Below, one piece after another: positions 1-64,000 of a DNA stretch of 64,000 bases (positions within the stretch are counted from its first letter, which is position 1; the number at the start of each line of letters is the position of its first letter). Where the stretch lies: NCBI GenBank assembly GCA_963785725.1, contig CAWAWS010000007.1:299238-363237 (forward strand). The letters run 5' to 3'. Source of the DNA: an uncultured delta proteobacterium. Lineage in GTDB: Bacteria > Myxococcota_A > Polyangia > Palsa-1104. Below the pieces are notes generated by a model. The model did not search any database. It saw nothing but the letters and a program-made list of their open reading frames with translations, and was not told the origin of the DNA. A program made the translations under genes and the position numbers.

Positions 1-1190
<1,190 letters not shown>

Positions 1191-1287
1191 GGGCTCTGTA
1201 GGCGTACTGATGCGTCAATTGTAACGGCAATTGCCGCGTAAACTCGCGTTGCCGCTCCAGACGATCGTGATATTCTGGAGCGGCCAG

Positions 1288-3048
1288 ATGAAGAAGCTCT
1301 GCTGGTTTGTCGTGGGTGCGGTCGCCGTCTCGGGCTGCGCGGGTAGAATGCCGGAGCCGCGTCCACCGACGATGGTGCGCAGCTTCCACGGCACGATCGT
1401 CCCCGGCTATTACGTCTCGCCGCTGTCTTACGAGCATTATCTGCGGGCGCAGCTGCTGTCGAACGACGGACGCGCCGAAGAGGCGGCCGATCAGCTGCGC
1501 CAGGCGATCGCGTCCGACGGGGCGTCGGCCTACTTGCGGACCCGACTGGCCGAGGAGCTGTTGACGCTCGGCCGCGTCGACGAAGCGCGCGACGAGATCG
1601 AAGCGGCGCTGCACTTGGACACGCAGTTCGCCGAAGCGTACGTCGACATGGCGCGCGTCAAGCTGCGGCTCGGCGATTCGCCGGGCGCGGAGGCGTCGCT
1701 CAAGCGCGCCATCGACGTCGACCGCACGTGCGAGGACGCCTATACGCTGCTCGTGAATCTCTATCATGACCGCGGTCAAGAAGGCCGCGTGCTCGAGACC
1801 TGGCGCGAGCTAGCACACAATGTTCCGACGTCGGCGCCGGCGCATCAGGCGATGGCGCAAGCGGCGATGGCGCGCAGCGACTGGAAGACGGCCGAGGCGG
1901 AGCTGTTGCGCGCGCTCGAGCTCGACGGCAACTTGGGCGACGCGCGCGAGCAGCTGGCCGAGCTGTATCAGTGCGAAGGGCGCTTCGCCGAAGCCGTGAC
2001 GACGCTGCAGGACGCCTACGATCGCAGCGGCGATGGTCGCACGCTCGAGCGGCTGGTGAAGCTGGAGGCGGCCATCGGTCGCCTCGAAGACGCCCGCGCC
2101 ACCGTCGAGAAGTTGGAAGACGAAGGCGGCGGGCTCGATCGCAAAGTGTGGATCGGCTGGCGCTGGCTCGACGCGCAGAAGCCGGAGCGCGCGCGCCAGC
2201 TGGCGGAGTCGGTGCTCAAGGTCAGCGACACGCCGGGCGCGCACTTGCTGCTCGGCCGCGCGCTCGACGACCTCGGGCAGACCGACGAAGCGATGGCGCA
2301 GCTGACGAAGGTGCCGTCGCGGGCGGCGCAGTTCGTGTCGGCGCAGTCGTTGATGGGACGGCTCTTGCGCGATCGCGGCCGTTATCGCGAGGCCGTCGAC
2401 ATGCTGGGCAAGGCGATCAAGTCGGTGGCCGCGGCCGAAGACGGCGCCGGCGCCAGCGACACGCTGCAAGACCTGTTGGCGCAGGTGCACGAGCGCGCCG
2501 GCGATCGCGGCCAGTCGATCTCGCTGCTCGAAGGCGCGTTCGCGCGGCGCCCGCATTCGCAGGAGCTGGCGCTGGCGCTGGGCGCGGCCTACGAGCGCAA
2601 CGGGCAGTGGGAGCGCGGCGTCGACATCGTGCGCGGCCTTTTGAAGCGCGATCCCGACAGCGTCTCGGCGCTCAATTTCATCGGCTATGCGTTGGCGAAG
2701 CAGAACTTGCGGCTCGACGAAGCGCGCAAGCTGCTCGAGCATGCGCTGGTGCTGCAGCCGATGTCGGGCGAGGTCGCCGACAGCCTGGGCTGGCTCTACG
2801 TCAAGCTCGGCCGGCTCGACGACGGCGAGCGCATGCTCGTGCGCGCCGATCGCCTGTCGCCGGAGACGCCGGAAGTGCTGACGCATCTCGGTGAGCTGTA
2901 CGTGCATCGCAGCGATCGCGCCCGCGCCGTCGAGGCCTACAAGCGCGCGCTGGCGCACAAGCCGGACGAGACGATGCGCCACGCGATCGAAGAGCAGCTC
3001 CTGCTGCTCGAGAGCGGGAAGCTCGCGGCCGGGCCGACTTCGCGCTAA
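1288..3048 (+). CDS. TPR-repeat lipoprotein
   Basis: Signal peptide with lipobox (MKKLCWFVVGAVAVSGC). About 580 aa of tetratricopeptide-like repeats (AEAYVDMARVKLRLGD..., WLYVKLGRLDDGERMLVRA...). Confidence 0.75.
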   Translation: MKKLCWFVVGAVAVSGCAGRMPEPRPPTMVRSFHGTIVPGYYVSPLSYEHYLRAQLLSNDGRAEEAADQLRQAIASDGASAYLRTRLAEELLTLGRVDEARDEIEAALHLDTQFAEAYVDMARVKLRLGDSPGAEASLKRAIDVDRTCEDAYTLLVNLYHDRGQEGRVLETWRELAHNVPTSAPAHQAMAQAAMARSDWKTAEAELLRALELDGNLGDAREQLAELYQCEGRFAEAVTTLQDAYDRSGDGRTLERLVKLEAAIGRLEDARATVEKLEDEGGGLDRKVWIGWRWLDAQKPERARQLAESVLKVSDTPGAHLLLGRALDDLGQTDEAMAQLTKVPSRAAQFVSAQSLMGRLLRDRGRYREAVDMLGKAIKSVAAAEDGAGASDTLQDLLAQVHERAGDRGQSISLLEGAFARRPHSQELALALGAAYERNGQWERGVDIVRGLLKRDPDSVSALNFIGYALAKQNLRLDEARKLLEHALVLQPMSGEVADSLGWLYVKLGRLDDGERMLVRADRLSPETPEVLTHLGELYVHRSDRARAVEAYKRALAHKPDETMRHAIEEQLLLLESGKLAAGPTSR

Positions 3049-3057
3049 GTTCCCCGG

Positions 3058-3858
3058 ATGATCGCCTCGCGCGGCGTCGTCCTTCTCGCGTTCTGCCTTT
3101 CACTTTCAGCGTGCATCAAGCCGGCGGTGCGGCCCTACGCGCCACCTTCGGCCGAGCAGCTGCTGGCGTCGCTGCGCGAGCGCGCCGAGAAGGTGCGCAC
3201 GCTGCGCGCAACGGCCAAGATCGACGACGTGGCCAAGGGCGGCCAGCGCGTGCGGGTGAAGGTCGCGCTCTTGGTCGCGCGCGGTGGCAAGCTGCGCTTC
3301 GAGGCCGACAGCCCGCTCGGCGGCTCGCTGGCGACGCTGACGTCGGACGGCGCGCAGTTCTCGCTGCTCGACGTGCGCGCCAACCGCTTCCTGACCGGGC
3401 CGGCCAAAGCGTGCAACGTGGCGCGGCTCATTCGCCTCAATATTTCGCCCGAGGACGTGGGCGCGGTGCTGATGGGCTCGGCGCCGCTGCCGCCCGACGC
3501 GCGCATCAAGAGCGCGGGCTGGGACGCCGACCACGGCGGCCGCGAAGTGTTGACGCTGGCCTTGTCCGACGGCGGCGAAGAGATCATCCAAATGGACGCG
3601 CTCAACAAGACGTGGGACGTGCGCCGCGCCGAGCGTCGCGACAGTGCCGGCAAGGTCTTGTGGCGCGTGACCAACGACGGCTTCAAAGATCGCGACGGCG
3701 GCGTGCGCTCGCCCGAGACATCGGACGTCGAAGAGCCGCCGCACGGCGCTGACGCCGAGATCAAGTTCCGCAACGTCGAGGTCAACGTCGAGCTGCCCGA
3801 CGAGCTGTTCCGCTTGCCGCCGCCGTCGAACCTGACGCCGGAGCCGGCGGACTGCTAG
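3058..3858 (+). CDS. Lipoprotein (LolB/DUF4292-like outer-membrane lipoprotein)
   Basis: Signal peptide plus lipobox LSLSAC, about 266 aa. Family placement is by weak resemblance only. Confidence 0.5.
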   Translation: MIASRGVVLLAFCLSLSACIKPAVRPYAPPSAEQLLASLRERAEKVRTLRATAKIDDVAKGGQRVRVKVALLVARGGKLRFEADSPLGGSLATLTSDGAQFSLLDVRANRFLTGPAKACNVARLIRLNISPEDVGAVLMGSAPLPPDARIKSAGWDADHGGREVLTLALSDGGEEIIQMDALNKTWDVRRAERRDSAGKVLWRVTNDGFKDRDGGVRSPETSDVEEPPHGADAEIKFRNVEVNVELPDELFRLPPPSNLTPEPADC

Positions 3859-3916
3859 CGTCGCGAGCCGTCCGATCGCAGCGACGGCGACCACTCGGGC
3901 GCACCCGGCCGTCGTC

Positions 3917-4447
3917 TTAGATCACGACGTCATCATTGCGCGGCAGGCGTTCGCGCGCCCGACGTGACGAGCGGCGCGTCCGCCAGATCATGAGCGCCAA
4001 GCCGACGCCCAAGACGAGGACGATCGGTATCGAGCCCAGCCGATCGTCGATGCTCGCGATGGGCTTCGGCTTCAGCACGTCGACGCCGTAAGTCTGCGCG
4101 AACCAGGCGAGCACGTGGTCATGCGCCGACTGCTGCGCGCTCGCGTTCGACAGATCGACGCCGGCCAGGTGCTGCTTGACCTCCGCGCGCATCTTCGCCG
4201 CCAGGTCGCACTTGCACGTGCGGATCGGCTCACGGTTGCAGGTGCCGCAGATGCAAGCCAGGTCCTTCATGATCGCGTCTTCGCTGTCGTTCGTCGGCGG
4301 ATTGACGAGCTGGCCATCCGGGTTGCCGGGCGGCCGCCGAGGCCGCTGCGTCAGCTCTTGCGCCAGATTCTTCGGCAGCTCTTGCGCGCCGGCGCCAGCG
4401 ATGAGCGATACGAGGGACAGCCACGCCAGCGCGGCCACGAGGCGCAT
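3917..4447 (-). CDS. CcmH/NrfF-like cysteine-rich, membrane-anchored periplasmic protein
   Basis: Signal peptide MRLVAALAWLSLVSLIAGAGA, a Cys cluster (CICGTC...CKC), then a C-terminal TM segment (IPIVLVLGVGLALMIW). This architecture resembles cytochrome c biogenesis CcmH. Confidence 0.4.
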   Translation of the reverse strand: MRLVAALAWLSLVSLIAGAGAQELPKNLAQELTQRPRRPPGNPDGQLVNPPTNDSEDAIMKDLACICGTCNREPIRTCKCDLAAKMRAEVKQHLAGVDLSNASAQQSAHDHVLAWFAQTYGVDVLKPKPIASIDDRLGSIPIVLVLGVGLALMIWRTRRSSRRARERLPRNDDVVI

Positions 4448-4449
4448 GT

Positions 4450-5100
4450 CTACAACAGCACGTCGTCGGCGAGGCGGCCTTCGAGATAGTCGGACTCGAG
4501 CCGCGTCACGAACGCCGCCCAGCGCGCGCGATCGGGCTCGTCGCGGAAGTCGAAGCGCACGCCGACGCCGCGATCGCTGCCTTCGCCGTGCTGCCGCGTC
4601 ACCGTCGCCTGCACCTCGAGCGGCCGATATTCGCCGCCCGGCGGCGACACCAGCAAGAGCGTGGTCGCGCCCAGCTCGAGCAGCTCGGCCGTGCGCACGA
4701 ACGCGCCCTCTTCGTTCAGATCGCGCGTGAAGTTGACGCGTCGCCCTTTGGCGGCCGTATAGGCGACGCGCAGTCGCACGGGCAGCCGCCGCTTTTCGCG
4801 CACGTCGATCAAACCGCCGCGCACGTAGCCGTTCAGATAGCGCAGCTTGGCCTGCTCCGACGCGTCGAGGCCGACGCCGGTGCCGGCGCGAGCGCGCGCA
4901 TCGCCGGTCGTGCGTCGCCACATGACGAAGCCGTGCAACAAGACGCGCGGGCCCGCCTGAAACACGATCTCGACGGTGACGCGCTCGCCGACGTTGGGCG
5001 GATCGGCGCCGGGCACGAACAGCGCCGTCCCCGCCGTACCATCATGATACTTGTGGAAATCGGCGCGATCGACGAGATGGAGCTTGAGTCGCGTGACCAC
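4450..5100 (-). CDS. PilZ domain-containing protein (tandem/YcgR-like arrangement)
   Basis: The C-terminal half has RRLPVR (RxxxR) and DLNEEG (D/NxSxxG-like) PilZ motifs. Its stop codon abuts the start of the downstream CcmH-like gene. Confidence 0.55.
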   Translation of the reverse strand: MVTRLKLHLVDRADFHKYHDGTAGTALFVPGADPPNVGERVTVEIVFQAGPRVLLHGFVMWRRTTGDARARAGTGVGLDASEQAKLRYLNGYVRGGLIDVREKRRLPVRLRVAYTAAKGRRVNFTRDLNEEGAFVRTAELLELGATTLLLVSPPGGEYRPLEVQATVTRQHGEGSDRGVGVRFDFRDEPDRARWAAFVTRLESDYLEGRLADDVLL

Positions 5101-5234
5101 TACTGCGTGCTCCGCTCAGCGCCGCCGCGGCTGCTGACGATTGGGCGTGATCGGCACCGGCATCATGGGCGGGGCCACGAGCTCACGCACTTTGTCGACC
5201 AATTGGCCGACCAGCTTTCTAATGCGTTCGCCCA

Positions 5235-5609
5235 TCAATTGCCTCCGCCATATCCAGATCCTTGGCCTTGTCGCGAAGTATAGCAGTCGTTGCAGTAAAC
5301 GGGACGACCCGCCGCCGGGCGAAACGGCACGCGCGCCGGCGCGCCGCACGAGGCGCAGGTCGCGTCATGCTGCTCGCGGGCGGCGCGCTGGGCGCGATTG
5401 CCGTCGCCGCCGCCGCCGTGACCGTTGCCGGCGTAGCCGTTGCCGCCGTCGCTGCGCTTCTGTCTGCGCGTGTCGCGGCAGGGCTTGCAGCGCTTGGGGA
5501 TCTCGCGGAAGCCCTTTTTGTCGAAGAATTCCTGCTCGCCGGCCGTGAAGACGAACTCGTTCTTGCAGTCCTGGCATTGCAGCGGGCGGTCTTGAAAGTC
5601 CATCGCCAT
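5235..5609 (-). CDS. zf-trcl-type zinc-ribbon protein (CxxC-x17-CxxC, twice)
   Basis: MAMDFQDRPLQCQDCKNEFVFTAGEQEFFDKKGFREIPKRCKPCRDTRRQKR ... CASCGAPARVPFRPAAGRPVYCNDCY, with a Gly-rich linker between the two ribbons. Confidence 0.6.
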   Translation of the reverse strand: MAMDFQDRPLQCQDCKNEFVFTAGEQEFFDKKGFREIPKRCKPCRDTRRQKRSDGGNGYAGNGHGGGGDGNRAQRAAREQHDATCASCGAPARVPFRPAAGRPVYCNDCYTSRQGQGSGYGGGN

Positions 5610-5697
5610 CCTCGAAAGCAGCCGTCGCACAGCCGACGTCTCGGCTAACTTTATCGCGTCCGAGAATCGACGGTCAAGCGTGTTAGGATGCGCGGCC

Positions 5698-6150
5698 ATG
5701 TCCAAGCCCCGCGCCGCTGTGATCTTTGTGAGCTTATGTCTGTCGCTGTCTGCGTCGCTGATGCTGTCCGGTTGCCGCGAGGAGCCGACCATCGTCATCA
5801 AGTTCGAGCCGAACGACATGACGGGCACGAAGAAGCCGGCCGACATGGTCAGCGTCGCCGATTTGGCGAGCGCGCCCGACTTGGCGCCGGCGACGAAGGG
5901 CAAGCCGGCGACCGCCGAGTGCAAGACCGCCGCTGATTGCACCGTCGAGCCCAACGACTGCTGCAGCTGCAACAGCGGCGGCGCTCAGCACGCGATCGCG
6001 AAGAAGAAGTTTGCCGAATCCGAGGGCAAGCGCATCAAGGGCTGCGGCCACAAGATGTGCCCGATGTTCATCTCGCACGATCCGAGCTGCGCCGAGACTG
6101 CGGACTGCGTCGCCGGCGTCTGCCAGCTCGTCGCGCCGAAGACGAAGTAA
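5698..6150 (+). CDS. Cysteine-rich lipoprotein
   Basis: Signal peptide plus lipobox (LMLSGC). The mature part has 12 Cys (CKTAADCTVEPNDCCSCNSGG...CGHKMCPMFISHDPSCAETADCVAGVC). Confidence 0.55.
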   Translation: MSKPRAAVIFVSLCLSLSASLMLSGCREEPTIVIKFEPNDMTGTKKPADMVSVADLASAPDLAPATKGKPATAECKTAADCTVEPNDCCSCNSGGAQHAIAKKKFAESEGKRIKGCGHKMCPMFISHDPSCAETADCVAGVCQLVAPKTK

Positions 6151-6158
6151 CCGTCGCG

Positions 6159-7304
6159 CTAGCTGATGACGTAGCGCAAGGTCAGCGGCCGACCGTCGCG
6201 CACGACGTCGACGGTGAAGGTGTTGGCGACGCGCAGCCAGGCGTAGGCGGCCGCGGCATCGTCGACGCCGTTGATGGCGCGCCCGTCGACGCGCATGACG
6301 ACGTCGTTGCTGCGCAGGCCGATGCGCTCGAAGAAGCAGCCGCCGCGCACCTGCGACAGCCGGAAACCGCCTTCGGGCTGCGCCGTCACTTGCAGCTGCT
6401 GGCTCAGCGAGCCGAAGTCGCCGAGCTCGCGGTCGAGCTCCGCGCGCTGCAGCACGAGCGGCCCCGTCGCCGCGCTAACCGGTGTGACAGCAGGCGTTGC
6501 GACCGGCGCGGCGACGGCAGGCGTTGCGACGGGTGCGGGCGTTGCGACCGGCGCGGCGACGGCGGCAGGCGTCGCGACAGTCGCGGGCGCAGCGGGCGCA
6601 GGAGCTGGGACCGCAACGGCCGCCGGCGCCTCGACGGGCGCAGCCATCGCCGGAGCGGCGACGGCAGCGGGCGCGGCAAGGGCTACTGGCGCGGCGACGG
6701 CCACGGCGGCGGGCGCGTGCGTCACGACGGCAACCGGCGCGGCGACTGCGCCCGGCGTCGCGATGACCGCCGGCGCGACGGCTGCCGGCGCTGCGGCCGT
6801 CGCATCAGGCACGATCGCCGCCGGCGCCACCGGCGCGACCAGCGCGGGCGCGCTTACGACGGGCGCCGCCTGCGCCGCGACGACGCGATCGACCGCCGCC
6901 TGCGCCGCCGCGACGACTGTCGGCACGTCGGGCGCCGCCGTCACGATCATCGCCGGCATGCGCCGCGGCTTGTGCCCGACGACGCGCGTCTCGGGCGGCG
7001 CCGCGATCTCGACCACTTCGCGCGACTCGCCGCGATCGATGACCAAATGATCGGCCTCCAGCTCGACGATGCGCCCGCCGCTGAGCTCTTCGCCGACCCG
7101 GTGCAGCACGTATTCGGCGCGATCTTCGTCCCAAATCAGCGCCTGCGCGCTCGACAAGATGACGCCCACGAGCCGCGCGTGCTCGACGGTGACGGCGGCC
7201 GCGGCCGGCGGCGGCGTGTCGGCGGCCGGCGCGCCTTCGGAGGCGTGCGTCGTCACGGCCGGGAGAGCAAACGCGAACAGCGAAGCCAAGAGCGTACGCT
7301 TCAT
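6159..7304 (-). CDS. Secreted Ala/Pro-rich protein with C-terminal PDZ-like domain (GspC-like)
   Basis: Signal peptide MKRTLLASLFAFALPAVTTHA, about 200 aa of low-complexity A/P/V repeats, and a C-terminal PDZ-like segment (VRGGCFFERIGLRSNDVVMRVDGRAINGVDDAAAAYAWL). It lies immediately downstream of pspA on the same strand. Confidence 0.6.
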   Translation of the reverse strand: MKRTLLASLFAFALPAVTTHASEGAPAADTPPPAAAAVTVEHARLVGVILSSAQALIWDEDRAEYVLHRVGEELSGGRIVELEADHLVIDRGESREVVEIAAPPETRVVGHKPRRMPAMIVTAAPDVPTVVAAAQAAVDRVVAAQAAPVVSAPALVAPVAPAAIVPDATAAAPAAVAPAVIATPGAVAAPVAVVTHAPAAVAVAAPVALAAPAAVAAPAMAAPVEAPAAVAVPAPAPAAPATVATPAAVAAPVATPAPVATPAVAAPVATPAVTPVSAATGPLVLQRAELDRELGDFGSLSQQLQVTAQPEGGFRLSQVRGGCFFERIGLRSNDVVMRVDGRAINGVDDAAAAYAWLRVANTFTVDVVRDGRPLTLRYVIS

Positions 7305-7418
7305 GACGGCGTCACAAAGCAGCCCGCATGCCACTGCCGTTTCCCTGTATTCGGAGGATCTTACGAACGTCGTCGGGTGACAACGTGAACCGCGCTTCAC
7401 ACGCGCGGCTGTGAACCG

Positions 7419-8204
7419 CTACTCCTCGTCGCCGCGCGAATGACCCTTGGCCGACAGCGCGTCCTTCGACTTGGCGGCCGCGTCATCGGCGTCTTTGGCC
7501 GGCAGCTCCTTGCGACCCGCGGCGGTCGCCGGTCCGAGCCCCATCTTCGCCTTCAGCTCCTGCAGCGCCATATCCGCGCCGCCGTGGTTCTCGAGCTGCT
7601 TGAAGCGCGACGCCAGCGTATCGCCCGTCATCTCGCCGGCCAGCTCGACGCCCGCTTCCGCCTCGGCTTCGATCTGCTCGACCTTCTCGGCCATGCGATC
7701 GAACGTATCGAACGCCGACGTATCCGACAGACCGGCCATCGTCTGCTGAATCGTCTTCTGCGCCTCGGCTCGCTTGGCGCGCGCGACGAGGATGTTCTTC
7801 TTGCGCTTCGCCTCTTCGATCTTGTTGTTCAGCGTGCGCAGCTGATCTTTGAGCTTCTCGACGGCGTCCTTCTGCAGATGCCACTGCTGCTCGAACTGCG
7901 CCGACAGATCCTCGTGCTCCTTTTGCCGCACGAGCGCTTCCTTCGCGAGCGCATCATCGCCGGCGTGCACGGCCATCATGGCCTTGCGCTCCCACTCTTT
8001 GGCCGCCGTGATCTGATCGTCCCACTGCTTCTTGAGCCGCTTCTCGTCGCCGATCGCCACCGCGACCTGCTTCTTGGCCTCGACGAGCTGATTCTTCATG
8101 TCGGTCAGGACCTGGGAGAGCATCTTCTCCGGATCCTCGGCCTTGCTGATCAAGTCGTTGATGTTGGACTTGATGAGCGTACCCAAACGCTGAAACAGAC
8201 CCAT
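7419..8204 (-). CDS. pspA: Phage shock protein A / IM30 (PspA family)
   Basis: MGLFQRLGTLIKSNINDLISKAEDPEKMLSQVLTDMKNQLVEAKKQVAVAIGDEKRLKKQ..., a typical PspA/Vipp1 coiled-coil. Confidence 0.9.
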   Translation of the reverse strand: MGLFQRLGTLIKSNINDLISKAEDPEKMLSQVLTDMKNQLVEAKKQVAVAIGDEKRLKKQWDDQITAAKEWERKAMMAVHAGDDALAKEALVRQKEHEDLSAQFEQQWHLQKDAVEKLKDQLRTLNNKIEEAKRKKNILVARAKRAEAQKTIQQTMAGLSDTSAFDTFDRMAEKVEQIEAEAEAGVELAGEMTGDTLASRFKQLENHGGADMALQELKAKMGLGPATAAGRKELPAKDADDAAAKSKDALSAKGHSRGDEE

Positions 8205-8590
8205 CAGGCAGCCTCCCGAAACTTCGCCAGCCGTCCATGGTGAGATGCGACCGCGAGCGAGATGTCGTCGATGGTCGCGGCAAATTCGTTGTAGTCGAGG
8301 TTCTCGAGCTGCAAGGCGTCCATGATCACGATCGACTCGCCCTCGATTCCGTAGGCGCCGTGCATCATCTCCGTCGCGTTCAGCTCGAGCAGCGTGCGAA
8401 ACAGCTCCTCACGCTGACCACGCGGGATGTCCATCATCTTGACGCGGAACACGAGCACCGGACCGGCCAGCGTCACGACGAGGTTGTCGACCCCATCCAT
8501 GCCGCTGACGATCCACGTGCCTTCGCGCGGCTCCTCGTAGGGAAGCTCCATTCGTTCCAGATACGCCTGTACGTCTGCAGCCGTTTTCAT
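8204..8590 (-). CDS. YbjN-domain protein (putative sensory-transduction regulator)
   Basis: 128 aa with a YbjN-like sequence. It is directly upstream of pspA and overlaps it by one base, which suggests an operon. Confidence 0.7.
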   Translation of the reverse strand: MKTAADVQAYLERMELPYEEPREGTWIVSGMDGVDNLVVTLAGPVLVFRVKMMDIPRGQREELFRTLLELNATEMMHGAYGIEGESIVIMDALQLENLDYNEFAATIDDISLAVASHHGRLAKFREAA

Positions 8591-8657
8591 CGCGCGCCTC
8601 CCGAGAGTCCAACGAGCCTAGGCGAGGACCCACACCGTTGCAATGTGCCGTGACATC

Positions 8658-8849
8658 TTACGGATGGTCGGCGCCGATTCCCCCAAGTGCAGGGGCGACA
8701 AGGCGCGCCGAGCCGCTCGCGCCGCCATCGGAATCCTGACCGGAATCGGCGGCCGCGCTGGCGTCGCTCGTGAGCAGCGGCGGAGCGGCGCCGTCCGTGC
8801 AGCCGCTCGCCAAGGTAAGCAGCAGGAGCGCGAGCGCACGAACCATCAT
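8658..8849 (-). CDS. Small putative lipoprotein (63 aa)
   Basis: MMVRALALLLLTLASGC lipobox. Low-complexity mature part. Weak call. Confidence 0.3.
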   Translation of the reverse strand: MMVRALALLLLTLASGCTDGAAPPLLTSDASAAADSGQDSDGGASGSARLVAPALGGIGADHP

Positions 8850-8866
8850 TCGATTGTAAACGAAAG

Positions 8867-9676
8867 CTACGGGATCTGCATTCCGCCCGAGACGTTGATC
8901 TCTTGTCCCGTGACGAAATCGGACAGCGGCGACGAGAAGAACAGGACGGCGTTGGCGATGTCCTCGGGCTCACCGAAGCGGCCGAGCGGAATCCGCGTCA
9001 GCATCGCCTGGCGCTGCTCTTCGGGCACGCCCAGCTCGTCGCCCTTTTGCTTGGCGGCGGTCAGGCGCGTGTTCGTGAAGCCGGGCGCGACGGCGTTGAC
9101 GTTGATCCAGAAGCGGCCCCACTCCTGCGCGACCGTGCGCGTGATGCCGACGTTGCCCATCTTGGCGGCCGTGTAATTGACCTGCCCGGGATTGCCGCGG
9201 ATGGCGGCCGTCGAGAAGAAGTTTACGATTTTACGGTGATATTTCGGGCTGCCCGTCTCTTCCAGCTCGCGCTTGGCGACGTCGCGCATAAAAGGAGCGG
9301 CAGAGCGAATGCAGTTGAAGGTGCCCTTCAAGTTGACGTCGATCACCAAATCCCACCAGTCGTCGGACAGCAGGTGGGTCATGCGATCGCGTGTGATTCC
9401 GGCGTTGTTGACGAGAATGTCGAGCTTGCCGAAGGAGTCGACCGCCAGCTTCATGAGCGCGTCGGTGTGGTTGCGCTCGGCGACCGAACCGAGGTGCACG
9501 ACGGCCGAGCCCTTGGCGATTTCCTCACACGCGGCGCGGGCTTCCGCGGCCGGCTCGGCATCGACGTCGTTGATGACGACCTTGGCGCCTTCGCGGACCA
9601 AAGTGAGGGCGCACGCGCGGCCGATGCCGCGACCCGCGCCGGTGACCACAGCCACGCGATCTTCGAGCAAACCCAT
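8867..9676 (-). CDS. SDR-family oxidoreductase (3-oxoacyl-ACP reductase-like)
   Basis: TGAGRGIGRA Rossmann motif, NNAG motif, and a YxxxK-type catalytic region. Confidence 0.85.
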   Translation of the reverse strand: MGLLEDRVAVVTGAGRGIGRACALTLVREGAKVVINDVDAEPAAEARAACEEIAKGSAVVHLGSVAERNHTDALMKLAVDSFGKLDILVNNAGITRDRMTHLLSDDWWDLVIDVNLKGTFNCIRSAAPFMRDVAKRELEETGSPKYHRKIVNFFSTAAIRGNPGQVNYTAAKMGNVGITRTVAQEWGRFWINVNAVAPGFTNTRLTAAKQKGDELGVPEEQRQAMLTRIPLGRFGEPEDIANAVLFFSSPLSDFVTGQEINVSGGMQIP

Positions 9677-9779
9677 GAATCCTCCGGTCGGAAAGGCTAC
9701 CTCATACGAATCTGATCGTATAACGTCAAGACCACATCATTAAGCAGGCTTACGGAACGTTGCCTAACGGGAGTTTTTC

Positions 9780-10547
9780 ATGGTAGTTGGGTCCGGCATG
9801 CAGGCGCCTGAGGAAGCGCTACCGCGCCATATCGCGATCATCATGGACGGCAACGGCCGTTGGGCGAAGCGCCGCGGCGCGCCGCGCATCGAAGGGCATC
9901 GCAAAGGCGCCGACTCGGTCCGCGAAGTGACGAAAGCGGCGCGCGAGCTCGGGATTGGCGCGCTGACGTTGTACGCGTTCTCGTCGCAGAATTGGGATCG
10001 GCCGATCGAGGAAGTGCGCATGTTGATGGCGCTTCTGCGTGACTACTTGGTCGACGAGCGCGCCGAAATCCTCGACAACGACATCCGGCTGACGACGATC
10101 GGCAACTTGGAGCGGCTGCCCGACTTCGTGCGCGAGCCGCTGCTCGAGCTTACGGCGGCGTCGGCGGGCAACAAGGGCATGACGTTGTGCCTGGCGCTGT
10201 CGTACGGCGGTCGCGAGGCGATTGTCGACGCGGCGCGCGCGCTCGTCGAAGGCGTGCTCGCCGGCGAGCTGCGCCCGCAAGACGTCAACGAGCTGAGCCT
10301 GGCCGAAGCCTTGTGCACGCGCTCCTTGCCGCCGCTCGATCTCGTCATTCGCACGTCGGGCGAGCAGCGGCTGTCGAATTTCCTTTTGTGGGAAGCGGCT
10401 TATGCCGAGCTCTACTTCACCGACACCTTGTGGCCGGACTTCAAGCGCGCCGATCTGATGGACGCCATCGCCACCTTTCAAGGCCGCGAGCGGCGCTTCG
10501 GTCTGACCTCCGAGCAGGTCAAGCTGCGAGCCATCGCGCCCAAGTGA
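9780..10547 (+). CDS. uppS: Isoprenyl transferase (undecaprenyl-diphosphate synthase)
   Basis: HIAIIMDGNGRWA, ...LTLYAFSSQNWDRP..., ...RTSGEQRLSNFLLWEAAYAELYF. Confidence 0.92.
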   Translation: MVVGSGMQAPEEALPRHIAIIMDGNGRWAKRRGAPRIEGHRKGADSVREVTKAARELGIGALTLYAFSSQNWDRPIEEVRMLMALLRDYLVDERAEILDNDIRLTTIGNLERLPDFVREPLLELTAASAGNKGMTLCLALSYGGREAIVDAARALVEGVLAGELRPQDVNELSLAEALCTRSLPPLDLVIRTSGEQRLSNFLLWEAAYAELYFTDTLWPDFKRADLMDAIATFQGRERRFGLTSEQVKLRAIAPK

Positions 10548-10560
10548 TAGTGTTCGCCAC

Positions 10561-11391
10561 GTGAGCAATCTTCTCGCGCGGGTTCTGACCGCGGTCCTCC
10601 TCGTCCCGTTTCTCGTCGTCGCCATCCTCTGGTCGAATCCGATCGCCGTGTGGGCCATCGTGTTCGCCGCGACGTTCCTCGGCCTGCGCGAGTACTACAA
10701 CATGACGCTGGCCAAGGAGCCGATGGTCGAGCGCGGCTTCGGCATCGGACTCGGCCTCGCGTTCGGCGCCGTCGTTTACTGGACCGACGGCACGTCGTTC
10801 GCCATCACGGCCACGCTCGCCGGCATCACCATCGCCGCGTTCTTGTTCTACCTGTTCCGCTACGGCGACATGCAGACCGTCGCCGGCCGCGTGGCGCAGA
10901 TGATCGTCGGCACGCTCTACGTCGCGCTCTTGTTGACGTTCGTCGCGCTCCTGAAAAAGCGGGGCAGCGACGGCGCACAATGGGTCTTCATCGCGCTCAC
11001 GTGCACCTGGTTCTCGGACACGGGCGCCTACTTCGCCGGCCGCTTCATCGGTCCCGCCTGGCCGGTCAAGCTCTACGCCGCCGTCAGCCCGAAGAAGACG
11101 CTCATCGGCGGCATCGGCGGGCTCGTCGCCTCGTTCGGCGCGCTCGTCATCGCCAAGCTGTGGTATCTGCCGTCGCTGACGTGGATCGACTGCGTCGCCG
11201 TCGCCATCCCCGCGAACCTGCTCGGCCAGACGGGCGACCTGTGCGAGTCGATGCTCAAGCGCTCGGTCGGCGTCAAAGACTCGGGCGCGCTCTTGCCCGG
11301 CCACGGCGGCATGCTCGATCGCGTCGACGCGCTGCTCTTCATCGCGCCCTACGTCTACATCTACGCGCACTACTGTTACGGCCGAATTTAG
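10561..11391 (+). CDS. cdsA: Phosphatidate cytidylyltransferase
   Basis: Polytopic membrane protein with the CdsA C-terminal signature (KRSVGVKDSGALLPGHGGMLDRVDALLF). Classic uppS-cdsA arrangement. Confidence 0.9.
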   Translation: MSNLLARVLTAVLLVPFLVVAILWSNPIAVWAIVFAATFLGLREYYNMTLAKEPMVERGFGIGLGLAFGAVVYWTDGTSFAITATLAGITIAAFLFYLFRYGDMQTVAGRVAQMIVGTLYVALLLTFVALLKKRGSDGAQWVFIALTCTWFSDTGAYFAGRFIGPAWPVKLYAAVSPKKTLIGGIGGLVASFGALVIAKLWYLPSLTWIDCVAVAIPANLLGQTGDLCESMLKRSVGVKDSGALLPGHGGMLDRVDALLFIAPYVYIYAHYCYGRI

Positions 11392-11412
11392 CGCGCGTAG
11401 TATAGTTGGCGC

Positions 11413-12441
11413 ATGTCGCGCTCCGATCGCTTCCTGAAGGCCATCCGCGGTGAGGCGGTCGATACGACGCCGATTTGGATCATGCGTCAGGCGGGCCGTT
11501 ACCTGCCGGAGTATCGCGCCACGCGCGCCAAAGCCGGCGACTTCCTCACGCTGTGCAAAACGCCGGAGCTGGCCTGCGAAGTGACGCTGCAGCCGATCGA
11601 CAAGATCGGCGTCGACGCGGCGATTCTCTTCTCCGACATCCTGATTCCGCTCGAGCCGATGGGCGTGCCGCTGGCGTTTCCCGACGAAGGCCCGCGGCTG
11701 TCGCCGGTGCGCGACGAAGCCGGCATCGACAAGCTGCGCGTGCCCGATCCCGAGGCCGAATTTCCCTTCGTGATGGACGCGATCCGCCTGATTCGCCGCG
11801 CGCTCGACGGTCGCGTGCCGCTCATCGGCTTCGCGGGCGCGCCTTTTACGATGCTGACCTATGTCGTCGAAGGGCAGACGGGCAAGCAGTTTGCCGAGAC
11901 CAAGAAGCTCCTGTTCGGCAATCCGACGGCGGCGCACAAGCTCTTGCAGAAGCTCGCGGATACCGTCGCGATTTATTTGGCGGCGCAGGTCGAAGCGGGC
12001 GCGCAGACGGTGCAGATCTTCGACTCGTGGGTCGGTCAGCTCGGGCCCGACGACTTCCGCACGTTCGCCGCGCCCTACGTTCAGCAGATCGTCGACAAGC
12101 TGAAGCCCCTCGGCGCGCCCATCATCTACTTCGCCAACGACGGCGGCTCGCTGCTCGGCGACGCGGCCAAGCTCGGTGCCGACGCGCTCGGCGTCGATTG
12201 GCGCACGCCGCTCGACGAAGCGCGCCTGAAGACGGGAGACCACGTCACGCTGCAAGGCAACCTCGATCCCTGCCTCTTGTTCGCGCCCATCGCGGAGATC
12301 GAGCGGCGGACGACGGATGTCATGCGGCGCGCGGCCGGAAAGCGGCACATCTTCAACCTCGGCCACGGCATTTTGCCGGGCACGCCGCCCGAGCACGCGC
12401 AGGCGCTCGTCGAGATCGTGCATCGCTTGGGACAACGCTAG
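11413..12441 (+). CDS. hemE: Uroporphyrinogen decarboxylase
   Basis: PIWIMRQAGRYLPEYRATRAKAGDFLTLCKTPELACEVTLQP..., conserved over the full length. Confidence 0.92.
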   Translation: MSRSDRFLKAIRGEAVDTTPIWIMRQAGRYLPEYRATRAKAGDFLTLCKTPELACEVTLQPIDKIGVDAAILFSDILIPLEPMGVPLAFPDEGPRLSPVRDEAGIDKLRVPDPEAEFPFVMDAIRLIRRALDGRVPLIGFAGAPFTMLTYVVEGQTGKQFAETKKLLFGNPTAAHKLLQKLADTVAIYLAAQVEAGAQTVQIFDSWVGQLGPDDFRTFAAPYVQQIVDKLKPLGAPIIYFANDGGSLLGDAAKLGADALGVDWRTPLDEARLKTGDHVTLQGNLDPCLLFAPIAEIERRTTDVMRRAAGKRHIFNLGHGILPGTPPEHAQALVEIVHRLGQR

Positions 12442-12504
12442 CGAAAGCCCGCGCGTCGTTTGGCGGAACTTGGGTCGCCGAACAAACGCGCTTATAGTCC
12501 GCAG

Positions 12505-12831
12505 ATGACGTCCGAACGGCGACTGGCTCCGCGGGTGGGCGTGCAAATCTGGGTCGAAGAGGCCACCGAGCACGAGCTCTATTTCCAACGCTCGGCCGAT
12601 ATCTCGACCGGCGGGATCTATCTCGAAAATACGATCCCGCATCCGCTCGGCACCATCGTCAATCTGCGCTTTGCTTTGCCGGGCTCGAAGGACAAATTCG
12701 AGACGAAGGCGGAGGTCGTCGGCGCCATCGCCGGCGAAAAAGAGATGGGCATGAGCTTGAAGTTCATCGATCTCGCGCCGGCGCACATCGAGCAGATCCG
12801 GCAGTTCATCGAAACCCACGCCGGCGGCTGA
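12505..12831 (+). CDS. PilZ domain protein (c-di-GMP receptor type)
   Basis: Canonical motifs RRLAPR (RxxxR) and DISTGG (DxSxGG). About 108 aa. Confidence 0.75.
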   Translation: MTSERRLAPRVGVQIWVEEATEHELYFQRSADISTGGIYLENTIPHPLGTIVNLRFALPGSKDKFETKAEVVGAIAGEKEMGMSLKFIDLAPAHIEQIRQFIETHAGG

Positions 12832-13484
12832 TGCGGCGGACGATCGAGGACGTCCTCGTCGAGGCCGGGCTCATCGACGAGGCGCGGCTCCGTCACGTGC
12901 GCCGCTACGCGCGGCACAACGGCGTCTGCTTGGCGCGCGCGCTCGTCGAGAACGCCAGCGTCGACGAGGAGCTGCTGGCGGCGACGATGGCGCAGACGTT
13001 GTCGCTGCCGCGCGTGGATTTGGCGCGCGAGCCGGTCGACGAGGACGCCGTCCGCGAAGTGCCGTACGACCTGGCCGACGGTCGCCGCCTCTTGCCCATC
13101 GGCATCGAGCGCAGCGACAAGCGGCGCGTCATTCGCGTGGCCATGGCCGATCCGCTCGACTTCGACGCCACCGAAGAGATCGAGATGTCGACCGGCTGCA
13201 CCATCGAGCCGCTCGTCGGTCGCGTCGGCGAGATCGGCGACGCCGTGATGCGCTATTACCGCGGCGTCATCACCAAGATGATCCCGCGGAAGCCTTACTT
13301 CGGCGCGACTTTGGCCGCCAACGCGCAGCCGACGACGCAGCCGCATCGCAACATCACCGACGAAGCGACGCCCGAAATCGGCTTGCAGGCGCTGATCGAG
13401 CTGCTCGTCGAGCGTGGCCTCGTCGATCGCGACGCGTGGACGGAGGCCGTGCGCCAGCTCATGAAAGAGCGGGCCGGCGAATAA
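12831..13484 (+). CDS. T2SSE_N (MshEN / GspE N-terminal) domain protein, two repeats, no ATPase domain
   Basis: IEDVLVEAGLIDEARLRHV...LARALVENASVDEELLAATMAQTLSLPRVDL, and a second helical repeat GLQALIELLVERGLVDRDAWTEAVRQL. The start overlaps the PilZ stop (TGATG). Confidence 0.65.
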   Translation: MRRTIEDVLVEAGLIDEARLRHVRRYARHNGVCLARALVENASVDEELLAATMAQTLSLPRVDLAREPVDEDAVREVPYDLADGRRLLPIGIERSDKRRVIRVAMADPLDFDATEEIEMSTGCTIEPLVGRVGEIGDAVMRYYRGVITKMIPRKPYFGATLAANAQPTTQPHRNITDEATPEIGLQALIELLVERGLVDRDAWTEAVRQLMKERAGE

Positions 13485-13562
13485 AAGGCGCGTCGGTCGC
13501 GTACAAACGCGAATGACGCTGTTTTGATTGCGCCGCGTGGCGTCGTGCTATGCTCCGCGACC

Positions 13563-14522
13563 ATGCGAAGGCTGCGGAACTGCGCGGCGCTGTTGGGCTT
13601 GAGCGCTCTCGTCTTCGTCGCCATCGGCAGCGCCGCATCGGCCGCCGAACGGGTGGCGGCGCTCGTGCCCCAAACGCGACCGGCAGCGGCGACGGAAGTG
13701 CGCGACCGTTTTCACGAGGCGGTGACGCGCGGTCTGCAAACCGGCGGCGACGAGGTCGTGCCCGCGGCCGAGGTGCGGCTTCGGCTCGGCGCCGTGACCG
13801 AGATGCTCGAGTGCGACGGCGCGGTCGCGTGCGTCGCCAGCGTCGTGCAGGCGCTGCATGTCGCGCACGTCGTCGCCAGCGACATCGAGATCTCGGGCAA
13901 GGACTACGCGATCAAGCTCCGGCTCTTGGATCAGAGCGGTCGCGAGCTGGCCAAGGTCGACGAGCCTTGCGACATTTGCACCGTCAAAGAGGCGGACGAA
14001 GCGGTGTTGCGCGCGGCGACGAAGCTGGCGACGGCGGCGAAGGCGTTGCCGGCCGAGATCAAGCCGGTCGAGCCGGTGCCGCCGCCGAAGCCGGAAGCGA
14101 TCGTCAAGCCCGAGCAGCCGCCGCCGCACGTCGAAGAGGCGCCGCCGCAGGCGACGCCGACGCCGGCGCCGCTGAGTGATCCGCTGGCGCTGCAGCCGCA
14201 GCCGGAGAAGAGGGGGTTTCCGTGGCGGCCGGTCGCGATCGCGTCGCTGGCGGCGGGGGTCGTCGGCTTGGCGGTCGGCATTCCGCTGCTCGCCATCGAC
14301 GGCGATCCGACGTGCAACAAGCCCAACCCGCGCACCAGCTGCCCCAACGTCTACAACACGGTCGGCGGCGGCGCGACGCTGCTGACGCTCGGCATCGCCG
14401 GCGTCGCGGCTTCGGGCGTGCTGTTCTATTTCGACCATCGCGCGCGGAACAAAGCGCACCCGAATGTCGTCGTGATTCCAACGGCTGGCGGCGCTTTCGT
14501 GAGCACGGGCGGCCACTTCTGA
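13563..14522 (+). CDS. Hypothetical secreted/membrane-anchored protein with Pro-rich linker
   Basis: Signal peptide MRRLRNCAALLGLSALVFVAIGSAASA, a Pro-rich segment (PVEPVPPPKPEAIVKPEQPPPHVEEAPP), and a C-terminal TM region. Confidence 0.5.
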   Translation: MRRLRNCAALLGLSALVFVAIGSAASAAERVAALVPQTRPAAATEVRDRFHEAVTRGLQTGGDEVVPAAEVRLRLGAVTEMLECDGAVACVASVVQALHVAHVVASDIEISGKDYAIKLRLLDQSGRELAKVDEPCDICTVKEADEAVLRAATKLATAAKALPAEIKPVEPVPPPKPEAIVKPEQPPPHVEEAPPQATPTPAPLSDPLALQPQPEKRGFPWRPVAIASLAAGVVGLAVGIPLLAIDGDPTCNKPNPRTSCPNVYNTVGGGATLLTLGIAGVAASGVLFYFDHRARNKAHPNVVVIPTAGGAFVSTGGHF

Positions 14523-14544
14523 TGTTTGCTAGGATTTGCCCAGC

Positions 14545-17293
14545 ATGAGGCATTGCACCCAATGCGGCGCGTCGACGCCGGACGATGCGCGCTTCTGCCC
14601 ACGCTGCGGCGCGGCCGTGGCAGCGGCGGCGACGAGTGACGCTTCGTTGGGCAAGGTCATCGCCGATCGCTACTTGCTCGTCGAGAAGATCGGGCAAGGC
14701 GGATCGGGAACGATCTATCGCGGCGAGCACACGACGCTGCGCAAACGCGTGGCCGTCAAGGTGTTGCACGCGCAGCTCTCGGCCGACGATCGCGCCATCG
14801 AACGCTTTCGCCGCGAAGCGACGACGGTGGCCGAGCTCGACAACGAGCACATCCTGCAGGTGCTCGACTTCGGTCGCACCGACGACAATCGGCTCTTCTT
14901 CGCCATGGAGTTCTTGGAAGGCGAGCCGCTGACGAAGCTGATCGAGCGCGACAAGTGGCTGACGGTGCCGCGCACGACCGACATCCTCGGGCAGATCGCC
15001 GAAGCGCTGATGGAGGCGCACAACCTCGGCTACATCCATCGCGACTTGCGGCCGCGCAACGTGTTCCTGACGACGAAACGAGGGCGCGCCGACTTCGTCA
15101 AGCTGCTCGACTTCGGTCTGTCGAAGCTGATCGTGCCCAACTCCGAAGCCAAGCAGACGGCGATGGGCATGACGTTCGGCGATCCGCGCTACATGTCGCC
15201 CGAGCAGGCGCGCGGCGAGACGCTCGATCGTCGCTCCGACATCTATTCGTTGGGCGCCATCGCGTTCGAGATGCTGGTCGGGACGCCGCCGTATACGGGC
15301 TCCGGCACGTTCGAGATCCTGCAGCAGCACTTGGATGCGCCGGTGCCGAGCGTGCGCGAGCGGCGCGCCGATTGTCCCGAGTGGCTCGATGCGGTCGTGC
15401 GGCGCGCGCTGGCGAAGAAGCCCGCCGGCCGCTTCTTGACGGTGGCGCAGGTCATCGACTGCTTGCGGACGCAGACGGCGCCGCCGGCGTTGGATGCCGC
15501 GCAGCAGGCCGAGCACGCGAAGCTGACGTCGGAAGCGGCGCGCAGCAGCGACGTGACGATGGGCAAGGTAACGCCGGCGCCGCTGCCGCCGGCCGCGAAG
15601 CCGGCGCCGGTGGCAGTCGCGCCGGTGGCAGCCGGTCCGGCGGTGCCGAATGCGCCGGCCGTCAAAGCCGCGGCGACGAGCGGGCCGTCGAAGACGGTGC
15701 CGATGCCGACGGCGCTGGCGGCGGCGTTGGCGGCGCCGGCCGCACAACCGGCGCCGGCGGTGAGCACGCTGGCGGCGGCGATGGGCCCGCCGACGAATGG
15801 CGCGTCCGAGCCAGCCGCGCGGTCGCCGCGCGAGACCCAGTCGATGATGGCGGCGCCGAAGCAGGCGCCGGCCGCGCCGACGCCGGCCGCGCCCGTCGCT
15901 GCGCCGGTTGCCGCTGCGCCGCCCGCGCCGAAGCTGCCGGAAAAGGTCGACAAGCCGGAGAACAAGAAGCCGAAGCCCGATGCGCGGCGCGCGCCGGCCG
16001 ATGTGCCGTCGGCGGCGCAGTCGGGCAGCGTCGACATGACGCCGGCGTCGACGCCGCAGCTCGATCCGCAGAACGTGCCGTCGGTGGTCGTCGAGTCGGC
16101 GTCGGGCGAGCGGACGGTGCCGGTCAAGCTGAGCCATTTCGTGGCGGCCGCCGCTGCGCCGTCGGTCGACGAGTCGCGCGCTGTCGCACCGCCGCCGCCG
16201 CCACCGCAAGTCGTCGAGCCGGTGCGCAAGCATGACCGGCCGCCGACGGGCGAGTGGTTCGCCAACGAGTCGGAGCCGCTGCGTGGCTCATCGACGTCGG
16301 CTTACGACGATCTGGACGAGCTGCCCAAGAACAACAAAGGGCCGGTCATCATCGGGATCGTCGCGGGCGGCTTGTTGCTCGCGGTCGGTGTCGTCATTCT
16401 GTTGTTGCCGAAGCCGGTGCACAAGCCGTTGCGCGGCGAAGAGGCGCTGGCGACGAACGCGGCGCCGCCGAGCGGTGTCGCGAGCGCGCCGACGCCCGCT
16501 GCGCCGACGCCGCAGCCGGTCGCGGCTGCGCCGACGCCCGCTGTCGAGCCGGCGACGACGCCGCCGCCGGCCGTTGCCGCCGCGCCAGTTTCACCGCCGC
16601 CCGTCGCCAAGCCGATCGTCGCAGCGACACCGCCGGTGACGAAGCCGACGCCGGCGCCGGAAAAGCCGGCCGTCGTGGTCGCGCCGCCGCCGAAGTCGGA
16701 GCCGGTCGTCGCGGCGCATCCGGTCGCCAAGGAGCCGCCGGCGCACGTCGAGAAGGTGGAGCCCAAGGCCAAGCCGGTGACGCGCGTGGCGTCGACGACC
16801 CGACCGGCCGCGCCGCCGCCGCCGAGCGATCGGCCGACGTCGAGCGCCAAGCACGACAAGTCGATGCCCGAAGGCTTCAAGGATCCCTTTGCCAGCGAGC
16901 CGGCGTCGGCCAAGAACGAAGCGGCGCAAGCCGACTTCTTCATCAAGCTGGGCCGGCAAAAGCTGGGCGCCAGCGATTCTGAGCGGCGCGGCCACGAACT
17001 TCAACAAGGCGCGCGAGTTCGATCCGCGCAGCGCCGACGCCGTCGCCGGGCTCGGCGAAGTGGCGTTCGAGCAGGGCGACTACTCGGGCGCGGCCGTGCA
17101 CTTGAAGCAGGCGCTACGGCTGTCGCCCAATCGTCCGCGTTATCTCGTGCTGCTCGGGCAGGCCTACTACAAGCTCGGCAAGCCCAAGGACGCCGTCGGC
17201 GAATACAAGAAAGCGCTGCGCGCCGATCCCAGCAACCAAGAGGCGCAACACTCGCTCGACGTCGCCGAACGCAAGCTTCAATCGGGCGGCTGA
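14545..17293 (+). CDS. Ser/Thr protein kinase with N-terminal zinc ribbon, Pro/Ala-rich linker, TM segment and C-terminal TPR. Probable single-base indel near 16975.
   Basis: CTQCGASTPDDARFCPRCG, then Hanks kinase motifs (HRDLRPRNVF, DFGLSK, SPEQ). The reading frame jumps from ...ADFFIKLGRQKLGAS to frame ...AATNFNKAREFDPRSADAVAGLGEVAFEQGDY... (TPR), which ends at 17293. Confidence 0.8.
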
Positions 17294-17690
17294 ACCGCCC
17301 AGGCGCGCTCGTCGGCGCCCGAAGCTTCGGCGTCCTCAGACTCCGAGCACGCGCTATCTGCGGCGCTTCGGCGGTGCGATGTACTTATCGCGCTCCGTCG
17401 AAGCGACCGTCGGACTACCGTCTCGACGATGCGATACCTTGAGTGTTACGCGGCGGTGAGAAGCCTTCAGGGTGAAGCGGGGTCGGCCGGGCAGCGGATC
17501 ACGCATGCAGTGGGGACCTCCCTACCCATGAGTGTTAAGTACGCGGATCTTTCAGGTCAAGTTTCGTCTTGGTGACTTCGTCGCCGTTACGAGAATCACG
17601 TGTAATTCCTCGGCAGTGACTGGCTAGCGACGGCCCCGTGACTATGTTATAGTCCATCAGGAGCCGTGGGCTGGCTCTTCGGAGAATGAG

Positions 17691-19029
17691 ATGCAGCTCT
17701 CGTTCTTGCAAGATCGCGAGTCGGGGGCGGACGAGTGGGAGCCGGAGGAGCTTCAGCTCCCGCTGGTTGCCCCGTGGCCGCGTCCGCTATCGCCAGTGGC
17801 GATCGAGATCGACGCTCCGGAGACCGATTCGGGACGGCGTGGCGTAATCATCATCGACCTCACCTGAGGAACGATCCCTGCCGGCCGGCGCGAGCCTCTT
17901 CTTCGACGTTTGGGTCAATGGTCCCGCGTCCGCGCCGGACCATCCGCAGCGCCGTGCCGAGCTTCTGCGGCGCATCGAAGCCGTTCATCCCGTAGCCCAA
18001 GCTGATGGCAAGGCGTTCGTCGGTGGCGCGCGGCTGAAGTTGCGGCGCGGCATCGTCGAGGCGGCGGCGTTGCGCGCGCTCGCCGAGCTGCAGGAGATTG
18101 GCGTGCTGGCCGAGGTCGAGGCCAATCGGCCGCCCGACGAAGCGATCTTGTCGCTGGGCTCGCTCGATCAATTTCACGACTTGGAGTCGGAGCCTTCGCG
18201 GCCGTCGGCGGGCATCAAAGTCGACGCCAACAAGCTGACCATGCTCGACGACGATGAGGAGAGCGTCGTGCGTCCGTTTCAGTCGCGCCAGATGTCGGTC
18301 GCTGGGCTGGGCGAAGAGGGCGAGACCCATCGTGAAGCGCGCGCGTCGTCGCTGGGCGAGGAGGGCGTCACCCATCGCGATGGGCGCGCGCCGTCGCTGG
18401 GCGAGGAGGGGGAGACGCGCAAGCTGACCGCGCGCGCGCTCGACGTGCCGACGACGCCGATGCAGGTCAAGGGCGAGCCGCGGCCGCCGGCGCGCAATCC
18501 GTTCCTGCCGCCCGAGCAGACGACGGCGCCGATGCAGCTCGATCGCAAGCCGCTGCCGTCGACGCGGGCGCCGATTCCGTCGGCGCGTCTGCCGGTGCCG
18601 CCGAGCCCGAAGCCGAACGATGAAGACGCGCTCGGCGTCGAAGGCACGACGTCGAAGTACGTGCCGCCGCCCGAACGCAGCGAGCGTCACGAGCGCGCCG
18701 AGCCCGAGGACGTGGGCGCGCAGCCGGTCGTCGACGGCAACGTCTTGCGGCAAAAGCCGGGGCTGCGCATCGGCATCGGCGTCGTCGTCGGGCTGGCGCT
18801 GGGCTGGATGGTGTCGCAGCCGTACGCCGGGCGCGCCGAGCGGCACGTGGCCGAGCTGCGCAACGAAGCCAACAAAGAGCGCTATCGACCGGTCGACGAG
18901 GCGCGCGCTCGCGTGGCCGCGCTCGACGAACGCGCCGACGACGAGGCCACGCGTGGCGCGCTCGGCTCGGCTGCGATCTGGATGCTGGTGGGCGGCGCGA
19001 CGTTCGCCGCGTGGTGGCGCTTCTCGTAA
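17691..19029 (+). CDS. Hypothetical membrane protein, probably one gene split by a frameshift near 17850-17867
   Basis: A 58-aa ORF with GGAGAA RBS (17691-17867) ends exactly where the downstream frame (open from 17848, with no canonical start until TTG 18040) begins. C-terminal TM segments (GIGVVVGLALGWMV; WMLVGGATFAAWW). Confidence 0.4.
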
Positions 19030-19047
19030 CCGACGACTGCGGGCTGC

Positions 19048-19953
19048 TTATTCGCTCTGCACGAGCGCGCGCTCTTCGGCGTCAGCGCGCTCTTGCCGCT
19101 TCTTCCCGACGACCCACGCGACCAAGATGCTCAAGTTGTAGAGCACCGTCAGCGTGCCCGTCATCGCCAGCTGGCCGACGACCATGTCGCCCGGCGTCAA
19201 CACGGCGCCCAAGATGGCGAAGATCACGACGGCGTAGCGATTGAACTTCCACAGCTGCTTGGCCGACACGATGCCGAAGATGGCCAAGATCGCCAGCAGC
19301 AAGGGCAGCTCGAACACGGCGCCGAAGACGAGCAGCAGCATCGACGTCAGGTCGAAATACTCGTCCATCTTCAGCATCGGCTTGATGTCGAAGGGCAGCG
19401 ACAGCTTGACGTCGACCGCCTTGCCCATGACGTCTTTGATGATGCCCATGCTCTCGGCCGCGTAGCTCAAGAAGTATTGATAGGAGGCAGGCAGCACGTA
19501 GATGTAAGCGAAGGCCGCGCCGCCGACGAACAGCACCACCGACGCCAGGATGAAGCCGACGCCCCACTTGCGCTCGCGATCGTAGAGGCCGGGCGAAATG
19601 AAGCGCCAGATCTCGCGGAACACGAACGGCGACGCCAGAAAGATGCCGGCGAACAGCGCCAGCTTGAAGAGCACCATGAAGGCTTCGTGCGGCGACGTGA
19701 AGATCAGCTGCGGCCGGCCGATGCCGACCTCTTGCTCCGCCTGCTGCCAGGCGCTGATGAGCGGCCGCGCCATGAGCGCGAACAGATCTTTACGGAAGCA
19801 GTAAGCCACGACCGTGCCGCAGAGGACGGCGATCGTCGAGTTGCGCAGGCAGGTGCGCAGCTCGGCGAGGTGAGCCAGAAACGGCATGCGCCGATCGTTA
19901 CCGTCTCCTTCGACGGCAGCGGTGTCGGGTGTCGCTGGCTCAGGAGCGGCCAT
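19048..19953 (-). CDS. tatC: Twin-arginine translocase subunit TatC
   Basis: MPFLAHLAELR... with six TM segments typical of TatC. The start may be at the internal Met (19887). Confidence 0.88.
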   Translation of the reverse strand: MAAPEPATPDTAAVEGDGNDRRMPFLAHLAELRTCLRNSTIAVLCGTVVAYCFRKDLFALMARPLISAWQQAEQEVGIGRPQLIFTSPHEAFMVLFKLALFAGIFLASPFVFREIWRFISPGLYDRERKWGVGFILASVVLFVGGAAFAYIYVLPASYQYFLSYAAESMGIIKDVMGKAVDVKLSLPFDIKPMLKMDEYFDLTSMLLLVFGAVFELPLLLAILAIFGIVSAKQLWKFNRYAVVIFAILGAVLTPGDMVVGQLAMTGTLTVLYNLSILVAWVVGKKRQERADAEERALVQSE

Positions 19954-20345
19954 CAGCTCTTCTTTTCGTTCGTAGCCGTGGCGGCCGGCGTTTCGACGGG
20001 CGGCGTGACCGCGACCATCGGCGGCACGGCGGTGCCCGACGGCAGCGTGTCGGCCGCGGCGGCGACCGGCGTCGGCGCGATGCCGGCGGCAGGCGCGGGC
20101 GGCATCTTCATGACCGACAGCTGATGCTGCGCCGGCTCGTCACGCAGCGCCGACTGCAGCTCGCGCAGCGGCTTCTTCACCTCTTCGTCGATCTCCAGCT
20201 GATCGGTGAGATCGCGCGTGGCTTTGCGGAAGGAGCGAATCGCCTTGCCGAGACTGGTTGCGACGTCGGGGAGCCGATTGGGTCCCAGCACGAGTAACGC
20301 GATGGCGAGGATGATGATCAGCTCGCCTGGACCGAGACCAAACAT
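19953..20345 (-). CDS. tatA: Twin-arginine translocase TatA/TatB-family protein
   Basis: MFGLGPGELIIILAIALLVLGPNRLPDVATSLGKAIRSFRKA, followed by a Pro/Ala-rich tail. Confidence 0.85.
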   Translation of the reverse strand: MFGLGPGELIIILAIALLVLGPNRLPDVATSLGKAIRSFRKATRDLTDQLEIDEEVKKPLRELQSALRDEPAQHQLSVMKMPPAPAAGIAPTPVAAAADTLPSGTAVPPMVAVTPPVETPAATATNEKKS

Positions 20346-20400
20346 GCAAACGAGTGTACGCGAGGGTCGAGCGCGGCGCTACTGGGGGTATCGCTGGGAA

Positions 20401-21912
20401 CTAAGCTCCCACTGCCCGCGCCGCATTGGTCCGGCGACGCGCGAACGCCAACATCTCCATGGCTTTCGCCAGCTGACCGAAGCGCTCTTCCTGTTTCCGC
20501 GTCAGCTCGCGCAGCTGCTCGACGGCCTGGAGAATCTGTTCGCCCCCACGCGTTTGCTCGCGCTGCGCCGTGTTGAGCTGCGAGACCATCTCGTTGATCG
20601 ACTCGATCGACTTGGTGATCTGCTTGCCGCCGCGCGTCTGCTCTTGCGACGACCGCTCCACGTGCTTCGTAATCGCCTTCATCTTCTCGGCCGAGCGAAT
20701 GATCTGCTCCGAGCCCTTGGCCTGCTCGCTCGTCGCCGACGCGATCTGCTGCACGGTCTCGGCGATCGAATGGATGGCGTCGGTGACCTGCTTCGAGCCG
20801 CGCGCCTGCTCGACGGTGGCGCGGGCGATCTCGCGCACCATCTGCGTCGACCGATCGGCCGACTCGAGAATGCGGCGCAGCGCGTCCTCGGCTTGATGCG
20901 AGACCTTGACGCCTTCGTCGACGCTGCGCGCGCCGCGCTCGACGGCGCCGATGGCGTGCTCGGACTCTTTTTGCACGCCTTTGATGAGGTCGGCGATCTC
21001 CTTGGTCGACGTGGCCGAGCGCTCTGCCAGATCCTTGATCTCGTCGGCGACGACGGCGAAGCCTTTGCCGTGCTCGCCGGCCTGCGCGGCGATGATGGCG
21101 GCGTTGAGCGCGAGCAAGTTGGTCTGCTCGGCGACGTCGTCGATGACCTCGAGGATCTTGCCGATCTCGCCGATCTTGCCGCCCAGCGACGAGATGATGC
21201 GCACCGTCTCCTCGGACGAGCCCTTGATCTTGTTGATGCCGTCGATGGTGTGGCCGATGGCTTGCGCGCCCGATTGCGCCGCGCGCGACACCTCTTCGGA
21301 CAGGCGCGCCGTCTCGTTGGCGTTGTTCTCGACCTGGCGAATGGAGATATCCATCTCGTTCATCGAGGACGACGTCTCTTCCGCCGTCGACGAGAGCGCC
21401 TCGACGTTCTTGGCCACTTCCTTGATCGAGAAGGTCATCTCCTCGATCGACGTCGCCGACTCCTGCACGCTGCCGGCGAGGTTGACCATGTTCTCGGCCA
21501 CTTCGTCGTTCGCCGCCGCCATCTCCAGGATCGACGACGACGACTCCTCGGCCGCCGCCGCCAAGGTCTCGACCGAGTGCGCGATCTGCTTCAGCGACGC
21601 GGTCATCTGATGCAGCGACGCCGCCGTCTCCTCGATCGCGCCCAGCTGCGACTCGGTCACCGCGCGCAATTCGCCGAGCCCGGTCTCGGTCGTGCGCAAG
21701 ACCTCGGCGCGCTCGTTCATCTCGGCTTCGACGCTCTCGACCTTCTGCTGCGTCGTGTAGAGCATGAACAGGGCCGGCGCACCGCCGAGCAGCGCCACCA
21801 AGAGCAGCGGCGCGACGAACGGCGTTTGCGCGCCGGCGAGGAAGTAGCCGGCCACTGCGATTACGACCAGCCAGGCCGCGGACAGCGCCGGCCAGCGCAC
21901 ACTCGGAGTCAT
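20401..21912 (-). CDS. Methyl-accepting chemotaxis protein with minimal sensing domain (2 TM)
   Basis: Two N-terminal TM helices, then the long MCP signalling domain (highly conserved LLALNAAIIAAQAGEHGKGFAVVADEIKDLAERS). The 798-aa ORF in the track is a spurious upstream extension. Confidence 0.88.
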   Translation of the reverse strand: MTPSVRWPALSAAWLVVIAVAGYFLAGAQTPFVAPLLLVALLGGAPALFMLYTTQQKVESVEAEMNERAEVLRTTETGLGELRAVTESQLGAIEETAASLHQMTASLKQIAHSVETLAAAAEESSSSILEMAAANDEVAENMVNLAGSVQESATSIEEMTFSIKEVAKNVEALSSTAEETSSSMNEMDISIRQVENNANETARLSEEVSRAAQSGAQAIGHTIDGINKIKGSSEETVRIISSLGGKIGEIGKILEVIDDVAEQTNLLALNAAIIAAQAGEHGKGFAVVADEIKDLAERSATSTKEIADLIKGVQKESEHAIGAVERGARSVDEGVKVSHQAEDALRRILESADRSTQMVREIARATVEQARGSKQVTDAIHSIAETVQQIASATSEQAKGSEQIIRSAEKMKAITKHVERSSQEQTRGGKQITKSIESINEMVSQLNTAQREQTRGGEQILQAVEQLRELTRKQEERFGQLAKAMEMLAFARRRTNAARAVGA

Positions 21913-22096
21913 GGCGGCAAATTGTATCTGGCTTCCACGACAAGCGAAAGAACCGCGCGTGAAAAGCGCACAGGCCGTGACGAGAAATGACCAAGGACGA
22001 CCAGCGTCGGCGGCGCCAAGCGCTGACGTGGCTGGGTGCGCGTCGCCGCGGGTTGGCTGCCGTTCGTGGTCTCGTTCACCGTCGCTGGAGGCGAGC

Positions 22097-23143
22097 TCAG
22101 TCGGCGAAGAGCGGCATCTGCTGCATGGCGCGGTGTGGCTGTAACGCGTGGGCGCGAATGCCGGCGGCGGCAAACGCGCGCAAGGCCTCGTCGCCGTAGC
22201 CGCTCGTGAGCCACACGTCGCGCGCCTCGGCGGCGGCGGCATGCGCGACCAGCGACGGCAGATCGCCGGTGTCGGCGAGCGCGAAGGCGGCGTCGACGCG
22301 CAGCTTGGCCGGCCCGTCGGGATCGAGCGCTGCGCCGGTCGCGGCCAAGAGGCGCGCCGAGCGTAAACGGCCGATCGCCGGCGCGTTGCGCGCGTCCAGC
22401 GGCCAGACGACGACTTCGCCGCGCGCCGGCGAGCCGCGAAAGGGGCGCACGGCGCCTTCGGGCGCGCGCACCGGTAGGCCGCAGCGGGCGTAGCCGTCGA
22501 GCCAAGCGCCCAGTCGCGCATGCAGTCGCAGCGGCAGGCCGGCGGCGACGAGCTGGGCCACGATCTCGACGGCGCCCGGCGGGCTGGCCAGCACGACCGG
22601 TGTCGCGCCGTCGTCGAGCGCGCGGGTGACGGCGGCGGCGAGCGCGGCTTCGGCCTCGGCGCGCGGCGGCAGCTTGCGCCCGTAAACCGCCAGCGGCGCG
22701 TCCAAACACAAGGCGTCGGCGGCGCGCACCTGCGCCGGCTCGGCAAAGCGGCTCGGCTGCGGATTGAGCGGCCCGCAGTAGCCGACGCGCCGCCCATCGA
22801 GCTCGACGTACAGCTGCGCGGCGCCCGGCGCGTGACCCGACGGCAACAGCTCGAGGCGCAGGCGGCCGAGCGCGAACGGCCGGCCGAACGGCGTCACCAG
22901 CGTCGCCGCCGCCTGACCGCGCGGCGCGACCTCGACGGCGCGCAGGAGCCGCGTGCGCTCGGTCGTCACCAGCCGCACGTCGGCGCCGCCACGCAGCCGC
23001 GGTGCCCGCGCGTGCGAGACGAACGCCGTGGCTTCGGCCGGGCAGCGGCGCGCGTCGCAGTGGATGTCGGTGCCGGCCACACGCACGCCGTCGGCCCAGG
23101 TGAAGGCATCGGCGGAAGGTGCGGGCGGCAGCCTCGGCGGCAC
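22097..23143 (-). CDS. Hypothetical protein (possibly degenerate metallo-hydrolase-like)
   Basis: 348-aa ORF on the same strand upstream of the MCP. No firm family assignment from sequence. Confidence 0.35.
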   Translation of the reverse strand: MPPRLPPAPSADAFTWADGVRVAGTDIHCDARRCPAEATAFVSHARAPRLRGGADVRLVTTERTRLLRAVEVAPRGQAAATLVTPFGRPFALGRLRLELLPSGHAPGAAQLYVELDGRRVGYCGPLNPQPSRFAEPAQVRAADALCLDAPLAVYGRKLPPRAEAEAALAAAVTRALDDGATPVVLASPPGAVEIVAQLVAAGLPLRLHARLGAWLDGYARCGLPVRAPEGAVRPFRGSPARGEVVVWPLDARNAPAIGRLRSARLLAATGAALDPDGPAKLRVDAAFALADTGDLPSLVAHAAAAEARDVWLTSGYGDEALRAFAAAGIRAHALQPHRAMQQMPLFAD

Positions 23144-23357
23144 GACGACCCTTTAGCGGGCGGCGCCCGACAAAGCAAGAATCGTTACAAACGACGCGAC
23201 AAATTGGCGGGTCGCCGCTTTGCCTACCGCGCCAAAACGCGCGTCCGACGCAGCAGGCTGGGCGTGGCGTCTATCGTGGCGCCGGGCCGTCCGATCCCCT
23301 AAGCTCGCCCGGCATGAAGCGCTCGTACCCTCACTGTCGCGGGAGCCAACCTTGGCG

Positions 23358-24566
23358 ATGACCGCGGAGACCCGGCGGCGCTCGTCGCTGGGCATCATCT
23401 TCCTGACCGTGCTGCTCGATCTTCTCGGCTTCGGAATCGTCATTCCGATCTTGCCGCTCTACGCCGAGAAGCTGCACGCGACCGACATCGAGACCGGCAT
23501 CTTGCTCGCGGTCTACTCGGTCATGCAGCTCATCTTCTCGCCGATTTGGGGCCGCCTGTCCGATCGCGCCGGGCGCCGTCCGGTGCTCTTGATCTCGATC
23601 CTCGGCAGCTGCGGCTCGCAGCTCGGCTACGCGCTGGCGCCGTCGTTTTGGTGGCTCGTCGTCGCGCGCGGCTTCGCCGGCGTGTGCGGCGCCAACATCA
23701 CCGCCGCGCAGGCTTACATCGCCGACGTCACCGACGAGAAGAACCGCGCCGCCGGCATGGGCATGCTGGGCGCCGCGATGGGCCTCGGCTTCGTGTTCGG
23801 CCCCGCGGTCGGCGGCTTTCTGTCGACGCGCTCGGCGACGCTGCCGTTCTTCGTCGCCGCCGGCTTGGCGGCGGTGAACTTCGTCTCGGCCTTGACGATC
23901 TTGAAGGAGCCGCGCTCGCGGCAAGAGCGCACCAAAGCCCGCACGCTGAGCTGGGGCGGCCTCGTGCGCACGGCCTCGACGCCGCGCCTCCTGACGCTGA
24001 TGCTGCTCTTCTTCGTCGTCACCTTCGGCTTCGCCAATCTGGAGGCGACGTTCTCGCTCTATCTCGAGCGTCAGTTTCACTATGGTCGTCGCGAAGCCTC
24101 GTATCTGTTCACCTATATCGGCGTGCTCATGGTGCTCGTGCAGGGCGGGCTGGTGCGCTGGCTGGCGCCGAAGGTGGGCGAGCGATCGCTCATCATCGCC
24201 GGCACGCTGCTGATGTCGTGCGGCTTCTTGCTGCAGTGGCAGGCGACGACGGTGGCGATGCTGCTCGTCGCGATCGCGATCACGGCCATCGGCAACGGCT
24301 TCAATACGCCGTCGCTGTCGTCGCTGATTTCGCGCGCGGCGGCGGGCGAGCATCAGGGCGGCGTGCTCGGCGTGTCGCAGGCGATGGGCGCGTTGGCGCG
24401 CGTCGTCGGACCGCTCGTGGGCACGGCGACGCTGGCGTTCGGCGTGCGCGTCCCCTATTTGACCGGCGGTCTGACGCTGCTGTTGGCCTGCCTGTTCGCG
24501 ACGGCGTTCGTGCGTCAGCCGTCGCTGCCGCCGGCGAGCGCGTCGCCGCCGCCGTCGGTCGGCTAA
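23358..24566 (+). CDS. MFS transporter (TetA/drug-efflux-like)
   Basis: 12-TM topology. MFS motif GRLSDRAGRRPVLL between TM2 and TM3. Confidence 0.85.
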   Translation: MTAETRRRSSLGIIFLTVLLDLLGFGIVIPILPLYAEKLHATDIETGILLAVYSVMQLIFSPIWGRLSDRAGRRPVLLISILGSCGSQLGYALAPSFWWLVVARGFAGVCGANITAAQAYIADVTDEKNRAAGMGMLGAAMGLGFVFGPAVGGFLSTRSATLPFFVAAGLAAVNFVSALTILKEPRSRQERTKARTLSWGGLVRTASTPRLLTLMLLFFVVTFGFANLEATFSLYLERQFHYGRREASYLFTYIGVLMVLVQGGLVRWLAPKVGERSLIIAGTLLMSCGFLLQWQATTVAMLLVAIAITAIGNGFNTPSLSSLISRAAAGEHQGGVLGVSQAMGALARVVGPLVGTATLAFGVRVPYLTGGLTLLLACLFATAFVRQPSLPPASASPPPSVG

Positions 24567-25980
24567 GCGGGCTTCTGGCGGCGCTGTAAGCGGCCGAGGC
24601 CGTCGTACGCGGCGTACTTGAACATCTCGCTCAGCGTCGGAAAGTTGAAGACCTGCTCGATGAAGTCGTCGATGCGACCGCCGAAGTGCATGACGGCGGC
24701 GCCGATGTGCACGAGCTCGGTCGCGCGCTCGCCGATGACGTGGACGCCGAGCAGCTTCTTGTCCTTGGCGTCGAACACCAGCTTCACCATGCCGCCCAAG
24801 TCGCCGACGATCTGGCCGCGCGCGTTGTCGCGATAGAAGGCGCGGCCGATCTCGAAGTCGAGCCCCTTCTTTTTGGCCGACTCCTCGGTCTCGCCGATCA
24901 TCGAGACCTCGGGGATCGTGTACAGCCCGTAAGGGAACTGCGAGGCGACGCGCAGCTTGTACTCGAAGCCGAAGGCGTGACAGGCGGCGACGCGCGCCTG
25001 CTCCATCGCCACCGACGCCAGCGCCGGGAAGCCGATGACGTCGCCGGCGGCGTAGACGCGCTGGCCGGGAACGCCGGCGATGCGGAAGTGCTCGTCGGTG
25101 CGCAGAAGGCCGCGCGCGTCGGGCGCGGCGCCGATGCGCTCGAGGCCCATGCCGCGCGTGTTGCCGGCGCGACCGCCGGCGAAGAGCAGCCGCTCGCATT
25201 CGAGGTCGGTGCCGTCGCTCAAGCGGCAGTGCAGCTTGCCGCCGCTGCGGCCGACCTCGACGACCTCGCGCTTGAAGAGCAGCTCGATGCCCAGCTTCTT
25301 CAGCTGCTCGGTCAACACCAGGTTGATCTCGTGATCGAGGAAGCCCAAGATCGAGTCGCGGCCTTCGACGATGGTGCACTTGGTGCCGAGCGCGGCGAAG
25401 ATCGACGCGTATTCGCAGCCGATGACGCCGCCGCCGAGCACCACCATCTGCTCCGGGATCTTGTCGAGCCGCAAGATCGAGTCGGAGTCGTCGACCTCGG
25501 GATCTTCGAAGGGCACGAACTGCGGGCGAAATGGCGATGAGCCGGTGGCGATGAGGATGGCGTCGGCCGTCACGCGCTGCGGCGTGCCGTCGATGGGCGT
25601 CAGCTCGAGCGTGTGCTCGTCGACGAAGCGCGCGGCGCCGTCGAGGAGCTCGACGCCGTGGCGGGTGAGGTTGCCGCTGATGCGCCGCTGCTCCGAGCCG
25701 AGCACCGGATCTTGCCGGCACATCAGCTCCGGCACAGACGGCGCGCCGGTCAGCGCCACCGACAGGCCGTACAGCTCGCGCTGGCGATAGCCGGAGAGGA
25801 AGAGCGCGGTCTCGCGCAGCGTCTTCGAGGGCAGCGTGCCGGTGTTGACGCAGGCGCCGCCGAGCGCGTCCTGCTTCTCGATGATGGCGACGCGCTTGCC
25901 GAAGTAGGCCGCCTGCGCGGCCCCTTTTCGCCGGCCGGTCCCGAGCCGATCACCAGCCAGTCGTAGTCGAAGGAGGCCAT
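24563..25980 (-). CDS. sthA: Soluble pyridine nucleotide transhydrogenase / dihydrolipoamide-dehydrogenase-family flavoprotein, with frameshift near 25925
   Basis: The N-terminus MASFDYDWLVIGSGPAGE is in one frame (25750..25980). The remainder (…LALTGAPSVPELM… GGGVIGCEYASIFAALG ... ) is in another frame (24563..25759). Confidence 0.8.
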
Positions 25981-26138
25981 GGGCCGCTATCGTACCAGGC
26001 TCATGCGCGACGGCTACTGACGAACGGGTGACGCGCGCTACAACAGGAAGTGGGCGCGGGATTCAGCGGGATTCAGCAGTCGCACGGCCGGTGCCGGCGC
26101 GTGCCTGCGCCGAGCGAGCGGTGTCGGCGCCGAACGCG

Positions 26139-26501
26139 TTACTTCGACGAGCGCGCGGACTGCGCGGCGAGATCGGCGCGGCGCCAGCGCGGCGGCTGGA
26201 ACGTGACCTTGCCGCCCTCTTCGCGGTACGACGCCGGAACCAGCGTGTAGCCTTCCTTCGCGTCGCGGCGTTCGCCCTGGTGCCAGACCCACGTGCCCGC
26301 GACCGGCTGATAATAACCGGGCACCCACACCTCGCGCTCGGACAGCTTGGGCATGTCCTCTTTGCGCGGCTCGGGCGGCGTCGACGACATCGTGTCGTAG
26401 TGCGAGGCGCTCGCCGACGAGGACGACGCGGGCGCGCCGGTCATGGTGGCGCAACCAACGGCGGCGAAGCAGAGCAGCGAGGTCAGGAGCGAACGAATCA
26501 T
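26139..26501 (-). CDS. Lipoprotein with WVPGYYxP / W-x-W motif
   Basis: MIRSLLTSLLCFAAVGC lipobox, then ...VWVPGYYQPVAGTWVWHQGERR. An AT-rich island lies upstream (26520-26580). Confidence 0.5.
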   Translation of the reverse strand: MIRSLLTSLLCFAAVGCATMTGAPASSSSASASHYDTMSSTPPEPRKEDMPKLSEREVWVPGYYQPVAGTWVWHQGERRDAKEGYTLVPASYREEGGKVTFQPPRWRRADLAAQSARSSK

Positions 26502-26685
26502 TCGAATTACCCTCCGCTGCTTAATTTAGCGAAATACCCAATAGAATCAACTAGTAAGAAATGATATGCTGCTTACACTCCTTTCGCGCGATGGTGATAT
26601 TTGGCCATTTGGCGTACGTCGCGTGCAGCGGTGCTCGCGTTTTCGCGGGAGCCGTGTCGCCGTAGGTTGGACGACGTAGGTGCGA

Positions 26686-27003
26686 TCACTTCTTACGCAG
26701 CGACTCCGGCATGTCGGGGATGCGCACGGTCAGATCTCCCGTCGGTGCGAGCTGACACGAGAGGCGCAGCTTGGTGATGAAGTAGGTGTTGCCGAGGTGC
26801 TTCTTCTCGGCGGCGTTGATGGGCCCGACGTTGGCTTCGCCCGCCAAAATCTTGACGCGACAGAGGCCGCACGTCGCCTTGCCGGCGCACGCCGTGGGGA
26901 CGGGAATGCCGCTGCGGCGCGCGCAGGCGAACACGGATTCGCCGGGATTGCAGTCGACGGTGATGCCGAGAGGCTCGAACAGGACGCGAGGCACGCCGCA
27001 CAA
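26686..27003 (-). CDS. 2Fe-2S ferredoxin
   Basis: C-x4-C-x2-C ... C pattern (CAGKATCGLCRV ... SCQ), about 105 aa. Confidence 0.75.
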   Translation of the reverse strand: MCGVPRVLFEPLGITVDCNPGESVFACARRSGIPVPTACAGKATCGLCRVKILAGEANVGPINAAEKKHLGNTYFITKLRLSCQLAPTGDLTVRIPDMPESLRKK

Positions 27004-27110
27004 TTTAGCCCGAGATCTCCCATCGTGAGAATTTCCCTTCCGCGCCTAGGGAAACGGCGGTGTCGAACGACGCAGGAAGCGCCGGCATCAGGTTTGCGAT
27101 GGGTGGCGCC

Positions 27111-28622
27111 ATGTCATTTCGTTCGGCGCGCGCGTTGGCTTTGGCTTGCTCGTTGTCGGTTCCGCTCGTCGGCTGCGGCGGCAATTCTCACGACGGCGGC
27201 GCCGGCGGCGGAATCGCCGGCGGCGGCGGAACGGCTGGCGGCGGCGGCGGTGGCGTCGTCGGACACGATATGTCCGTCGCGCAGGATCAAGGCGTCGGGC
27301 CTGGTAGCACCGATATGTCGCGCACGGCGCCGCCGGGCGCCGACTTGGCCCTCCCGCCGGCCGGCGACGACACCGGCGACGGCGGACCGCCGGGCACGTT
27401 GGCCGACGGTGGCGTCTTCACGCCGCCGGCGCCGCCCGCGCCGCCGGGCGCCGACATGGGTCCGATCGCGCACGCACCGCCGGCGACGCTGGCCGGCCTC
27501 GTCGTCCTGTCGAGCGGGCTCGATTTTCAGGACGTGTCGACCGATCAAGGTGGCGGCATTTGGGCGGTCACGCAGCAGTCGGTCTATTACTGGCCGGCCG
27601 GCGCCACGACGCCGTACACGTACAATCAGGCGAATGGCCTCGCGCAAGGCAAGACGAGCTGGCTCGACGACTACTGGTGCGCGGGCGACGGCTTGACCTG
27701 CCCGTACACGTGGCCGGTGTACTTCAACTCCGTCGCCGGCGGTCAGTCGGGCCAGGCCGTCGTCGGTAACCAAGGGCTCATCGCCGACCGCATCGACGTC
27801 GTGCCCGCGACCGGCGCCGTGCAAGACATCGTCGGCCTACAGGTGACGTCGACGCAGCAGGGCGATCCGACCGAGCTCGTCGATCAGCAGCAGCGCGTGG
27901 TCTCGTCGTGGAAAGTGGCGCTCGATCTCAACGGCCCGCTCGGCGGCACGGCTTATCTCGGCGGCTGGCACGGCCTCTCGGCGTTTCACGGCTTCATGAA
28001 TTCGGCGACGACCGGCATCTGCGGCCTGAATTGCCCCAACTTCGAGGAGCACGCGCATCCCATCACCGAGACCAACATCGAAGGGCGCGACATCAAGGGC
28101 ATCGCCGTGACGCCCGAGGGCGACTTGTGGGTGGGCGACGCCGATTCGTTGTGGTTCATCCCCGAAGGCTCGAAGGGCGCCGACGCCGACTTCTTCCAGA
28201 ACCCGGTGATTCCCGGCCAGACCGCGGCCTATCTCGATGTGTTCCCGGGCCAGACCGACAACATCACGAGCGTCGACTTGGACGCGGCGGGCGGCATCTA
28301 TATCGCGTCGGAGACGAACGGGCTCGCCTATTTGGCGCCGGGAACCTACGCGCCGACCTATTGGTCGACGGCGGACGTGCTGCCGAAGAACGCGCTGCGC
28401 TCGGTCGCCGTCGATCAGCTGGGCGACGTGTGGATCGGCACCGAGCAGGCCGGCGTCGTGCGCTACACGCCGTCGAGCGGGACGTGGACGTATTACACGC
28501 AGGCCAGCGCCGGCTTGCCGTCGAACGATATCCGCGCCGTGCACGTCGACAAATACGCGGCCAGCGGCCGCACCGTCTACTTCGCGACCGACTACGGCAT
28601 CGGCGTCTACACCGGCCCCTAA
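27111..28622 (+). CDS. Lipoprotein with two-component-regulator propeller (Reg_prop) repeats
   Basis: Signal peptide plus lipobox LVGCGG, a Gly-rich linker, and repeated ...LWVG(D/T).. / ..GL.S..I.A.. propeller-blade motifs (DVWIGTEQAGVVRYTPSSGTWTYYTQASAGLPSNDIRAVHVD). Confidence 0.6.
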   Translation: MSFRSARALALACSLSVPLVGCGGNSHDGGAGGGIAGGGGTAGGGGGGVVGHDMSVAQDQGVGPGSTDMSRTAPPGADLALPPAGDDTGDGGPPGTLADGGVFTPPAPPAPPGADMGPIAHAPPATLAGLVVLSSGLDFQDVSTDQGGGIWAVTQQSVYYWPAGATTPYTYNQANGLAQGKTSWLDDYWCAGDGLTCPYTWPVYFNSVAGGQSGQAVVGNQGLIADRIDVVPATGAVQDIVGLQVTSTQQGDPTELVDQQQRVVSSWKVALDLNGPLGGTAYLGGWHGLSAFHGFMNSATTGICGLNCPNFEEHAHPITETNIEGRDIKGIAVTPEGDLWVGDADSLWFIPEGSKGADADFFQNPVIPGQTAAYLDVFPGQTDNITSVDLDAAGGIYIASETNGLAYLAPGTYAPTYWSTADVLPKNALRSVAVDQLGDVWIGTEQAGVVRYTPSSGTWTYYTQASAGLPSNDIRAVHVDKYAASGRTVYFATDYGIGVYTGP

Positions 28623-28637
28623 GGTCTAACGCACGTT

Positions 28638-29252
28638 CTATGTCTTCTTCTTATCGACGGTTGTCTTAGTCGCTTTAGCAGCTGCTTTAGCCGGTCGGCG
28701 TTTGGAGACATACTTGGAGTCGGCGTCGATGAAGCGCCACGGCTTGTGCGCCCACTCGCCGGCGTAGTCGATGCCGATGCGCGGCGTGGCCTCGATGCGC
28801 GGTTTGGGTCGCGATTTCTCGCGCGGCTCGAGCCAGAGCACGTCGCTGGTGACGAGGTCGATGCCGTTGTGGGCGCGCGTGATGCCGAGCGCGCGACACA
28901 GCTTGCCCGGGCCGTTGGTCCCGCCGTCGAGCGGCGCCTCCGGCTCGAGCGCGCGAATGAGGACGGCGGCCGGCGAACCGGCGGGCTCGCACACGACATT
29001 GAATTGATCGTACATGCCATAGATCAAGAAGACATAAGCATGGCCGGGCGCACCATAGAGCAAGCGCGAGCGCGGCGTCTCACCGAAGCGCGCATGACAC
29101 GCCTGATCTTCTTCGTGCACATAGGCTTCGACCTCGACGATGCGACCGCGCAAGATACCGCGCGACGTGCGATGGACGAGGTGGCAGCCGACGAGCTCGG
29201 GCGCGACGACGAGGCAGTCGCGCGCGTAAAAGCGGCGCGGCAGCGGCTTCAT
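28638..29252 (-). CDS. mpg: DNA-3-methyladenine glycosylase (Mpg/AAG family)
   Basis: FYARDCLVVAPELVGCHLVH...GRIVEVEAY...DQACHA..., conserved AAG-family N-terminus. Confidence 0.85.
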   Translation of the reverse strand: MKPLPRRFYARDCLVVAPELVGCHLVHRTSRGILRGRIVEVEAYVHEEDQACHARFGETPRSRLLYGAPGHAYVFLIYGMYDQFNVVCEPAGSPAAVLIRALEPEAPLDGGTNGPGKLCRALGITRAHNGIDLVTSDVLWLEPREKSRPKPRIEATPRIGIDYAGEWAHKPWRFIDADSKYVSKRRPAKAAAKATKTTVDKKKT

Positions 29253-29974
29253 TCGGCGGCGGCGAAGAGCAGGCGCTGCTTGTCGATGCGCTCGAGCACC
29301 GGCTGCACGCGGCCATCGGCGGTGAGCGACTCGAAGAGCGCGTTGGCCAAGCGGATATAGGAATCGCGGTCTATGAATCCTTGCAACAGTCGATAGCGCA
29401 ACAGCACAAAGGCCGTCTGGGTCACGTCCATCAAGCAGTAGTTCTTGATCGACTGGATTTGACCGGCGTTGTACAGGCCTTCGACTTGGCTGCCGTCGAC
29501 GCCGACTTTGCCGGGCAGGCCGACGACGCGCGCGATCGAGTCGAGCGAGCCGACGCGCGCCGCGCCGTGCTCGGACAAGAAGTCATAGAGATCGATGTGT
29601 CCCGAGTCGGTGTAGCGATAACGATAGTCTTTGTCGTCGAAGAAGAAGCGCAGCGGCACGCCATGACGCAGGCAGCGCAGCATGATGACCGGCAAGTCGA
29701 AGCTGCGGCCGTTGTAGGTCACCAAATGCGGGCGCCACTGCTCGACGAACTGCGAGAAGTCGCGCAGCATGCCCACTTCGTCGTCGTGCTCGCCGATGAC
29801 GCCGATGCGCTTGAACTGATAAAGCTCGTCGAGCCAGAGCACGCCGATGACGATGGGGCGATGCGCGTGCAGCGGCGGAAACGGCTTCTCGGTGCCGGCC
29901 GGCAAATCGGGCGCTTTGTACAGCTCGCTATCGGGAACGGTCTCGATATCGAGGACGAGATAACCGCGGCTCAT
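29249..29974 (-). CDS. RNase H-like 3'-5' exonuclease domain protein (PolB-exo/YprB-like)
   Basis: YLVLDIETVPD (DxE motif), ...YNGRSFDLPVI... Its stop overlaps the mpg start. Confidence 0.7.
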   Translation of the reverse strand: MSRGYLVLDIETVPDSELYKAPDLPAGTEKPFPPLHAHRPIVIGVLWLDELYQFKRIGVIGEHDDEVGMLRDFSQFVEQWRPHLVTYNGRSFDLPVIMLRCLRHGVPLRFFFDDKDYRYRYTDSGHIDLYDFLSEHGAARVGSLDSIARVVGLPGKVGVDGSQVEGLYNAGQIQSIKNYCLMDVTQTAFVLLRYRLLQGFIDRDSYIRLANALFESLTADGRVQPVLERIDKQRLLFAAAE

Positions 29975-29981
29975 GTGGCGC

Positions 29982-31166
29982 TCATAAGGGGAAGCTCAAG
30001 GTGAGGCCGGCGACGTCGGCGTCACCGAAGGCGGTGTGCGCGTAGCCGCCGTTGAAGTAGTGGCCGTACGAGAGCTCGAGGAAGCCGTCGGCGAGCCAGG
30101 CGGCGCCGGGCAATCCCTTCCACGCGCGCAGGCCGGCCAGCTTGACGAGCACGCGCAGCTCGAGGAATTCGGCGGCGAAGCGGCTGAGCTTGGGATCGGA
30201 CGTGTAAAAGAGGTTGTTGCGCGATTGCGTGAGGAAGCACGTCGTGCAGCGCAAGCCGACGCCGTTGGGATAGAACGGCACCGAGCCGTTGTCGCTCCAA
30301 AACACGGCCTGCGTCTGCCAGTAATAGCGGCCGGTGACGCGGAACTCGACGGGCCCGACGGGAATGTACGTGCGCAGCTCGGGCGTGTGCGAGAGAACGC
30401 CCCAATCGTCCCAATAGAAGCGATAGGACGGGCGAAACGCGAGATAGGGCATGCGGCGAAACGGCAGCGGAATGATGTAATGCGCCGACGCCGACAGCGA
30501 CTGGCGAATGCGCTGATAAGGCACGAGCTCGCGCGCCGGCGCGCCGCCCAAGTTGACCGTGCGGTAGGGATTCGCGAGCCAGCCGTTGTTGCGATCGCCG
30601 AAGCCGAGGACGCCGATCTCGTACGACAAGACGCCGACGAGCTTGGGCGTGATGACCTGCGTCGCCGTCAAGATGCCGCGCACCGACTGCAGGCCGCCGA
30701 CGGGATTGTAGAGCGTCGGACCCATGCGCTGCGCCACGCGATCGTTGCCGTAGCTGAGCGTGGCGTAGAGCGTCGTGTTCTTTTGGAACAGCTCGACGAG
30801 CGCGCCCAAGCTGGCGGTGTGCGCCCAATAATCGGACTCGCTCGAATATGAATAGGCGCCGGTGATGAGCGTGGGACCGATGCGTTGGCCGAGCGTGAAG
30901 CCGGCTTCGTTGCGCAGCTCGGTGAACGGCTGATCGCTGGTGACGCCGGCGGCGATCGAGGCCGACGTGATGGCGTCGAGCAGGTAGTGCGCGCCGACGA
31001 GCGTGCCGTTGGGCAGCTCCTTTTGCAGCTCGACTTCGGGCTGCACGACGCGCGTGTTGCGATCGCGCCAATAGTTGCCGCGCAAGGTGACGAAGTCGTC
31101 GGCGAACGCGCGCGCGCTCGTCAACGACGTCGCCAAAAGTACGAGCGCAGCGACGAGGCGGCTCAC
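29982..31166 (-). CDS. Outer-membrane beta-barrel protein (DUF3570-like)
   Basis: Signal peptide MSRLVAALVLLATSLTSARAFA, an aromatic-rich beta-strand pattern, and a C-terminal ...LSFPL. Confidence 0.6.
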   Translation of the reverse strand: MSRLVAALVLLATSLTSARAFADDFVTLRGNYWRDRNTRVVQPEVELQKELPNGTLVGAHYLLDAITSASIAAGVTSDQPFTELRNEAGFTLGQRIGPTLITGAYSYSSESDYWAHTASLGALVELFQKNTTLYATLSYGNDRVAQRMGPTLYNPVGGLQSVRGILTATQVITPKLVGVLSYEIGVLGFGDRNNGWLANPYRTVNLGGAPARELVPYQRIRQSLSASAHYIIPLPFRRMPYLAFRPSYRFYWDDWGVLSHTPELRTYIPVGPVEFRVTGRYYWQTQAVFWSDNGSVPFYPNGVGLRCTTCFLTQSRNNLFYTSDPKLSRFAAEFLELRVLVKLAGLRAWKGLPGAAWLADGFLELSYGHYFNGGYAHTAFGDADVAGLTLSFPL

Positions 31167-31188
31167 GTGCGCGAGGCGGACCGAACCA

Positions 31189-31404
31189 TCAGTTGCACCC
31201 GCAGCCGCCGCCGGCGGCGCCGAAGCCGCCTTCGGAGCCTTCGCGCGAGCTTTGATAGTGGGCGCGGAACTGGCTCTCGGCGCTTTCGGCGCCCGGCTGC
31301 ATGGCGCGCACGCTCAGGTACTCGCGCTGATACGGCTTGACGCCGCCGCATCCGCTGGCGCCGGCGGCGACAGCGACGGTGAACAGAAATGCGGCCAGTT
31401 TCAT
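31189..31404 (-). CDS. Small lipoprotein (DUF4266-like)
   Basis: MKLAAFLFTVAVAAGASGCGG lipobox, 71 aa. It is adjacent to the DUF3570-like gene, and these two families commonly pair. Confidence 0.55.
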   Translation of the reverse strand: MKLAAFLFTVAVAAGASGCGGVKPYQREYLSVRAMQPGAESAESQFRAHYQSSREGSEGGFGAAGGGCGCN

Positions 31405-33002
31405 CGCGCGGGATGTTTGTACAAAAGCCAACCGCGCGCAAGGGCGACGGCGGGCTCGAGCGCATGCCGCGCCGCTTCCCGCAGCCGATCGTCGCTGGAG
31501 ATGGCGTGCGCCAACGGCGGTGACATGGCGTAATAGGTCGCTACCATCAGCTTGCCGAGCGGATTGTCGAGCAGCGCGCCGTCGCGGAAGTGACGCAAGA
31601 GCGCGACGTCCGGCTGCATCTGCGAGCCGTACGCCGCCGTGGCGATGAAGCAGCCGTGCAGCGTCGCGAACTTCTGCACGTTGGTGGTCGCGCTCACGAA
31701 CGCCGCCGGCCCGGCGCCGCCGCAGGCGTTGACCGCGCGAATTCCCGCGTAATACAGCGTCTGCGCCTTGAGGCCCGTCAGCGACGCGGTCTGCGAGATG
31801 CCGGCCGCGCCCGGCGGCGGCGGATTGTCGGCAGGAATGCCGTTGTCGAAGTTGTCGTCGGTCAGCGGCGTCGTCGCCTGATAGCGGATCTCGTAGCGGC
31901 GCGGCTGATCGAACGCGTCGGTGTACGACGGCGCTTCGAAATTGACCGCCAACGACGTGTCGGCCGGCGTCGCCGTCATCGCCGTCGGCGCCGCCGGCGG
32001 GCGGCAGCCTTGGCAGCCGGCGGCGAACACTTTGACGAGCCACGTGCCGTCGGCGTCGGTGATGTGCGCCAAGCGGCCCGCGCCCGTGCCCGGCGAGTCG
32101 CTGATCGTGTTGTCGGGCGGATGCAGCGTGCCGGTGGCGCCGTCCCAATCGCCGTAGCCTTCCCACGTGTTGGTGATCCCGGTCTGCGCCGTGCCGTCGA
32201 TGGTCACGGGCACGGCGTAGACGATCGAAGGCTGCCCGAACTCCTGGCGACCGAAGCTGTTGAGCTCGCTGTTGCGATCGTCGACGGCGGGGTGATTGTT
32301 GGAGCTGTTGAAGTCGCCTTCGAGGCTGACCTCGACCTTGATGATGTACTTGCCGCTCGGCAGCGTCGACGGCACCGGCCAGCTGATCTCGGGATCGAGC
32401 AGCGCGCCTCCGATCGGCGTCGCCGCCGAGATCGCCGCCAGGTCGTTGAGCGACGCGTAGGTGCGCGCGTCATTGGAGTCGAAGGTGCCGAACGTCGTCA
32501 GGTCGGCGCGCGGCGGATAATACGAGAACGAGCCGGGCTGGAACACGCCTTTGCTGCTGTTGAACTGCGACGCGCAAGACACCGCGTCCAGCGTCAGATC
32601 CGACGGCGGGCAGTAGAACGGCTCCGTCGACGAATAGGCCTCGTGATAGCCGATCGAATCGTCGTCGGGGTCGACGCCTTTGGAGCCGCCCATGACGATG
32701 TACGGATATTGATGGTTACGCTCGTGCGCCCACACCGGCAGCACCATGTCGCGGCGACCGTACGGCCAGCGATAGCTCGACTTGAAGAGCGCGTTGCCCG
32801 GCCGATTGCCGAGGCCGAGCGCGCCCGTCGAGCGCGTCACGTAAGCGGTGTCGATGTACGTGCCGTTCGGATCCTCGACCCAGACGGCGATCTGCAGATG
32901 CGCGACCGGCTGAAACTCCACTTCGACGACGCGACAGGTGGCCTGCGCGTGCACCGACGTCGCCGCCAAGAGGATGCCCAAGGAGAAAATAGTCTGCTTC
33001 AT
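31401..33002 (-). CDS. Secreted protein with FN3-like domain and C-terminal CFIATAAYGS motif
   Basis: Signal peptide MKQTIFSLGILLAATSVHA, an FN3-like region (YEIRYQATTPLTDDNF...AGIRAVNACG), and a C-terminal CFIATAAYGSQMQPDVALLRHFRD. Confidence 0.6.
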   Translation of the reverse strand: MKQTIFSLGILLAATSVHAQATCRVVEVEFQPVAHLQIAVWVEDPNGTYIDTAYVTRSTGALGLGNRPGNALFKSSYRWPYGRRDMVLPVWAHERNHQYPYIVMGGSKGVDPDDDSIGYHEAYSSTEPFYCPPSDLTLDAVSCASQFNSSKGVFQPGSFSYYPPRADLTTFGTFDSNDARTYASLNDLAAISAATPIGGALLDPEISWPVPSTLPSGKYIIKVEVSLEGDFNSSNNHPAVDDRNSELNSFGRQEFGQPSIVYAVPVTIDGTAQTGITNTWEGYGDWDGATGTLHPPDNTISDSPGTGAGRLAHITDADGTWLVKVFAAGCQGCRPPAAPTAMTATPADTSLAVNFEAPSYTDAFDQPRRYEIRYQATTPLTDDNFDNGIPADNPPPPGAAGISQTASLTGLKAQTLYYAGIRAVNACGGAGPAAFVSATTNVQKFATLHGCFIATAAYGSQMQPDVALLRHFRDGALLDNPLGKLMVATYYAMSPPLAHAISSDDRLREAARHALEPAVALARGWLLYKHPAR

Positions 33003-33101
33003 AGGTGGTTCATTCCGGCCAAGCGAAGGAGGGTGAAACGCACGAAAGGGAAGCGTTCACCGTCGGAGCGCGGCTGTCAAGGAGACAACCGTTTGCAGTT
33101 G

Positions 33102-34391
33102 TTACGGGCCGGTGAGCAGCAATTCGAGGTTGTGCCGGGCGACGGTGTACTCGGGGTTGAGCTCGAGGGCGCGCTCTAGGCAACGTCGCGCTTCTTGTAC
33201 TCTTTCGAGCGCGAGATAGGCCGCGCCCAGATTTCCCCACGAGGGATAATGGCGCGGCACGAGCGCGAGCACCTCTTCGAAGCCGTTGGCGGCCTCGGCG
33301 TGGCGGCCTTCGGACAGCGCGGCGAACGCGCGCGCGAACAGCTCCTCACCGCGCAAGACGTCGCTCAACGGCACGCCCGGATGCGAGCCGCGCAGCATGC
33401 GCTCGTACGCCCGCACGAAGTTGCGCGCCTCGTCGCGGCGCTCGGACGCGCCTTCGGAGTCGTCGGGCAGCGACAGGTAATCGCGCAGCGCCAAGTAGCA
33501 GCCGCCCATGCGCTCGGCCTGCTTCGCCGCCGACGCCAAGTTCCAGCGATGCAGCGCCTGCCGCGGCTCGAGCGCGATCGCCTCCGACAGCTGTGTGACG
33601 GCGCCTTCCAGCTCTCCGAGCTCCAGCAGACACACGCCGAGCGCGCTGCGACCTTCGGGGCTGCGCGGCTGGCGCGCGACGAAGCGCTCGAGCCGGCGAC
33701 GCGCGGCCCGCGGCCGACCGGCTTCGAGGTAGGCGAGGCCGCGATCGAGCGCGTCCTGCGTGGCGCGATCGGGCGGCGCCGTGCCGGCCTCGCGCTGCAG
33801 CTCGACCAACGCCCGCGCGCTCTCGTCGCTGAGCCCGCCGCGCTGCAACAGCGCGCTCACGATCGGCGCCGCTTTGTGCCCACCGTGACGAATGAGCTCG
33901 CTGATGAACGACGGCACTTCCGGATCGGGCACGTGATCGATGATGAGCGCCACCGCTTGGTCGAGCTCGTCGCCGTGATCGATTCCCGCCAGCAGCTCGC
34001 GCACGCTTTGGCTCAGCAGCGCCTCGGGATCGCGCAGCTTGACCGTCGCCGGCATCGGCGCCGACAGCTCCGACAGGAGGCCGAGCGCGCGCGCCTTGAC
34101 GGCATCGGGTGCGTCGCTCGTGCACACCAGATCGAGCGCCTTGAGGACTCGGTCACCGCCCAAATAGGCCAACAAATCATAGGCCCACGACGCTTCTTCC
34201 TCGGACGACGACGCCAGCGAGGAGATCAGCCGCGGGACCGCCGCTGCGCCGGCTGCGCGCACCTTGCGGGCGAGTCGCTGGCGCTCGCTGCCGCTCGGAG
34301 ACGCACCTCGACGCGCCGCGTCCAGGCTCTGGACGACGTCACGTAAAGGACCAAAATTCTTGAAGAGCTCGCCTGAGCGGGGAGCATCCAT
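33102..34391 (-). CDS. TPR-repeat protein
   Basis: Multiple TPR-like units near the C-terminus (AIALEPRQALHRWNLASAAKQ..., ALELNPEYTVARHNLELLL). Confidence 0.7.
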   Translation of the reverse strand: MDAPRSGELFKNFGPLRDVVQSLDAARRGASPSGSERQRLARKVRAAGAAAVPRLISSLASSSEEEASWAYDLLAYLGGDRVLKALDLVCTSDAPDAVKARALGLLSELSAPMPATVKLRDPEALLSQSVRELLAGIDHGDELDQAVALIIDHVPDPEVPSFISELIRHGGHKAAPIVSALLQRGGLSDESARALVELQREAGTAPPDRATQDALDRGLAYLEAGRPRAARRRLERFVARQPRSPEGRSALGVCLLELGELEGAVTQLSEAIALEPRQALHRWNLASAAKQAERMGGCYLALRDYLSLPDDSEGASERRDEARNFVRAYERMLRGSHPGVPLSDVLRGEELFARAFAALSEGRHAEAANGFEEVLALVPRHYPSWGNLGAAYLALERVQEARRCLERALELNPEYTVARHNLELLLTGP

Positions 34392-34584
34392 GGAACCCCC
34401 GGGCGGTCGGCCGCTGCCCTATACACTACGTTATACGTATCGTCACGAGAGTCAATAGGCAGTTCCATAAGGGAGGGCCGTCGCAAGCGCTCGGCCGACC
34501 CGTGCGCGAGCCCTCGTCCGAAGGGTCGTCGAGCCGTTGGACGAAGATGAATCGGCGCGTCTCTTGCGTATCTGTCTCCACACG

Positions 34585-35643
34585 ATGCGCGTGGCGATGG
34601 TCTCGACTCCGTACGTTCCCGTCCCGCCGCCGCGCTATGGCGGCACCGAGCTGATCGTGGCCGAGCTCGTGACCGGGCTGCGCGACGCCGGGCATGAGGT
34701 GACGCTGTTCGCGACCAACGACTCGCAGCCGCCCGATGGCGTGACGTTGCGCGCGCGACAAGCGTCGATTTGGCCGCCCGAGCCCTACGCCGAGCTCGAT
34801 CATGCGGCTTGGGCGATCGAGCAGATCTTGGGCGACGCGCGCCGCTTCGACGTCGTGCACGCGCACGTGCCGGCGGCGTTGGCGTTCGCGGCGATGCTCG
34901 ACGCGCCGATGGTCTACACCGTGCACCACGACGACGGGCCCGAGCACGCGCGGTTGCAGGCGCTGTATCGTCGCAGCCGCGCGCAGTTCGTCGCCATCAG
35001 CGCGCGTCAGCAGTCGCTCATTCCCGAGCTGGCCGACGCGCGCGTCATTCACCACGGCCTCGACGCCGGCCGCTACATCTTCGGGCGCGGCGACGGCGGC
35101 TACTGCGCGTTCCTCGGCCGCTTGGCGCCGGAAAAAGGCGTGCACCACGCGCTCGACGCCGCCCACGCCGCCGGCCTGCACATTCGCGTCGGCGGCGCGC
35201 CGCATTGGAACGATCACGACTACTTCGCGAGCCAAATCGCGCCTCGCCTCGCGCGGCCGGGAGTGACGCGGCTGGGCGAAGTCGGCGGCGTGGCCAAACA
35301 GGCGCTGCTGGCGGACGCGCGGGCGCTTTTGTTTCCCATCGAATGGGAAGAGCCGTTCGGTCTCGTCATGATCGAGGCGATGTTGTCGGGAACGCCGGTG
35401 CTGGCGTTCGCGCGCGGCTCGGTGCCCGAGGTCATCGACGAAGGCGTGACCGGCTTCGTCTGCCGCGACGTCGCCGAGATGGCCCGTCGCCTGCGCACGC
35501 TCGATGCGTTCGATCGTGCCGCCTGTCGCCGGCGCGCGCTCGAGCGTTGGACGACGGCGCGCATGGTGCGCGACCACCTCGTCGTTTACGAGCAGCTACA
35601 AACGTGGGTGGGTCATGTTGGAGCAGCCGAAACCGTTGCCTGA
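34585..35643 (+). CDS. Glycosyltransferase family 4
   Basis: MRVAMVSTPYVPVPPPRYGGTELIVAELVTGLRDAGHEVTLFAT ... EWEEPFGLVMIEAMLSGTPVLA (GT4 E-x7-E motif). Confidence 0.85.
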   Translation: MRVAMVSTPYVPVPPPRYGGTELIVAELVTGLRDAGHEVTLFATNDSQPPDGVTLRARQASIWPPEPYAELDHAAWAIEQILGDARRFDVVHAHVPAALAFAAMLDAPMVYTVHHDDGPEHARLQALYRRSRAQFVAISARQQSLIPELADARVIHHGLDAGRYIFGRGDGGYCAFLGRLAPEKGVHHALDAAHAAGLHIRVGGAPHWNDHDYFASQIAPRLARPGVTRLGEVGGVAKQALLADARALLFPIEWEEPFGLVMIEAMLSGTPVLAFARGSVPEVIDEGVTGFVCRDVAEMARRLRTLDAFDRAACRRRALERWTTARMVRDHLVVYEQLQTWVGHVGAAETVA

Positions 35644-37774
35644 CCTCGCGCTGGATCTGCCGACGTCGGGCGCGACCGAGAAGCTGACGCTGGCGCGCGG
35701 CAACAGCTTCTGCGTGCTCGACTCGCGCGGCAACATCGCGCCGTCGGGGGCGCGCGATCTGGGCCTGTTCCACGAAGACACGCGGCATCTGTCGTACTTC
35801 GAGCTCTTCGTGTCCGGTGGCCCGCCGATCGTGCTGTCGTCGGAGACGGCGGGCTCGGCGGCGACGCAGATCGACCTGACGCTGACCGATCGCGAGTTCG
35901 GCGGCTTCTTGGAGGATCCGCAGAACTTCCTGCATATTCGCCGCAAGCAGATCCTCGACGGCGCGCTGGTCGAGCAGCTGGTGGTGACGAATCACCTGCA
36001 GCAGCCGGTCGATCTGTGGCTCGAGCTGCGCGTCGGCGCCGATTTTGCCGACGTGTTCGAGACGCGCGGCGCGCGGCGGGCGCGACGCGGGCGGATTCGG
36101 CCGCCGCGCATCGACGGCGATCGGCTGGAGCTGGCCTACGAAGGGCTCGACGACACCATCTACCGCACGATCGTGCGCGGCACGCCCGAGCCGACGCGCG
36201 TCGACGCGCACGGGCCGCGCTGGGAGCTGCGGCTCGAGCCCGGCGAGGCGACGATCTTGGAGCTGGTGATTCAGCCGCGCCGCGGCAACGGCGACGACGC
36301 TGTGATCGTGCCCTTCGGTCAGCGCCGCCAGCAGCTGGCCGCCGAGCACGCCGAGTTCCGCGCGGGGACGACGGCGCTGCGCTGCGACAATCGTGAATTT
36401 CGCGCGCTGCTCGTCTCGGCGCTCGACGACATCGACGCGCTGCGCCTGACGCTCGACGGCCATCGCCACATCCTCGGCGCCGGTATTCCCTGGTTCGCGG
36501 CGCCGTTCGGTCGCGACTCGATCATCACGTCGCTGCAGTTGTTGGCGGTGGCGCCCTCGCTGGCGGCGGAGACGCTGCGCACGCTGGCGCATTACCAAGG
36601 GCGCGTCGACGATCCGTGGCGCGAAGAGGAGCCGGGCAAGATCATGCACGAGCTCCGTCGCGGCGAGATGGCGCGCGCCGGCGAAGTGCCGCACGCGCCC
36701 TATTACGGATCGATCGACGCGACGCCGCTGTGGCTCGTGCTGCTCGGCGAGACCTGGCGTTGGCTCGGCGATCGTGCGCTCGTGCGCGAGCTGATGCCGC
36801 CGGCGGAGCGGGCGCTCGAGTGGATCGAGCGGCGGCTCGTGCAAGGTCGCGGCTGGGTTCGCTATCAGCGGACGCACGACAAGGGGCTGGAAAACCAGGG
36901 CTGGAAAGACTCGCGCGACGGTGTGTCGTTTCCCGACGGGACCCTCGCGCCGGCGCCGATCGCGCTGGTCGAGGTGCAGGGCTATGTCGTCGGCGCGCTG
37001 GCGGCGATGGCGGCGGTGACGCGCGCGCTCGGCGACACGCGGCGGGCCGAGCAGCTCGACGTGCAGGCGGACGCGCTCAGGCGGCGCATTCAGGAAGAAT
37101 TCTTCGTGCGCGAGACCGGCTATTACGCGCTGGCCATCGACGGGCAGAACCGGCCGGTGCCGACAATCACGTCGAATCCGGGGCATCTCTTGTTCGTCGA
37201 TGCCGTGCGCGGCGACAAGGCGTCGCGGCTCGTCGACGTGCTGCTCGGCGAGGGGCTGTTCAGCGGCTGGGGCGTGCGCACGTTGGCGCGCGGCCAGGCC
37301 GTCTTCAATCCGCTCTCGTATCACAACGGGTCGGTGTGGCCGCACGACAACTCGCTGTGCGCGCTCGGCGCGGCGCGCCACGGTCGCGGCGACGCGGCGG
37401 TGACGCTGCTCGAGTCGCTGTACGAGGCGTCGTCGCACTTCGGGCGCGGTCGCTTGCCGGAGCTGTTCTGCGGCTTGTCGCGCGGTGAAGGCGATTTCCT
37501 CGTGCGTTACCCGGTGTCGTGCTCGCCGCAGGCGTGGGGATCGGGCGCGTTCTTCCTGCTGCTGCAAGCCGGGCTCGGGCTCGAGCCGGACGCGCCCAAT
37601 CAGCGGCTCGCCATTCGCGCGCCCAAGCTGCCGCGCTTCGTCGACCACTTGGAGCTGAACGGCTTACGCGTCGGCTCGGCGCGCGTGTCGCTGCGCTTCG
37701 GGCGTCACGAGCACGGCACGCATGTCGACGTCGTCGCCGTCACCGGACGGCTGCGGGTCACGATCGAAGTCTGA
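35615..37774 (+). CDS. Amylo-alpha-1,6-glucosidase / glycogen-debranching-enzyme-family protein (GDE_N_bis + GDE_C)
   Basis: N-terminal region ...NSFCVLDSRGNIAPSGARDLGLFHEDTRHLSYFEL, and a C-terminal (alpha/alpha)6 region ...GIPWFAAPFGRDSIITSLQ... Overlaps the GT4 stop. Confidence 0.75.
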   Translation: MLEQPKPLPDLALDLPTSGATEKLTLARGNSFCVLDSRGNIAPSGARDLGLFHEDTRHLSYFELFVSGGPPIVLSSETAGSAATQIDLTLTDREFGGFLEDPQNFLHIRRKQILDGALVEQLVVTNHLQQPVDLWLELRVGADFADVFETRGARRARRGRIRPPRIDGDRLELAYEGLDDTIYRTIVRGTPEPTRVDAHGPRWELRLEPGEATILELVIQPRRGNGDDAVIVPFGQRRQQLAAEHAEFRAGTTALRCDNREFRALLVSALDDIDALRLTLDGHRHILGAGIPWFAAPFGRDSIITSLQLLAVAPSLAAETLRTLAHYQGRVDDPWREEEPGKIMHELRRGEMARAGEVPHAPYYGSIDATPLWLVLLGETWRWLGDRALVRELMPPAERALEWIERRLVQGRGWVRYQRTHDKGLENQGWKDSRDGVSFPDGTLAPAPIALVEVQGYVVGALAAMAAVTRALGDTRRAEQLDVQADALRRRIQEEFFVRETGYYALAIDGQNRPVPTITSNPGHLLFVDAVRGDKASRLVDVLLGEGLFSGWGVRTLARGQAVFNPLSYHNGSVWPHDNSLCALGAARHGRGDAAVTLLESLYEASSHFGRGRLPELFCGLSRGEGDFLVRYPVSCSPQAWGSGAFFLLLQAGLGLEPDAPNQRLAIRAPKLPRFVDHLELNGLRVGSARVSLRFGRHEHGTHVDVVAVTGRLRVTIEV

Positions 37775-37804
37775 ATCGACCGCCGGCGGCTGATCGCCGC
37801 GCGC

Positions 37805-38617
37805 TCAGCGCGCGACCTTGAGCGCCAGGTCGGCCACGATCGGCGCCGCCAGCGCCGCGGGCGAGAAGGCCTCGTCGATGAGCGCCGCCTCTTTGAACTT
37901 ATCGGCCATTCGCTGATCGAAGAGGCGCATGACGATACGAATTTTGGGATTCAAGCGGCGCGCATCCAACGCCACCTCCAGATTCGCCATATCGTCATTC
38001 GTGGCGATGATGACGACGCGCGCATATTGGATCCCCGCGTCCAATAACGCCTGATCTTCTTTCATGTCGCGCACGAGAACGGGGACTCCCGTCGCCTTGG
38101 CGTCGCCCAAGAAGCGCGCGGCCGCGTCCTTTTCCAGCGCGACGATCTCCTGTTTGGCGGCCAAGAGCTGCGTCAAAATGCGATATCCCAAATGGCCTAA
38201 ACCGCACAATACGATATGGTCGCGATATGTGGATGCGGACACGGTCATCCATTCCTTTTCGCCGCGTTCGCGGGAGACGATGAGCATACCGATACGCACG
38301 ACGCCTTCGCCGATGAGGATGAAGCCGAAGAGCGGATAAACGGCGCCCATCAGCGCGAGATACCAGTTTTGCGGCGGCGATAATATCGGCTGCGCGAATA
38401 ACGCCATCCACGCGCAAAAGAGTGATTCCCAGATCGACGGTCGCGCGCCGCCCAGCTGGTCGTGCGGCGTCACGGCGTAGAGCGTGCCCAAGAACAGCAC
38501 GGCGCCAATGAGCAGCCCCAGCGTCCAACGAAACTCGCTGGCGAGACGGCGGGCGAATAGAAAGGTCGTGCGCAGATCGCGACGGCGTTGCGCGCGTGGT
38601 CTGCTCATTGTCGCCAT
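37805..38617 (-). CDS. Potassium channel protein with TrkA-N/RCK domain
   Basis: N-terminal TM/pore region, then a Rossmann RCK domain (IVLCGLGHLGYRILTQLL...). Confidence 0.7.
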   Translation of the reverse strand: MATMSRPRAQRRRDLRTTFLFARRLASEFRWTLGLLIGAVLFLGTLYAVTPHDQLGGARPSIWESLFCAWMALFAQPILSPPQNWYLALMGAVYPLFGFILIGEGVVRIGMLIVSRERGEKEWMTVSASTYRDHIVLCGLGHLGYRILTQLLAAKQEIVALEKDAAARFLGDAKATGVPVLVRDMKEDQALLDAGIQYARVVIIATNDDMANLEVALDARRLNPKIRIVMRLFDQRMADKFKEAALIDEAFSPAALAAPIVADLALKVAR

Positions 38618-38667
38618 CGTACACGTTCACGGCGCTGTCGCAAATTCAGTCAGCTCGTCGCAAACAA

Positions 38668-38695
38668 TTAGCATTGCTGTCAAATGGTGTATTCT
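38668..38695 (+). promoter_or_regulatory. Candidate sigma70-like promoter (TTAGCA-N16-TATTCT) for the pyrimidine catabolism cluster
   Basis: AT-rich intergenic segment, divergent from the K-channel gene. About 120 nt upstream of the preT-like TTG start, which has a GAGGAG RBS. Confidence 0.3.
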
Positions 38696-38815
38696 AAGAG
38701 CGCGACTGGCTGCGTCGTGTCTCAGATTTGTACGGTGGTGAGTGGCGCCGGTCGCGACGATCCGACTGGCACGATAGGTGCGATAGCCGTCCCCTTTTCA
38801 CATCGAGGAGCTTCT

Positions 38816-40162
38816 TTGGAGCCGCCCGATCTGTTCGCCGAGCATAAGCCGCCGTTGACCGCCGATGCGGCGCTCGCCGAGGCCAATCGCTGCCTCTATT
38901 GTTGGGACGCGCCCTGTACGCGCGCCTGTCCGACGCATATCGACGTGCCGGCGTTCATCAAGAAGATCGCCAGCGGCAACTTACGCGGCTCGGCGCGCAC
39001 GATATTGGACGCCAATGTGCTCGGCGCCTCGTGTGCGCGCGTCTGTCCGACCGAGGTGCTGTGCGAAGGCGCCTGCGTGATGGATGACGTCTCCAAGAAG
39101 CCGATCGATATCGGGCGTTTGCAGCGCCATTCGATGGACTGGGCGATGGCCAAAGGCATGCGCCCTTTCGAGCCCGGGCCGCGTCGCTCGGGCCGCGTCG
39201 CCATCGTCGGCGCCGGTCCCGCGGGATTGGCGTGCGCCGCCGAATTATCGAAGCTCGGATATCAGGCGCAGATATTCGACGCCGCGGAAAAGCCGGGCGG
39301 ATTGAATACCAGCGGCGTCGCCGAATATAAGATGACGGCCGAATTCGCGCAGCGCGAGGTCGGCTGGCTCGTCGAGGCCGGCGTGCAGATCGAGAGCGGC
39401 GTGAGAATCGGCCGCGACCGGCAATGGGCCGAGTTGGAGCGGCAGTTCGACGCCATCTTCATCGGCGTCGGGCTCGGGAAAGTCGGCAAATTGGAGATCG
39501 AAGGCGAGCATTTGCCCGGTGTCGTCGAGGCCATCGGCTTCATCGAGACTTTGAAGCTGCGGCGCCAGGAAGCGCGCGTCGGCCGGCGCGTCGCGGTCAT
39601 TGGCGGCGGCAACACGTCTATCGATTGTGTGACTCAAGCGCTGGCGCTCGGTGCGGAAGAGGTGACGTTGATGTATCGCCGCTCGCAGGCGGAGATGCCG
39701 GCGTACAAGCACGAGATCGAATTGGCGCGCGAGATGGGGACGCGCTTCATGTTCCAGGTCGCGCCGCTGCGTATCGTTGGGGATACTGAAGTAACTGCTT
39801 TAGTGTTGCAGCCGATGCGGCTCGGTCCCGCGGACGCGTCGGGGCGGCGGCGGCCGGAAGCGGCGCCGGGCGAGCCGATTACGTTTGCCTGCGAGATGGT
39901 GATCGCAGCGACGGGACAAGAGACGCACGATGAGCTCTTGGCGCAGCTGCCCAATGTGCGCTTGGAGCGCGGGCGCGTGCTCGTCGACGAGCGCACGATG
40001 CAGACGTCGAATCCGCGTTATTTCGCCGGCGGCGATTGTGTTTCCGGCGGGCAGGAAGTGGTCAATGCCGTGGCCGAGGGCAAGCGCGCCGCCGCCGGTA
40101 TCGCCGCTTTTATCGAGCGTAGTGGGCGTGTCATAGCCGCAGACGAGGTGGCGCGTGGCTGA
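38816..40162 (+). CDS. preT: NAD-dependent dihydropyrimidine dehydrogenase subunit PreT (GltD-like)
   Basis: Two 4Fe-4S Cys clusters (CLYCWDAPCTRACP, CARVCPTEVLCEGAC) and FAD/NAD Rossmann folds (VAIVGAGPAGLACA; VAVIGGGNTSIDC). TTG start preceded by GAGGAG. Confidence 0.85.
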   Translation: MEPPDLFAEHKPPLTADAALAEANRCLYCWDAPCTRACPTHIDVPAFIKKIASGNLRGSARTILDANVLGASCARVCPTEVLCEGACVMDDVSKKPIDIGRLQRHSMDWAMAKGMRPFEPGPRRSGRVAIVGAGPAGLACAAELSKLGYQAQIFDAAEKPGGLNTSGVAEYKMTAEFAQREVGWLVEAGVQIESGVRIGRDRQWAELERQFDAIFIGVGLGKVGKLEIEGEHLPGVVEAIGFIETLKLRRQEARVGRRVAVIGGGNTSIDCVTQALALGAEEVTLMYRRSQAEMPAYKHEIELAREMGTRFMFQVAPLRIVGDTEVTALVLQPMRLGPADASGRRRPEAAPGEPITFACEMVIAATGQETHDELLAQLPNVRLERGRVLVDERTMQTSNPRYFAGGDCVSGGQEVVNAVAEGKRAAAGIAAFIERSGRVIAADEVARG

Positions 40163-41439
40163 TCTGAAGGTGAATCTGGCCGGCATCGAGTCGCCCAATC
40201 CGTTCTGGCTGGCCTCGGCGCCGCCGACGAATACCGGCGATCAGGTGATGCGCGCGTTCGACGCCGGTTGGGGCGGCGCGGTGTGGAAGACGCTGGGCGA
40301 GCCCATCGTCAATGTCTCTTCGCGCTATTCGACCGTCGATATGAATGGTCAGAAGGTCATGGGGCTCAACAACATCGAGCTCATTACCGATCGGCCGTTG
40401 GCGGTCAATTTGCGGGAGATTACCGAGGTCAAGAAGCGTTATCCCAAGCATGCGCTCGTGGTCTCGCTGATGGTGGAATCGAAGCGCGAGAAGTGGCACG
40501 AGATCGTCAAAGCGGCCGAAGGCGCGGGCGCGGACGGGCTGGAGTTGAACTTCGGCTGCCCGCACGGCATGAGCGAGCGCGGCATGGGCTCGGCCGTCGG
40601 ACAGGTGCCCGATTACGCCTGTCAGATTACCGAGTGGGTCAAAGAAGCGGCGAAAACGCCGGTGATCGTGAAGCTGACGCCCAATGTCACCGACGTCGAT
40701 CTATCCGGCGCGCGCGGCGAAGAAGGGCGGCGCCGACGCGGTGTCGTTGATCAATACGATCAATTCGATTACCGGCGTCGATCTGGATACGTTTACGCCG
40801 CGGCCGGATGTCGGCGGACGTTCGGCGCACGGCGGATATTGCGGACCGGCCGTGAAACCGATCGCGTTGAATATGGTTTCGTCGATCGCCAAAGACGCGC
40901 AGGTGCGTTTGCCGATATCGGGAATCGGCGGCATCTCCAATTGGCGCGACGCCGCCGAGTTCATGCTGCTGGGCGCGACGACGGTGCAAGTGTGCACGGC
41001 CGTGATGCACTACGGCTTCCGCGTCGTCGAGGATATGATCGACGGGTTATCGAATTACTGCGATGAAAAGGGTTTTCGCAGCGTAAACGATCTGATCGGC
41101 CGCTCTTTGCCGGCGGTTTCGCGCTGGGAAGAATTGGACCTCAATTACAAGATCGTGGCCCGCGTCGATCAGGACAAATGCATCGGCTGCGGCATCTGTT
41201 ACGCCGCTTGCACCGACGGCGCGCATCAATCGATCGCGGCGCGGCCGGAGCACGGGCGCACGCACGTCGAGATCATCGAGTCTACGTGTGTCGGCTGTAA
41301 TTTGTGCTCGTTGGTTTGTCCGGTCGACGGCTGCATCAGCATGGTGCGCGTCGACGGTGGACGGCCGCCGCTGACGTGGAAAGAATATCAAGCTGACCCG
41401 AGCGCGCATAAGCATCTCGGTCCGCATAACGCTCACTAA
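40155..41439 (+). CDS. preA: Dihydropyrimidine dehydrogenase subunit PreA (DHOD-like TIM barrel plus C-terminal 2x[4Fe-4S]), frameshift near 40700
   Basis: The N-terminal frame reads ...VIVKLTPNVTDV, then the sequence continues in another frame as ...ARAAKKGGADAVSLINTINS... to CIGCGICYAACTDGA...CVGCNLCSLVCPVDGC. Confidence 0.8.
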
Positions 41440-41448
41440 GAGGTTCCC

Positions 41449-42912
41449 ATGCACGATTTGATTCAAAACTTCATCAATGGTGAGTTCGTCGCGTCGAAGT
41501 CGAACAAGACGCTCAAGAATTTGAACCCGGCGACGGGCGAAGCGCTGGGCGAGGTCGTCGTCAGCGGGCGCGAAGAGGCCGAAGCCGCGATCGCGGCGGC
41601 CAAGGCGGCGCTGCCGGCGTGGAAGCGGACGCCGGCGCCGAAGCGCGGTGAAATCCTCGCCAAAGCGGCGATTGAAATGGCGCGGCGTAAAGAGGAATTG
41701 GCGCGCGCGCTGACGCTCGAAGAGGGCAAGACGATCGGCGAGTCGCTCGGCGAAGTGCAAAAGGCGATCAATACGCTCGAGTTTCAAGCGGGCGAAGGGC
41801 GGCGCCTGAACGGCGAGACGGTGCCGTCTGATTTCCCGTCGACGTTTTGCTGGACGCAGCGTGAGGCGCTCGGCGTCGTCGCGCTGGTGACGCCGTGGAA
41901 TTTCCCGGTGGCGATTCCGATTTGGAAATTGGGGCCGGCGTTGGTGACGGGAAATACAGTCGTGTTGAAGCCGGCGTCGATTACGCCGTGGACCGCGAAA
42001 ATAATCGCGGAGATATTCGCGACGGCGGGGATTCCGAAGGGCGTGTTCAACGTCGTGTTCGGGCCGGGCTCGACGGTGGGCGATACGCTGGTGACCCACA
42101 AGGATATCGCGGCAATTTCCTTTACCGGGTCGAATGAAATCGGGATCAAGCTGTACGCGGACGCGGCGGCGCGACATAAGAAAGTGCAGTGCGAGATGGG
42201 CGGCAAGAATCCCGTCATCGTGCTCGAAGACGCCGATTTGGAGCTGGCGGCGACGGCGACGGTGCAAGGCGCGTTCGGCTCGACCGGGCAGCGCTGCACG
42301 GCGACGGCGCGCGCCATCGTGTCCAAGGAGGTCATCGAGGCGTTTACGCGTCGCGTGATCGAGAAGGCGCGCGAGCTGCGTGTCGGCGACGGCAGCGATA
42401 CGTCGGTGCACGTCGGGCCGCTCGTCGACGAGCATCAGTTCCGCTCGGTGCTCAATTACGTCGAGATCGGCAAGAAAGAGGCGAAGCTGGCGCTCGGCGG
42501 CGAGCGCGTCGGCGACAAAGGATTCTTCGTCGCGCCGACGGTGTTCGTCGGCGTGAAGCGCGACATGCGCTTGGCGCAAGAGGAAGTCTTTGGGCCCGTG
42601 TTGGCGATCATCGAGGCCAAAGACTTCGAGGACGCGATCGATATCGCCAATGACGTGAAGTATGGCCTTACCTCTTCGATCTTCAGTAAAGACGTCAATC
42701 GCGTGTTCCAATATCTCGAGCGTATCGAGACCGGGATCACGCACGTCAACTCGGGCACCGTCGGTGGCGAGGCGCAGCTGCCGTTCGGCGGCATGAAGGC
42801 GACCGGCGTCGGCGCGCGCGAGATGGGGCGCACGGCGATCGAGTTTTATAGCGAGTGGAAGACGGTCTATGTCGACTACACGGGCGCCAAGCGCACGACG
42901 AACGTCTACTAA
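41449..42912 (+). CDS. NAD(P)-dependent aldehyde dehydrogenase (malonate/methylmalonate-semialdehyde-dehydrogenase context)
   Basis: ALDH signatures: VTPWNFP, FTGSNEIG, and the catalytic Cys region GQRCTA...GGMKATG. Full length. Confidence 0.85.
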   Translation: MHDLIQNFINGEFVASKSNKTLKNLNPATGEALGEVVVSGREEAEAAIAAAKAALPAWKRTPAPKRGEILAKAAIEMARRKEELARALTLEEGKTIGESLGEVQKAINTLEFQAGEGRRLNGETVPSDFPSTFCWTQREALGVVALVTPWNFPVAIPIWKLGPALVTGNTVVLKPASITPWTAKIIAEIFATAGIPKGVFNVVFGPGSTVGDTLVTHKDIAAISFTGSNEIGIKLYADAAARHKKVQCEMGGKNPVIVLEDADLELAATATVQGAFGSTGQRCTATARAIVSKEVIEAFTRRVIEKARELRVGDGSDTSVHVGPLVDEHQFRSVLNYVEIGKKEAKLALGGERVGDKGFFVAPTVFVGVKRDMRLAQEEVFGPVLAIIEAKDFEDAIDIANDVKYGLTSSIFSKDVNRVFQYLERIETGITHVNSGTVGGEAQLPFGGMKATGVGAREMGRTAIEFYSEWKTVYVDYTGAKRTTNVY

Positions 42913-42952
42913 CAGACAGACATAGAACGGCTATCAACAGACAGACATAAAC

Positions 42953-43297
42953 ATGCAGCTCGAAGCACTGACATTGACGGCGCGGGATTTGAAGCGAGCG
43001 CGCCAGTTCTACGCCGGCAAGCTGGGATTCGCGGTGCTGGTGGAGAGCGAACGCTCGATCGTGCTCGACGCCGGCGGCGTTTTTCTGCAGCTCGCCGCCG
43101 ACGGCGTGCGCGCGCCGCTCGACGCGTCCGAGCCGCGCCTGGCGTTTCGTACGACCGACTTGTGGCAGCGCTGCGCGGCGCTGCGCGATCTCGGCGTCAG
43201 TGTGGACGGGCCGCTGCAAAACGAGGGCGGCGACGGGCGGCACGCGGAATTGCGCGATCCGGACGGACACCCGATTACGTTGTGGGAGAAACGATGA
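42953..43297 (+). CDS. VOC/glyoxalase-family protein
   Basis: 114 aa with a glyoxalase-like fold sequence (LTARDLKRARQFYAGKLGF...). Confidence 0.6.
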   Translation: MQLEALTLTARDLKRARQFYAGKLGFAVLVESERSIVLDAGGVFLQLAADGVRAPLDASEPRLAFRTTDLWQRCAALRDLGVSVDGPLQNEGGDGRHAELRDPDGHPITLWEKR

Positions 43298-44172
43298 CGA
43301 AGCGGACTGTGAAGTGCGGCTTGATTCAGGCGTCGAACCCGATCAACGACGAGAAGCGTCCGGTCGCCGAGATCCAAGCGGCGATGTACGAGAAGCATTT
43401 GCCGCTGATTGAAAAGGCGGGAAATGAGGGCGTGAAGATCTTGTGTCTGCAAGAGATCTTCAATGGACCTTACTTCTGTCCGTCGCAGGATTCGCGCTGG
43501 TACGACGCGGCGGAGGCGGTGCCGGGGCCGACGGTGAACAAGCTGGCGGCGATCGCCAAGAAGTTCGGAATGGCGATGGTCGTGCCGGTCTATGAGCGGG
43601 AAATGGCCGGCGTTTATTACAATACCGCGGCGGTTCTCGATCACGACGGCAGTTATCTCGGGAAATATCGCAAGAATCATATTCCGCAGGTCAATCCCGG
43701 GTTTTACGAGAAGTATTATTTCAAGCCGGGAAATCTCGGTTATCCGGTGTTCAAGCTGTCGTCGGGCGTCACGATCGGCGTCTATATTTGTTACGACCGC
43801 CATTTCCCGGAAGGCGCGCGCCTGTTGGGTTTGCATGGCGCCGAGATCGTCTTCAATCCGTCGGCGACGGTCGCCGGTTTGTCGCAATATCTTTGGAAGC
43901 TCGAGCAGCCGGCGCACGCAGTGGCCAACGGTTATTTCATGGGCTGCATCAATCGCGTCGGCACCGAAGCGCCGTGGAATATCGGTAAATTCTATGGCTC
44001 GTCCTATTTCGTCGACCCGCGCGGCAACTTCTTGGCGACGGCGTCGGAAGATCAGGACGAATTGGTCGTCGCCGAGCTCGATTTGAGCGCGATCGAAGAG
44101 ACGCGGCGGACCTGGCAGTTCTTCCGCGATCGCCGACCGGACAGCTATGGCGACATGGTAAAGGACGTTTGA
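43294..44172 (+). CDS. Beta-ureidopropionase / N-carbamoyl-beta-alanine amidohydrolase (nitrilase superfamily)
   Basis: CGLIQASNP..., EKAGNEGVKILCLQE (catalytic Glu), K of the triad, ...GVYICYDRHFPE (Cys of the triad). ATGA overlap with the upstream gene. Confidence 0.85.
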   Translation: MTKRTVKCGLIQASNPINDEKRPVAEIQAAMYEKHLPLIEKAGNEGVKILCLQEIFNGPYFCPSQDSRWYDAAEAVPGPTVNKLAAIAKKFGMAMVVPVYEREMAGVYYNTAAVLDHDGSYLGKYRKNHIPQVNPGFYEKYYFKPGNLGYPVFKLSSGVTIGVYICYDRHFPEGARLLGLHGAEIVFNPSATVAGLSQYLWKLEQPAHAVANGYFMGCINRVGTEAPWNIGKFYGSSYFVDPRGNFLATASEDQDELVVAELDLSAIEETRRTWQFFRDRRPDSYGDMVKDV

Positions 44173-44179
44173 TAGCGCC

Positions 44180-45571
44180 ATGCGCACATTGATTCAGAAT
44201 GGAACGTGCGTAACCGCGAGCGATATGTTCGCCGCCGATGTATGGATCGAGAACGGCAAGATCACGGCGCTGACACAACCGGGAACCAAGCTCGGTAACG
44301 CCGATAAGATCATCGATGCGACGGGGAAATATGTGATTCCCGGCGGAATCGACGCGCATACGCACCTCGATATGCCGTTTGGCGGCACCAGCTCGATCGA
44401 TGACTTCGAGTCGGGAACGCTGGCGGCGGCGCACGGCGGCACCACGACGATCGTCGATTTCGCAATTCAGAAGAAGGGCGGATCGCTGCGCGAGGCGCTC
44501 GATACCTGGCACGCCAAAGCCGAAGGTAAAGCCTTGGTGGACTATGCGTTTCATATGATCGCGACCGATATGCCGCCCAGTGTGCTGTCGGAGATGGGCG
44601 CGATCGTCAATGAAGGCGTCACCAGCTTCAAGATGTTCATGGCCTATCCGGGCGTGCTCATGCTCGACGACCAGTCGATCTTTCGCGCCATGCTGCGCGC
44701 GGGAGAGCTGGGCGCGCTCATTTGCATGCACGCGGAGACGGGACTGCCGATAGACGTGCTCGTCGAACGTGCGATAGCAGCCGGACATACGGCGCCGATC
44801 TATCACGCGCTGACGCGGCCGGAAGTGGCGGAGGCGACGGGGACCGATCGCGCCATCGCGCTCGCGGAGATGGCGAAAGTGCCGGTCTATATCGTGCATT
44901 TGTCGGCGCAGCGCGCGCTCGAACGCGTCATGGAAGCGCGCGATCGCGGGCTGCCGGCGTATGCCGAGACCTGTCCTCAGTATCTGTTCTTGAGCGAAGA
45001 TGACTTACGCGGCACGCCCAATGACGAGTTCGAAGGCGCCAAGTATGTCTGCACGCCGCCGTTGCGTCCCAAGCATCACCACGAGCATTTATGGCGCGGG
45101 CTGCGCAATCACGACCTGCAAGTCGTCTCGACCGACCATTGCCCGTTCTGCATGAAGGGGCAAAAAGAGCTGGGCAGAGGCGACTTTTCGAAGATCCCCA
45201 ATGGCATGCCGGGGATCGAGACGCGTTTGCATTTGTTGTACGAAGGCGTGCGCGAGAAGCGCATTTCGCTCAATCGCTTCGTCGAGATTACGGCGACGGC
45301 GCCGGCGAAGATCTTCGGGCTCTATCCGCGCAAAGGCACGATCGCCATCGGCGCCGATGCCGACGTCGTGGTGTGGGATCCCGAGAAGCGCTTCGAGCTG
45401 TCGCATAAGAATCTGCATATGCGCGCGGACTATGCGGCGTATGAAGGCAAGACGGTCATCGGCGCGCCGGCGCAAGTGTTGTCGCGCGGCGAAATCATCG
45501 TCGATAATGATAAAACGATCGGCAAAAAAGGGCGCGGGCAGTTCGTGCGCCGGGGGACTTTCTCTTTATGA
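44180..45571 (+). CDS. Dihydropyrimidinase / D-hydantoinase
   Basis: GGIDAHTHLDMPFGG (metal-binding HxH), carboxylated-Lys region, cyclic amidohydrolase fold over the full length. Confidence 0.88.
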   Translation: MRTLIQNGTCVTASDMFAADVWIENGKITALTQPGTKLGNADKIIDATGKYVIPGGIDAHTHLDMPFGGTSSIDDFESGTLAAAHGGTTTIVDFAIQKKGGSLREALDTWHAKAEGKALVDYAFHMIATDMPPSVLSEMGAIVNEGVTSFKMFMAYPGVLMLDDQSIFRAMLRAGELGALICMHAETGLPIDVLVERAIAAGHTAPIYHALTRPEVAEATGTDRAIALAEMAKVPVYIVHLSAQRALERVMEARDRGLPAYAETCPQYLFLSEDDLRGTPNDEFEGAKYVCTPPLRPKHHHEHLWRGLRNHDLQVVSTDHCPFCMKGQKELGRGDFSKIPNGMPGIETRLHLLYEGVREKRISLNRFVEITATAPAKIFGLYPRKGTIAIGADADVVVWDPEKRFELSHKNLHMRADYAAYEGKTVIGAPAQVLSRGEIIVDNDKTIGKKGRGQFVRRGTFSL

Positions 45572-46917
45572 GCACGGACGACGTTCGCGAAATCTCAGGT
45601 AAGCACACCTATGGCACTTGGCGGCGGCAAAAGGGGTTCAACCCGCTCAACATCGTCGACGCCGAAGGCTCGTACTTCACCGACTCGAGCGGCAAGCGCT
45701 ACCTCGATCTGTCGAGCCAGCTCATGTGCTCGAACCTTGGGCCACAAGAATCGCGCCGTCATCGACGCCATCAAGCGGCAAGCCGAGGAATTGGCGTTCA
45801 TCGCGCCCGGCTACACGACCAAGGCGCGCTCGGAGCTATGTAACGAGCTATTGACGGTACTGCCCACAGGACTGACGAAATACTTCTTTACGACCTCGGG
45901 CACGGAAGCGAACGAGGCGGCGATCAAGATCGCGCGGCTTTACACCGGTAAGCACAAGATCATCTCGCGCTACGCCAGCTATCACGGCTCGACGGCGGGA
46001 TCGATCTCGCTGACCGGCGATTTCCGTCGCTGGCCGTCCGAGCCGTTCGACACCGTGCCGGGCACGGCGTTCGCGCCCGACGTCAACTGCTATCGCTGCC
46101 CGCTCAAGAAGTCGCACCCCGAGTGCGGCATCGCCTGCGCCGATTACACCGAGTACATGATCGAGCGCGAAGGCAATGTCGCGGCGATGATCATCGAGCC
46201 CATCGTCGGTACCAATGGCATCTTGGTGCCGCCGAAGGAATATCTCGTCAAGCTACGCGCGATAACGAAGCGACATAACGTGCTGCTCATCGCCGACGAG
46301 GTCATGACCGGCTGGGGTCGCACCGGCGATTGGTTCGCGGTCAATCAGGGCGGCGACGGCCACGCCATCGTCCCCGAATTTTGTGCACCGCCAAAGGCAT
46401 CACCGGCGCCTATGTGCCGCTCGGTCTGTGTGCGACGACGGAAGAGATCGCCGACTTCTTCAATGAACGCTACTTCGCGCACGGACATACCTATGAGGCG
46501 CATCCGCTGACGCTTGGCGCCGGCGACGGCGGCGATCCGCGAGTACAAGCGACTTGAACCTCATCGAGCGTTCGCGGACGATGGGCGAGCTGCTCGGCCA
46601 GAAGCTGGCGGCGATCAAAGAGAAGCATCCGTCGCGTCGGTGACGTGCGCGGCCGCGGGCTCTTCTATGCCGTCGAGCTGGTCAAAGATCGCGCCAAGAA
46701 GACGCCGTTCAATACGCCGGCGGAGAAGCTGGAAGGCAAGCCGCTCGTCATCGATCAAGTGACGGCGAAGATGATGGGCGCGGGCGTCGCCTGTCTCGGC
46801 TGGATCAGCCACCTCGTCATCGCGCCGCCGCTCATCGTCACCGAGGCCGAGCTCGACGAAGGCTTGCGCGTGCTCGACGACGCGCTCACCGTCGCCGACG
46901 CGCACGTGGCGGCGTGA
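45568..46917 (+). pseudogene. Class III (omega) aminotransferase, beta-alanine/pyruvate type, disrupted by about 4-5 single-base indels (around 45737, 46378, 46510, 46549, 46634)
   Basis: The conserved AT-III sequence is distributed across all three frames: ...YLDLSSQLMCSNLG | HKNRAVIDAIKRQAEELAF...LIADEVMTGWGRTGDWFA | ILCTAKGITGAYVPLG...HGHTYEAHPLTL | AAIREYKRL | NLIERSRTMGELLGQKLAAIKEKHPS | VGDVRGRGLFYAVELV... Confidence 0.8.
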
Positions 46918-48450
46918 TGCCGCGCGGCGCCGATGATCCACGCGACATCGGCGCCGGCACCGTCGTCGGCGGCGAGATCCGCCACGCCGACGGGCGCGTC
47001 GAGCTCGACGCGGCGACGACGCGCGAAATCGAGTCCAGCCCGCTCTTCAATCACGATCTGGCGCCCGTGCGCGTCGCCGAGCGCACGTGGACCACGTACA
47101 ACTACGCCGCGCTCTGGATCTCGATGGCGCACTGCATTCCCACGTACATGCTGGCGTCGGGACTCATCGGCGCCGGCATGTCGTGGTGGCAGGCGCTCGT
47201 CACCATCTTGCTCGGCAACATGATCGTGCTCGTGCCCATCCTCGCCAACTCGCACCCCGGCACGAAGTACGGCATCCCGTTTCCCGTCTTCGCGCGCGCC
47301 GCTTACGGCACCTCCGGCGCGAACCTGCCGGCGCTGATGCGCGCGATCGTCGCGTGCGGCTGGTTCGGCATTCAGTGCTGGATCGGCGGCGAGGCGTTGC
47401 ACACGTTCTTTAGCGCCGCGTTCCCGTGGTGGCGACATACGCTGGCTATCGCACCTGCGAATGGCGGCCACGCGCTCGGCGAATGGATCGGCTTCGCGCT
47501 CTTCTGGCGCATCAACATCGCCGTCGTCTTCCGCGGCATGGAGCTACTGCGCAAAGTGGAGAACTGGGCCGCGCCGTTCGTCCTCGTGATGACGACGTTC
47601 TTCGTCGTTTGGGCCTTGAAGCGCGCGCACGGCTTGGGCGCGATCATGGCGCAGCCCGGTAAGATTCCGCGATTTTCCGTCGTTCTTCAAAGTGTTCGTC
47701 CCGTCGCTGACCGCGATGATCGGCTTCTGGGCCACGCTGTCGCTCAACATGCCCGACTTCACGCGCTTCGGTCGCTCGCAGCGCGAGCAGATGCTCGGCC
47801 AGGTCGTCGCGCTGCCGACGACGATGACGGTCTTCGCCGCGATGGGCGTCATCATCACGTCCGCCAGCGTCCTCATCTACGGCCAAGCCATCTGGGATCC
47901 GGTGAGCTTGGTCGGCAAGTTCACGCAGCCGTGGCTCGTCGCCATCGCGATGTTCACCGTCGTCGTCGCCACGCTCAGCGTCAACATCGCCGCCAACGTC
48001 GTCTCGCCCGCCAACGATTTCGCCAACGCCTTCCCGCGCCACATCGGCTTTCGCATGGGCGGTCTCATCACCGGCGTCGTCGGCGTCGTCATGCTGCCGT
48101 GGAAGCTCATCGCCGATCCCTCGGGCTACATCTTCAAGTGGCTGCTCGGCTATTCCGGCGGCCTCGGCTCGATCGCGGGCGTGCTCATCGCCGATTATTT
48201 CATCGTGCGCAATAAACGCCTCAACCTCGCCGACCTCTATCGCGCGGGCGGCGAATATCATTATCGCGGCGGCTGGAACCTCCCGGCCGTCGCCGCGACG
48301 CTGCTCGGCTGCGGCTTGGCCTGGGCCGGCGCCGTCGTCCCGGCGCTGGCCGCGCTCTACGATTACGCCTGGTTCGTCGGGTTCATCGTCGCCGCCGTCG
48401 CTTACTTGGCGCTGGCACGAGCATCTGGCCCGCGTTCGGTTCAAGCTTAA
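46914..48450 (+). CDS. NCS1-family nucleobase/hydantoin permease, frameshift near 47680
   Basis: NCS1 N-terminus ...SPLFNHDLAPVRVAERTWTTYNYAALW..., with the remaining TM helices in the 47692..48450 frame (...FANAFPRHIGFRMGGLITGVVGVVMLPW...). Confidence 0.75.
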
Positions 48451-48456
48451 GCGCGG

Positions 48457-49218
48457 ATGACGCTGCTCGATTCGACGATGCGCTTTTCGGCGACCGCCGA
48501 CGTGTACGATCGCTATCGCCCCGACTATCCCGCCGCCATTTTCGACTGGATCGTCGCCGCCGCGCAGCTCGAGCCGGCCGCGCCCGTCGTCGATCTCGGC
48601 TGCGGCACGGGGATCTCCGCGCGCCAGCTGGCCGCGCGCGGCTATCGCGTCACCGGCGTCGATCCCAACGCGCGCATGCTCGGCTACGCGCGCGGCTATC
48701 GCCCCGGCGCGCACGGCCCGTTCTATGTCCGCGCGCGCGCCGAGGCGCTGCCGCTCGCCGATTCCGCGGCCGCGCTGGTGACGATGGCGCAGAGCGCGCA
48801 TTGGTTCGTCGTCGATCCGGCACGCCGCACGCCGGTCTTGGCCGAGCTGGCGCGCGTGGCGCCGTTCGCCGTCGCGCTCTGGAACCGCCGCGCCAAGAGC
48901 CCGTTCATGAGCGACTATGACGCTTTGATACGTGCTTATGCCGCCGACTATTCGCACGTTCCCACCGTCGAGCAAGCGCTGCATGCGCTGCGCGCGGCGG
49001 TGCCCAACGCGTGCGAGACCAAGCTGCCGCATCGACAGATGCTCGATCGCGCCGGCCTCGTTGGTCGCGCCTGGTCGTCGAGCTACGTCGCGCACGGCGT
49101 ACGCGAGCGCGCCCAATTCGACGCCGCGCTCGACGCGCTGTTCTCGAAGCACATGCAAGCCGACCGCGTCGAGTTCCTGTTCGAGACGGTCGCTATCGCT
49201 TGGTCCACACGCGACTGA
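48457..49218 (+). CDS. Class I SAM-dependent methyltransferase
   Basis: VVDLGCGTGISARQL (motif I), 253 aa. Confidence 0.75.
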   Translation: MTLLDSTMRFSATADVYDRYRPDYPAAIFDWIVAAAQLEPAAPVVDLGCGTGISARQLAARGYRVTGVDPNARMLGYARGYRPGAHGPFYVRARAEALPLADSAAALVTMAQSAHWFVVDPARRTPVLAELARVAPFAVALWNRRAKSPFMSDYDALIRAYAADYSHVPTVEQALHALRAAVPNACETKLPHRQMLDRAGLVGRAWSSSYVAHGVRERAQFDAALDALFSKHMQADRVEFLFETVAIAWSTRD

Positions 49219-49301
49219 GCGGCTATCGCACGTAACTGTCGATGGCCCTATCGCACGTGACAGTCGATAGAACGCGGCTCATGTAACCGGCGATAAAAGC
49301 G

Positions 49302-49907
49302 TTACAGCAGGTTGAGCGGCGGCGCGGTTACGAGATCGAGGAACTCTTGGCGAGTCGCGGGGTTCTCGCGGAAGATGCCGCGCACGGCCGACGTCACGAC
49401 GCGCGCCTCGTGCGCGCGAATGCCGCGCGCCGCCATGCACAAGTGCAGCCCTTCGACGTAGGCCGCCGAGCCGCGCGTCTCCATGCGCTCATGCAGGAGC
49501 GCCGCCAATTCCTGCGTCAAATCCTCCTGCAGCACCGGCCGATGGGCGAGCAGGTTGACGATGCGCGACAGCTTGGAGATGCCGAGCACTTTGGCGCCCG
49601 GCAAATAGGCGACGCTGATGCGATAGATGACCGGCAACAAATGATGCGGACACATGCCGAAGCTGATGTTGTGCTTCGAGATGACCATCTCGTCGTAATG
49701 CGCCGGGAAGACGCGGCTCAACATCGTGTCGATCTGCGTCTTGACGTCCTCGGTCGCGCCCACGAGCTCGGTCATGGCCCGCGCCGCGCGCGCCGCCGTC
49801 TCGTCGAAGTTGGCGTCGGTCTTCACCGGATAGCCGAGCTCTTCGAACGCTTCCAAGATCTGCTGGTAGGCGCCTTCCAACTTCGCGTACGCCGCTTCCT
49901 TGCTCAT
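49302..49907 (-). CDS. folE: GTP cyclohydrolase I
   Basis: ...HNISFGMCPHHLLPVIYRISVAYLPGAKVLGISKLSRIV...HERMETRGSAAYVEGLHLCMAARG. Full FolE signature. Confidence 0.9.
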   Translation of the reverse strand: MSKEAAYAKLEGAYQQILEAFEELGYPVKTDANFDETAARAARAMTELVGATEDVKTQIDTMLSRVFPAHYDEMVISKHNISFGMCPHHLLPVIYRISVAYLPGAKVLGISKLSRIVNLLAHRPVLQEDLTQELAALLHERMETRGSAAYVEGLHLCMAARGIRAHEARVVTSAVRGIFRENPATRQEFLDLVTAPPLNLL

Positions 49908-51034
49908 GGATTGGCTTTCCTTTTCCCTGTAGATGCCGGCAGCGGCAGCGTCGTTTGCTCCCAAATGCGCCGCGTCCACGCGGCGACGCCGAGCTCGAGT
50001 GCGCCCGCGCGCGGCTGCCAATGGTGCGCGTCGTAGCCGTCGAGCCGCAGCTTGCCGCGGGCGCGCGCGGCGAAGACGTGGAACTGCATGCGCCGATGGG
50101 TCAGCACGTGCTCGAAGCTGCCGTGCGGGCGCAGCTCGGTCAACGTCAGGCCGACGCCGGCGGCCGTCGCGTGCGCCGCGTCTTCGTCCGGCAGTTCGCC
50201 GCGGCCGAGCTGGCGGAGCGGCGGCTCCCACAAGCCGCCCCACAATCCCGACGGCGGGCGGCGCACGAACAGGAGCTTGCCGTCGCGCTCGGCCAAGAGC
50301 GCCACGGCGGCGACGGCGCGCGGCGGCTTCTTCGTCTTCGCCGCCGGCGTCGCCTCGACGGTATCGGCGGCGCGAGCGCGACACTGCGCGACGAGCGGGC
50401 AGCGCGAGCAGCCGGGCGCGCGCGGCGTGCACACCGTCGCGCCCAGCTCCATCATCGCCTGATTGAACGCGCTCGCGTCCACACCGCCGTCGCTGCGCAC
50501 CAATTCTTCGGCGCGCCGCCACACGTCCTTCTTGAGCGCGGCGGAGTCGGCGGCGCCGGGCAGGCCGTCGACGCGCGCCAAGACGCGCACGACATTGCCG
50601 TCGACGATCGGCTCCGGCCGGCCGTAGGCGATGCTGACGATGGCGCCCGACGTGTACGCGCCGATGCCGGGCAGCGCGCGGACGTCGGCGGTCTCCGTCG
50701 GGAATTGCCCGCCGTAGGTCGTCGCCACTTCGCGCGCGGCGGCGTGCAGATTGCGGGCGCGCGCGTAATAGCCGAGCCCGGCCCAATGCGACAGGACGTC
50801 GTCGAGCGGCGCCTCGGCCAGGGCGCGCACCGTCGGAAAGCGGTCCATCCAGCGCGTGAAGTAGGGCGTCACCGTGGCGACTTGCGTCTGCTGCAGCATG
50901 ATCTCGGACACCCACACGGCGTAGGGATCGCGCGTGCGCCGCCAAGGCAGGTCGCGGTGGCCGCGCGCAAACCAGCTGACGAGCGCGCGCCGAATCTGCA
51001 GATCGCGATTCAACGCGAGCGGTATAGCACGCAA
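49904..51034 (-). CDS. mutY: A/G-specific adenine DNA glycosylase MutY (start uncertain, TTG at 51034 or 51013)
   Basis: ...HRDLPWRRTRDPYAVWVSEIMLQQTQVATV..., 4Fe-4S CTPRAPGCSRCPLVAQC, and a C-terminal NUDIX-like domain. Its stop overlaps the folE start. Confidence 0.85.
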   Translation of the reverse strand: MRAIPLALNRDLQIRRALVSWFARGHRDLPWRRTRDPYAVWVSEIMLQQTQVATVTPYFTRWMDRFPTVRALAEAPLDDVLSHWAGLGYYARARNLHAAAREVATTYGGQFPTETADVRALPGIGAYTSGAIVSIAYGRPEPIVDGNVVRVLARVDGLPGAADSAALKKDVWRRAEELVRSDGGVDASAFNQAMMELGATVCTPRAPGCSRCPLVAQCRARAADTVEATPAAKTKKPPRAVAAVALLAERDGKLLFVRRPPSGLWGGLWEPPLRQLGRGELPDEDAAHATAAGVGLTLTELRPHGSFEHVLTHRRMQFHVFAARARGKLRLDGYDAHHWQPRAGALELGVAAWTRRIWEQTTLPLPASTGKRKANP

Positions 51035-51073
51035 ACGCCGTGAAAACGCGCGCCAGCGACGACGGCCGCGCGC

Positions 51074-51106
51074 AAAAAAAGAGGGCGACCCTCGCGGATC
51101 GCCCTC
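51074..51106 (-). terminator. Rho-independent terminator downstream of groEL
   Basis: On the minus strand: GAGGGCGA-loop-TCGCCCTC hairpin followed by a U7 tract (plus strand shows AAAAAAA then GAGGGCGACCCTCGCGGATCGCCCTC). Confidence 0.7.
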
Positions 51107-51137
51107 TCGCAAACGATTACCTAACTACCGCGTCGGC

Positions 51138-52786
<1,649 letters not shown>

Positions 52787-52798
52787 TTGAATGACTCC

Positions 52799-53089
52799 TT
52801 ACTTCTCGATGACCGCGAGGATGTCGTCTTCGCGCAGGATGATGTGGTCGTCGCCGTCGAGCTTCACTTCGGAGCCCGAGTACTTGCCGAAGAGGACCTT
52901 GTCGCCGGCCTTGACGTCGAGCGGACGGAGCTTGCCGTCGTCGCCGATCTTGCCGTTGCCGACGGCGATGACCTTCGCCTCGAGCGGCTTCTCTTTGGCG
53001 CTGTCGGGGATGAAGAGGCCGCCGGCGGTCTTCTCTTCTTCCTGAACGCGCTTGGCCAGGATGCGATCGTGCAGCGGTCGAATGGTCAT
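52799..53089 (-). CDS. groS: Co-chaperonin GroES
   Basis: [35 protein letters not shown]... Confidence 0.92.
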
Positions 53090-53101
53090 GGGATCCCTCC
53101 G

Positions 53102-53452
53102 TCAGGCGGCCGGCTTATCGCTGCCGCTAGATTTGGTGGTGGCTGGTTCGCTGGACTTCGTCGTCGATTCGGTGGACTTGGGAGCGGTTGCTGCGGCTTT
53201 GGCGTTCGATTCGTTGATGCTGCTCTGTACTTTTTCGGACCGATCGCTCGATTTCGGCTCGTTCGCCTTCTTCGAGGAATACAGATCCTTGTACCAACCG
53301 GAGCCCTTGAGCTGAAACGACGTCGAGCTGATCAACCGCTCGAGCTTGGGCGCATGGCACACCGGACACTCGACGAGCGCCGGATCTTTGATGCTGTGCG
53401 TCGCTTCCATTTCGTGCTCGCAGGCCTGACAGCGGTATTCGTACGTCGGCAT
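53102..53452 (-). CDS. FmdB-family zinc-ribbon protein (CxxC_CxxC_SSSS) with Ser/Thr/Lys-rich tail
   Basis: [43 protein letters not shown], then a low-complexity tail. Sits 12 nt upstream of groES on the same strand. Confidence 0.65.
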
Positions 53453-53495
53453 TCTTTCAACCTCGTGGTGCGTCAGGGTAACCATGCCTGGCGGA

Positions 53496-53522
53496 TTGTC
53501 AATCCCAGCAGGCGAGTGCTAA
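53496..53522 (-). promoter_or_regulatory. Degenerate CIRCE-like inverted repeat (TTGTCAATC-N9-GAGTGCTAA)
   Basis: The right half GAGTGCTAA matches CIRCE exactly. The left half matches 6 of 9 positions to TTAGCACTC. Located in the AT-rich divergent region upstream of the fmdB-groES-groEL strand. Confidence 0.35.
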
Positions 53523-53702
53523 AAAATCGAAAATTACACAATTGCTACAAATACATGCGATTGCAGGCTTGTGTAACAGTTGGGCACATTTTTGGCCAAT
53601 TCGTGGCCGTCGTTTCGGCGCTCGGCCGCTCACCATTGGTCGAGCCATTCGACGCGTTCTCGACGAGTGACACCTCGCCGAGCGCGTGCTATCGCACTGA
53701 AC

Positions 53703-54410
53703 ATGAGTCGTGCGCCGCTGACGGACTACGAGAAATACATCCGCACCGATGAGCTGTTGGCGCTGCAAAAGCCCGAGGATCAGCTCAGCTGCCACGACGA
53801 GATGCAGTTTCAGGTCGTGCATCAAGTGGCCGAGCTGTGGATGAAGCTGTGCGAGCACGAGCTGACCTTCGCCGCCGCGCGCATGAAAGAGAACGCCGTG
53901 GCGCGCGCGATGCGGGCGCTGGCGCGCGTGCGCGGCATTCAGGTGCTGCTGATGGACCAGCTGGCGCTGCTCGACACGATGGCGCCGCGCGACTACATGA
54001 CCATCCGTAACGCGCTCGGTCGCGGCTCGGGGCAGGAGTCGCCGGGGTTTCGCCGCATGCTGCAGCTGCCGGAAGAGGTGTGGCCGGCGTTCGCGCAGCT
54101 GCTGGAGGCGCGCGGCGTGACGCTGCGGCAGATCTACGAGGCGCCCGACTCGCAGCCGGAGCTGTTCAACCTCGCCGAAGGGCTCATCGACTACGATCAG
54201 AGCCTGCAAGCGTGGCGGATGCGCCATCTGCTCATCGTCTATCGCCAGATCGGCGCGGGGACGCCGTCGCTGAAGGGCAAGGCGTCGGACCTGCTCGCCG
54301 AAGGGCTGAAGCATCGCTTCTTCCCGAAGCTGTGGGACGTCCGCGACGAGCTGTTCGCCGAATGGACGCGCACACACCCATATGGCGCCGAGAAGGGCTA
54401 CCACGGCTGA
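53703..54410 (+). CDS. kynA: Tryptophan 2,3-dioxygenase
   Basis: ...LTDYEKYIRTDELLALQKPEDQLSCHDEMQFQVVHQVAELWMKL..., TDO family. Confidence 0.85.
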   Translation: MSRAPLTDYEKYIRTDELLALQKPEDQLSCHDEMQFQVVHQVAELWMKLCEHELTFAAARMKENAVARAMRALARVRGIQVLLMDQLALLDTMAPRDYMTIRNALGRGSGQESPGFRRMLQLPEEVWPAFAQLLEARGVTLRQIYEAPDSQPELFNLAEGLIDYDQSLQAWRMRHLLIVYRQIGAGTPSLKGKASDLLAEGLKHRFFPKLWDVRDELFAEWTRTHPYGAEKGYHG

Positions 54411-54438
54411 CCGATCCGTGATAGCGCTGAGCGCGACC

Positions 54439-55587
54439 ATGACGGACGATCTCCTCCGCTGGCGCGCCGAATTTCCCGCGCTCGAACGTTCGGTGTACAT
54501 GGTCTCGCATTCGCTCGGCGCGATGCCCAAACGCGCTTACGAGCATCTGCGAGGCTTCGCCGATCTGTGGGTCAACAAGGGCATCAACGCGTGGGATGAT
54601 TGGATCCCCGAGGTCGAGCGCGCGGGCGAGCGCATCGGCCGCATCATCGGCGCGCCCGCCGGCACCGTGGCGATGGCGACGAACGTGTCGCAGATTCAGG
54701 CGCTCGTCGCCAGTTGCCTCGACTACACGCCCGCGCGCAACAAGATCGTCTTCACGGCGCTCAATTTCCCGACGGTGAGCTACGTCTGGCACGAGGAGCG
54801 GCGGCGCGGCGCCGACGTCGTGGTCGTGCCCGGCGGCGACGGCGTGCACGCGCCGATGGACGCGCTCTTGGCGGCGATCGACGAACGCACGCTGATGGTG
54901 CCGATCTCGCACGTGCTCTTCCGCTCGTCGGCGATCAAAGACGTGGCCGCGGTCGTCAAGCGCTGTCAGGAAGTGGGCGCGCTGGTGATGCTCGATTGCT
55001 ATCAGTCGACGGGCACGGTGCCGCTCGACGTGACGGCGCTGGGCGTCGATTTCGCGTGCGGCGGCTCGGTCAAGTGGCTGTGCGGCGGCCCGGGCGCGGC
55101 CTACTTGTACGTGCGGCCCGATCGGATTCCGCAGTTCGCGCCGCGCAACACCGGCTGGTTCGGCAACGTCAAGCCGTTCGCGTTCACGATGCCGGAGCAG
55201 ACCTACGCGCCCAATATTTGGCGTTATATGGCGGGGACGCCGGCGATCGTCGCGCTCTATCAAGCGCGCGCGGGCGCCGAGATCGTGGCCGAGATCGGCG
55301 TCGCCAACATTCGCAAGAAGTCGCTCAGGCAGACGGCGCGCGTGCTGGCGAAGTGCGACGAGCGCGGCTGGAAGGTGAACACGCCGCGCGCCGAAAACGA
55401 GCGCGGCGGCAGCGTCTGCTTCGACTTCGCGGGCAGCGACCAGGTCGCGCGCGGCTTGAATGCGAGCGGCTTTTTGTGCGACTGGCGCCCGCAATCGGGC
55501 ATCCGAATGTCGCCCCATTTTTACACCAGCGACGACGAGGTCGAGCGCTTCCTCGACGAAGTCGCGCGTCTGCAAGGCACCACGTGA
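54439..55587 (+). CDS. kynU: Kynureninase (PLP-dependent)
   Basis: ...FPALERSVYMVSHSLGAMPKRAYEHL...LDCYQSTGTVPLDV...GGSVKWLCGGPG... Confidence 0.85.
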   Translation: MTDDLLRWRAEFPALERSVYMVSHSLGAMPKRAYEHLRGFADLWVNKGINAWDDWIPEVERAGERIGRIIGAPAGTVAMATNVSQIQALVASCLDYTPARNKIVFTALNFPTVSYVWHEERRRGADVVVVPGGDGVHAPMDALLAAIDERTLMVPISHVLFRSSAIKDVAAVVKRCQEVGALVMLDCYQSTGTVPLDVTALGVDFACGGSVKWLCGGPGAAYLYVRPDRIPQFAPRNTGWFGNVKPFAFTMPEQTYAPNIWRYMAGTPAIVALYQARAGAEIVAEIGVANIRKKSLRQTARVLAKCDERGWKVNTPRAENERGGSVCFDFAGSDQVARGLNASGFLCDWRPQSGIRMSPHFYTSDDEVERFLDEVARLQGTT

Positions 55588-55597
55588 GGAACGAACG

Positions 55598-55993
55598 ATG
55601 AATACGCCCATCAATCCGCGCGAGCTCGGCACACCGCGCGGCTACTCCAACGGCATGCTGGCGCCGCCCGGACGCATGCTCGCCATCGCCGGTCAGATCG
55701 GTTGGGACGGCACGGGCAAGCTCGTGTCCGACGACTTCGCGCAGCAGTTCAACCGCGCGCTCGGCAACGTCTTGGCCGTCTTGCACGAGGCCGGCGGCGT
55801 GCCCAGCGATTTGATCACGCTGCGCATTTACGTCGTGGATAAGCAGCGTTATTTGGCGCAAACGAAGGAGATCGGCGCGATCTATCGCGAGCTCATGGGG
55901 ACGCATTATCCGGCGATGGCGCTGCTGCAAGTGGCCGATCTGCTCGAGCCGGGCGCGCAGGTCGAGATCGAAGGGTTGGCGGTGATCTCCTGA
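55598..55993 (+). CDS. RidA/YjgF-family enamine/imine deaminase
   Basis: ...PRGYSNGMLAPPGRMLAIAGQIGWDG...PAMALLQVADLLEPGAQVEIEGLAV. Confidence 0.8.
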   Translation: MNTPINPRELGTPRGYSNGMLAPPGRMLAIAGQIGWDGTGKLVSDDFAQQFNRALGNVLAVLHEAGGVPSDLITLRIYVVDKQRYLAQTKEIGAIYRELMGTHYPAMALLQVADLLEPGAQVEIEGLAVIS

Positions 55994-56787
55994 TCGCGCC
56001 CAAGAGCTTCCGTTATGCCGTCGAGGATCATATTGCGACGATCACGCTCGATCGGCCGGAGACGCTCAATTCGCTGACGTTCGAGGTCTACGCCGAGCTG
56101 CGCGACTGTTTCCGCGCGCTCGAGAACGAAGCCGAGGTGCACGCCATCGTCATCACCGGCGCCGGGCGCGGCTTCTGCAGCGGCGGCAGCGTCAACGACA
56201 TCATCGGCCCCTTGTTCGCCATGTCCGCCGTCGAGCGCATGGCGTTCACGCGCATGACGGGCGATCTCATCGGCGCCATTCGTCAGCTGCGTAAGCCGGT
56301 GGTCGCGGCCATCAACGGCGTCGCGGCGGGCGCGGGCGCGGTCATCGCGCTGGCGTGCGACTTCCGCGTCATGTCGGAGAAGGCGAAAATAGCGTTCCTG
56401 TTCGTCAAGGTCGGGTTGGCGGGCGCGGATATGGGCGCGGCCTGGCTGTTGCCGCAAGTGGTCGGCTTGGCGCGCGCGACCGAGATCTTGATGCTCGGCG
56501 ATCCGGTCGTCGCCGCCGACGCGCTGCGCATCGGTTTGGCCAATCGCGTCGTCGCGCCGGAGCAGGTGGTGACCGAAGCGCGCGGGCTGGCCGAGCGGCT
56601 GGCGCGCGGGCCGCGGTTTGCGCTCGGGATGACGAAGGAGATGTTGAACCGCGAGCCGCAGCTGACGCTGGAGGCGGCGTTGGAAGCGGAAGCGCAGGCG
56701 CAGCAGATCTGCATGGCGACCGAGGATTTCCGCGAGGCGTACGAGGCGTTCACGGGCAAGCGCGAGCCGAAGTTTACCGGGAAGTAG
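55990..56787 (+). CDS. Enoyl-CoA hydratase/isomerase family protein (start codon unclear; no canonical in-frame start)
   Basis: ...ATITLDRPETLNSL...AIVITGAGRGFCSGGSVNDI...AAINGVAAGAGAVIALACDFRV... The frame is open far upstream without ATG/GTG/TTG, which suggests a non-canonical start or a lost start codon. Confidence 0.7.
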   Translation: MIAPKSFRYAVEDHIATITLDRPETLNSLTFEVYAELRDCFRALENEAEVHAIVITGAGRGFCSGGSVNDIIGPLFAMSAVERMAFTRMTGDLIGAIRQLRKPVVAAINGVAAGAGAVIALACDFRVMSEKAKIAFLFVKVGLAGADMGAAWLLPQVVGLARATEILMLGDPVVAADALRIGLANRVVAPEQVVTEARGLAERLARGPRFALGMTKEMLNREPQLTLEAALEAEAQAQQICMATEDFREAYEAFTGKREPKFTGK

Positions 56788-57006
56788 CCCGTCGCCGCGC
56801 GAGGCGTGCGCCGAGTGCAATCGAGCGAGCGTTCTTGTGGCGCACGGCGAGGACGCAACTTTTGGACGGGAACGGCGATAAAGGGGAGGGTGGTCGGGGG
56901 AATTCCATCGAGCCCACCATCCTCCGGACCTGTAGAGCGCGCGCCTCTCGGTATCCATGTGTCGAAGTCGTCGGTAAACGCAATCCATGAGCAACGGAGC
57001 GGGACG

Positions 57007-58119
57007 ATGATCGGCTTCCTCGAAGAGCGGCACATCGCGTTGCGCTATCGCGCGCAGGCTTGGGTCGACGCGGCCGGGCTGGAGAATGACCACGATCCGG
57101 CCGAGCTCGTCGCGCGGCTGGCGCGTCACGAGCTCTTGCGCGCCTGCGTGCCGGCGGCGTACGGCGGCCTGCGCGAGCGCGTCGAATTGCGCGACTTGTG
57201 CGTGCTGCGCGCGGTCATCGGCTATCGATCGTCGCTCGCCGACACGATGTTCGCCATGCAGGGCCTCGGCAGCTATCCGGTGACGCTGGCTGGCACCGAA
57301 GCGCAGAAGCAGGCGCTCTTGCCGTCGGTGGCGAATGGTCAAACCATTTGCGCGTTCGCGATCACCGAGCCGGAAGCGGGCAGCGACGTGTCGAGCGTCA
57401 GCACGCGCGCGGTCCGCGACGGCGATGGCTACGTCATCGACGGCGTCAAATGCTTCATCAGCAACGCCGGGCTCGCGCACTCGTACGTGCTGTTCGCGCG
57501 CACGTCGGACGATCGGCATCGCGGCCTCACGGCGTTCCTCGTCGACGGCAAAGCCAATGGTTTAACCATTACGCCGACCGAGCTCATCGCGCCGCATCCC
57601 ATCGGCACGGTGACGTTGCGCGGCGTGCGCGTGCCGGCGTCGGCGCGCGTGGGCGAGGAGGGCCAAGGCTTTCAGCTGGCGATGGCGACGCTCGATTTCT
57701 TCCGCACGTCGGTGGGCGCGGCGGCGTTGGGCATGGCGGCGCGCGCGCTCGACGAAGCCAAGGCGCGCGTCAAGGCGCGGCGGCAGTTCGGCAAGGCCCT
57801 GAGCGAGTTTCAGGGCACGCAGATCGCGCTCGCCGACATGGCCGTCGACGTCGCGGCGTCGCGGCTGTTGGTGTTCTCGGCGGCGCAGCGCATCGACGGC
57901 GCCGATCAGCCGGGCAGCGTCGACGCGGCGATGGCCAAGCTGTACGCGACGGAGGCGGCGCAGCGCGTCGTCGATCGCGCCGTGCAGCTATTCGGCGGGC
58001 AAGGCGTGGTGGCCGGCTGTATCGTCGAGCGGCTCTATCGGGAAGTGCGCGCGCTCAGAATTTACGAGGGCACGAGCGAGATCCAAAAGCTCGTCATCGC
58101 CAAGGCGCTGCTGCGCTGA
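57007..58119 (+). CDS. Acyl-CoA dehydrogenase
   Basis: ...[21 protein letters not shown]...[10 protein letters not shown]... C-terminal ...[43 protein letters not shown]. Confidence 0.85.
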
Positions 58120-58246
58120 AACGCGCGGTCCACGGGCATTTACGCGACAGTCGACACGCGGCGGGCGCGCAGGGCGGGCGCGCGCATCGGGCGACTGCGC
58201 TCGGCAGCGTGCTCGTCGGGGCGTCCGACGCGACATTCGACGGCAT

Positions 58247-58443
58247 GCATCATCGCTGGTTCGGCGCGGAATGCGACGGCGTGCACTATCGCGCGGTCGG
58301 CGCAGAATGTGACGGCATGCGCCATCGCGTGTTCGGCGCGGAATGCGACGGCATGCGCGATGGCGCGTTCGGCGCGGAATGCGACGGCATGCGCGATGGC
58401 GCGTTCGGCGCGGAATGCGACGGCATGCGCGATGGCGCGTTCG
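58247..58443. repeat. Tandem repeat array, 36-bp unit TTCGGCGCGGAATGCGACGGCATGCGCGATGGCGCG, about 5-6 copies (3 identical, upstream copies diverged)
   Basis: Direct reading of 58247-58443. Intergenic, between the ACAD stop (58119) and the ferredoxin start (58584). Confidence 0.85.
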
Positions 58444-58583
58444 ACGAGCAAGCGACGGCCTATTTGCTGCTCGGCTCGGTCGCGCATCCGACGGGGGCGT
58501 TCGATAGCGCTGTCGCGCTGCGCGGATCGCGATAAATTACAGCTCGCGGCGCTGACGCGTTCGCAAAGGGAATGGTTCAACCA

Positions 58584-58949
58584 ATGCCGCATTACGAGAA
58601 GCACGTCTTCATCTGCACCAACGAGCGCGACAAAGACAACCCGAAGGGCGACTGCGCGCGCCGCGGCTCCGACGACATTCGCGACGCGTTCAAGAAGGGC
58701 ATTCACGAGCGCGGCTTGAAGGGGCGCATGCGTGCCAACGCGGCCGGCTGCCTCGACCAGTGCGCGTTCGGGCCCACCGTCGTCGTCTATCCCGAGCAGG
58801 TTTGGTACTCGGTGCCGACGCGCGCGGACGCCGAGGAGATCATCGAGAAGCACTTGGTCGGCGGTGTTCCCGTCGAGCGGCTGCTGTTGCGCACGAACAA
58901 GGACAAAGAGCAGGACAAAGCCGGCAAGGAAGGCAAAGAGCCCAAATGA
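58584..58949 (+). CDS. Thioredoxin-like [2Fe-2S] ferredoxin-domain protein
   Basis: ...HVFICTNERDKDNPKGDCARRGSDDI...AAGCLDQCAFGPTVVVYPEQVWY... An alternative in-frame ATG at 58572 would give MVQPMPHYEK. The start is embedded in the AATGGTTCAACCAATG motif. Confidence 0.75.
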   Translation: MPHYEKHVFICTNERDKDNPKGDCARRGSDDIRDAFKKGIHERGLKGRMRANAAGCLDQCAFGPTVVVYPEQVWYSVPTRADAEEIIEKHLVGGVPVERLLLRTNKDKEQDKAGKEGKEPK

Positions 58950-59200
58950 AGAAGCCGCAAATTCTCGTCGGTGTGGCCGGGCTGGCGCTCGGTCTGTTGC
59001 TCGGCGGCGCGTTCATCGGTCGCGCGCATGCGCAGCAGCCGGGCGCACGCTTTCAGTACATGTGCCAGACGAAGCTGAACAAAATCTGGACCCCCGAAGC
59101 GCAAGCCAGGCTCAACGAGCTGGGAAGCCAGGGCTGGCAGCTCTTGCCCACGCGCAGCCCAATGAACGAGGACGTCTATTGCTACGAGCGTCGCTTCTGA
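58946..59200 (+). CDS. Small secreted protein (84 aa, signal peptide, 2 Cys)
   Basis: MKKPQILVGVAGLALGLLLGGAFIGRAHA signal. ATGA overlap with the ferredoxin stop. Confidence 0.55.
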   Translation: MKKPQILVGVAGLALGLLLGGAFIGRAHAQQPGARFQYMCQTKLNKIWTPEAQARLNELGSQGWQLLPTRSPMNEDVYCYERRF

Positions 59201-59235
59201 ATGGTTTAACCAATCTTCGGATTGGTTAAACCACT
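59200..59235. repeat. Inverted pair of AATGGTTTAACCAAT-type units separated by CTTCGG (36-bp near-perfect hairpin)
   Basis: AATGGTTTAACCAAT cttcgg ATTGGTTAAACCACT, overlapping the stop (TGA 59198-59200) of the small protein and the 5' region of the OYE gene. Confidence 0.8.
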
Positions 59236-59248
59236 CGTCGCTGCCGTC

Positions 59249-60707
<1,459 letters not shown>

Positions 60708-60724
<17 letters not shown>

Positions 60725-60743
60725 AGGGAATGGTTAAACCAAT
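60708..60743. repeat. Tandem pair of AATGGTT(G/A)AACCAAT units separated by AAAGGG
   Basis: The first unit encodes the C-terminal KWLNQ and contains the TAA stop of the OYE gene. The second contains the ATG (60742) of the CoA-ligase gene. The spacer AAAGGG is a plausible RBS. Confidence 0.8.
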
Positions 60744-62283
60744 GACAACGCCAAGTGAGACGACGTTTCAGCCGCAATTCCCCGAGCAGTTCAACATGGC
60801 GCGCTACTTCCTCGACGCGCGGATCGAAGAGGGGCGCGGCGATCACGTCGCCATCATCGACGACAGCGGGCAGTACACCTATCGCCAGGTGCAAGCGATG
60901 GCGAATCAGGTGGGCAACGCGCTGACGGCGATGGGCGTGGGCGTCGAAGATCGCGTGCTCATCGGGCTCTTCGACAGCGTCGAGTTCGCGGCGGCGTTCT
61001 TCGGCATCTTGAAGATCGGCGCCGTCGTGACGATGGTGAATCCCGAGCTGCCCGACGGCGATTATCAGCACTACCTCGACTACACGCGGGCGCGCGCGCT
61101 CATCGGCGACATTGGTTTGACCAATCGCATTGCGCCCATGATCGAGAGCTCGAAGCTGTTGCGCGGCGTCTTGAGCGCCGGCGGAAATTGGGCGGCGAAG
61201 GTCGGCGGCGCGTCGACGGAGCTCGTGAACTTCGACAGCTCCAAGGACGATCCGTCGGTGTGGCTGTTCACGTCGGGATCGACGGGGAAACCGAAGGGCG
61301 CCGTGCATCTGCAGCATGATTTTGCGTACAACACCGAGTGCTACGCCAAGCCGGTGCTGAAGATGCGCGCCGACGACGTGACGCTCGGCGTGCCCAAGCT
61401 GTTCTTCGGCTACGCGACGGGCAGCGACTTGATGTTCCCGTTTGCCGTCGGTGCGACGGCCGTGTTGTTTCGCGAGCGGGCGACGCCGGAGAAGGTGCTC
61501 GAGCTGTGCGCCAAGCACCAGGTCACGGTGCTGACGAGCGTGCCGACGATGATCAACAAGATGGTGCAGGCGGTGGGCGGCAAGCGTTCGCTGGCGCCGT
61601 TGCGCGCGGTGATTTCGGCGGGTGAGGCGCTGCCGGCCGAGCTCTATCACCGCTGGATGGAGACGTTCGGCGTCGAGATCCTCGACGGTATCGGGTCCGC
61701 CGAGCTGTTCCATATTTACATCACGAATCGACCGGGCGAGGCCAAGCCGGGGTCGCTCGGGCGCATCGTGCCCGGCTACGAGGCGAAGATCGTCGGCGCC
61801 GACGGCAACGTCGTCCCCGACGGTGAAATCGGCACGCTGTGGGTCAAGGGCGACTCGGCGGCGATCTGCTATTGGCAGGCGCACGAGAAGTCCAAAGAGG
61901 TGTTGCGCGGCGATTGGGTCGTGTCGGGAGACCTGTTTCGGCGCGACGGTGAGGGCTACTATTATTATGCCGGCCGCGCCGACGACATGCTGAAAGTGGG
62001 CGGCATTTGGGTGTCGCCGCTGGAGGTGGAGTCGTGTTTGCTGCGGCATCCGAACGTGCTGGAGGCGGCGGTCGTCGGCTACGAGGATGACGACGGGCTG
62101 GTGAAGTCGTTGGCGTTCGTGGTTCTGCGGGATGCGACGGCGTCGGACGAGCTGGCGCGCGGGATTATCGAGCACGCCAAGAGTCAGCTCGTGCATTACA
62201 AGGCGCCGCGGAAGGTGGAGTTCGTGGCGGCGCTGCCGCGGAGTGACCGGGGGAAGATCCTGCGGCGCGAGCTGCGGACGTGA
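60742..62283 (+). CDS. Benzoate-CoA-ligase-family aryl-CoA ligase (candidate anthranilate/2-aminobenzoate-CoA ligase)
   Basis: ...ARYFLDARIEEGRGDHVAII... AMP-binding motif LFTSGSTGKPKGAVH, ...GYGATG-like YATGSD, and a C-terminal ...HYKAPRKVEFVAALPRSDRGKILRREL. Confidence 0.85.
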   Translation: MTTPSETTFQPQFPEQFNMARYFLDARIEEGRGDHVAIIDDSGQYTYRQVQAMANQVGNALTAMGVGVEDRVLIGLFDSVEFAAAFFGILKIGAVVTMVNPELPDGDYQHYLDYTRARALIGDIGLTNRIAPMIESSKLLRGVLSAGGNWAAKVGGASTELVNFDSSKDDPSVWLFTSGSTGKPKGAVHLQHDFAYNTECYAKPVLKMRADDVTLGVPKLFFGYATGSDLMFPFAVGATAVLFRERATPEKVLELCAKHQVTVLTSVPTMINKMVQAVGGKRSLAPLRAVISAGEALPAELYHRWMETFGVEILDGIGSAELFHIYITNRPGEAKPGSLGRIVPGYEAKIVGADGNVVPDGEIGTLWVKGDSAAICYWQAHEKSKEVLRGDWVVSGDLFRRDGEGYYYYAGRADDMLKVGGIWVSPLEVESCLLRHPNVLEAAVVGYEDDDGLVKSLAFVVLRDATASDELARGIIEHAKSQLVHYKAPRKVEFVAALPRSDRGKILRRELRT

Positions 62284-62776
62284 CGGCGGCGGGCGCGGGG
62301 TTCGCGGCGGGCGCGGGGTTCGCGCGAGGCGCTCGGGGCGCGACGTTGGCGGCGGATGAGGCGACGTGCGCGATGTTCGCAACAGGCGAGACGACGTGCG
62401 CGATATTCGCGGCGGCTGGCGCGATGTTCGCGACATGCGAGGCTCGGGGCGCGACGTTGGCGGCGGATGAGGCGACGTGCGCGATGTTGGCGGCAGGCGA
62501 AATGACGCGCGCGATATCCGCGGCGGCTACGGCCATGGGCATGTTGTTCGCGGCTGGCGAAACAACGAGCGCGACGTTCGCGATGTTCGCGTCCCGGCAA
62601 CCGACGGTCGCGATGGTCGCGGCAGGGGAGTTCGCGCGAGGCGGCGCGGCCGTCATGTTGGGCGCGGAGCAGGCGCTCGAAGGCGCGTCGGCGACGCGCG
62701 CCGACGGTGCGTTCGCGAGGCGCGCGACCGCGCAATGCGCGTCGGCGACGCGCGCGACCACCGCTCGAGCCGACGC
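62284..62776. repeat. Degenerate tandem repeat region (about 30-33-bp period, core ...GACGTGCGCGAT(G/A)TTCGCG...), including a 46-bp exact duplication
   Basis: CTCGGGGCGCGACGTTGGCGGCGGATGAGGCGACGTGCGCGATGTT occurs twice (about 62330 and about 62441), and there are many TGCGCGATGTTCGC / CGCGATATTCGC variants. Intergenic, between the CoA ligase and the creatininase-family gene. Confidence 0.7.
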
Positions 62777-63535
62777 GTGAGGCGCCTCGGCGAGCTGACC
62801 TGGCCCGAAGCCGAAGCCCTGCGCGCGCGCGAGCCGATCATGCTCGTGCCGATCGGCTCCACCGAGGCGCACGGCCCGCACTTGCCGCTGGCCACCGACA
62901 CTATCTTGTCCGACGAGCTGGCGCTGCGCGCCGCCGCTGCGCTCGAAGCCGACGGATACGCCGCCGTCATCGCGCCCGCGCTCGCCTACGCCATCACCGA
63001 CTATGCCGGCGATTTCCCGGGCACGATCTCGCTGACCGCTGCGACCGCCGTCGCAGTTTTATCGGACATCTGCAGCTCGCTCATCGGTCGCGGCTGGCGT
63101 CGCGTCTGCCTCGTCAACAGCCACCTCGAGCCGGCGCACGTGACGTCGCTGAAGGACGCTTGCGCGCAGGCGTTCGCGCGCACCGGCGTCAACGTCGCGT
63201 TCGCCGATCAGCTCGATCGGCGCTGGGCGCGCACGCTGACCGACGAGTTCAAGCGCGGCGCCTGCCACGCGGGAAGCTACGAGACGTCGCTGGTGCTGGC
63301 GGCGCGACCGGAGCTCGTACGCGACGAGCTGCGCCGCGGATTAGTGGTTAAACCAATCGACCTGGCCAAGGCGATGCGCGAAGGCAAGCGGACGTTCATC
63401 GAGGCCGGCGCCGACCAGGCGTACTTCGGCGACCCGGCGGGCGCTACGGTTGAAGAGGGCAACGACATCTACGCGCGGCTGGTGGTCATGGTCGTCGAGA
63501 CCGTGCGCGCCGCGTGGCCAATCGAGAATGGTTAA
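62777..63535 (+). CDS. Creatininase-family amidohydrolase (start GTG 62777 or ATG 62735)
   Basis: ...LGELTWPEAEALRAREPIMLVPIGSTEAHGPHLPLATDTIL... ...GACHAGSYETSLVLA..., typical creatinine amidohydrolase / ArfB / MftE fold motifs. Confidence 0.75.
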   Translation: MRRLGELTWPEAEALRAREPIMLVPIGSTEAHGPHLPLATDTILSDELALRAAAALEADGYAAVIAPALAYAITDYAGDFPGTISLTAATAVAVLSDICSSLIGRGWRRVCLVNSHLEPAHVTSLKDACAQAFARTGVNVAFADQLDRRWARTLTDEFKRGACHAGSYETSLVLAARPELVRDELRRGLVVKPIDLAKAMREGKRTFIEAGADQAYFGDPAGATVEEGNDIYARLVVMVVETVRAAWPIENG

Positions 63536-63562
63536 ACCAATTTCGAAATTGGTTTAACCATT
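63527..63562. repeat. Perfect 36-bp palindrome AATGGTTAAACCAATTTCGAAATTGGTTTAACCATT
   Basis: The reverse complement is identical to the forward sequence. It overlaps the last codons (ENG) and the TAA stop (63533-63535) of the creatininase-family gene. Confidence 0.9.
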
Positions 63563-64000
63563 CAGTGGGCGTTCGCGCGACCGACTTCGGAAGCGATCCA
63601 CGTCGAGCGACGAAATCGATGCGCGAGCCTGCTTCCTCCACGTTCAATCGACGATGGGTGAAGTCGAGGTCGACGCGCCCGAGATGGGTCGGATAGTTCG
63701 TCTCGGCGTATCGACCTGTCTCGGCGTATCGATCGGACTCAACACGCCGATTCGGTATCGGCTGGGAACGCCAGACGGTGGGAACGCCGACGGAATGCCG
63801 AGACGGGTCGGCACGTCATGAGAGACATGCGGCGAGGCGGGGCTTTAAGTTTCAGCCGGGGCCGGCGCGACGGACCGATTCGGTGTGGCGAGACAGCCGA
63901 ATTCGGTGCGGGCAGATTCGACGCAACCAACTCATCGGCGCTACCAACTCATCGGCACGTTGACACCGATCGGGCAGCCGTAATGGAGTCCGTGCGCCGA

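Follow-up and report, generated by a model that had tools for sequence, protein, structure and literature searches.

The window analysed here, a 64-kb stretch of DNA from a Polyangia-like myxobacterium, carries nine intact genes that run co-directionally on the plus strand between positions 53700 and 63535, with GC3 values of 0.79–0.87. Pfam and NCBIfam profile searches matched all nine genes to the families claimed for them in an earlier reading made without database searches (the sequence-only reading). The operon begins with a short, divergent tryptophan 2,3-dioxygenase (TDO; 53700–54410, 236 aa, PF03301) and a divergent kynureninase-family PLP enzyme (54436–55587, PF00266 plus the KYNU_C domain PF22580). 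These are followed by a RidA-family imine/enamine deaminase (55595–55993, PF01042), a crotonase-family enoyl-CoA hydratase of the PRK08258 type (ECH; approximately 55996–56787, start codon uncertain, NF006107), an acyl-CoA dehydrogenase matching all four ACAD Pfam domains (ACAD; 57004–58119), a Trx-like [2Fe-2S] ferredoxin (58572–58949), a 500-aa OYE-family flavoprotein (OYE500; 59222–60724, PF00724), an aryl-CoA ligase of the benzoate-CoA-ligase family (LIG-C; 60730–62283, TIGR02262), and a creatininase-family metal amidohydrolase of 252 aa (CRE; 62777–63535, PF02633), the candidate aryl-formamidase of this study. Ligase, RidA, crotonase and ACAD are united in one operon, a combination expected of an abm-type cluster. 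Of the 2-aminobenzoyl-CoA monooxygenase/reductase (ACMR), the OYE part alone is present: the N-terminal FAD monooxygenase domain had no match across the 64-kb window. Genes for SDR, MarR and a thioesterase, which fuller clusters have besides the monooxygenase, are missing as well, so the pathway encoded here may be incomplete.

Two of the spacers are repetitive: a 36-bp tandem repeat of 6.2 copies (58238–58459) lies between ACAD and the ferredoxin, and GC-rich tandem repeats (62286–62755) fill the 493-bp gap between the ligase and CRE. Pairs of the palindrome TGGTTWAACCA lie just upstream of the OYE500 start (59202–59233), across the ligase start codon (60710–60741), and at the CRE stop codon (63529–63560), where they form a perfect 32-nt palindrome. 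Within the window, this operator-like element is common to OYE500, the ligase and CRE.

Tryptophan-opening enzymes and the CoA module

The assignment of the first two genes as kynA and kynU held for family and active site, although both products are divergent forms that score far below the NCBIfam equivalog cut-offs. TDO exceeded the PF03301 threshold (107 versus 34.9 bits) and reached 146.8 bits against TIGR03036, below its equivalog cut-off of 390.7. The kynureninase-like enzyme likewise passed the threshold for PF22580 (44.3 versus 27 bits) and scored 132.8 bits against TIGR01814, below the cut-off of 246.4. As controls, Thalassospira KynA and KynU both passed these equivalog cut-offs, with 427.7 and 289 bits, respectively. 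Alignment with Xanthomonas TDO (2NW7) showed that the haem ligand H240 is retained together with Y24, Y27, F51, H55, Y113 and R117, which include the distal His and the carboxylate-binding Arg, that about 30 residues (173–205) are missing, and that the GTGGSSG loop is changed; this short form is also kept in three related loci (L004, L005 and L059). The closest solved relative of the second enzyme was Pseudomonas fluorescens kynureninase (1QZ9, 1.3e-39), with which its PLP lysine and D-x-R carboxylate site align. Family membership and the conserved active-site residues suggest that the short haem TDO would open the indole ring and that the divergent kynureninase would release alanine and an anthranilate-type acid.

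RidA, ECH and ACAD are 42%, 49% and 46% identical to their counterparts in an abm-like cluster of Thalassospira, and ECH exceeded the cut-off of NF006107 (PRK08258; 390 versus 330 bits). RidA had been proposed to quench an enamine from the kynureninase reaction. This proposal did not survive the comparison of loci: RidA follows the CoA module, co-occurring with ECH and ACAD both with and without a kynureninase, and we therefore rejected it as a kynureninase partner. Kynureninase releases alanine and no free enamine. The ligase passed the TIGR02262 cut-off (486.3 versus 375.25 bits), and its best solved relatives, a benzoate-CoA ligase (2V7B, 1.6e-114) and an entry named anthranilate-CoA ligase (4WV3, 1.5e-109), were about equal. 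Homology predicts that it would form a CoA thioester. Its clade, LIG-C, is separate from the ligases of proteobacterial clusters, with 36% identity to a proteobacterial cluster ligase.

The flavoenzyme part of the module varies among related loci. OYE500, whose PF00724 match is interrupted by insertions, has 59–65% identity to orthologues that come after a stand-alone FAD monooxygenase in L018 and L032 and occur together with a fused ACMR-like enzyme in L064, L067 and L074. The ferredoxin, which matched NF041613 (81 bits) and NF041612 (78 bits) below both cut-offs and whose translation shows the cysteine spacing C15-x12-C28-x31-C60-x3-C64, occurred among related loci only in clusters without an FAD monooxygenase. 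At least three versions exist: a fused monooxygenase/reductase, a split monooxygenase plus OYE, and a pairing of OYE and ferredoxin that has no monooxygenase close by. The suggestion that OYE and ferredoxin reductively dearomatise the ring found no support. The same OYE in relatives pairs with an FAD monooxygenase, and direct ring reduction by these two proteins was rejected as the default reading. Judged from aryl-CoA reductases, such a reduction is thermodynamically implausible. By analogy with the abm cluster of Azoarcus, RidA, the crotonase, ACAD and the OYE flavoprotein would process a non-aromatic CoA ester.

The CRE protein and its gene neighbourhoods

CRE matched PF02633 with 193.2 bits (threshold 31.3) over 237 of the 238 profile positions, and fell below the cut-offs for creatininase sensu stricto (TIGR04448; 101.9 versus 235 bits), MftE (TIGR03964; 125.4 versus 172 bits) and IolN (45 versus 245 bits). 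Alignment to Pseudomonas putida creatininase showed that the Glu/His/Asp/His/Glu metal-ligand positions and the catalytic His are retained; we take the roles of these residues to be those they have in the creatininase structure. Across 14 orthologues, E30, H32, D41, H116, E118 and H164 of CRE are invariant. The top Foldseek matches of an AF2 model (pLDDT 82.9) were all creatininase-family chains (TM 0.71–0.74; 0.73 for creatininase), a fold search that adds nothing beyond the creatininase fold itself. Its gene context suggests that CRE works as an amide hydrolase with a binuclear metal site where the tryptophan and CoA modules meet. A search of plasmids gave no CRE orthologue above 36% identity, so that no annotated carrier in culture came to light. 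In the literature searched, nothing relevant connected creatininase to kynurenine formamidase, anthranilate, kynureninase or benzoate-CoA ligase.

Across at least six phyla, 80 genomes have CRE together with one particular aryl-CoA ligase clade, frequently joined by RidA-ECH-ACAD-SDR, by an OYE or ACMR flavoenzyme, and by the TDO/kynureninase pair. This linkage outlasts the shuffling of gene order in Myxococcota, Acidobacteriota, Planctomycetota, Gemmatimonadota, Alphaproteobacteria and Chloroflexota. The most constant partner of CRE is the ligase clade, not TDO: the ligase accompanied CRE in 51 of the 66 loci with at least 2 kb upstream, and TDO/kynureninase lay within 10 kb in only 8 of 27 CRE-centred loci with full flanks. 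Two loci (L036 and L054) combine CRE with TDO, kynureninase and ligase, without ring-processing genes. In an unbiased, ECH-centred metagenome sample, 6 of the 7 clusters that have TDO/kynureninase also carry CRE, against 4 of the 18 that lack the pair (Fisher p = 0.007, uncorrected for phylogeny); about three independent architectures underlie this association. The same sample contained 14 CoA modules without CRE, which places CRE at the periphery of ring processing and led us to reject it as a core ring-processing enzyme. The scanned neighbours of CRE included no mycofactocin or creatinine genes. In five loci (L007, L013, L020, L026 and L034), CRE orthologues lie beside an unannotated 440-aa ORF for a putative SAM-dependent RNA methyltransferase, and two further orthologues (L047 and L080) have no pathway genes nearby.

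The claim that no cyclase-type KynB is encoded here was borne out within the 64-kb window. A regex for the KynB motif found no match in its six frames, and a Hidden Markov Model built from three solved proteins (4COB, 4COG and 4CZ1), which replaced the cruder motif regexes, gave nothing below E = 0.01 against six-frame translations of the window and 95 related loci, with none in the window; its matches to CRE ORFs were marginal (E = 0.012 or worse). For the alpha/beta-hydrolase formamidase, tblastn with three candidate queries returned nothing at 1e-5 in the window or the CRE loci. Neither known type of formamidase was found in the window, nor did 83 CRE loci have either of them within 10 kb, and the CRE loci contained no 3-hydroxyanthranilate dioxygenase, a sign of NAD-type kynurenine clusters. 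No annotated kynB was found beside plasmid-borne kynU of Diaphorobacter, Bacillus F19 or Cupriavidus.

Candidate roles of CRE

We tentatively read the operon as a catabolic route from tryptophan through anthranilate to 2-aminobenzoyl-CoA in which CRE removes the N-formyl group. In this route, as gene context suggests, CRE would strip the formyl group left by the dioxygenase, from either N-formylkynurenine or N-formylanthranilate, and free anthranilate would reach the ligase. Every other step from tryptophan to anthraniloyl-CoA has a candidate gene, and CRE is the sole hydrolase left over. It occupies the place where Proteobacteria carry a different formamidase-type hydrolase: in proteobacterial and Deinococcus clusters, which have no CRE, an alpha/beta hydrolase related to Drosophila kynurenine formamidase (4E11, 5e-21) adjoins kynA/kynU. 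The intact metal and catalytic residues of CRE agree with such a role, for which the amidase upstream of anthranilate-CoA ligase in Arthrobacter Rue61a offers a precedent. CRE is the best candidate for the missing de-formylation step. Its earlier proposal as an N-formylkynurenine deformylase gains from its enrichment with TDO/kynureninase and is weakened by its tightest link, which is to the ligase; the occurrence of CRE with the ligase alone in many genomes is not what a simple replacement of KynB predicts. The genome may also encode KynB or an alpha/beta formamidase outside the window, which would count against CRE as the deformylase. More broadly, CRE could well provide the ligase with anthranilate by hydrolysing an aryl-formamide or aryl-acylamide.

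One unlikely alternative is that CRE hydrolyses aryl-acylamides or other amides and lactams, feeding the ligase from non-tryptophan substrates such as N-acetylanthranilate, anthranilamide, isatin-type lactams or hippurate-like conjugates, with its location beside TDO and kynureninase being secondary. Lone ligase-CRE pairs (7 of the 27 full-flank loci, together with Blastocatellia operons in which ligase and CRE, with or without GNAT and thioesterase, stand alone) would fit such a role, as would the GNAT acetyltransferase that comes after CRE in L002 and L008 and the precedent of an N-acetylanthranilate amidase in Arthrobacter. Creatininase itself opens a cyclic amide. Against this role, CRE adjoins TDO/kynureninase with no ligase close by in L037, L040 and L062, is enriched in TDO-containing clusters, and is accompanied there by no formamidase of a known type. 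It is similarly improbable that CRE works downstream of the ligase, its substrate being a CoA thioester or a by-product specific to the LIG-C clade. In that case, CRE might deformylate N-formylanthraniloyl-CoA, hydrolyse a side-product of the enaminone or lactam kind, or, like IolN, hydrolyse a ring C-C bond. CRE lies near the LIG-C ligase in every judgeable locus and never near the proteobacterial sister-clade ligases, in the relatives L001 and L002 the end of the ligase gene overlaps the start of CRE by 4 bp, and the creatininase family contains the C-C hydrolase IolN, to which CRE has an NCBIfam match. However, clusters with the other ligase clade share RidA, ECH, ACAD, SDR and ACMR without CRE, so that every downstream step is already assigned, and the presence of CRE in loci with TDO/kynureninase and no ligase within 10 kb also speaks against a post-ligase substrate.

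That CRE is a conserved neighbour functionally unrelated to the pathway seems very unlikely. Some orthologues do occur in other contexts (the putative methyltransferase loci, L047 and L080), but the linkage persists through gene-order shuffling from Myxococcota to Chloroflexota, and CRE carries the same operator-like palindrome as OYE500 and the ligase. A more specific form of the deformylase reading, which we consider a long shot, would make the creatininase-fold CRE a third class of bacterial aryl-formamidase, at work in a version of the kynurenine route that keeps the formyl group: the divergent kynureninase would cleave N-formylkynurenine directly to N-formylanthranilate and alanine, and CRE would deformylate the former right before CoA ligation. 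If true, this variant would account for the association of CRE with the ligase and of the proteobacterial alpha/beta formamidase with kynA/kynU, and for the scores below the equivalog cut-offs of both TDO and kynureninase in CRE clusters.

The formamidase step of bacterial tryptophan breakdown lacks an identifiable gene in many genomes, a gap reportedly noted since the first bacterial kynurenine-pathway reconstructions. If CRE is a deformylase, part of this gap would be closed by a creatininase-fold formamidase that several hundred species carry, from at least six phyla with mostly uncultured members, and a function would be assigned to a large orphan clade now annotated as creatinine amidohydrolase. 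The comparison of loci also shows that, in soil and freshwater bacteria, the little-studied 2-aminobenzoyl-CoA route is widely joined to the opening of tryptophan.

Comparison with known systems

CRE has the fold of the characterised PF02633 members creatininase, MftE, IolN and ArfB, with the metal site conserved in alignment, but scores below every curated subfamily cut-off and differs in gene context. ArfB is the one known formamide hydrolase of the creatininase fold. Cyclase-type KynB, a Zn-dependent enzyme (PF04199; motif HxGxHxDxPxH), is likewise a metal-dependent hydrolase, of the same reaction as proposed for CRE, but is unrelated in fold and family.

The abm cluster of Azoarcus evansii, reportedly described by Schuhle and colleagues in 2001, is said to comprise a ligase, the ACMR monooxygenase/reductase, beta-oxidation enzymes, an L-PSP/RidA protein and MarR. 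Like that cluster, the window unites an aryl-CoA ligase, RidA, a crotonase, ACAD and an OYE-type flavoprotein, and its fuller relatives add SDR, MarR and a PRK08255 monooxygenase/reductase (1157 bits; cut-off 1078). What sets the window apart is the lack of an FAD monooxygenase domain, of SDR and of MarR, and the addition of the Trx-like ferredoxin, TDO, the kynureninase-like enzyme and CRE. The aerobic 2-aminobenzoyl-CoA pathway of A. evansii is summarised in PMC4539516.

In Arthrobacter Rue61a, the N-acetylanthranilate amidase Amq, an alpha/beta hydrolase, precedes an anthranilate-CoA ligase and ACMR (PMC3534580). As proposed for CRE, this aryl-acylamide hydrolase frees anthranilate just ahead of CoA ligation in the same neighbourhood; unlike CRE, Amq has a different fold, and its substrate derives from quinaldine, not tryptophan.

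The description of the locus as a tryptophan-to-anthranilate-to-aryl-CoA island of a hybrid, Azoarcus-like type agrees with the match of its gene set to the Azoarcus-type 2-aminobenzoyl-CoA cluster, which also occurs beside kynA/kynU in Proteobacteria. Plasmids pCSC3H3 of Thalassospira marina and pMaD4 of Marinovum algicola carry an alpha/beta hydrolase, kynA and kynU together with ACMR-SDR-MarR-ECH-ACAD-ligase-thioesterase-RidA. Like the window, these clusters join a tryptophan-opening module to a 2-aminobenzoyl-CoA module, but their hydrolase is of the alpha/beta fold, whereas that of the window is the creatininase-fold CRE.

Gene content of the predicted tryptophan catabolic cluster

Given a window G+C of about 66–70%, we picked coding frames by third-position GC and found nine genes running in the same direction across 53700–63535. 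Pfam and NCBIfam assigned them, in order, to a tryptophan 2,3-dioxygenase (TDO) homologue, a kynureninase-family PLP enzyme, RidA, a PRK08258-type crotonase (ECH), an acyl-CoA dehydrogenase (ACAD), a thioredoxin-like [2Fe-2S] ferredoxin, a 500-aa OYE flavoprotein (OYE500; 59222–60724), a benzoate-CoA-ligase-family enzyme and a creatininase-family hydrolase (CRE; 62777–63535), confirming the tryptophan-catabolism gene set claimed in a sequence-only reading. Because groES/groEL and mutY lie upstream on the opposite strand, the cluster begins at the TDO gene. Close relatives have the same arrangement throughout, down to the neighbouring groEL, and the top CRE homologues come from metagenome bins of Polyangia and other Myxococcota.

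The same reading had noted the absence of a cyclase-type formamidase gene (kynB), and this holds within the 64-kb window: neither a motif regex nor a KynB profile built from three solved proteins and run against the six-frame translation gave a match. The profile set (4COB, plus 4COG and 4CZ1 read off alignments) was reached by matching a PA2081 sequence to 4COB. Nor did the window contain an alpha/beta-hydrolase-type formamidase. In related loci, the marginal and non-significant matches to this profile (E = 0.012 to 7) were almost all CRE ORFs, for example L068 9228–9965 and L067 9977–10762, possibly owing to a His/Asp-rich metal motif with superficial resemblance.

The TDO and kynureninase of the window are divergent, scoring 147 and 133 bits against NCBIfam equivalog cut-offs of 391 and 246; KynA (428 bits) and KynU (289 bits) from a proteobacterial version of the cluster both exceed these cut-offs. 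The TDO keeps the haem ligand, the distal His and the carboxylate-binding Arg, and it is a short form missing ~30 residues that is conserved in relatives. The kynureninase-like protein keeps the PLP lysine, and among solved proteins its best match is the kynureninase of P. fluorescens. Gemmatimonadota loci such as L064 (18457–19650) and L071 (17794–18990) encode a second kynureninase-like protein after TDO; it is very divergent, with 23–26% identity to the window protein, no NCBIfam match and a KYNU_C score just at threshold. At L125, which carries neither CRE nor another hydrolase, an alanine dehydrogenase (9329–10453) and an aldehyde dehydrogenase adjoin a RidA–ECH–TDO–kynureninase cluster, the former being consistent with consumption of the alanine that kynureninase releases.

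Several further features were observed in the window. The palindrome TGGTTWAACCA occurs in 7 exact copies, or 13 with at most one mismatch, against 0.07 expected. All copies fall within the ACAD-to-CRE half of the operon (57336–63560), with none upstream of the TDO gene, and they are often paired 21 bp apart across gene starts (59202/59223, 60710/60731 and 63529/63550). The motif fits the operator type TGGT-N3-ACCA bound by FadR-like GntR regulators. Close relatives have a GntR/FCD gene ~3.4 kb downstream of CRE, a position corresponding to just past the window's end, and its divergent spacer holds such a pair. GC-rich tandem repeats (36-bp × 6.2, and 18-, 24-, 30-, 51- and 60-bp units) fill the ACAD–ferredoxin spacer (58238–58459) and the 493-bp ligase–CRE spacer (62286–62755). 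Since the ligase and CRE genes share a 4-bp overlap in relatives, the latter repeats are an insertion that breaks translational coupling. An 84-aa ORF with a signal-peptide-like N-terminus (58946–59200), between the ferredoxin and OYE genes, gave no match in a Pfam scan and is weakly conserved (38%), only in L002 and L003. Outside the cluster, GC drops to 0.60–0.63 across 38672–48447, where reductive pyrimidine catabolism genes encode dihydropyrimidine dehydrogenase parts, an amidohydrolase, an aldehyde dehydrogenase and a class III aminotransferase. Two ORFs (45572–46507 and 46558–46914) share the aminotransferase between them, and a cytosine/purine permease ORF (47620–48447) matches just the C-terminal half of its profile, possibly through frameshifts or pseudogene formation.

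CRE neighbourhoods across phyla and the predicted pathway

CRE represents a distinct, uncharacterised PF02633 clade. It scores under the NCBIfam cut-offs of creatininase, MftE and IolN and shares <36% identity with any plasmid-borne homologue; residues aligning with the metal site of creatininase show no variation, and a confident predicted model shows the creatininase fold. Our literature search returned no paper tying the creatininase family to the kynurenine pathway.

Scanning a CRE-ortholog alignment against one genome per species yielded at least 587 matching stretches and returned 80 loci, from Myxococcota, Acidobacteriota (mostly Blastocatellia), Planctomycetota, Gemmatimonadota, Alphaproteobacteria, Chloroflexota and Nitrospinota. 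According to tblastn and ORF clustering, the ligase neighbours CRE at 57–59 loci (51 of the 66 with at least 2 kb upstream), often with overlapping stop and start, followed by ECH (30), ACAD and SDR (29 each), RidA (28), kynureninase-like genes of two types (21), TDO (19), OYE500 (16), a 752-aa PRK08255-type monooxygenase/reductase (11; 1157 bits, passing the cut-off of 1078), 4HBT thioesterase (10), and MarR and ferredoxin (7 each). The abm cluster of Azoarcus, which serves the 2-aminobenzoyl-CoA route, has this gene content. The 2-aminobenzoyl-CoA pathway is summarised in PMC4539516 and PMC3534580. Homology and context give good support to a route that would lead from tryptophan via anthranilate and 2-aminobenzoyl-CoA to alicyclic CoA esters, and we regard it as probable.

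Two roles assigned in the sequence-only reading did not survive this comparison. RidA, proposed as a kynureninase partner, accompanies ECH, ACAD and SDR with or without kynureninase, as on Phyllobacterium pT1293b and at many loci. Hydrolytic deamination has been described for 2-amino-5-oxocyclohex-1-ene-carboxyl-CoA (PMC3534580), which makes the enamine/imine form of this compound the likely RidA substrate. Reductive dearomatisation had been read from the ligase, OYE500 and the ferredoxin together. In Blastocatellia (L018 2200–4861, L032 2–1799), a stand-alone FAD monooxygenase with 48% identity to the N-terminal half of the 2-aminobenzoyl-CoA monooxygenase/reductase (ACMR) is directly followed by an OYE500 orthologue, so that ACMR is split there, and three Gemmatimonadota loci (L064, L067, L074) carry full-length ACMR together with OYE500. 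Because its orthologues follow the FAD monooxygenase or coexist with full ACMR, the most likely substrate for reduction by OYE500 is a non-aromatic intermediate. Neither the window nor its close relatives contain a monooxygenase, SDR, MarR or thioesterase gene, and the ferredoxin was seen only in clusters that lack the monooxygenase.

Candidate roles of CRE

Gene order around CRE varies widely from phylum to phylum, indicating that its linkage is not simple inherited synteny. We also scanned metagenome contigs with ECH, the best-conserved pathway gene, obtaining 28 contigs of at least 8 kb. CRE was present in six and absent from one with TDO/kynureninase, and present in four and absent from 14 without them (Fisher p = 0.007, kinship ignored; about three independent architectures carry both). 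CRE is thus enriched where the cluster encodes tryptophan opening, and the CoA module (RidA, ECH, ACAD and others) commonly occurs without CRE, speaking against a core function in ring processing.

The tie to the ligase is stronger still. In a ligase tree, a clade that always has CRE nearby stands apart from the proteobacterial cluster ligases, which never do; of the two seeming exceptions, one is a 9-kb gap inside a single cluster and the other a contig that is cut short. The window ligase resembles the benzoate-CoA ligase 2V7B and 4WV3, a solved entry named anthranilate-CoA ligase, to about the same degree. In many genomes, especially of Blastocatellia, the ligase–CRE pair stands alone, TDO and ring-processing genes being absent from the flanking 10 kb. 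A GNAT acetyltransferase (L002 10738–11226, L008 10787–11263) and/or a 4HBT-type thioesterase directly follows CRE in several phyla (L008, L012, L036 and others), and ligase–CRE–GNAT–thioesterase mini-operons occur in Blastocatellia.

A simple replacement of KynB should follow TDO/kynureninase, as an alpha/beta hydrolase does in other clusters; the stronger ligase tie raises alternatives. CRE might act as an amide hydrolase feeding the ligase from non-tryptophan substrates, or it might act after the ligase; we consider each of these unlikely. At L037, L040 and L062, CRE adjoins TDO/kynureninase with no ligase, and in the CRE tree the proteins from these three loci fall among ligase-linked sequences; L036 and L054 comprise just kynureninase–TDO–ligase–x–CRE. 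CRE thus forms a link between the tryptophan-opening module and the ligase, and a step between the two, at which CRE would act, is the best explanation. Given the stronger tie to the ligase, three roles other than plain KynB replacement are possible: removal of the formyl group from N-formylanthranilate once the kynureninase has acted, hydrolysis of other N-acyl-anthranilates, or a reaction coupled to the CRE-linked ligase clade. The proposal that CRE supplies the missing formamidase keeps the support of the TDO enrichment and of an alpha/beta hydrolase that takes the equivalent place elsewhere, and loses ground to the ligase tie. On gene context, it is tentatively the best single hypothesis, and makes CRE a candidate, open to direct testing, for an enzyme that has long been missing.

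Comparison with proteobacterial and Deinococcus clusters

Plasmids and chromids of cultured Proteobacteria (Phyllobacterium, Ralstonia) carry ACMR–SDR–MarR–ECH–ACAD–ligase–thioesterase–RidA. The window ligase shares 36% identity with the ligase of this proteobacterial type and scores 486 bits against TIGR02262, compared with 358. In Thalassospira and Marinovum, the clusters also include kynA, kynU and a divergently transcribed alpha/beta hydrolase, orthologues of which adjoin adjacent kynA/kynU in Azospirillum and Deinococcus. These hydrolases share 51–61% identity, carry an NCBIfam lipase-family label and match Drosophila kynurenine formamidase (5e-21). CRE is absent from all these proteobacterial and Deinococcus clusters, and the alpha/beta hydrolase is absent from every CRE locus. 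The two proteins thus hold equivalent places in otherwise homologous clusters, the pattern expected of non-orthologous displacement at the formamidase step.

Follow-up and report, generated by a model that had tools for sequence, protein, structure and literature searches.

Classical repressors can make use of auxiliary intragenic operators, such as lac O2 in lacZ and gal OI in galE. The consensus of the FadR subfamily is TGGT-N3-ACCA within an A/T-rich palindrome (PMC4494728), and the box of PdhR, the pyruvate-sensing repressor of E. coli, is (A)ATTGGTnnnACCAAT(T), also given as (A)ATTGGT-N3-ACCAAT(T), a 15- to 17-bp A/T-rich palindrome (PMC7660256). The FadR-like, autoregulated protein Rv0494 of M. 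tuberculosis has been described as a repressor that responds to acyl-CoA; it recognizes a GGtTGAgCC 9-mer and has many sites in and out of promoters. Here, we compare with these systems a family of 15-mers found in a 64,000-nt stretch of DNA (the window; GC content, ~67%) from an uncultured bacterium of the Polyangia.

RESULTS

The consensus of the 15-mers, A-W-TGGTT-N-AACCA-W-T, is a true palindrome and not a directional unit, and sites are given below by coordinates without a strand. In the 64-kb window, the exact pattern AATGGTTNAACCAWT gave 8 strand matches at 7 positions (shuffle expectation, 0.00), while the core TGGTTNAACCA with at most one mismatch occurred at 13 positions, all inside 57336-63560, compared with 0.32 expected in shuffles (maximum, 3). 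When sites were scored against AWTGGTTNAACCAWT with a threshold of at least 11 of the 14 specified bases, 14 palindromes of the A(A/T)TGGTTNAACCA(A/T)T type were obtained, all within 53635-63562 (chance, ~0), and none were present in the first 53 kb of the window. The array is unusually dense here (about one site per 0.7 kb), and part of it is written into coding sequence. All copies listed in a preliminary description of this DNA were recovered, with coordinates within 1 to 2 nt, and weaker ones were added at 53635, 56530, 57334, and 61111. Roughly one-half of the sites lie within genes or at their 3' ends (six to seven are intragenic in 10 kb), a placement that is atypical for simple promoter operators.

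Pfam searches confirmed the gene identities, including the upstream tryptophan 2,3-dioxygenase (TDO) and kynureninase, which define the locus as a tryptophan/kynurenine/anthranilate-CoA cluster; the 15-mers mark a cluster for the breakdown of tryptophan to anthranilate-CoA. The same cluster (TDO, kynureninase, RidA, ECH, ACAD, Fdx, OYE, CoA ligase, and creatininase) is found in Polyangia relatives of ~80% identity, where the order MBL, PALP, pair of 15-mers, GntR, GMC oxidoreductase, WXXGXW, creatininase, ligase, OYE, ..., TDO was seen in L006, L008, L016, L019, L024, L025, L026, L031, and L039.

Following the window from 5' to 3', the weak operator-like site ATTGGTCGAGCCATT (53635..53649; 12/14) lies at the 5' end of the TDO ORF, immediately upstream of which the relative L022 carries a full pair, and the degenerate site ATCGGTTTGGCCAAT (56530..56544; 11/14) falls within the enoyl-CoA hydratase gene, at a position where L024 and L025 have strong sites. 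Two intragenic sites are contained in the acyl-CoA dehydrogenase gene: AATGGTCAAACCATT (57334..57348; 13/14), which codes for NGQTI and is kept in L025 and weaker in L024, and AATGGTTTAACCATT (57556..57570; 14/14), which codes for NGLTI with a TTA codon and has weaker orthologous copies in L024 and L022. The single operator-like site AATGGTTCAACCAAT (58571..58585) abuts the start codon of the ferredoxin-like gene. It is followed by an inverted pair at 59200..59235 (21-bp period; spacer, CTTCGG), which sits between the TGA stop of a small ORF (59198-59200) and the OYE start (59249); its Op2 unit is kept in L024, L025, and L022 (upstream of OYE in 4/4), and its Op1 unit is kept in L022. The pair at 60708..60743 (21-bp period; spacer, AAAGGG) spans the OYE stop codon TAA (60722-60724) and the CoA-ligase start (ATG 60742, or 60730; the gene caller chose the 3' ATG, 60742) and is kept in all five genomes holding the OYE/ligase junction. 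On either side of it, AATGGTTGAACCAAG (59796..59810; 13/14), which codes for QWLNQ within the OYE gene, was not present in the five orthologues compared and is window-specific, and ATTGGTTTGACCAAT (61111..61125; 13/14), within the CoA-ligase gene, is essentially window-specific in comparison with the relatives. In the creatininase-family gene, AGTGGTTAAACCAAT (63343..63357; 13/14), coding for (L)VVKPI, is kept at the orthologous position in 6/6 genomes, every time with AAA and CCA codons. The last pair, a perfect 36-bp palindrome at 63527..63562 (spacer, TTCGAA) that contains the creatininase stop codon TAA (63533-63535), is window-specific and placed where homology to the relatives stops, the final 440 nt of the window having no homology to their downstream region.

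Several sites, intragenic ones included, hold their position across relatives of ~81% nucleotide identity, as does an intragenic site in the GMC oxidoreductase gene of the relatives (kept in 5/6). The intragenic copies keep the reading frame, occupy orthologous positions, and are due to synonymous codon changes, not insertions, as can be seen from TTGGTTAAACCATTG in L016 and CTGGTGAAGTCGTTG in the window, which encode an identical peptide except for one P/S change. These sites draw on rare codons (TTA, 0.7% of Leu; CCA, 2.8% of Pro; GTT, 2.8% of Val), and the probability of the codons given the peptide is 2e-4 for 57334..57348, 7e-6 for 57556..57570, and 4e-7 for 63343..63357. Neighboring sites are 19 to 22 bp apart, equal to two helical turns, in 42 of 46 pairs and 29 to 32 bp apart in the other 4, and the spacer sequences between paired sites are unconstrained.

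A search with tblastn found no regulator homologue encoded within the window. In six or more relatives, a gene for a GntR+FCD regulator lies ~2.7 kb beyond the creatininase gene, in the same cluster. Scanning of 185,579 genomes with the pair pattern returned 22 loci, at 13 of which an ORF of 240 to 270 aa begins at or beside the pair; these ORFs encode GntR+FCD proteins (PF00392+PF07729), named FadR/PdhR-like in the sources and PdhR-like in IMG. In a motif-independent test, metagenome loci were collected by the regulator protein alone: the pair was found at -22/-1 from the ATG in 13 of the 15 loci that had upstream DNA and a best-segment identity of 48% or more, the two exceptions having a different N-terminus, and about half of the regulator relatives at 30 to 47% identity had a TGGTTNAACCA-type site at most 40 nt upstream. 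The arrangement TTGAC-N10-13-Op1-N6-Op2 ahead of the regulator gene is conserved in 19/19 sequences. The start codon lies inside Op2 (A-ATG-GTT-AAA-CCA-AT), giving the N-terminus MVKPI, and 24 of 33 regulator homologues start with MV[KEQ]P, the translation of ATGGTTNAACCA. The closest solved or characterized relatives of the regulator are the Rv0494 N-terminal domain, DgoR-like 7c7e, 6az6, PdhR, and FadR.

Such operator-encoded MVKP N-termini therefore exist in the regulator, but the preliminary proposal that two catabolic genes start with MV(Q/K)PM proved largely wrong. Site 58571..58585 contains two in-frame ATGs (58572 and 58584), and the ferredoxin orthologues of L024 and L025 read ATTGGTT..CCAATG, with only the 3' ATG conserved; the ferredoxin-like gene likely starts at ATG 58584. 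In the ferredoxin and OYE orthologues alike, ATTGG comes without the 5' ATG, and the only ATG retained is the one on the site's 3' edge.

DISCUSSION

Judging from co-occurrence and from analogy with described systems, the 15-mers are very probably operators of a dimeric GntR-family regulator of the FadR subfamily, with a winged-helix and an all-helical FCD-type domain, and the gene of this predicted repressor almost certainly lies outside the window. The preliminary description had offered an operator for an unseen GntR/FadR-type regulator as one of three alternatives and had pointed to the likeness to GntR/FadR operators (TGGT-Nx-ACCA); this is the alternative that the evidence favors, the relatives' clusters encoding a GntR+FCD regulator whose start codon lies inside a pair of 15-mers. 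We also looked for orthologous clusters without the motif and for a uniform genome-wide spread, and found neither. The element itself is of an ordinary kind, and the noteworthy feature is the dense operator array embedded in coding sequence.

The mode of action that we envisage has several parts: (i) one dimer would occupy each palindrome, and sites 20 to 21 bp apart would place two or three dimers on the same DNA face, making cooperative binding probable; (ii) at the regulator's own promoter, as predicted by comparison, the conserved TTGAC would serve as the -35 element and lies 10 to 13 nt upstream of Op1, so that Op1 would cover the -10 region, while Op2 would lie over the transcription start and the ATG, resulting in autorepression of a gene whose transcript probably has either no leader or a very short one; (iii) at the catabolic genes, where sites abut or cover the starts of the ferredoxin-like, OYE, and CoA-ligase genes, bound repressor may block initiation or act as a roadblock, an action at gene junctions that we infer since a search for a sigma-70-like promoter beside these sites detected none; (iv) the auxiliary in-gene sites may raise local occupancy or support looping; and (v) derepression would most likely be brought about by a pathway metabolite; analogy with FadR and Rv0494, which respond to acyl-CoA, makes a CoA thioester (for example, 2-aminobenzoyl-CoA) the probable candidate, with kynurenine or anthranilate as alternatives. 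Pairs are also found in relatives at loci outside aromatic catabolism (sulfatase, M1 peptidase, and UvrD neighborhoods), and the regulon, or a paralogue set of the same specificity, may therefore exceed one pathway.

The 15-mers and pairs could instead act once transcribed, as hairpins controlling translation initiation, mRNA stability, or termination, for example, by showing a Shine-Dalgarno-like spacer in the loop or as a cUUCGg-capped stabilizer at a gene 3' end. The two inverted pairs are indeed very stable as RNA (-24.1 and -26.7 kcal/mol; z, ~-6), but this stability is a by-product, because two palindromes side by side can always pair; for the most conserved pair, the tandem one at the ligase start, and for the single sites, folding showed no gain over shuffled sequence (z, -0.4 and +0.5). 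Purine-rich spacers (AAAGGG, GAAAGG, and GAACGG) accompany several sites that border on start codons, yet spacers and loops are not conserved while the pair spacing is fixed. Complementarity between the central bases of paired units is somewhat above expectation (20 versus 13 of 39), although there are central mismatches in 15/39 pairs and the excess comes mainly from phylogenetically redundant regulator-promoter pairs. No T-run was found after the hairpins, and the 20- to 21-bp phasing, the occurrence upstream of the -10 region of the regulator promoter, and the co-occurrence with one particular DNA-binding protein family fit recognition as DNA. The evidence for RNA pairing is weak, and we regard this explanation, also raised in the preliminary description, as very improbable.

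It is just as hard to credit that a different DNA-binding protein (of another transcription factor family, or of a nucleoid or partition type) nucleates on these AT-rich palindromes, with the GntR gene as a co-regulated passenger. The site density, the many intragenic positions, the AT-richness within a 67% GC genome, and the extension of the site-bearing region to flanking kinase, phosphatase, and LysM genes in L025, L009, and L011 recall clustered nucleation sites. However, half-site and spacing are of the FadR-subfamily type, and the pair follows the GntR gene in distant lineages with wholly different neighbors (P5C reductase and opine-oxidase-like genes in Desulfosarcina) and in metagenomes at 40 to 73% GC; no second conserved DNA-binding gene co-occurs at the pair loci, and the overlap of operator and GntR start codon reaches as far as M. 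tuberculosis Rv0494.

The third preliminary suggestion, a small REP- or MITE-like palindromic repeat spread to gene boundaries without a dedicated regulator, is scarcely credible: the 63527-63562 palindrome and the 59796 and 61111 sites are missing in relatives, sites often directly follow stop codons in packed operons, and relatives carry pairs at several unrelated loci, but the other 53 kb of the window are free of copies, the exact pair occurs at just 22 loci in the genomes scanned and 5 times across ~4.3 Mb from the assembly of one relative, the in-gene copies result from synonymous changes, terminal repeats and target duplications are lacking from the 15-bp unit, and across phyla the motif is conserved only beside one regulator family.

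Taking the FadR-subfamily operators as the preferred reading, we can set the locus beside known systems. As with lac O2 and gal OI, extra operators lie in coding sequence near promoter operators and are maintained beside the protein code, although the sites are far more numerous here, and tetramers or loops formed by the regulator are speculative. E. coli FadR, a dimeric winged-helix protein, recognizes sites of the same TGGT-N3-ACCA geometry, its release from DNA by a CoA thioester would suit a pathway running via CoA esters, and the regulator profile aligns across the FadR linker and C-terminal domain; in contrast, FadR operators are single promoter sites, its gene is not beside its targets, sequence identity is low, and Pfam assigns FCD (PF07729) to the regulator here. 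The likeness to PdhR extends to half-sites and spacing, which equal A(A/T)TGGT-TNA-ACCA(A/T)T, to the domain pair of the regulator clade, which matches PdhR structures 9jpj and 5kvr, and to autoregulation from a site at its own gene, as predicted for the Polyangia regulator. On the other hand, similarity is weak beyond the helix-turn-helix domain (best match to the PdhR chain 9jpj: E, 2e-10 for a single-sequence query and 7e-17 for the family profile), the central triplet is restricted to TNA, the sites form phased pairs or triplets and also lie within genes, and the target is a tryptophan/anthranilate-CoA cluster instead of pyruvate dehydrogenase. Rv0494, likened here by similarity and not as an ortholog, belongs to another phylum with other targets (Rv3094c-Rv3095; fatty-acid metabolism), and its strongest ChIP motif is another 17-mer, GGTCGAG-N3-CTCGACC. 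Its N-terminal-domain chimera (9wfi) is nevertheless the best profile match among solved chains (E, 2e-22), and its gene starts TTG-GTT-GAG-CCA-ATG within ATTGGTTGAGCCAAT, the N-terminus MVEPM being encoded by ATTGGTTGAGCCAATG, an operator-like 15-mer over the start codon, as in the Polyangia regulators.

Results

The AT-rich 15-mers are conspicuous because the GC content of the window is ~67%. The exact pattern AATGGTTNAACCAWT was found at 7 positions, against a shuffled expectation of 0.00, and the core TGGTTNAACCA, with at most 1 mismatch allowed, at 13, all of them within 57336-63560 (shuffles gave 0.32 expected, with a maximum of 3). When every 15-mer of the window was scored against the palindromic consensus A-W-TGGTT-N-AACCA-W-T, 14 sites reached the cut-off of at least 11 of 14 matches, all within 53635-63562, and the remaining 53 kb contained 0 sites by the same scoring. 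The positions of the copies reported in the preliminary description all proved correct, with deviations of at most one or two bases. The unit should be viewed as a true palindrome, with A or T at positions 2 and 14, and not as a directional repeat, and the consensus A-W-TGGT-TNA-ACCA-W-T was drawn from the 14 window sites together with more than 150 sites in relatives. Three pairs of adjacent sites in the window (59200/59221, 60708/60729, and 63527/63548) have a period of 21 bp in common.

The sites coincide exactly with a plus-strand gene cluster that is a degradation route leading from tryptophan via kynurenine and anthranilate to aryl-CoA. Pfam matches identify tryptophan 2,3-dioxygenase (TDO; start at 53580), kynureninase with a class V aminotransferase fold and KYNU_C (54382), RidA (55598), an enoyl-CoA hydratase (ECH; 55996), an acyl-CoA dehydrogenase (ACAD; 57007), an Old Yellow Enzyme-family flavoprotein (OYE; 59249), an AMP-forming CoA ligase (60742), and a creatininase-family hydrolase (62780); between ACAD and OYE lie a small ferredoxin-like protein without a Pfam match (58584) and an 83-aa protein with a hydrophobic, by eye signal-peptide-like N-terminus (58949). 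Two spacers are occupied by GC-rich tandem repeats: the 465-nt ACAD/ferredoxin-like spacer holds 6.2 copies of a 36-bp unit at 58238-58459, and the 497-nt ligase/creatininase spacer holds repeats with 18-, 30-, 51-, and 60-bp periods at 62286-62755. Both look like lineage-specific expansions, since the equivalent gene pairs in relatives abut or are separated by ~80 nt. Homology of the enoyl-CoA hydratase begins at 55996, yet the first in-frame ATG, GTG, or TTG occurs only at 56137, which implies a noncanonical start (CTG at 55990 or ATC at 55993) or else a sequence error; these candidate starts overlap the RidA stop codon TGA at 55991-55993.

The pair pattern TGGTTNAACCAWT-N6-AWTGGTTNAACCA, scanned in one genome per species across 185,579 species, occurred at 22 loci only. 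In Polyangia/Myxococcales metagenome-assembled genomes (MAGs; 69-71% GC) these pairs were accompanied by many additional single sites, in MAGs of Desulfosarcina and other deltaproteobacteria (~55% GC) the pair stood alone, and a further pair was located in one Aliiroseovarius genome. Clustering of the open reading frames (ORFs) at the 22 loci gave as the commonest family (13 loci) a protein of 240-270 aa starting at or beside the pair. With the Polyangia member as a database query, 661 relatives with PF00392 (GntR) and PF07729 (FCD) domains were recovered, annotated at source as FadR-family or PdhR-like, and the best matches among solved structures were the N-terminal domain of Rv0494, 7c7e, 6az6, PdhR, FadR, and NanR.

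In a motif-blind test, metagenome loci were fetched by conserved peptides of this regulator alone; 15 loci had at least 48% best-segment identity and upstream DNA. Of the 15, 13 have a pair of perfect or almost perfect sites, positioned at -22 (or -21) and -1 from the start codon, and both exceptions differ at the N-terminus and probably belong to another subfamily. In more divergent relatives (30-47% identity; genome GC 40-73%), a TGGTTNAACCA-type site no more than 40 nt upstream is still seen in about half. The motif thus follows the regulator clade rather than taxon or pathway. A GntR gene preceded by this pair also occurs in Desulfosarcina, beside genes for pyrroline-5-carboxylate (P5C) reductase and FeS/FAD and DAO oxidoreductases. 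Across the loci from Desulfosarcina and other deltaproteobacterial MAGs (L002-L005, L010, L013, L017, L018, L020, L021, and L023), two copies of AATGGTTWAACCATT with a 21-bp period precede a GntR+FCD gene, whose product is merely 33-45% identical to the Polyangia regulator and whose neighbours encode P5C reductase, a 2Fe-2S/FAD oxidoreductase, and a DAO-family oxidase. Comparison of these MAGs with the Polyangia thus points to a shared DNA specificity and a different regulon.

Two loci fetched via regulator homologues, L024 and L025, have cluster DNA ~81% identical to that of the window. One arrangement is conserved in L006, L008, L016, L019, L022, L024, L025, L026, L031, and L039, in the order MBL hydrolase (-), PALP enzyme (-), operator pair, GntR regulator (+), GMC oxidoreductase (+), small WXXGXW protein (+), creatininase (-), CoA ligase (-), OYE (-), small ORF, ferredoxin-like protein, ACAD, ECH, RidA, kynureninase, and TDO. 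The regulator itself is encoded in the orthologous cluster of L006, L008, L016, L019, L024, L025, L026, L031, and L039, its gene, in relatives, following that for creatininase at a distance of ~2.7 kb. A tblastn search of the window with three regulators gave no match. Since the window stops 465 nt past the creatininase gene and its last 440 nt have no homology to the downstream DNA of the relatives, the regulator is unseen here and its position in this genome may differ from that in relatives. The tail at 63563-64000, with short tandem repeats of 16- to 17-bp units at 63763-63793 and 63918-63956, shares no sequence with relatives other than the 36-bp palindrome at 63527-63562, which suggests a rearrangement breakpoint at this palindrome.

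In L024 and L025 (ENA contigs; 564 kb and 279 kb), the cluster genes are fragmented into numerous short ORFs, and the called regulator, at 332 or 397 aa, has the GntR domain only; both features probably result from frameshift errors of long-read assembly rather than from pseudogenes. In the more distant relative L039 (regulator 56% identical), there are 16 sites in 12.5 kb, including triple arrays at 1717-1770 and 9474-9528 with a 20-bp rather than a 21-bp period and further sites at 3771/3791, 6606/6626, and 12227/12247. Look-ups of exact proteins from the window (the ligase with two starts, creatininase, OYE, ACAD, and the small ORF) returned one 2.4-kb Logan contig, for the ligase.

The orthologous clusters answer the earlier question of whether relatives possess the motif, which recurs there at equivalent positions. 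The pair spanning the OYE stop codon and the start of the ligase gene is kept in 5/5 genomes, the intragenic site of the creatininase gene in 6/6, that of the GMC oxidoreductase gene in 5/6, Op2 (the downstream unit of a pair) upstream of OYE in 4/4, and the ferredoxin-start site in 3/3, one copy being degenerate; the intragenic sites of ACAD and ECH are partly conserved. There is also turnover: the sites at 59796 and 61111 and the 36-bp palindrome at the creatininase stop are specific to the window, pairs upstream of TDO and at TDO/kynureninase and RidA/ECH are specific to L022, and a site within the ligase gene is present in L016 and L024 and absent from the window. At this ligase position, L016 reads TTG-GTT-AAA-CCA-TTG and the window CTG-GTG-AAG-TCG-TTG; because the two peptides are the same except for one P/S change, sites arise by codon substitution, not insertion. 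In the window, TTA accounts for 0.7% of Leu codons, CCA for 2.8% of Pro, GTT for 2.8% of Val, and AAA for 18% of Lys, and the probability of the observed codons given the peptide is 7e-6 for the site at 57556 and 4e-7 for that at 63343. Chance is thus a very improbable source of the intragenic sites, and such rare codons, kept at orthologous positions, are the signature of selection on a DNA signal overlaid on the coding sequence.

Nineteen regulator promoter regions align as TTGAC(C/G)-N10-13-Op1-N6(5)-Op2, Op1 being the upstream unit, and Op2 reads A-ATG-GTT-AAA-CCA-AT, with ATG as the start codon. As the -35 element lies 10-13 nt before Op1, the -10 region would fall within Op1 and the transcription start at or just before the ATG, and the gene would be leaderless or near-leaderless and autorepressed. 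An MV[KEQ]P N-terminus was present in 24 of the 33 homologues inspected and, after 2-3 extra residues, in two more; the N-terminus of this regulator family is itself a translation of its predicted operator. It had been proposed that the ferredoxin-like protein and the CoA ligase could begin MV(Q/K)PM. For the former this is unlikely, since its orthologues read ATTGG, lack the 5' ATG, and retain an ATG solely where the site ends on its 3' side; OYE in L022 shows the same. In the ligase gene, conservation extends to both ATGs, and a gene caller picked the 3' one. Thus the operator ends at the start codon in catabolic genes and begins at it in the regulator gene. A scan of 53-64 kb with the sigma-70 consensus gave 0 promoter-like sites and is therefore uninformative on transcription starts.

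Discussion

Comparison across loci shows that the motif is real, local, and of FadR-type geometry, that it co-occurs with one GntR+FCD clade and overlaps the promoter and start codon of the regulator gene, and that its sites are helically phased, positionally conserved, and kept against codon bias. Among the explanations offered in the preliminary description, an operator for an unseen GntR/FadR-type regulator is very probably the right one, and the other two can be dismissed.

The reading as a structural element in mRNA draws on the two inverted pairs of the window, which would form very stable hairpins as RNA (-24 and -27 kcal/mol; z about -6). This stability can be set aside as a by-product of palindromy: the ligase-start pair, which is the most conserved, and the single ferredoxin-start site fold no better than shuffles. 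The central bases of paired units are complementary in 20/39 cases against 13 expected, an excess that comes mainly from redundant regulator-promoter pairs; the central and W positions show no consistent covariation, and the spacers are free, those of the 39 pairs at 20-21 bp being different in every case. A structured regulatory RNA is accordingly rejected, and so is an intrinsic (Rho-independent) terminator, since the stems are A/T-rich, no T-run follows 59235 or 63562, and a terminator scan did not list the hairpins at these positions. Among neighbouring sites across all high-GC loci (n = 46), spacing is 19-22 bp in 42 and 29-32 bp in 4, with no other value, which is two or three helical turns. 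Phasing, spacers, and folding would all be explained by protein bound on one face of the DNA, not by RNA structure.

A REP/MITE-like or mobile repeat is rejected: the other 53 kb contain 0 copies, the assemblies of relatives have few exact pairs (five in ~4.3 Mb of MAG CAWFMP01), and the 6-7 intragenic copies are in frame, at orthologous positions, and separated from site-less orthologues by synonymous differences. A parS- or nucleoid-type nucleation cluster, raised by site density, is rejected on the ground that the motif follows a single GntR clade through gene neighbourhoods that are unrelated.

The predicted regulon may be wider than the cluster. In L025 and L009, and probably in L011, sites extend into flanking genes for a HAD hydrolase, PP2C phosphatase, protein kinase, PatA_N/DUF4388, and LysM/SLT proteins, and separate pair loci lie near sulfatase, lipid A acyltransferase, M1 aminopeptidase/S1, and UvrD genes. 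The flanking sites (372-7547 in L025, 1685-5932 in L009, and probably also in L011), with pseudouridine synthase and Ser/Thr kinase among the genes concerned, often start directly after a TGA stop (tgaAWTGGTT). Such a distribution is that of a transcription factor whose sites are concentrated in one home cluster, with a few targets elsewhere, not of a dispersed repeat.

On the operator reading, we propose the following: (i) the GntR+FCD protein would act as a repressor; (ii) it would bind the predicted sites cooperatively; (iii) it would block initiation at start sites covered by an operator; (iv) at junction and intragenic sites it would act as a roadblock or by looping; and (v) a metabolite of the pathway would release it, the most plausible candidate, judging from FadR and Rv0494, being an aryl- or acyl-CoA. 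A more far-reaching version, which we think rather unlikely, is that the sites form a cluster-wide repressor scaffold, with about one site per kb over 10-30 kb and operators doubling as translation starts. Phased pairs or triplets would then stand at nearly every gene junction, auxiliary operators would be kept inside coding sequence against strong codon bias, and multiple FadR-type dimers would bridge or loop the sites, silencing the whole catabolic island until a CoA-ester inducer appears. The operator would be the translation start of leaderless or near-leaderless mRNAs, with the ATG at its 5' edge for the regulator (MV[KEQ]P) and at its 3' edge for catabolic genes, and conservation of this fusion would extend from Myxococcota as far as Mycobacterium (Rv0494).

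Through this analysis, a CoA-dependent tryptophan/kynurenine/anthranilate cluster that is itself uncharacterised gains an assigned regulator family and operator consensus, together with a probable regulon. The cluster belongs to uncultured Polyangia (Myxococcota), for which, to our knowledge, almost no transcription-factor regulons have been defined by experiment. The motif is sharp enough for direct regulon prediction and for the design of DAP-seq or EMSA experiments, and the rare TTA, CCA, GTT, and AAA codons offer a case of a DNA signal under selection inside coding sequence. A literature search with the exact core sequences matched only unrelated primers or genes, and one for a GntR regulator of kynurenine/anthranilate genes gave nothing relevant.

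Judged from sequence, the 15-mers are best regarded as new predicted operators of a well-known kind, and nothing known of GntR regulators is overturned. The A/T-rich palindromes targeted by FadR-subfamily GntR proteins contain TKGT/ACMA boxes, GT and AC being 3 nt apart (PMC4494728), and the window consensus has these features; a cognate gene encoding a GntR winged helix-turn-helix and an FCD/FadR_C domain, with sites at its own promoter, is found in relatives only. The window motif A(A/T)TGGT-TNA-ACCA(A/T)T shares its geometry with the E. coli PdhR box, (A)ATTGGTnnnACCAAT(T) (PMC7660256), and its half-site is almost identical. What is noteworthy is the density of sites, their conservation in coding sequence, and the fusion of operator and start codon, seen in the MVKP N-terminus, which recurs in Rv0494 of M. 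tuberculosis. Rv0494 (protein sequence taken from PDB 9wfi) has been described as an acyl-CoA-responsive repressor that binds a GGtTGAgCC 9-mer and a different 17-mer at 77 sites, promoter and non-promoter, and its many intragenic binding events have been puzzling. Recognition of this related 9-mer by Rv0494 is the one precedent for the predicted binding. In its start region, CACTATATTGGTTGAGCCAATGAAC, the annotated TTG start lies within an operator-like 15-mer (PMC4301838 supplement). The gene starts TTG-GTT-GAG-CCA-ATG, giving (M)VEPM, inside ATTGGTTGAGCCAAT, immediately preceded by a TATATT-like box (PMC4301838 supplement). Rv0494 and the Polyangia regulators thus have the same operator/start-codon fusion, and the secondary ChIP motif of Rv0494, GGtTGAgCC, matches the core of the window motif.

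Follow-up and report, generated by a model that had tools for sequence, protein, structure and literature searches.

The catabolic cluster and its terminal palindrome

The 64-kb stretch of DNA that we analyzed (the window) carries a catabolic gene cluster on the + strand at 53580 to 63535, assigned from Pfam and NCBIfam matches and from synteny. Its genes encode a tryptophan 2,3-dioxygenase, a kynureninase, an enoyl-CoA hydratase, an acyl-CoA dehydrogenase, a 2Fe-2S ferredoxin-like protein, an 84-aa ORF, an OYE-family flavin reductase, a benzoate-CoA-ligase-family enzyme, and a creatininase-family amidohydrolase. The creatininase-family gene occupies positions 62777 to 63535 on the + strand (Pfam PF02633; E = 6e-57), and its stop codon (TAA, 63533 to 63535) is overlapped by a palindrome. 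The cluster is syntenic at 70 to 83% amino acid identity in L031, L068, L059, L020, and L051 (L numbers denote loci, taken as non-overlapping 8-kb blocks) and is found in L156 and L157 at ~82% nucleotide identity with the same gene order.

An earlier note on this DNA, made from the sequence alone, had described the palindrome as a perfect 36-bp dyad at 63527 to 63562. The 36-mer, AATGGTTAAACCAATTTCGAAATTGGTTTAACCATT, is indeed exactly self-complementary, and none of 100 shuffles gave such a match. The dyad is perfect, but its true extent is 38 bp (63526 to 63563), as G63526 and C63563 also pair. Its overlap with the stop codon was likewise described correctly, whereas the codons were not: the first 9 nt had been read as Glu-Asn-Gly plus the stop, but they are AAT GGT TAA (Asn-Gly-stop), and the Glu codon GAG (63524 to 63526) lies just outside the 36-mer. 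The exact 36-mer occurs once within the window and had no match in a metagenome contig collection. Exact matches to the protein in Logan were short contigs that end at the palindrome.

The predicted RNA hairpin of the palindrome has a folding energy of −22.6 kcal/mol (z = −6.8), and the DNA hairpin has one of −16.7 kcal/mol. The element does not look like an intrinsic terminator, which would have a G+C-rich stem-loop and a trailing U-tract. As previously noted, it has no U-tract: the bases after the 36-mer are CAGTGGGCG, the stem is A/T rich and is followed by CAGUGGGCG, and a promoter/terminator scan made no call at the palindrome. The same scan found no sigma-70-like promoter anywhere in 57 to 64 kb, and matches to promoter hexamers within the boxes described below were too weak for a claim. 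A search of 53000 to 64000 on both strands against Rfam 15 gave no covariance-model match at an E value of ≤1, and six-frame translation of 63500 to 64000 gave no convincing ORF starting at the right arm.

The palindrome is a composite. It consists of two 13- to 15-bp dyads of the form a[at]TGGTTnAACCA[at]t, centered at 63534 and 63555 and hence 21 bp apart, which are separated by a symmetric TTTCGAAA spacer. These and all other boxes are dyads without an assigned strand. The left dyad (box 11, 63528 to 63540; ATGGTTAAACCAA) encodes the Asn-Gly-stop of the creatininase, and the right dyad is box 12 (63549 to 63561; TTGGTTTAACCAT). The earlier note counted a unique occurrence as evidence against its reading of the palindrome; the half-site is not unique. 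The 13-mer WTGGTTNAACCAW has 12 copies in the window at ≤1 mismatch, all of them inside 57335 to 63561 and none in the other 57 kb. Allowing 2 mismatches added one weak match (at 53636), compared with 1.08 expected by chance. The probability that all 12 boxes would fall by chance in the last 6.7 kb of the window is ~2e-12.

The remaining ten boxes are spread from the acyl-CoA dehydrogenase gene to the creatininase gene. Boxes 1 (57335 to 57347) and 2 (57557 to 57569) lie inside the acyl-CoA dehydrogenase gene, where they encode NGQTI (SGDAI or RGEAI in orthologues) and NGLTI, respectively. Box 3 (58572 to 58584) covers the start of the ferredoxin-like gene (ATG GTT CAA CCA ATG). Boxes 4 and 5 form a pair (59201 to 59234; spacer, CTTCGG) between the 84-aa ORF, whose TGA stop codon is at 59198 to 59200, and the OYE-family gene, which starts at TTG 59222 or ATG 59249; the first of these starts, TTG GTT AAA CCA, is within a box. 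This pair is symmetric at 16 of 19 positions, with a predicted RNA hairpin of −23.2 kcal/mol. Box 6 (59797 to 59809) lies inside the OYE-family gene (QWLNQ; AELPE or ERLSE in orthologues). Boxes 7 and 8 are paired at the junction of the OYE-family and ligase genes (60709 to 60742), box 7 supplying the TAA stop codon of the former and box 8 the start codon of the latter (ATG 60730 or 60742). Box 9 (61112 to 61124) is inside the aryl-CoA ligase gene (IGLTN; RALAD or ATLTA in orthologues), and box 10 (63344 to 63356) is inside the creatininase gene (GTG GTT AAA CCA ATC, encoding VVKPI).

Thus, 5 of the 12 boxes are intragenic, in differing reading frames, and three pairs have a center-to-center distance of 21 bp (59207/59228, 60715/60736, and 63534/63555). 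Stop codons at 59198, 60722, and 63533 are overlapped or adjoined by boxes. Start codons are also under boxes; the ferredoxin-like and ligase genes both open with GGGAATGGTTnAACCAATG. The central base of the box and the spacer of the pair are variable, neither strand is favored, and single boxes are frequent, as expected of a DNA-binding dyad.

Linkage of the box to a GntR/FCD regulator

Operators of FadR-subfamily GntR regulators have been described as A/T-rich palindromes with TKGT and ACMA boxes, GT and AC being separated by 3 nt (PMC4494728). The sequence TGGT-TnA-ACCA fits this TKGT-N3-ACMA consensus in all 12 boxes of the window at ≤1 mismatch. We tested this prediction by two independent routes. 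For the first, we scanned 185,579 species genomes for two 11-mers 9 to 11 bp apart. This motif-anchored scan returned 73 stretches, compared with a handful expected by chance by our own estimate. The matches were heavily enriched in high-GC Polyangia/Myxococcales metagenome-assembled genomes, with the box exactly as in the window, and a second group came from Desulfosarcina and its relatives, with the form GTAATGGTTWAACCATTAC. Across 21 Polyangia loci, the commonest Pfam families beside boxes were GntR and FCD (8 of 77 ORFs), followed by PLP enzymes, OYE, GMC oxidoreductases, enoyl-CoA hydratase, and creatininase. All eight of these regulator genes had a box pair exactly at the 5′ end, and six shared the pair with a divergent PLP-enzyme gene. 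A homologous regulator gene lay ≤~150 bp from the pair at all 12 Desulfosarcina-type loci and at 2 more Polyangiaceae loci, giving box-regulator linkage at 22 motif-anchored loci in total.

We also approached the linkage from the protein, without use of the motif, using an alignment of the eight regulators as the query against metagenome contigs. Of the 31 loci with the closest homologues, 25 had an exact TGGTTnAACCA no more than ~140 bp upstream of the gene, and more distant homologues carried other TGGTnnnACCA variants. Outside Polyangia, the box was typically at −60 to −72 and was usually the sole copy in up to 12.7 kb, and a GMC oxidoreductase gene consistently followed the regulator gene. 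Eight further Polyangia-type loci (L076, L077, and L156 to L161) had a pair at the start of the regulator gene; overall, all 16 Polyangia loci had a pair at the regulator start codon. The position of the box upstream of the regulator's own gene implies autoregulation.

The regulator consists of a GntR winged helix-turn-helix and an FCD domain, and in NCBIfam and PDB it is most similar to PdhR, LldR, NanR, Rv0494, and FadR. Its NCBIfam score is far under every equivalog cutoff (71 bits, compared with 330 for PdhR). Judged by these scores, the regulator represents a distinct, uncharacterized orthologous group, the members of which annotation pipelines label PdhR-like. Residues Arg28, Asn39, and Gly59 (helix-turn-helix numbering) are compatible with the bases of the box, the reported preferences being G/C at box positions 6 and 14 and A/T at positions 9 and 11. 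Our literature search returned nothing relevant on the box sequence, on a GntR regulator of kynurenine/anthranilate-CoA genes, or on myxobacterial GntR sites, and we found no published description of the TGGTTnAACCA box or its regulator.

No GntR/FCD gene was detected in the window by tblastn with eight regulator sequences (best E value, 0.02). In seven relatives, synteny places the regulator gene 2 to 3 kb past the creatininase gene, i.e., at a position past the end of the window. The order in relatives beyond the creatininase gene is creatininase, convergent GMC oxidoreductase and GntR genes, a box pair, and a PLP-enzyme gene. In L030 and L031, the adjacency of which is shown by a ligase gene split between them, the left part reads PP2C, HAD, an unassigned gene, a PLP-enzyme gene, a pair, GntR and GMC, and a second pair; the cluster follows in the opposite orientation, from creatininase through ligase, OYE, ferredoxin-like, acyl-CoA dehydrogenase, enoyl-CoA hydratase, and kynureninase to tryptophan 2,3-dioxygenase, with 16 boxes in 16 kb. 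Two regulator homologues on long contigs, P0051 and P0057, are from relatives at ~82% nucleotide identity. Since the cluster in relatives runs on to the regulator, the window genome's own copy probably lies just beyond the window, 2 to 3 kb past position 64000.

The box resembles those of E. coli PdhR, LldR, and FadR in being a TKGT-N3-ACMA dyad with A/T-rich flanks, similar to ATTGGTnnnACCAAT (PMC4494728). Those regulators share the GntR winged helix-turn-helix and FCD domain with the regulator described here. In contrast to theirs, this regulator is linked to a GMC oxidoreductase and, in Polyangia, to the kynurenine/aryl-CoA cluster, and the center of its box is fixed as TTnAA. PdhR/LldR/FadR-type regulators of E. 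coli have one or two boxes per promoter, whereas here ~12 boxes are spread over 6 kb, many being intragenic or over start or stop codons.

Selection on the boxes and the symmetry of the pairs

Codon positions under the boxes differ from those of the genes around them. GC3 under the five intragenic boxes was 0.36, compared with 0.86 gene-wide (P = 1e-8). Codon alignments showed that intragenic boxes were made in single lineages by clustered substitutions, without indels, and that these changes altered the protein. In the creatininase, box 10 gives LVVKPI where L020 has LAPHQI and L030 has LAPLPI; L051 and L059 have a box at these codons, and in L014 one is placed there by coordinates, without alignment. 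The IGLTN of box 9 was created in the window lineage, and orthologues of the ligase differ. The acyl-CoA dehydrogenase loop with box 2 is boxed in each of the three aligned genomes, in differing registers. The OYE-ligase junction is boxed in all five syntenic genomes, including the window: as an orthologous pair in the window, L051, and L059, as a triple in L031, and as a single box in L020. The low GC3 and the differing amino acids of boxless orthologues indicate that selection acts on the boxes as DNA, and not as RNA or protein sequence.

Polyangia have a box density of ~1 per kb over a conserved, functionally mixed gene set. Boxes are also found beside functionally unrelated genes (UvrD, an HtrA-like protease, kinases, and a sulfatase), and box-bearing families recur in several genomes (DUF4388, kinase, HAD, PP2C, LysM, and MBL). 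This density, together with the intragenic positions and the unrelated neighbors, is atypical of a local FadR-type repressor. The left flank of L157 (10 kb, with different genes) had no boxes, and that of L156 had the usual box-bearing families. We had considered whether box-rich regions are positional chromosome domains, an idea that the comparison of these two flanks weakens. Boxes follow gene families and are absent elsewhere, so a regulon fits better than either a chromosome domain or a selfish repeat.

The numerous copies at gene junctions are nevertheless what would be seen if the double box were a REP/BIME- or MITE-like selfish repeat that copies itself into gene junctions, with its association with the regulator being secondary. 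Enterobacterial REP/BIME elements are short paired palindromic units found at the junctions and 3′ ends of genes and able to fold into mRNA stem-loops. The local density of ~1 per kb in some regions, the unrelated neighboring genes, the genome-specific spacing of the pairs (20 or 21 bp), and the presence/absence polymorphism of the pair at the creatininase stop codon are all consistent with such an element, and the earlier note had offered the terminal hairpin of a mobile element as one reading of the palindrome. We found no target-site duplication flanking any box pair. Spacers and flanks vary, and conservation is confined to the positions expected to contact protein, the inner spacer being complementary at a random rate. 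REPs, in contrast, are intergenic, genome-wide, conserved over their full length, and associated with RAYT transposases, whereas these boxes follow a gene set, include intragenic copies that arose in place by substitution, and do not occur in 57 kb of the window or in the leftmost 10 kb of L157. Outside Polyangia, the regulator gene has one box upstream of it. We consider a selfish repeat very unlikely.

Pairing of boxes follows a tight rule. Among 129 boxes (the window and 21 Polyangia loci), 42 neighbor gaps were of 19 to 21 bp and none was of 22 to 59 bp, and each genome used a spacing of either 20 or 21 bp. The symmetry between the arms of a pair is another matter. In 23 pairs with 21-bp spacing, arm complementarity averaged 13.83 of 19 positions, compared with 13.84 for randomly re-paired halves (P = 0.55), and the three innermost spacer positions were complementary at the random rate of 0.23 to 0.26. 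Two of the window pairs gave strong RNA folds (−22.6 and −23.2 kcal/mol), single boxes did not fold, and the most conserved pair, at the OYE-ligase junction, folded no better than its shuffles (−9.2 kcal/mol; z = −0.97). The re-pairing permutation and the folds of the other pairs rule out the idea that the pairs were selected as hairpins. We concluded that box pairs in general are not under selection for long-hairpin symmetry.

These results bear on whether the palindrome acts mainly as RNA, with its 17-bp stem-loop serving as a terminator that lacks a U-tract or as a barrier to 3′ exonucleases, possibly in both directions given that the neighboring gene is convergent in relatives. The strength of the predicted hairpin, its site at the end of the last gene, and a symmetry greater than independent boxes predict all favor an RNA role, as does the orthologous pair of L030, which fills a 36-bp gap between convergent genes. 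Against it are the A/T-rich stem without a U-tract, the lack of a terminator call or an Rfam match in the searches described above, the arm symmetry of the 23 pairs and the OYE-ligase fold, and the distribution of the pair at this site: there is none at the end of the creatininase gene in seven of nine related genomes. We therefore regard a mainly RNA function as improbable; an RNA role could exist as a by-product beside operator function.

A DNA-level alternative, also raised in the earlier note, is a recombination or cruciform site, such as an integron attC-like site or the site of another structure-specific enzyme. The perfect 38-bp dyad, its A/T-rich center, and its DNA hairpin are suggestive, and the GTTAAAC and GTTTAAC of the palindrome resemble the attC core consensus sequences, GTTRRRY and RYYYAAC. 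The order of these cores is inverted relative to the R''-L''...L'-R' order of attC, however, and since the palindrome is perfectly complementary, it has no unpaired, extrahelical bases and none of the asymmetry of attC. An attC site lies between mobile cassettes near an intI gene, whereas the genes on either side here belong to a catabolic operon with conserved synteny. The same box occurs singly and inside genes, and box pairs in general show no selection for symmetry between arms. The chance that this is a recombination site is, in our estimation, negligible.

The pair at the end of the window's cluster is the only perfect one among the 42. From independent boxes, a perfect 36-mer would have a probability of 6.5e-4 per pair, with 0.03 expected in 42 pairs, and the window copy therefore has extra symmetry. 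Among nine related genomes, only those of the window and L030 have a pair at the creatininase stop codon, and the two pairs share a register (AAT GGT TAA). The creatininase orthologues of L020, L051, L059, L156, and L157 terminate two codons earlier, at a stop codon of their own, as checked in the sequence, and no box was found near the end of the gene in L014 or L021. Present in two of nine genomes, the pair may be dispensable. The L030 copy is imperfect (13 of 18 positions symmetric), and perfect symmetry is for this reason most simply read as a secondary event: a quasi-palindrome may have been corrected by template switching, or an inverted duplication may have arisen recently. A less likely source of the symmetry is selection for an RNA hairpin at the 3′ end.

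Proposed operator function and its wider meaning

We propose that the palindrome is a predicted pair of operator boxes for a GntR transcription factor of the FadR subfamily (FCD domain). We hold this to be very probable, with good support for reading the site as an operator pair. The suggestion in the earlier note of a high-affinity operator for a dimeric repressor was thus right in kind, but the site appears to be two adjacent 15-bp operators and not a single one of 36 bp. Each 15-bp dyad would take one regulator dimer via the winged helix-turn-helix. The centers are 21 bp apart, or two helical turns, so two dimers would lie on one side of the helix, and their binding could be cooperative. 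With the ten other boxes, the pair would keep the genes from the acyl-CoA dehydrogenase to the creatininase repressed, and an effector bound at the FCD domain would free the cluster from the repressor.

The role of this particular pair is likely to differ from that of a promoter operator, which we consider unlikely here. The pair is located at the 3′ end of a gene and not at a promoter. Because that gene is the last of the cluster and faces a convergent gene in relatives, the pair is most likely an auxiliary site, either an anchor for looping or cooperativity or a roadblock that would insulate the operon from the unit of the regulator and GMC genes.

Joint binding of paired boxes by a regulator of this type would have a precedent in Atu1419 of Agrobacterium fabrum, which reportedly engages two palindromes as a dimer of dimers. 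Atu1419 is described as a tetrameric GntR regulator of the FCD type and, like the regulator proposed here, belongs to an aromatic-acid catabolic region, which in its case is that of hydroxycinnamate (PMC7797058). Its box sequence and pathway differ, and no box proliferation like that of Polyangia is described for it. E. coli NanR, another repressor of the FadR subfamily, has closely spaced repeated sites, and three NanR dimers bind cooperatively to its operator of (GGTATA)3 repeats (PMC8012715); cooperative multidimer binding could occur here as well. Unlike the direct hexamer repeats that NanR uses at one promoter, the boxes of the window are full dyads with a 20- to 21-bp pitch at many locations.

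The palindrome alone is an ordinary regulatory site, of a kind known from FadR-type GntR operators. The unusual part is the extent to which boxes have proliferated in Polyangia, including inside coding sequence. A speculative reading, which we think has a modest chance of being correct, is that in Polyangia an ordinary autoregulatory FadR-type operator has turned into a proliferating, semiautonomous module, with the perfect palindrome as a copy that was recently made or "corrected." Boxes and 20- to 21-bp double boxes would then keep arising in and between the genes of a mixed set, at ~1 per kb; they would rewrite codons, donate starts (MVKP- N termini) and stops (-NG*), and come and go among close relatives. 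If this is true, the regulator would act by distributed roadblocking or bridging of a multioperon region, in a silencer-like manner and not by promoter occlusion, and operators could be copied by short-patch conversion.

The TGGTTnAACCA box provides an operator, and the likely regulon, for a large, uncharacterized orthologous group of GntR/FCD regulators mislabeled "PdhR." For uncultured Polyangia, it offers a testable handle on the control of a pathway leading from tryptophan through kynurenine to anthranilate-type aryl-CoA. Selection on the box is strong enough to override codon usage and amino acids and to supply start and stop codons. Other phyla have one box per locus, which makes this a clean natural case of regulon expansion and of binding sites that constrain protein evolution.

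Paired boxes outside Polyangia

Desulfosarcina and related MAGs carry, per locus, one pair of GTAATGGTTWAACCATTAC boxes (L003, L005, L006, L009, L025, L034, L038, L054, L055, L060, L063, and L074, which we refer to as Desulfosarcina-type loci). These pairs lie 100 to 150 bp upstream of a homologue of the GntR/FCD regulator (~30% identity). We therefore conclude that the link between box and regulator is common to two phyla. The same core occurs in Opitutaceae/Verrucomicrobia MAGs, where TTGACTGGTTTAACCATAC forms direct pairs (L004, L012, L027, L058, and L070). Near the TTGACTGGTTTAACCATAC pairs at these five loci, we detected nothing homologous to the regulator of Polyangia, and another regulator may be involved there. 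Several further matches to the paired pattern proved to be 21-bp tandem repeats containing a chance 11-mer core (L037, positions 3262 to 3461; L016, L035, L042, L050, and L071); one example, in a Nitrososphaeraceae MAG, consists of ~10 copies of TGGTTCAACCAATGCAACTAG. These repeats look unrelated to the operator.

Boxes at start codons and a weak box near the TDO gene start

For many box-adjacent genes, including the regulator gene, an in-frame ATG or TTG falls within the box. This arrangement is found at window positions 58572, 59222, and 60730 and at L014, L020, L021, L030, L051, L059, and L062. Proteins starting inside the box would have the N terminus M-V-K/Q-P (ATG GTT AAA CCA). At divergent pairs, the start codons of both genes lie within the 36-bp double box. 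Since this leaves no space for separate leaders, transcripts from divergent double boxes may be leaderless or overlapping.

Directly upstream of the tryptophan 2,3-dioxygenase (TDO) gene, window positions 53500 to 53650 form an unusually A/T-rich stretch (gctaaaaaatcgaaaattacacaattgctacaaatacatg) that is a likely promoter region. A weak box with two mismatches, TTGGTCGAGCCAT, is located at 53636, and the syntenic locus L068 has a full box pair at roughly the same place.

Repeats, assembly breaks, and a segment of lower G+C content

Three noncoding gaps in the cluster are filled by G+C-rich tandem repeats (window positions 58238 to 58459, 62286 to 62755, and 63763 to 63956), with a 36-bp unit repeated 6.2 times, units of 18, 30, and 60 bp, and units of 16 to 17 bp. 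An Ala-rich open reading frame (ORF) of 166 aa (62280 to 62780) spans one of these arrays, and its stop codon overlaps the GTG start of the creatininase-family gene (GTGA). Among syntenic relatives, the ligase gene directly abuts the creatininase-family gene at L020 and L059, with no gap, and L030, like the window, has a spacer between the two (~550 bp in L030).

Short-read contigs from Logan sample ERR11630394 (L001 and L002) encode proteins identical to those of the window. One of these contigs stops 20 bp past the creatininase stop codon, within the palindrome; de Bruijn assemblies appear to be broken by the palindrome or the repeated box. Two long ENA contigs, L156 (279 kb) and L157 (564 kb), have fragmented gene calls over the syntenic cluster, with split or extended calls that include ACAD, ECH, GMC, and the regulator. 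This fragmentation suggests frameshift errors in both assemblies, and 397 and 332 aa, the lengths called for the regulator at these loci, are probably artifacts.

Left of the cluster, in a region comprising window positions 46558 to 48450 and ~38000 to 46500, there are two ORFs whose family matches are confined to the C-terminal portion of the profile, one to positions 334 to 403 of Aminotran_3 and the other to positions 201 to 440 of the cytosine/purine permease profile. The region has lower G+C content (0.60 to 0.63) and few GC3-supported ORFs. These features may reflect pseudogenes or a foreign segment.

Kynurenine pathway step

The cluster (window positions 53580 to 63535) encodes both TDO and kynureninase, and no kynurenine formamidase was recognizable among its annotated genes. 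Formamide hydrolases are among the members of the creatininase family. The creatininase-family gene is kept in the cluster across genomes, and given this conservation we speculate that its product might fill the kynurenine formamidase step.
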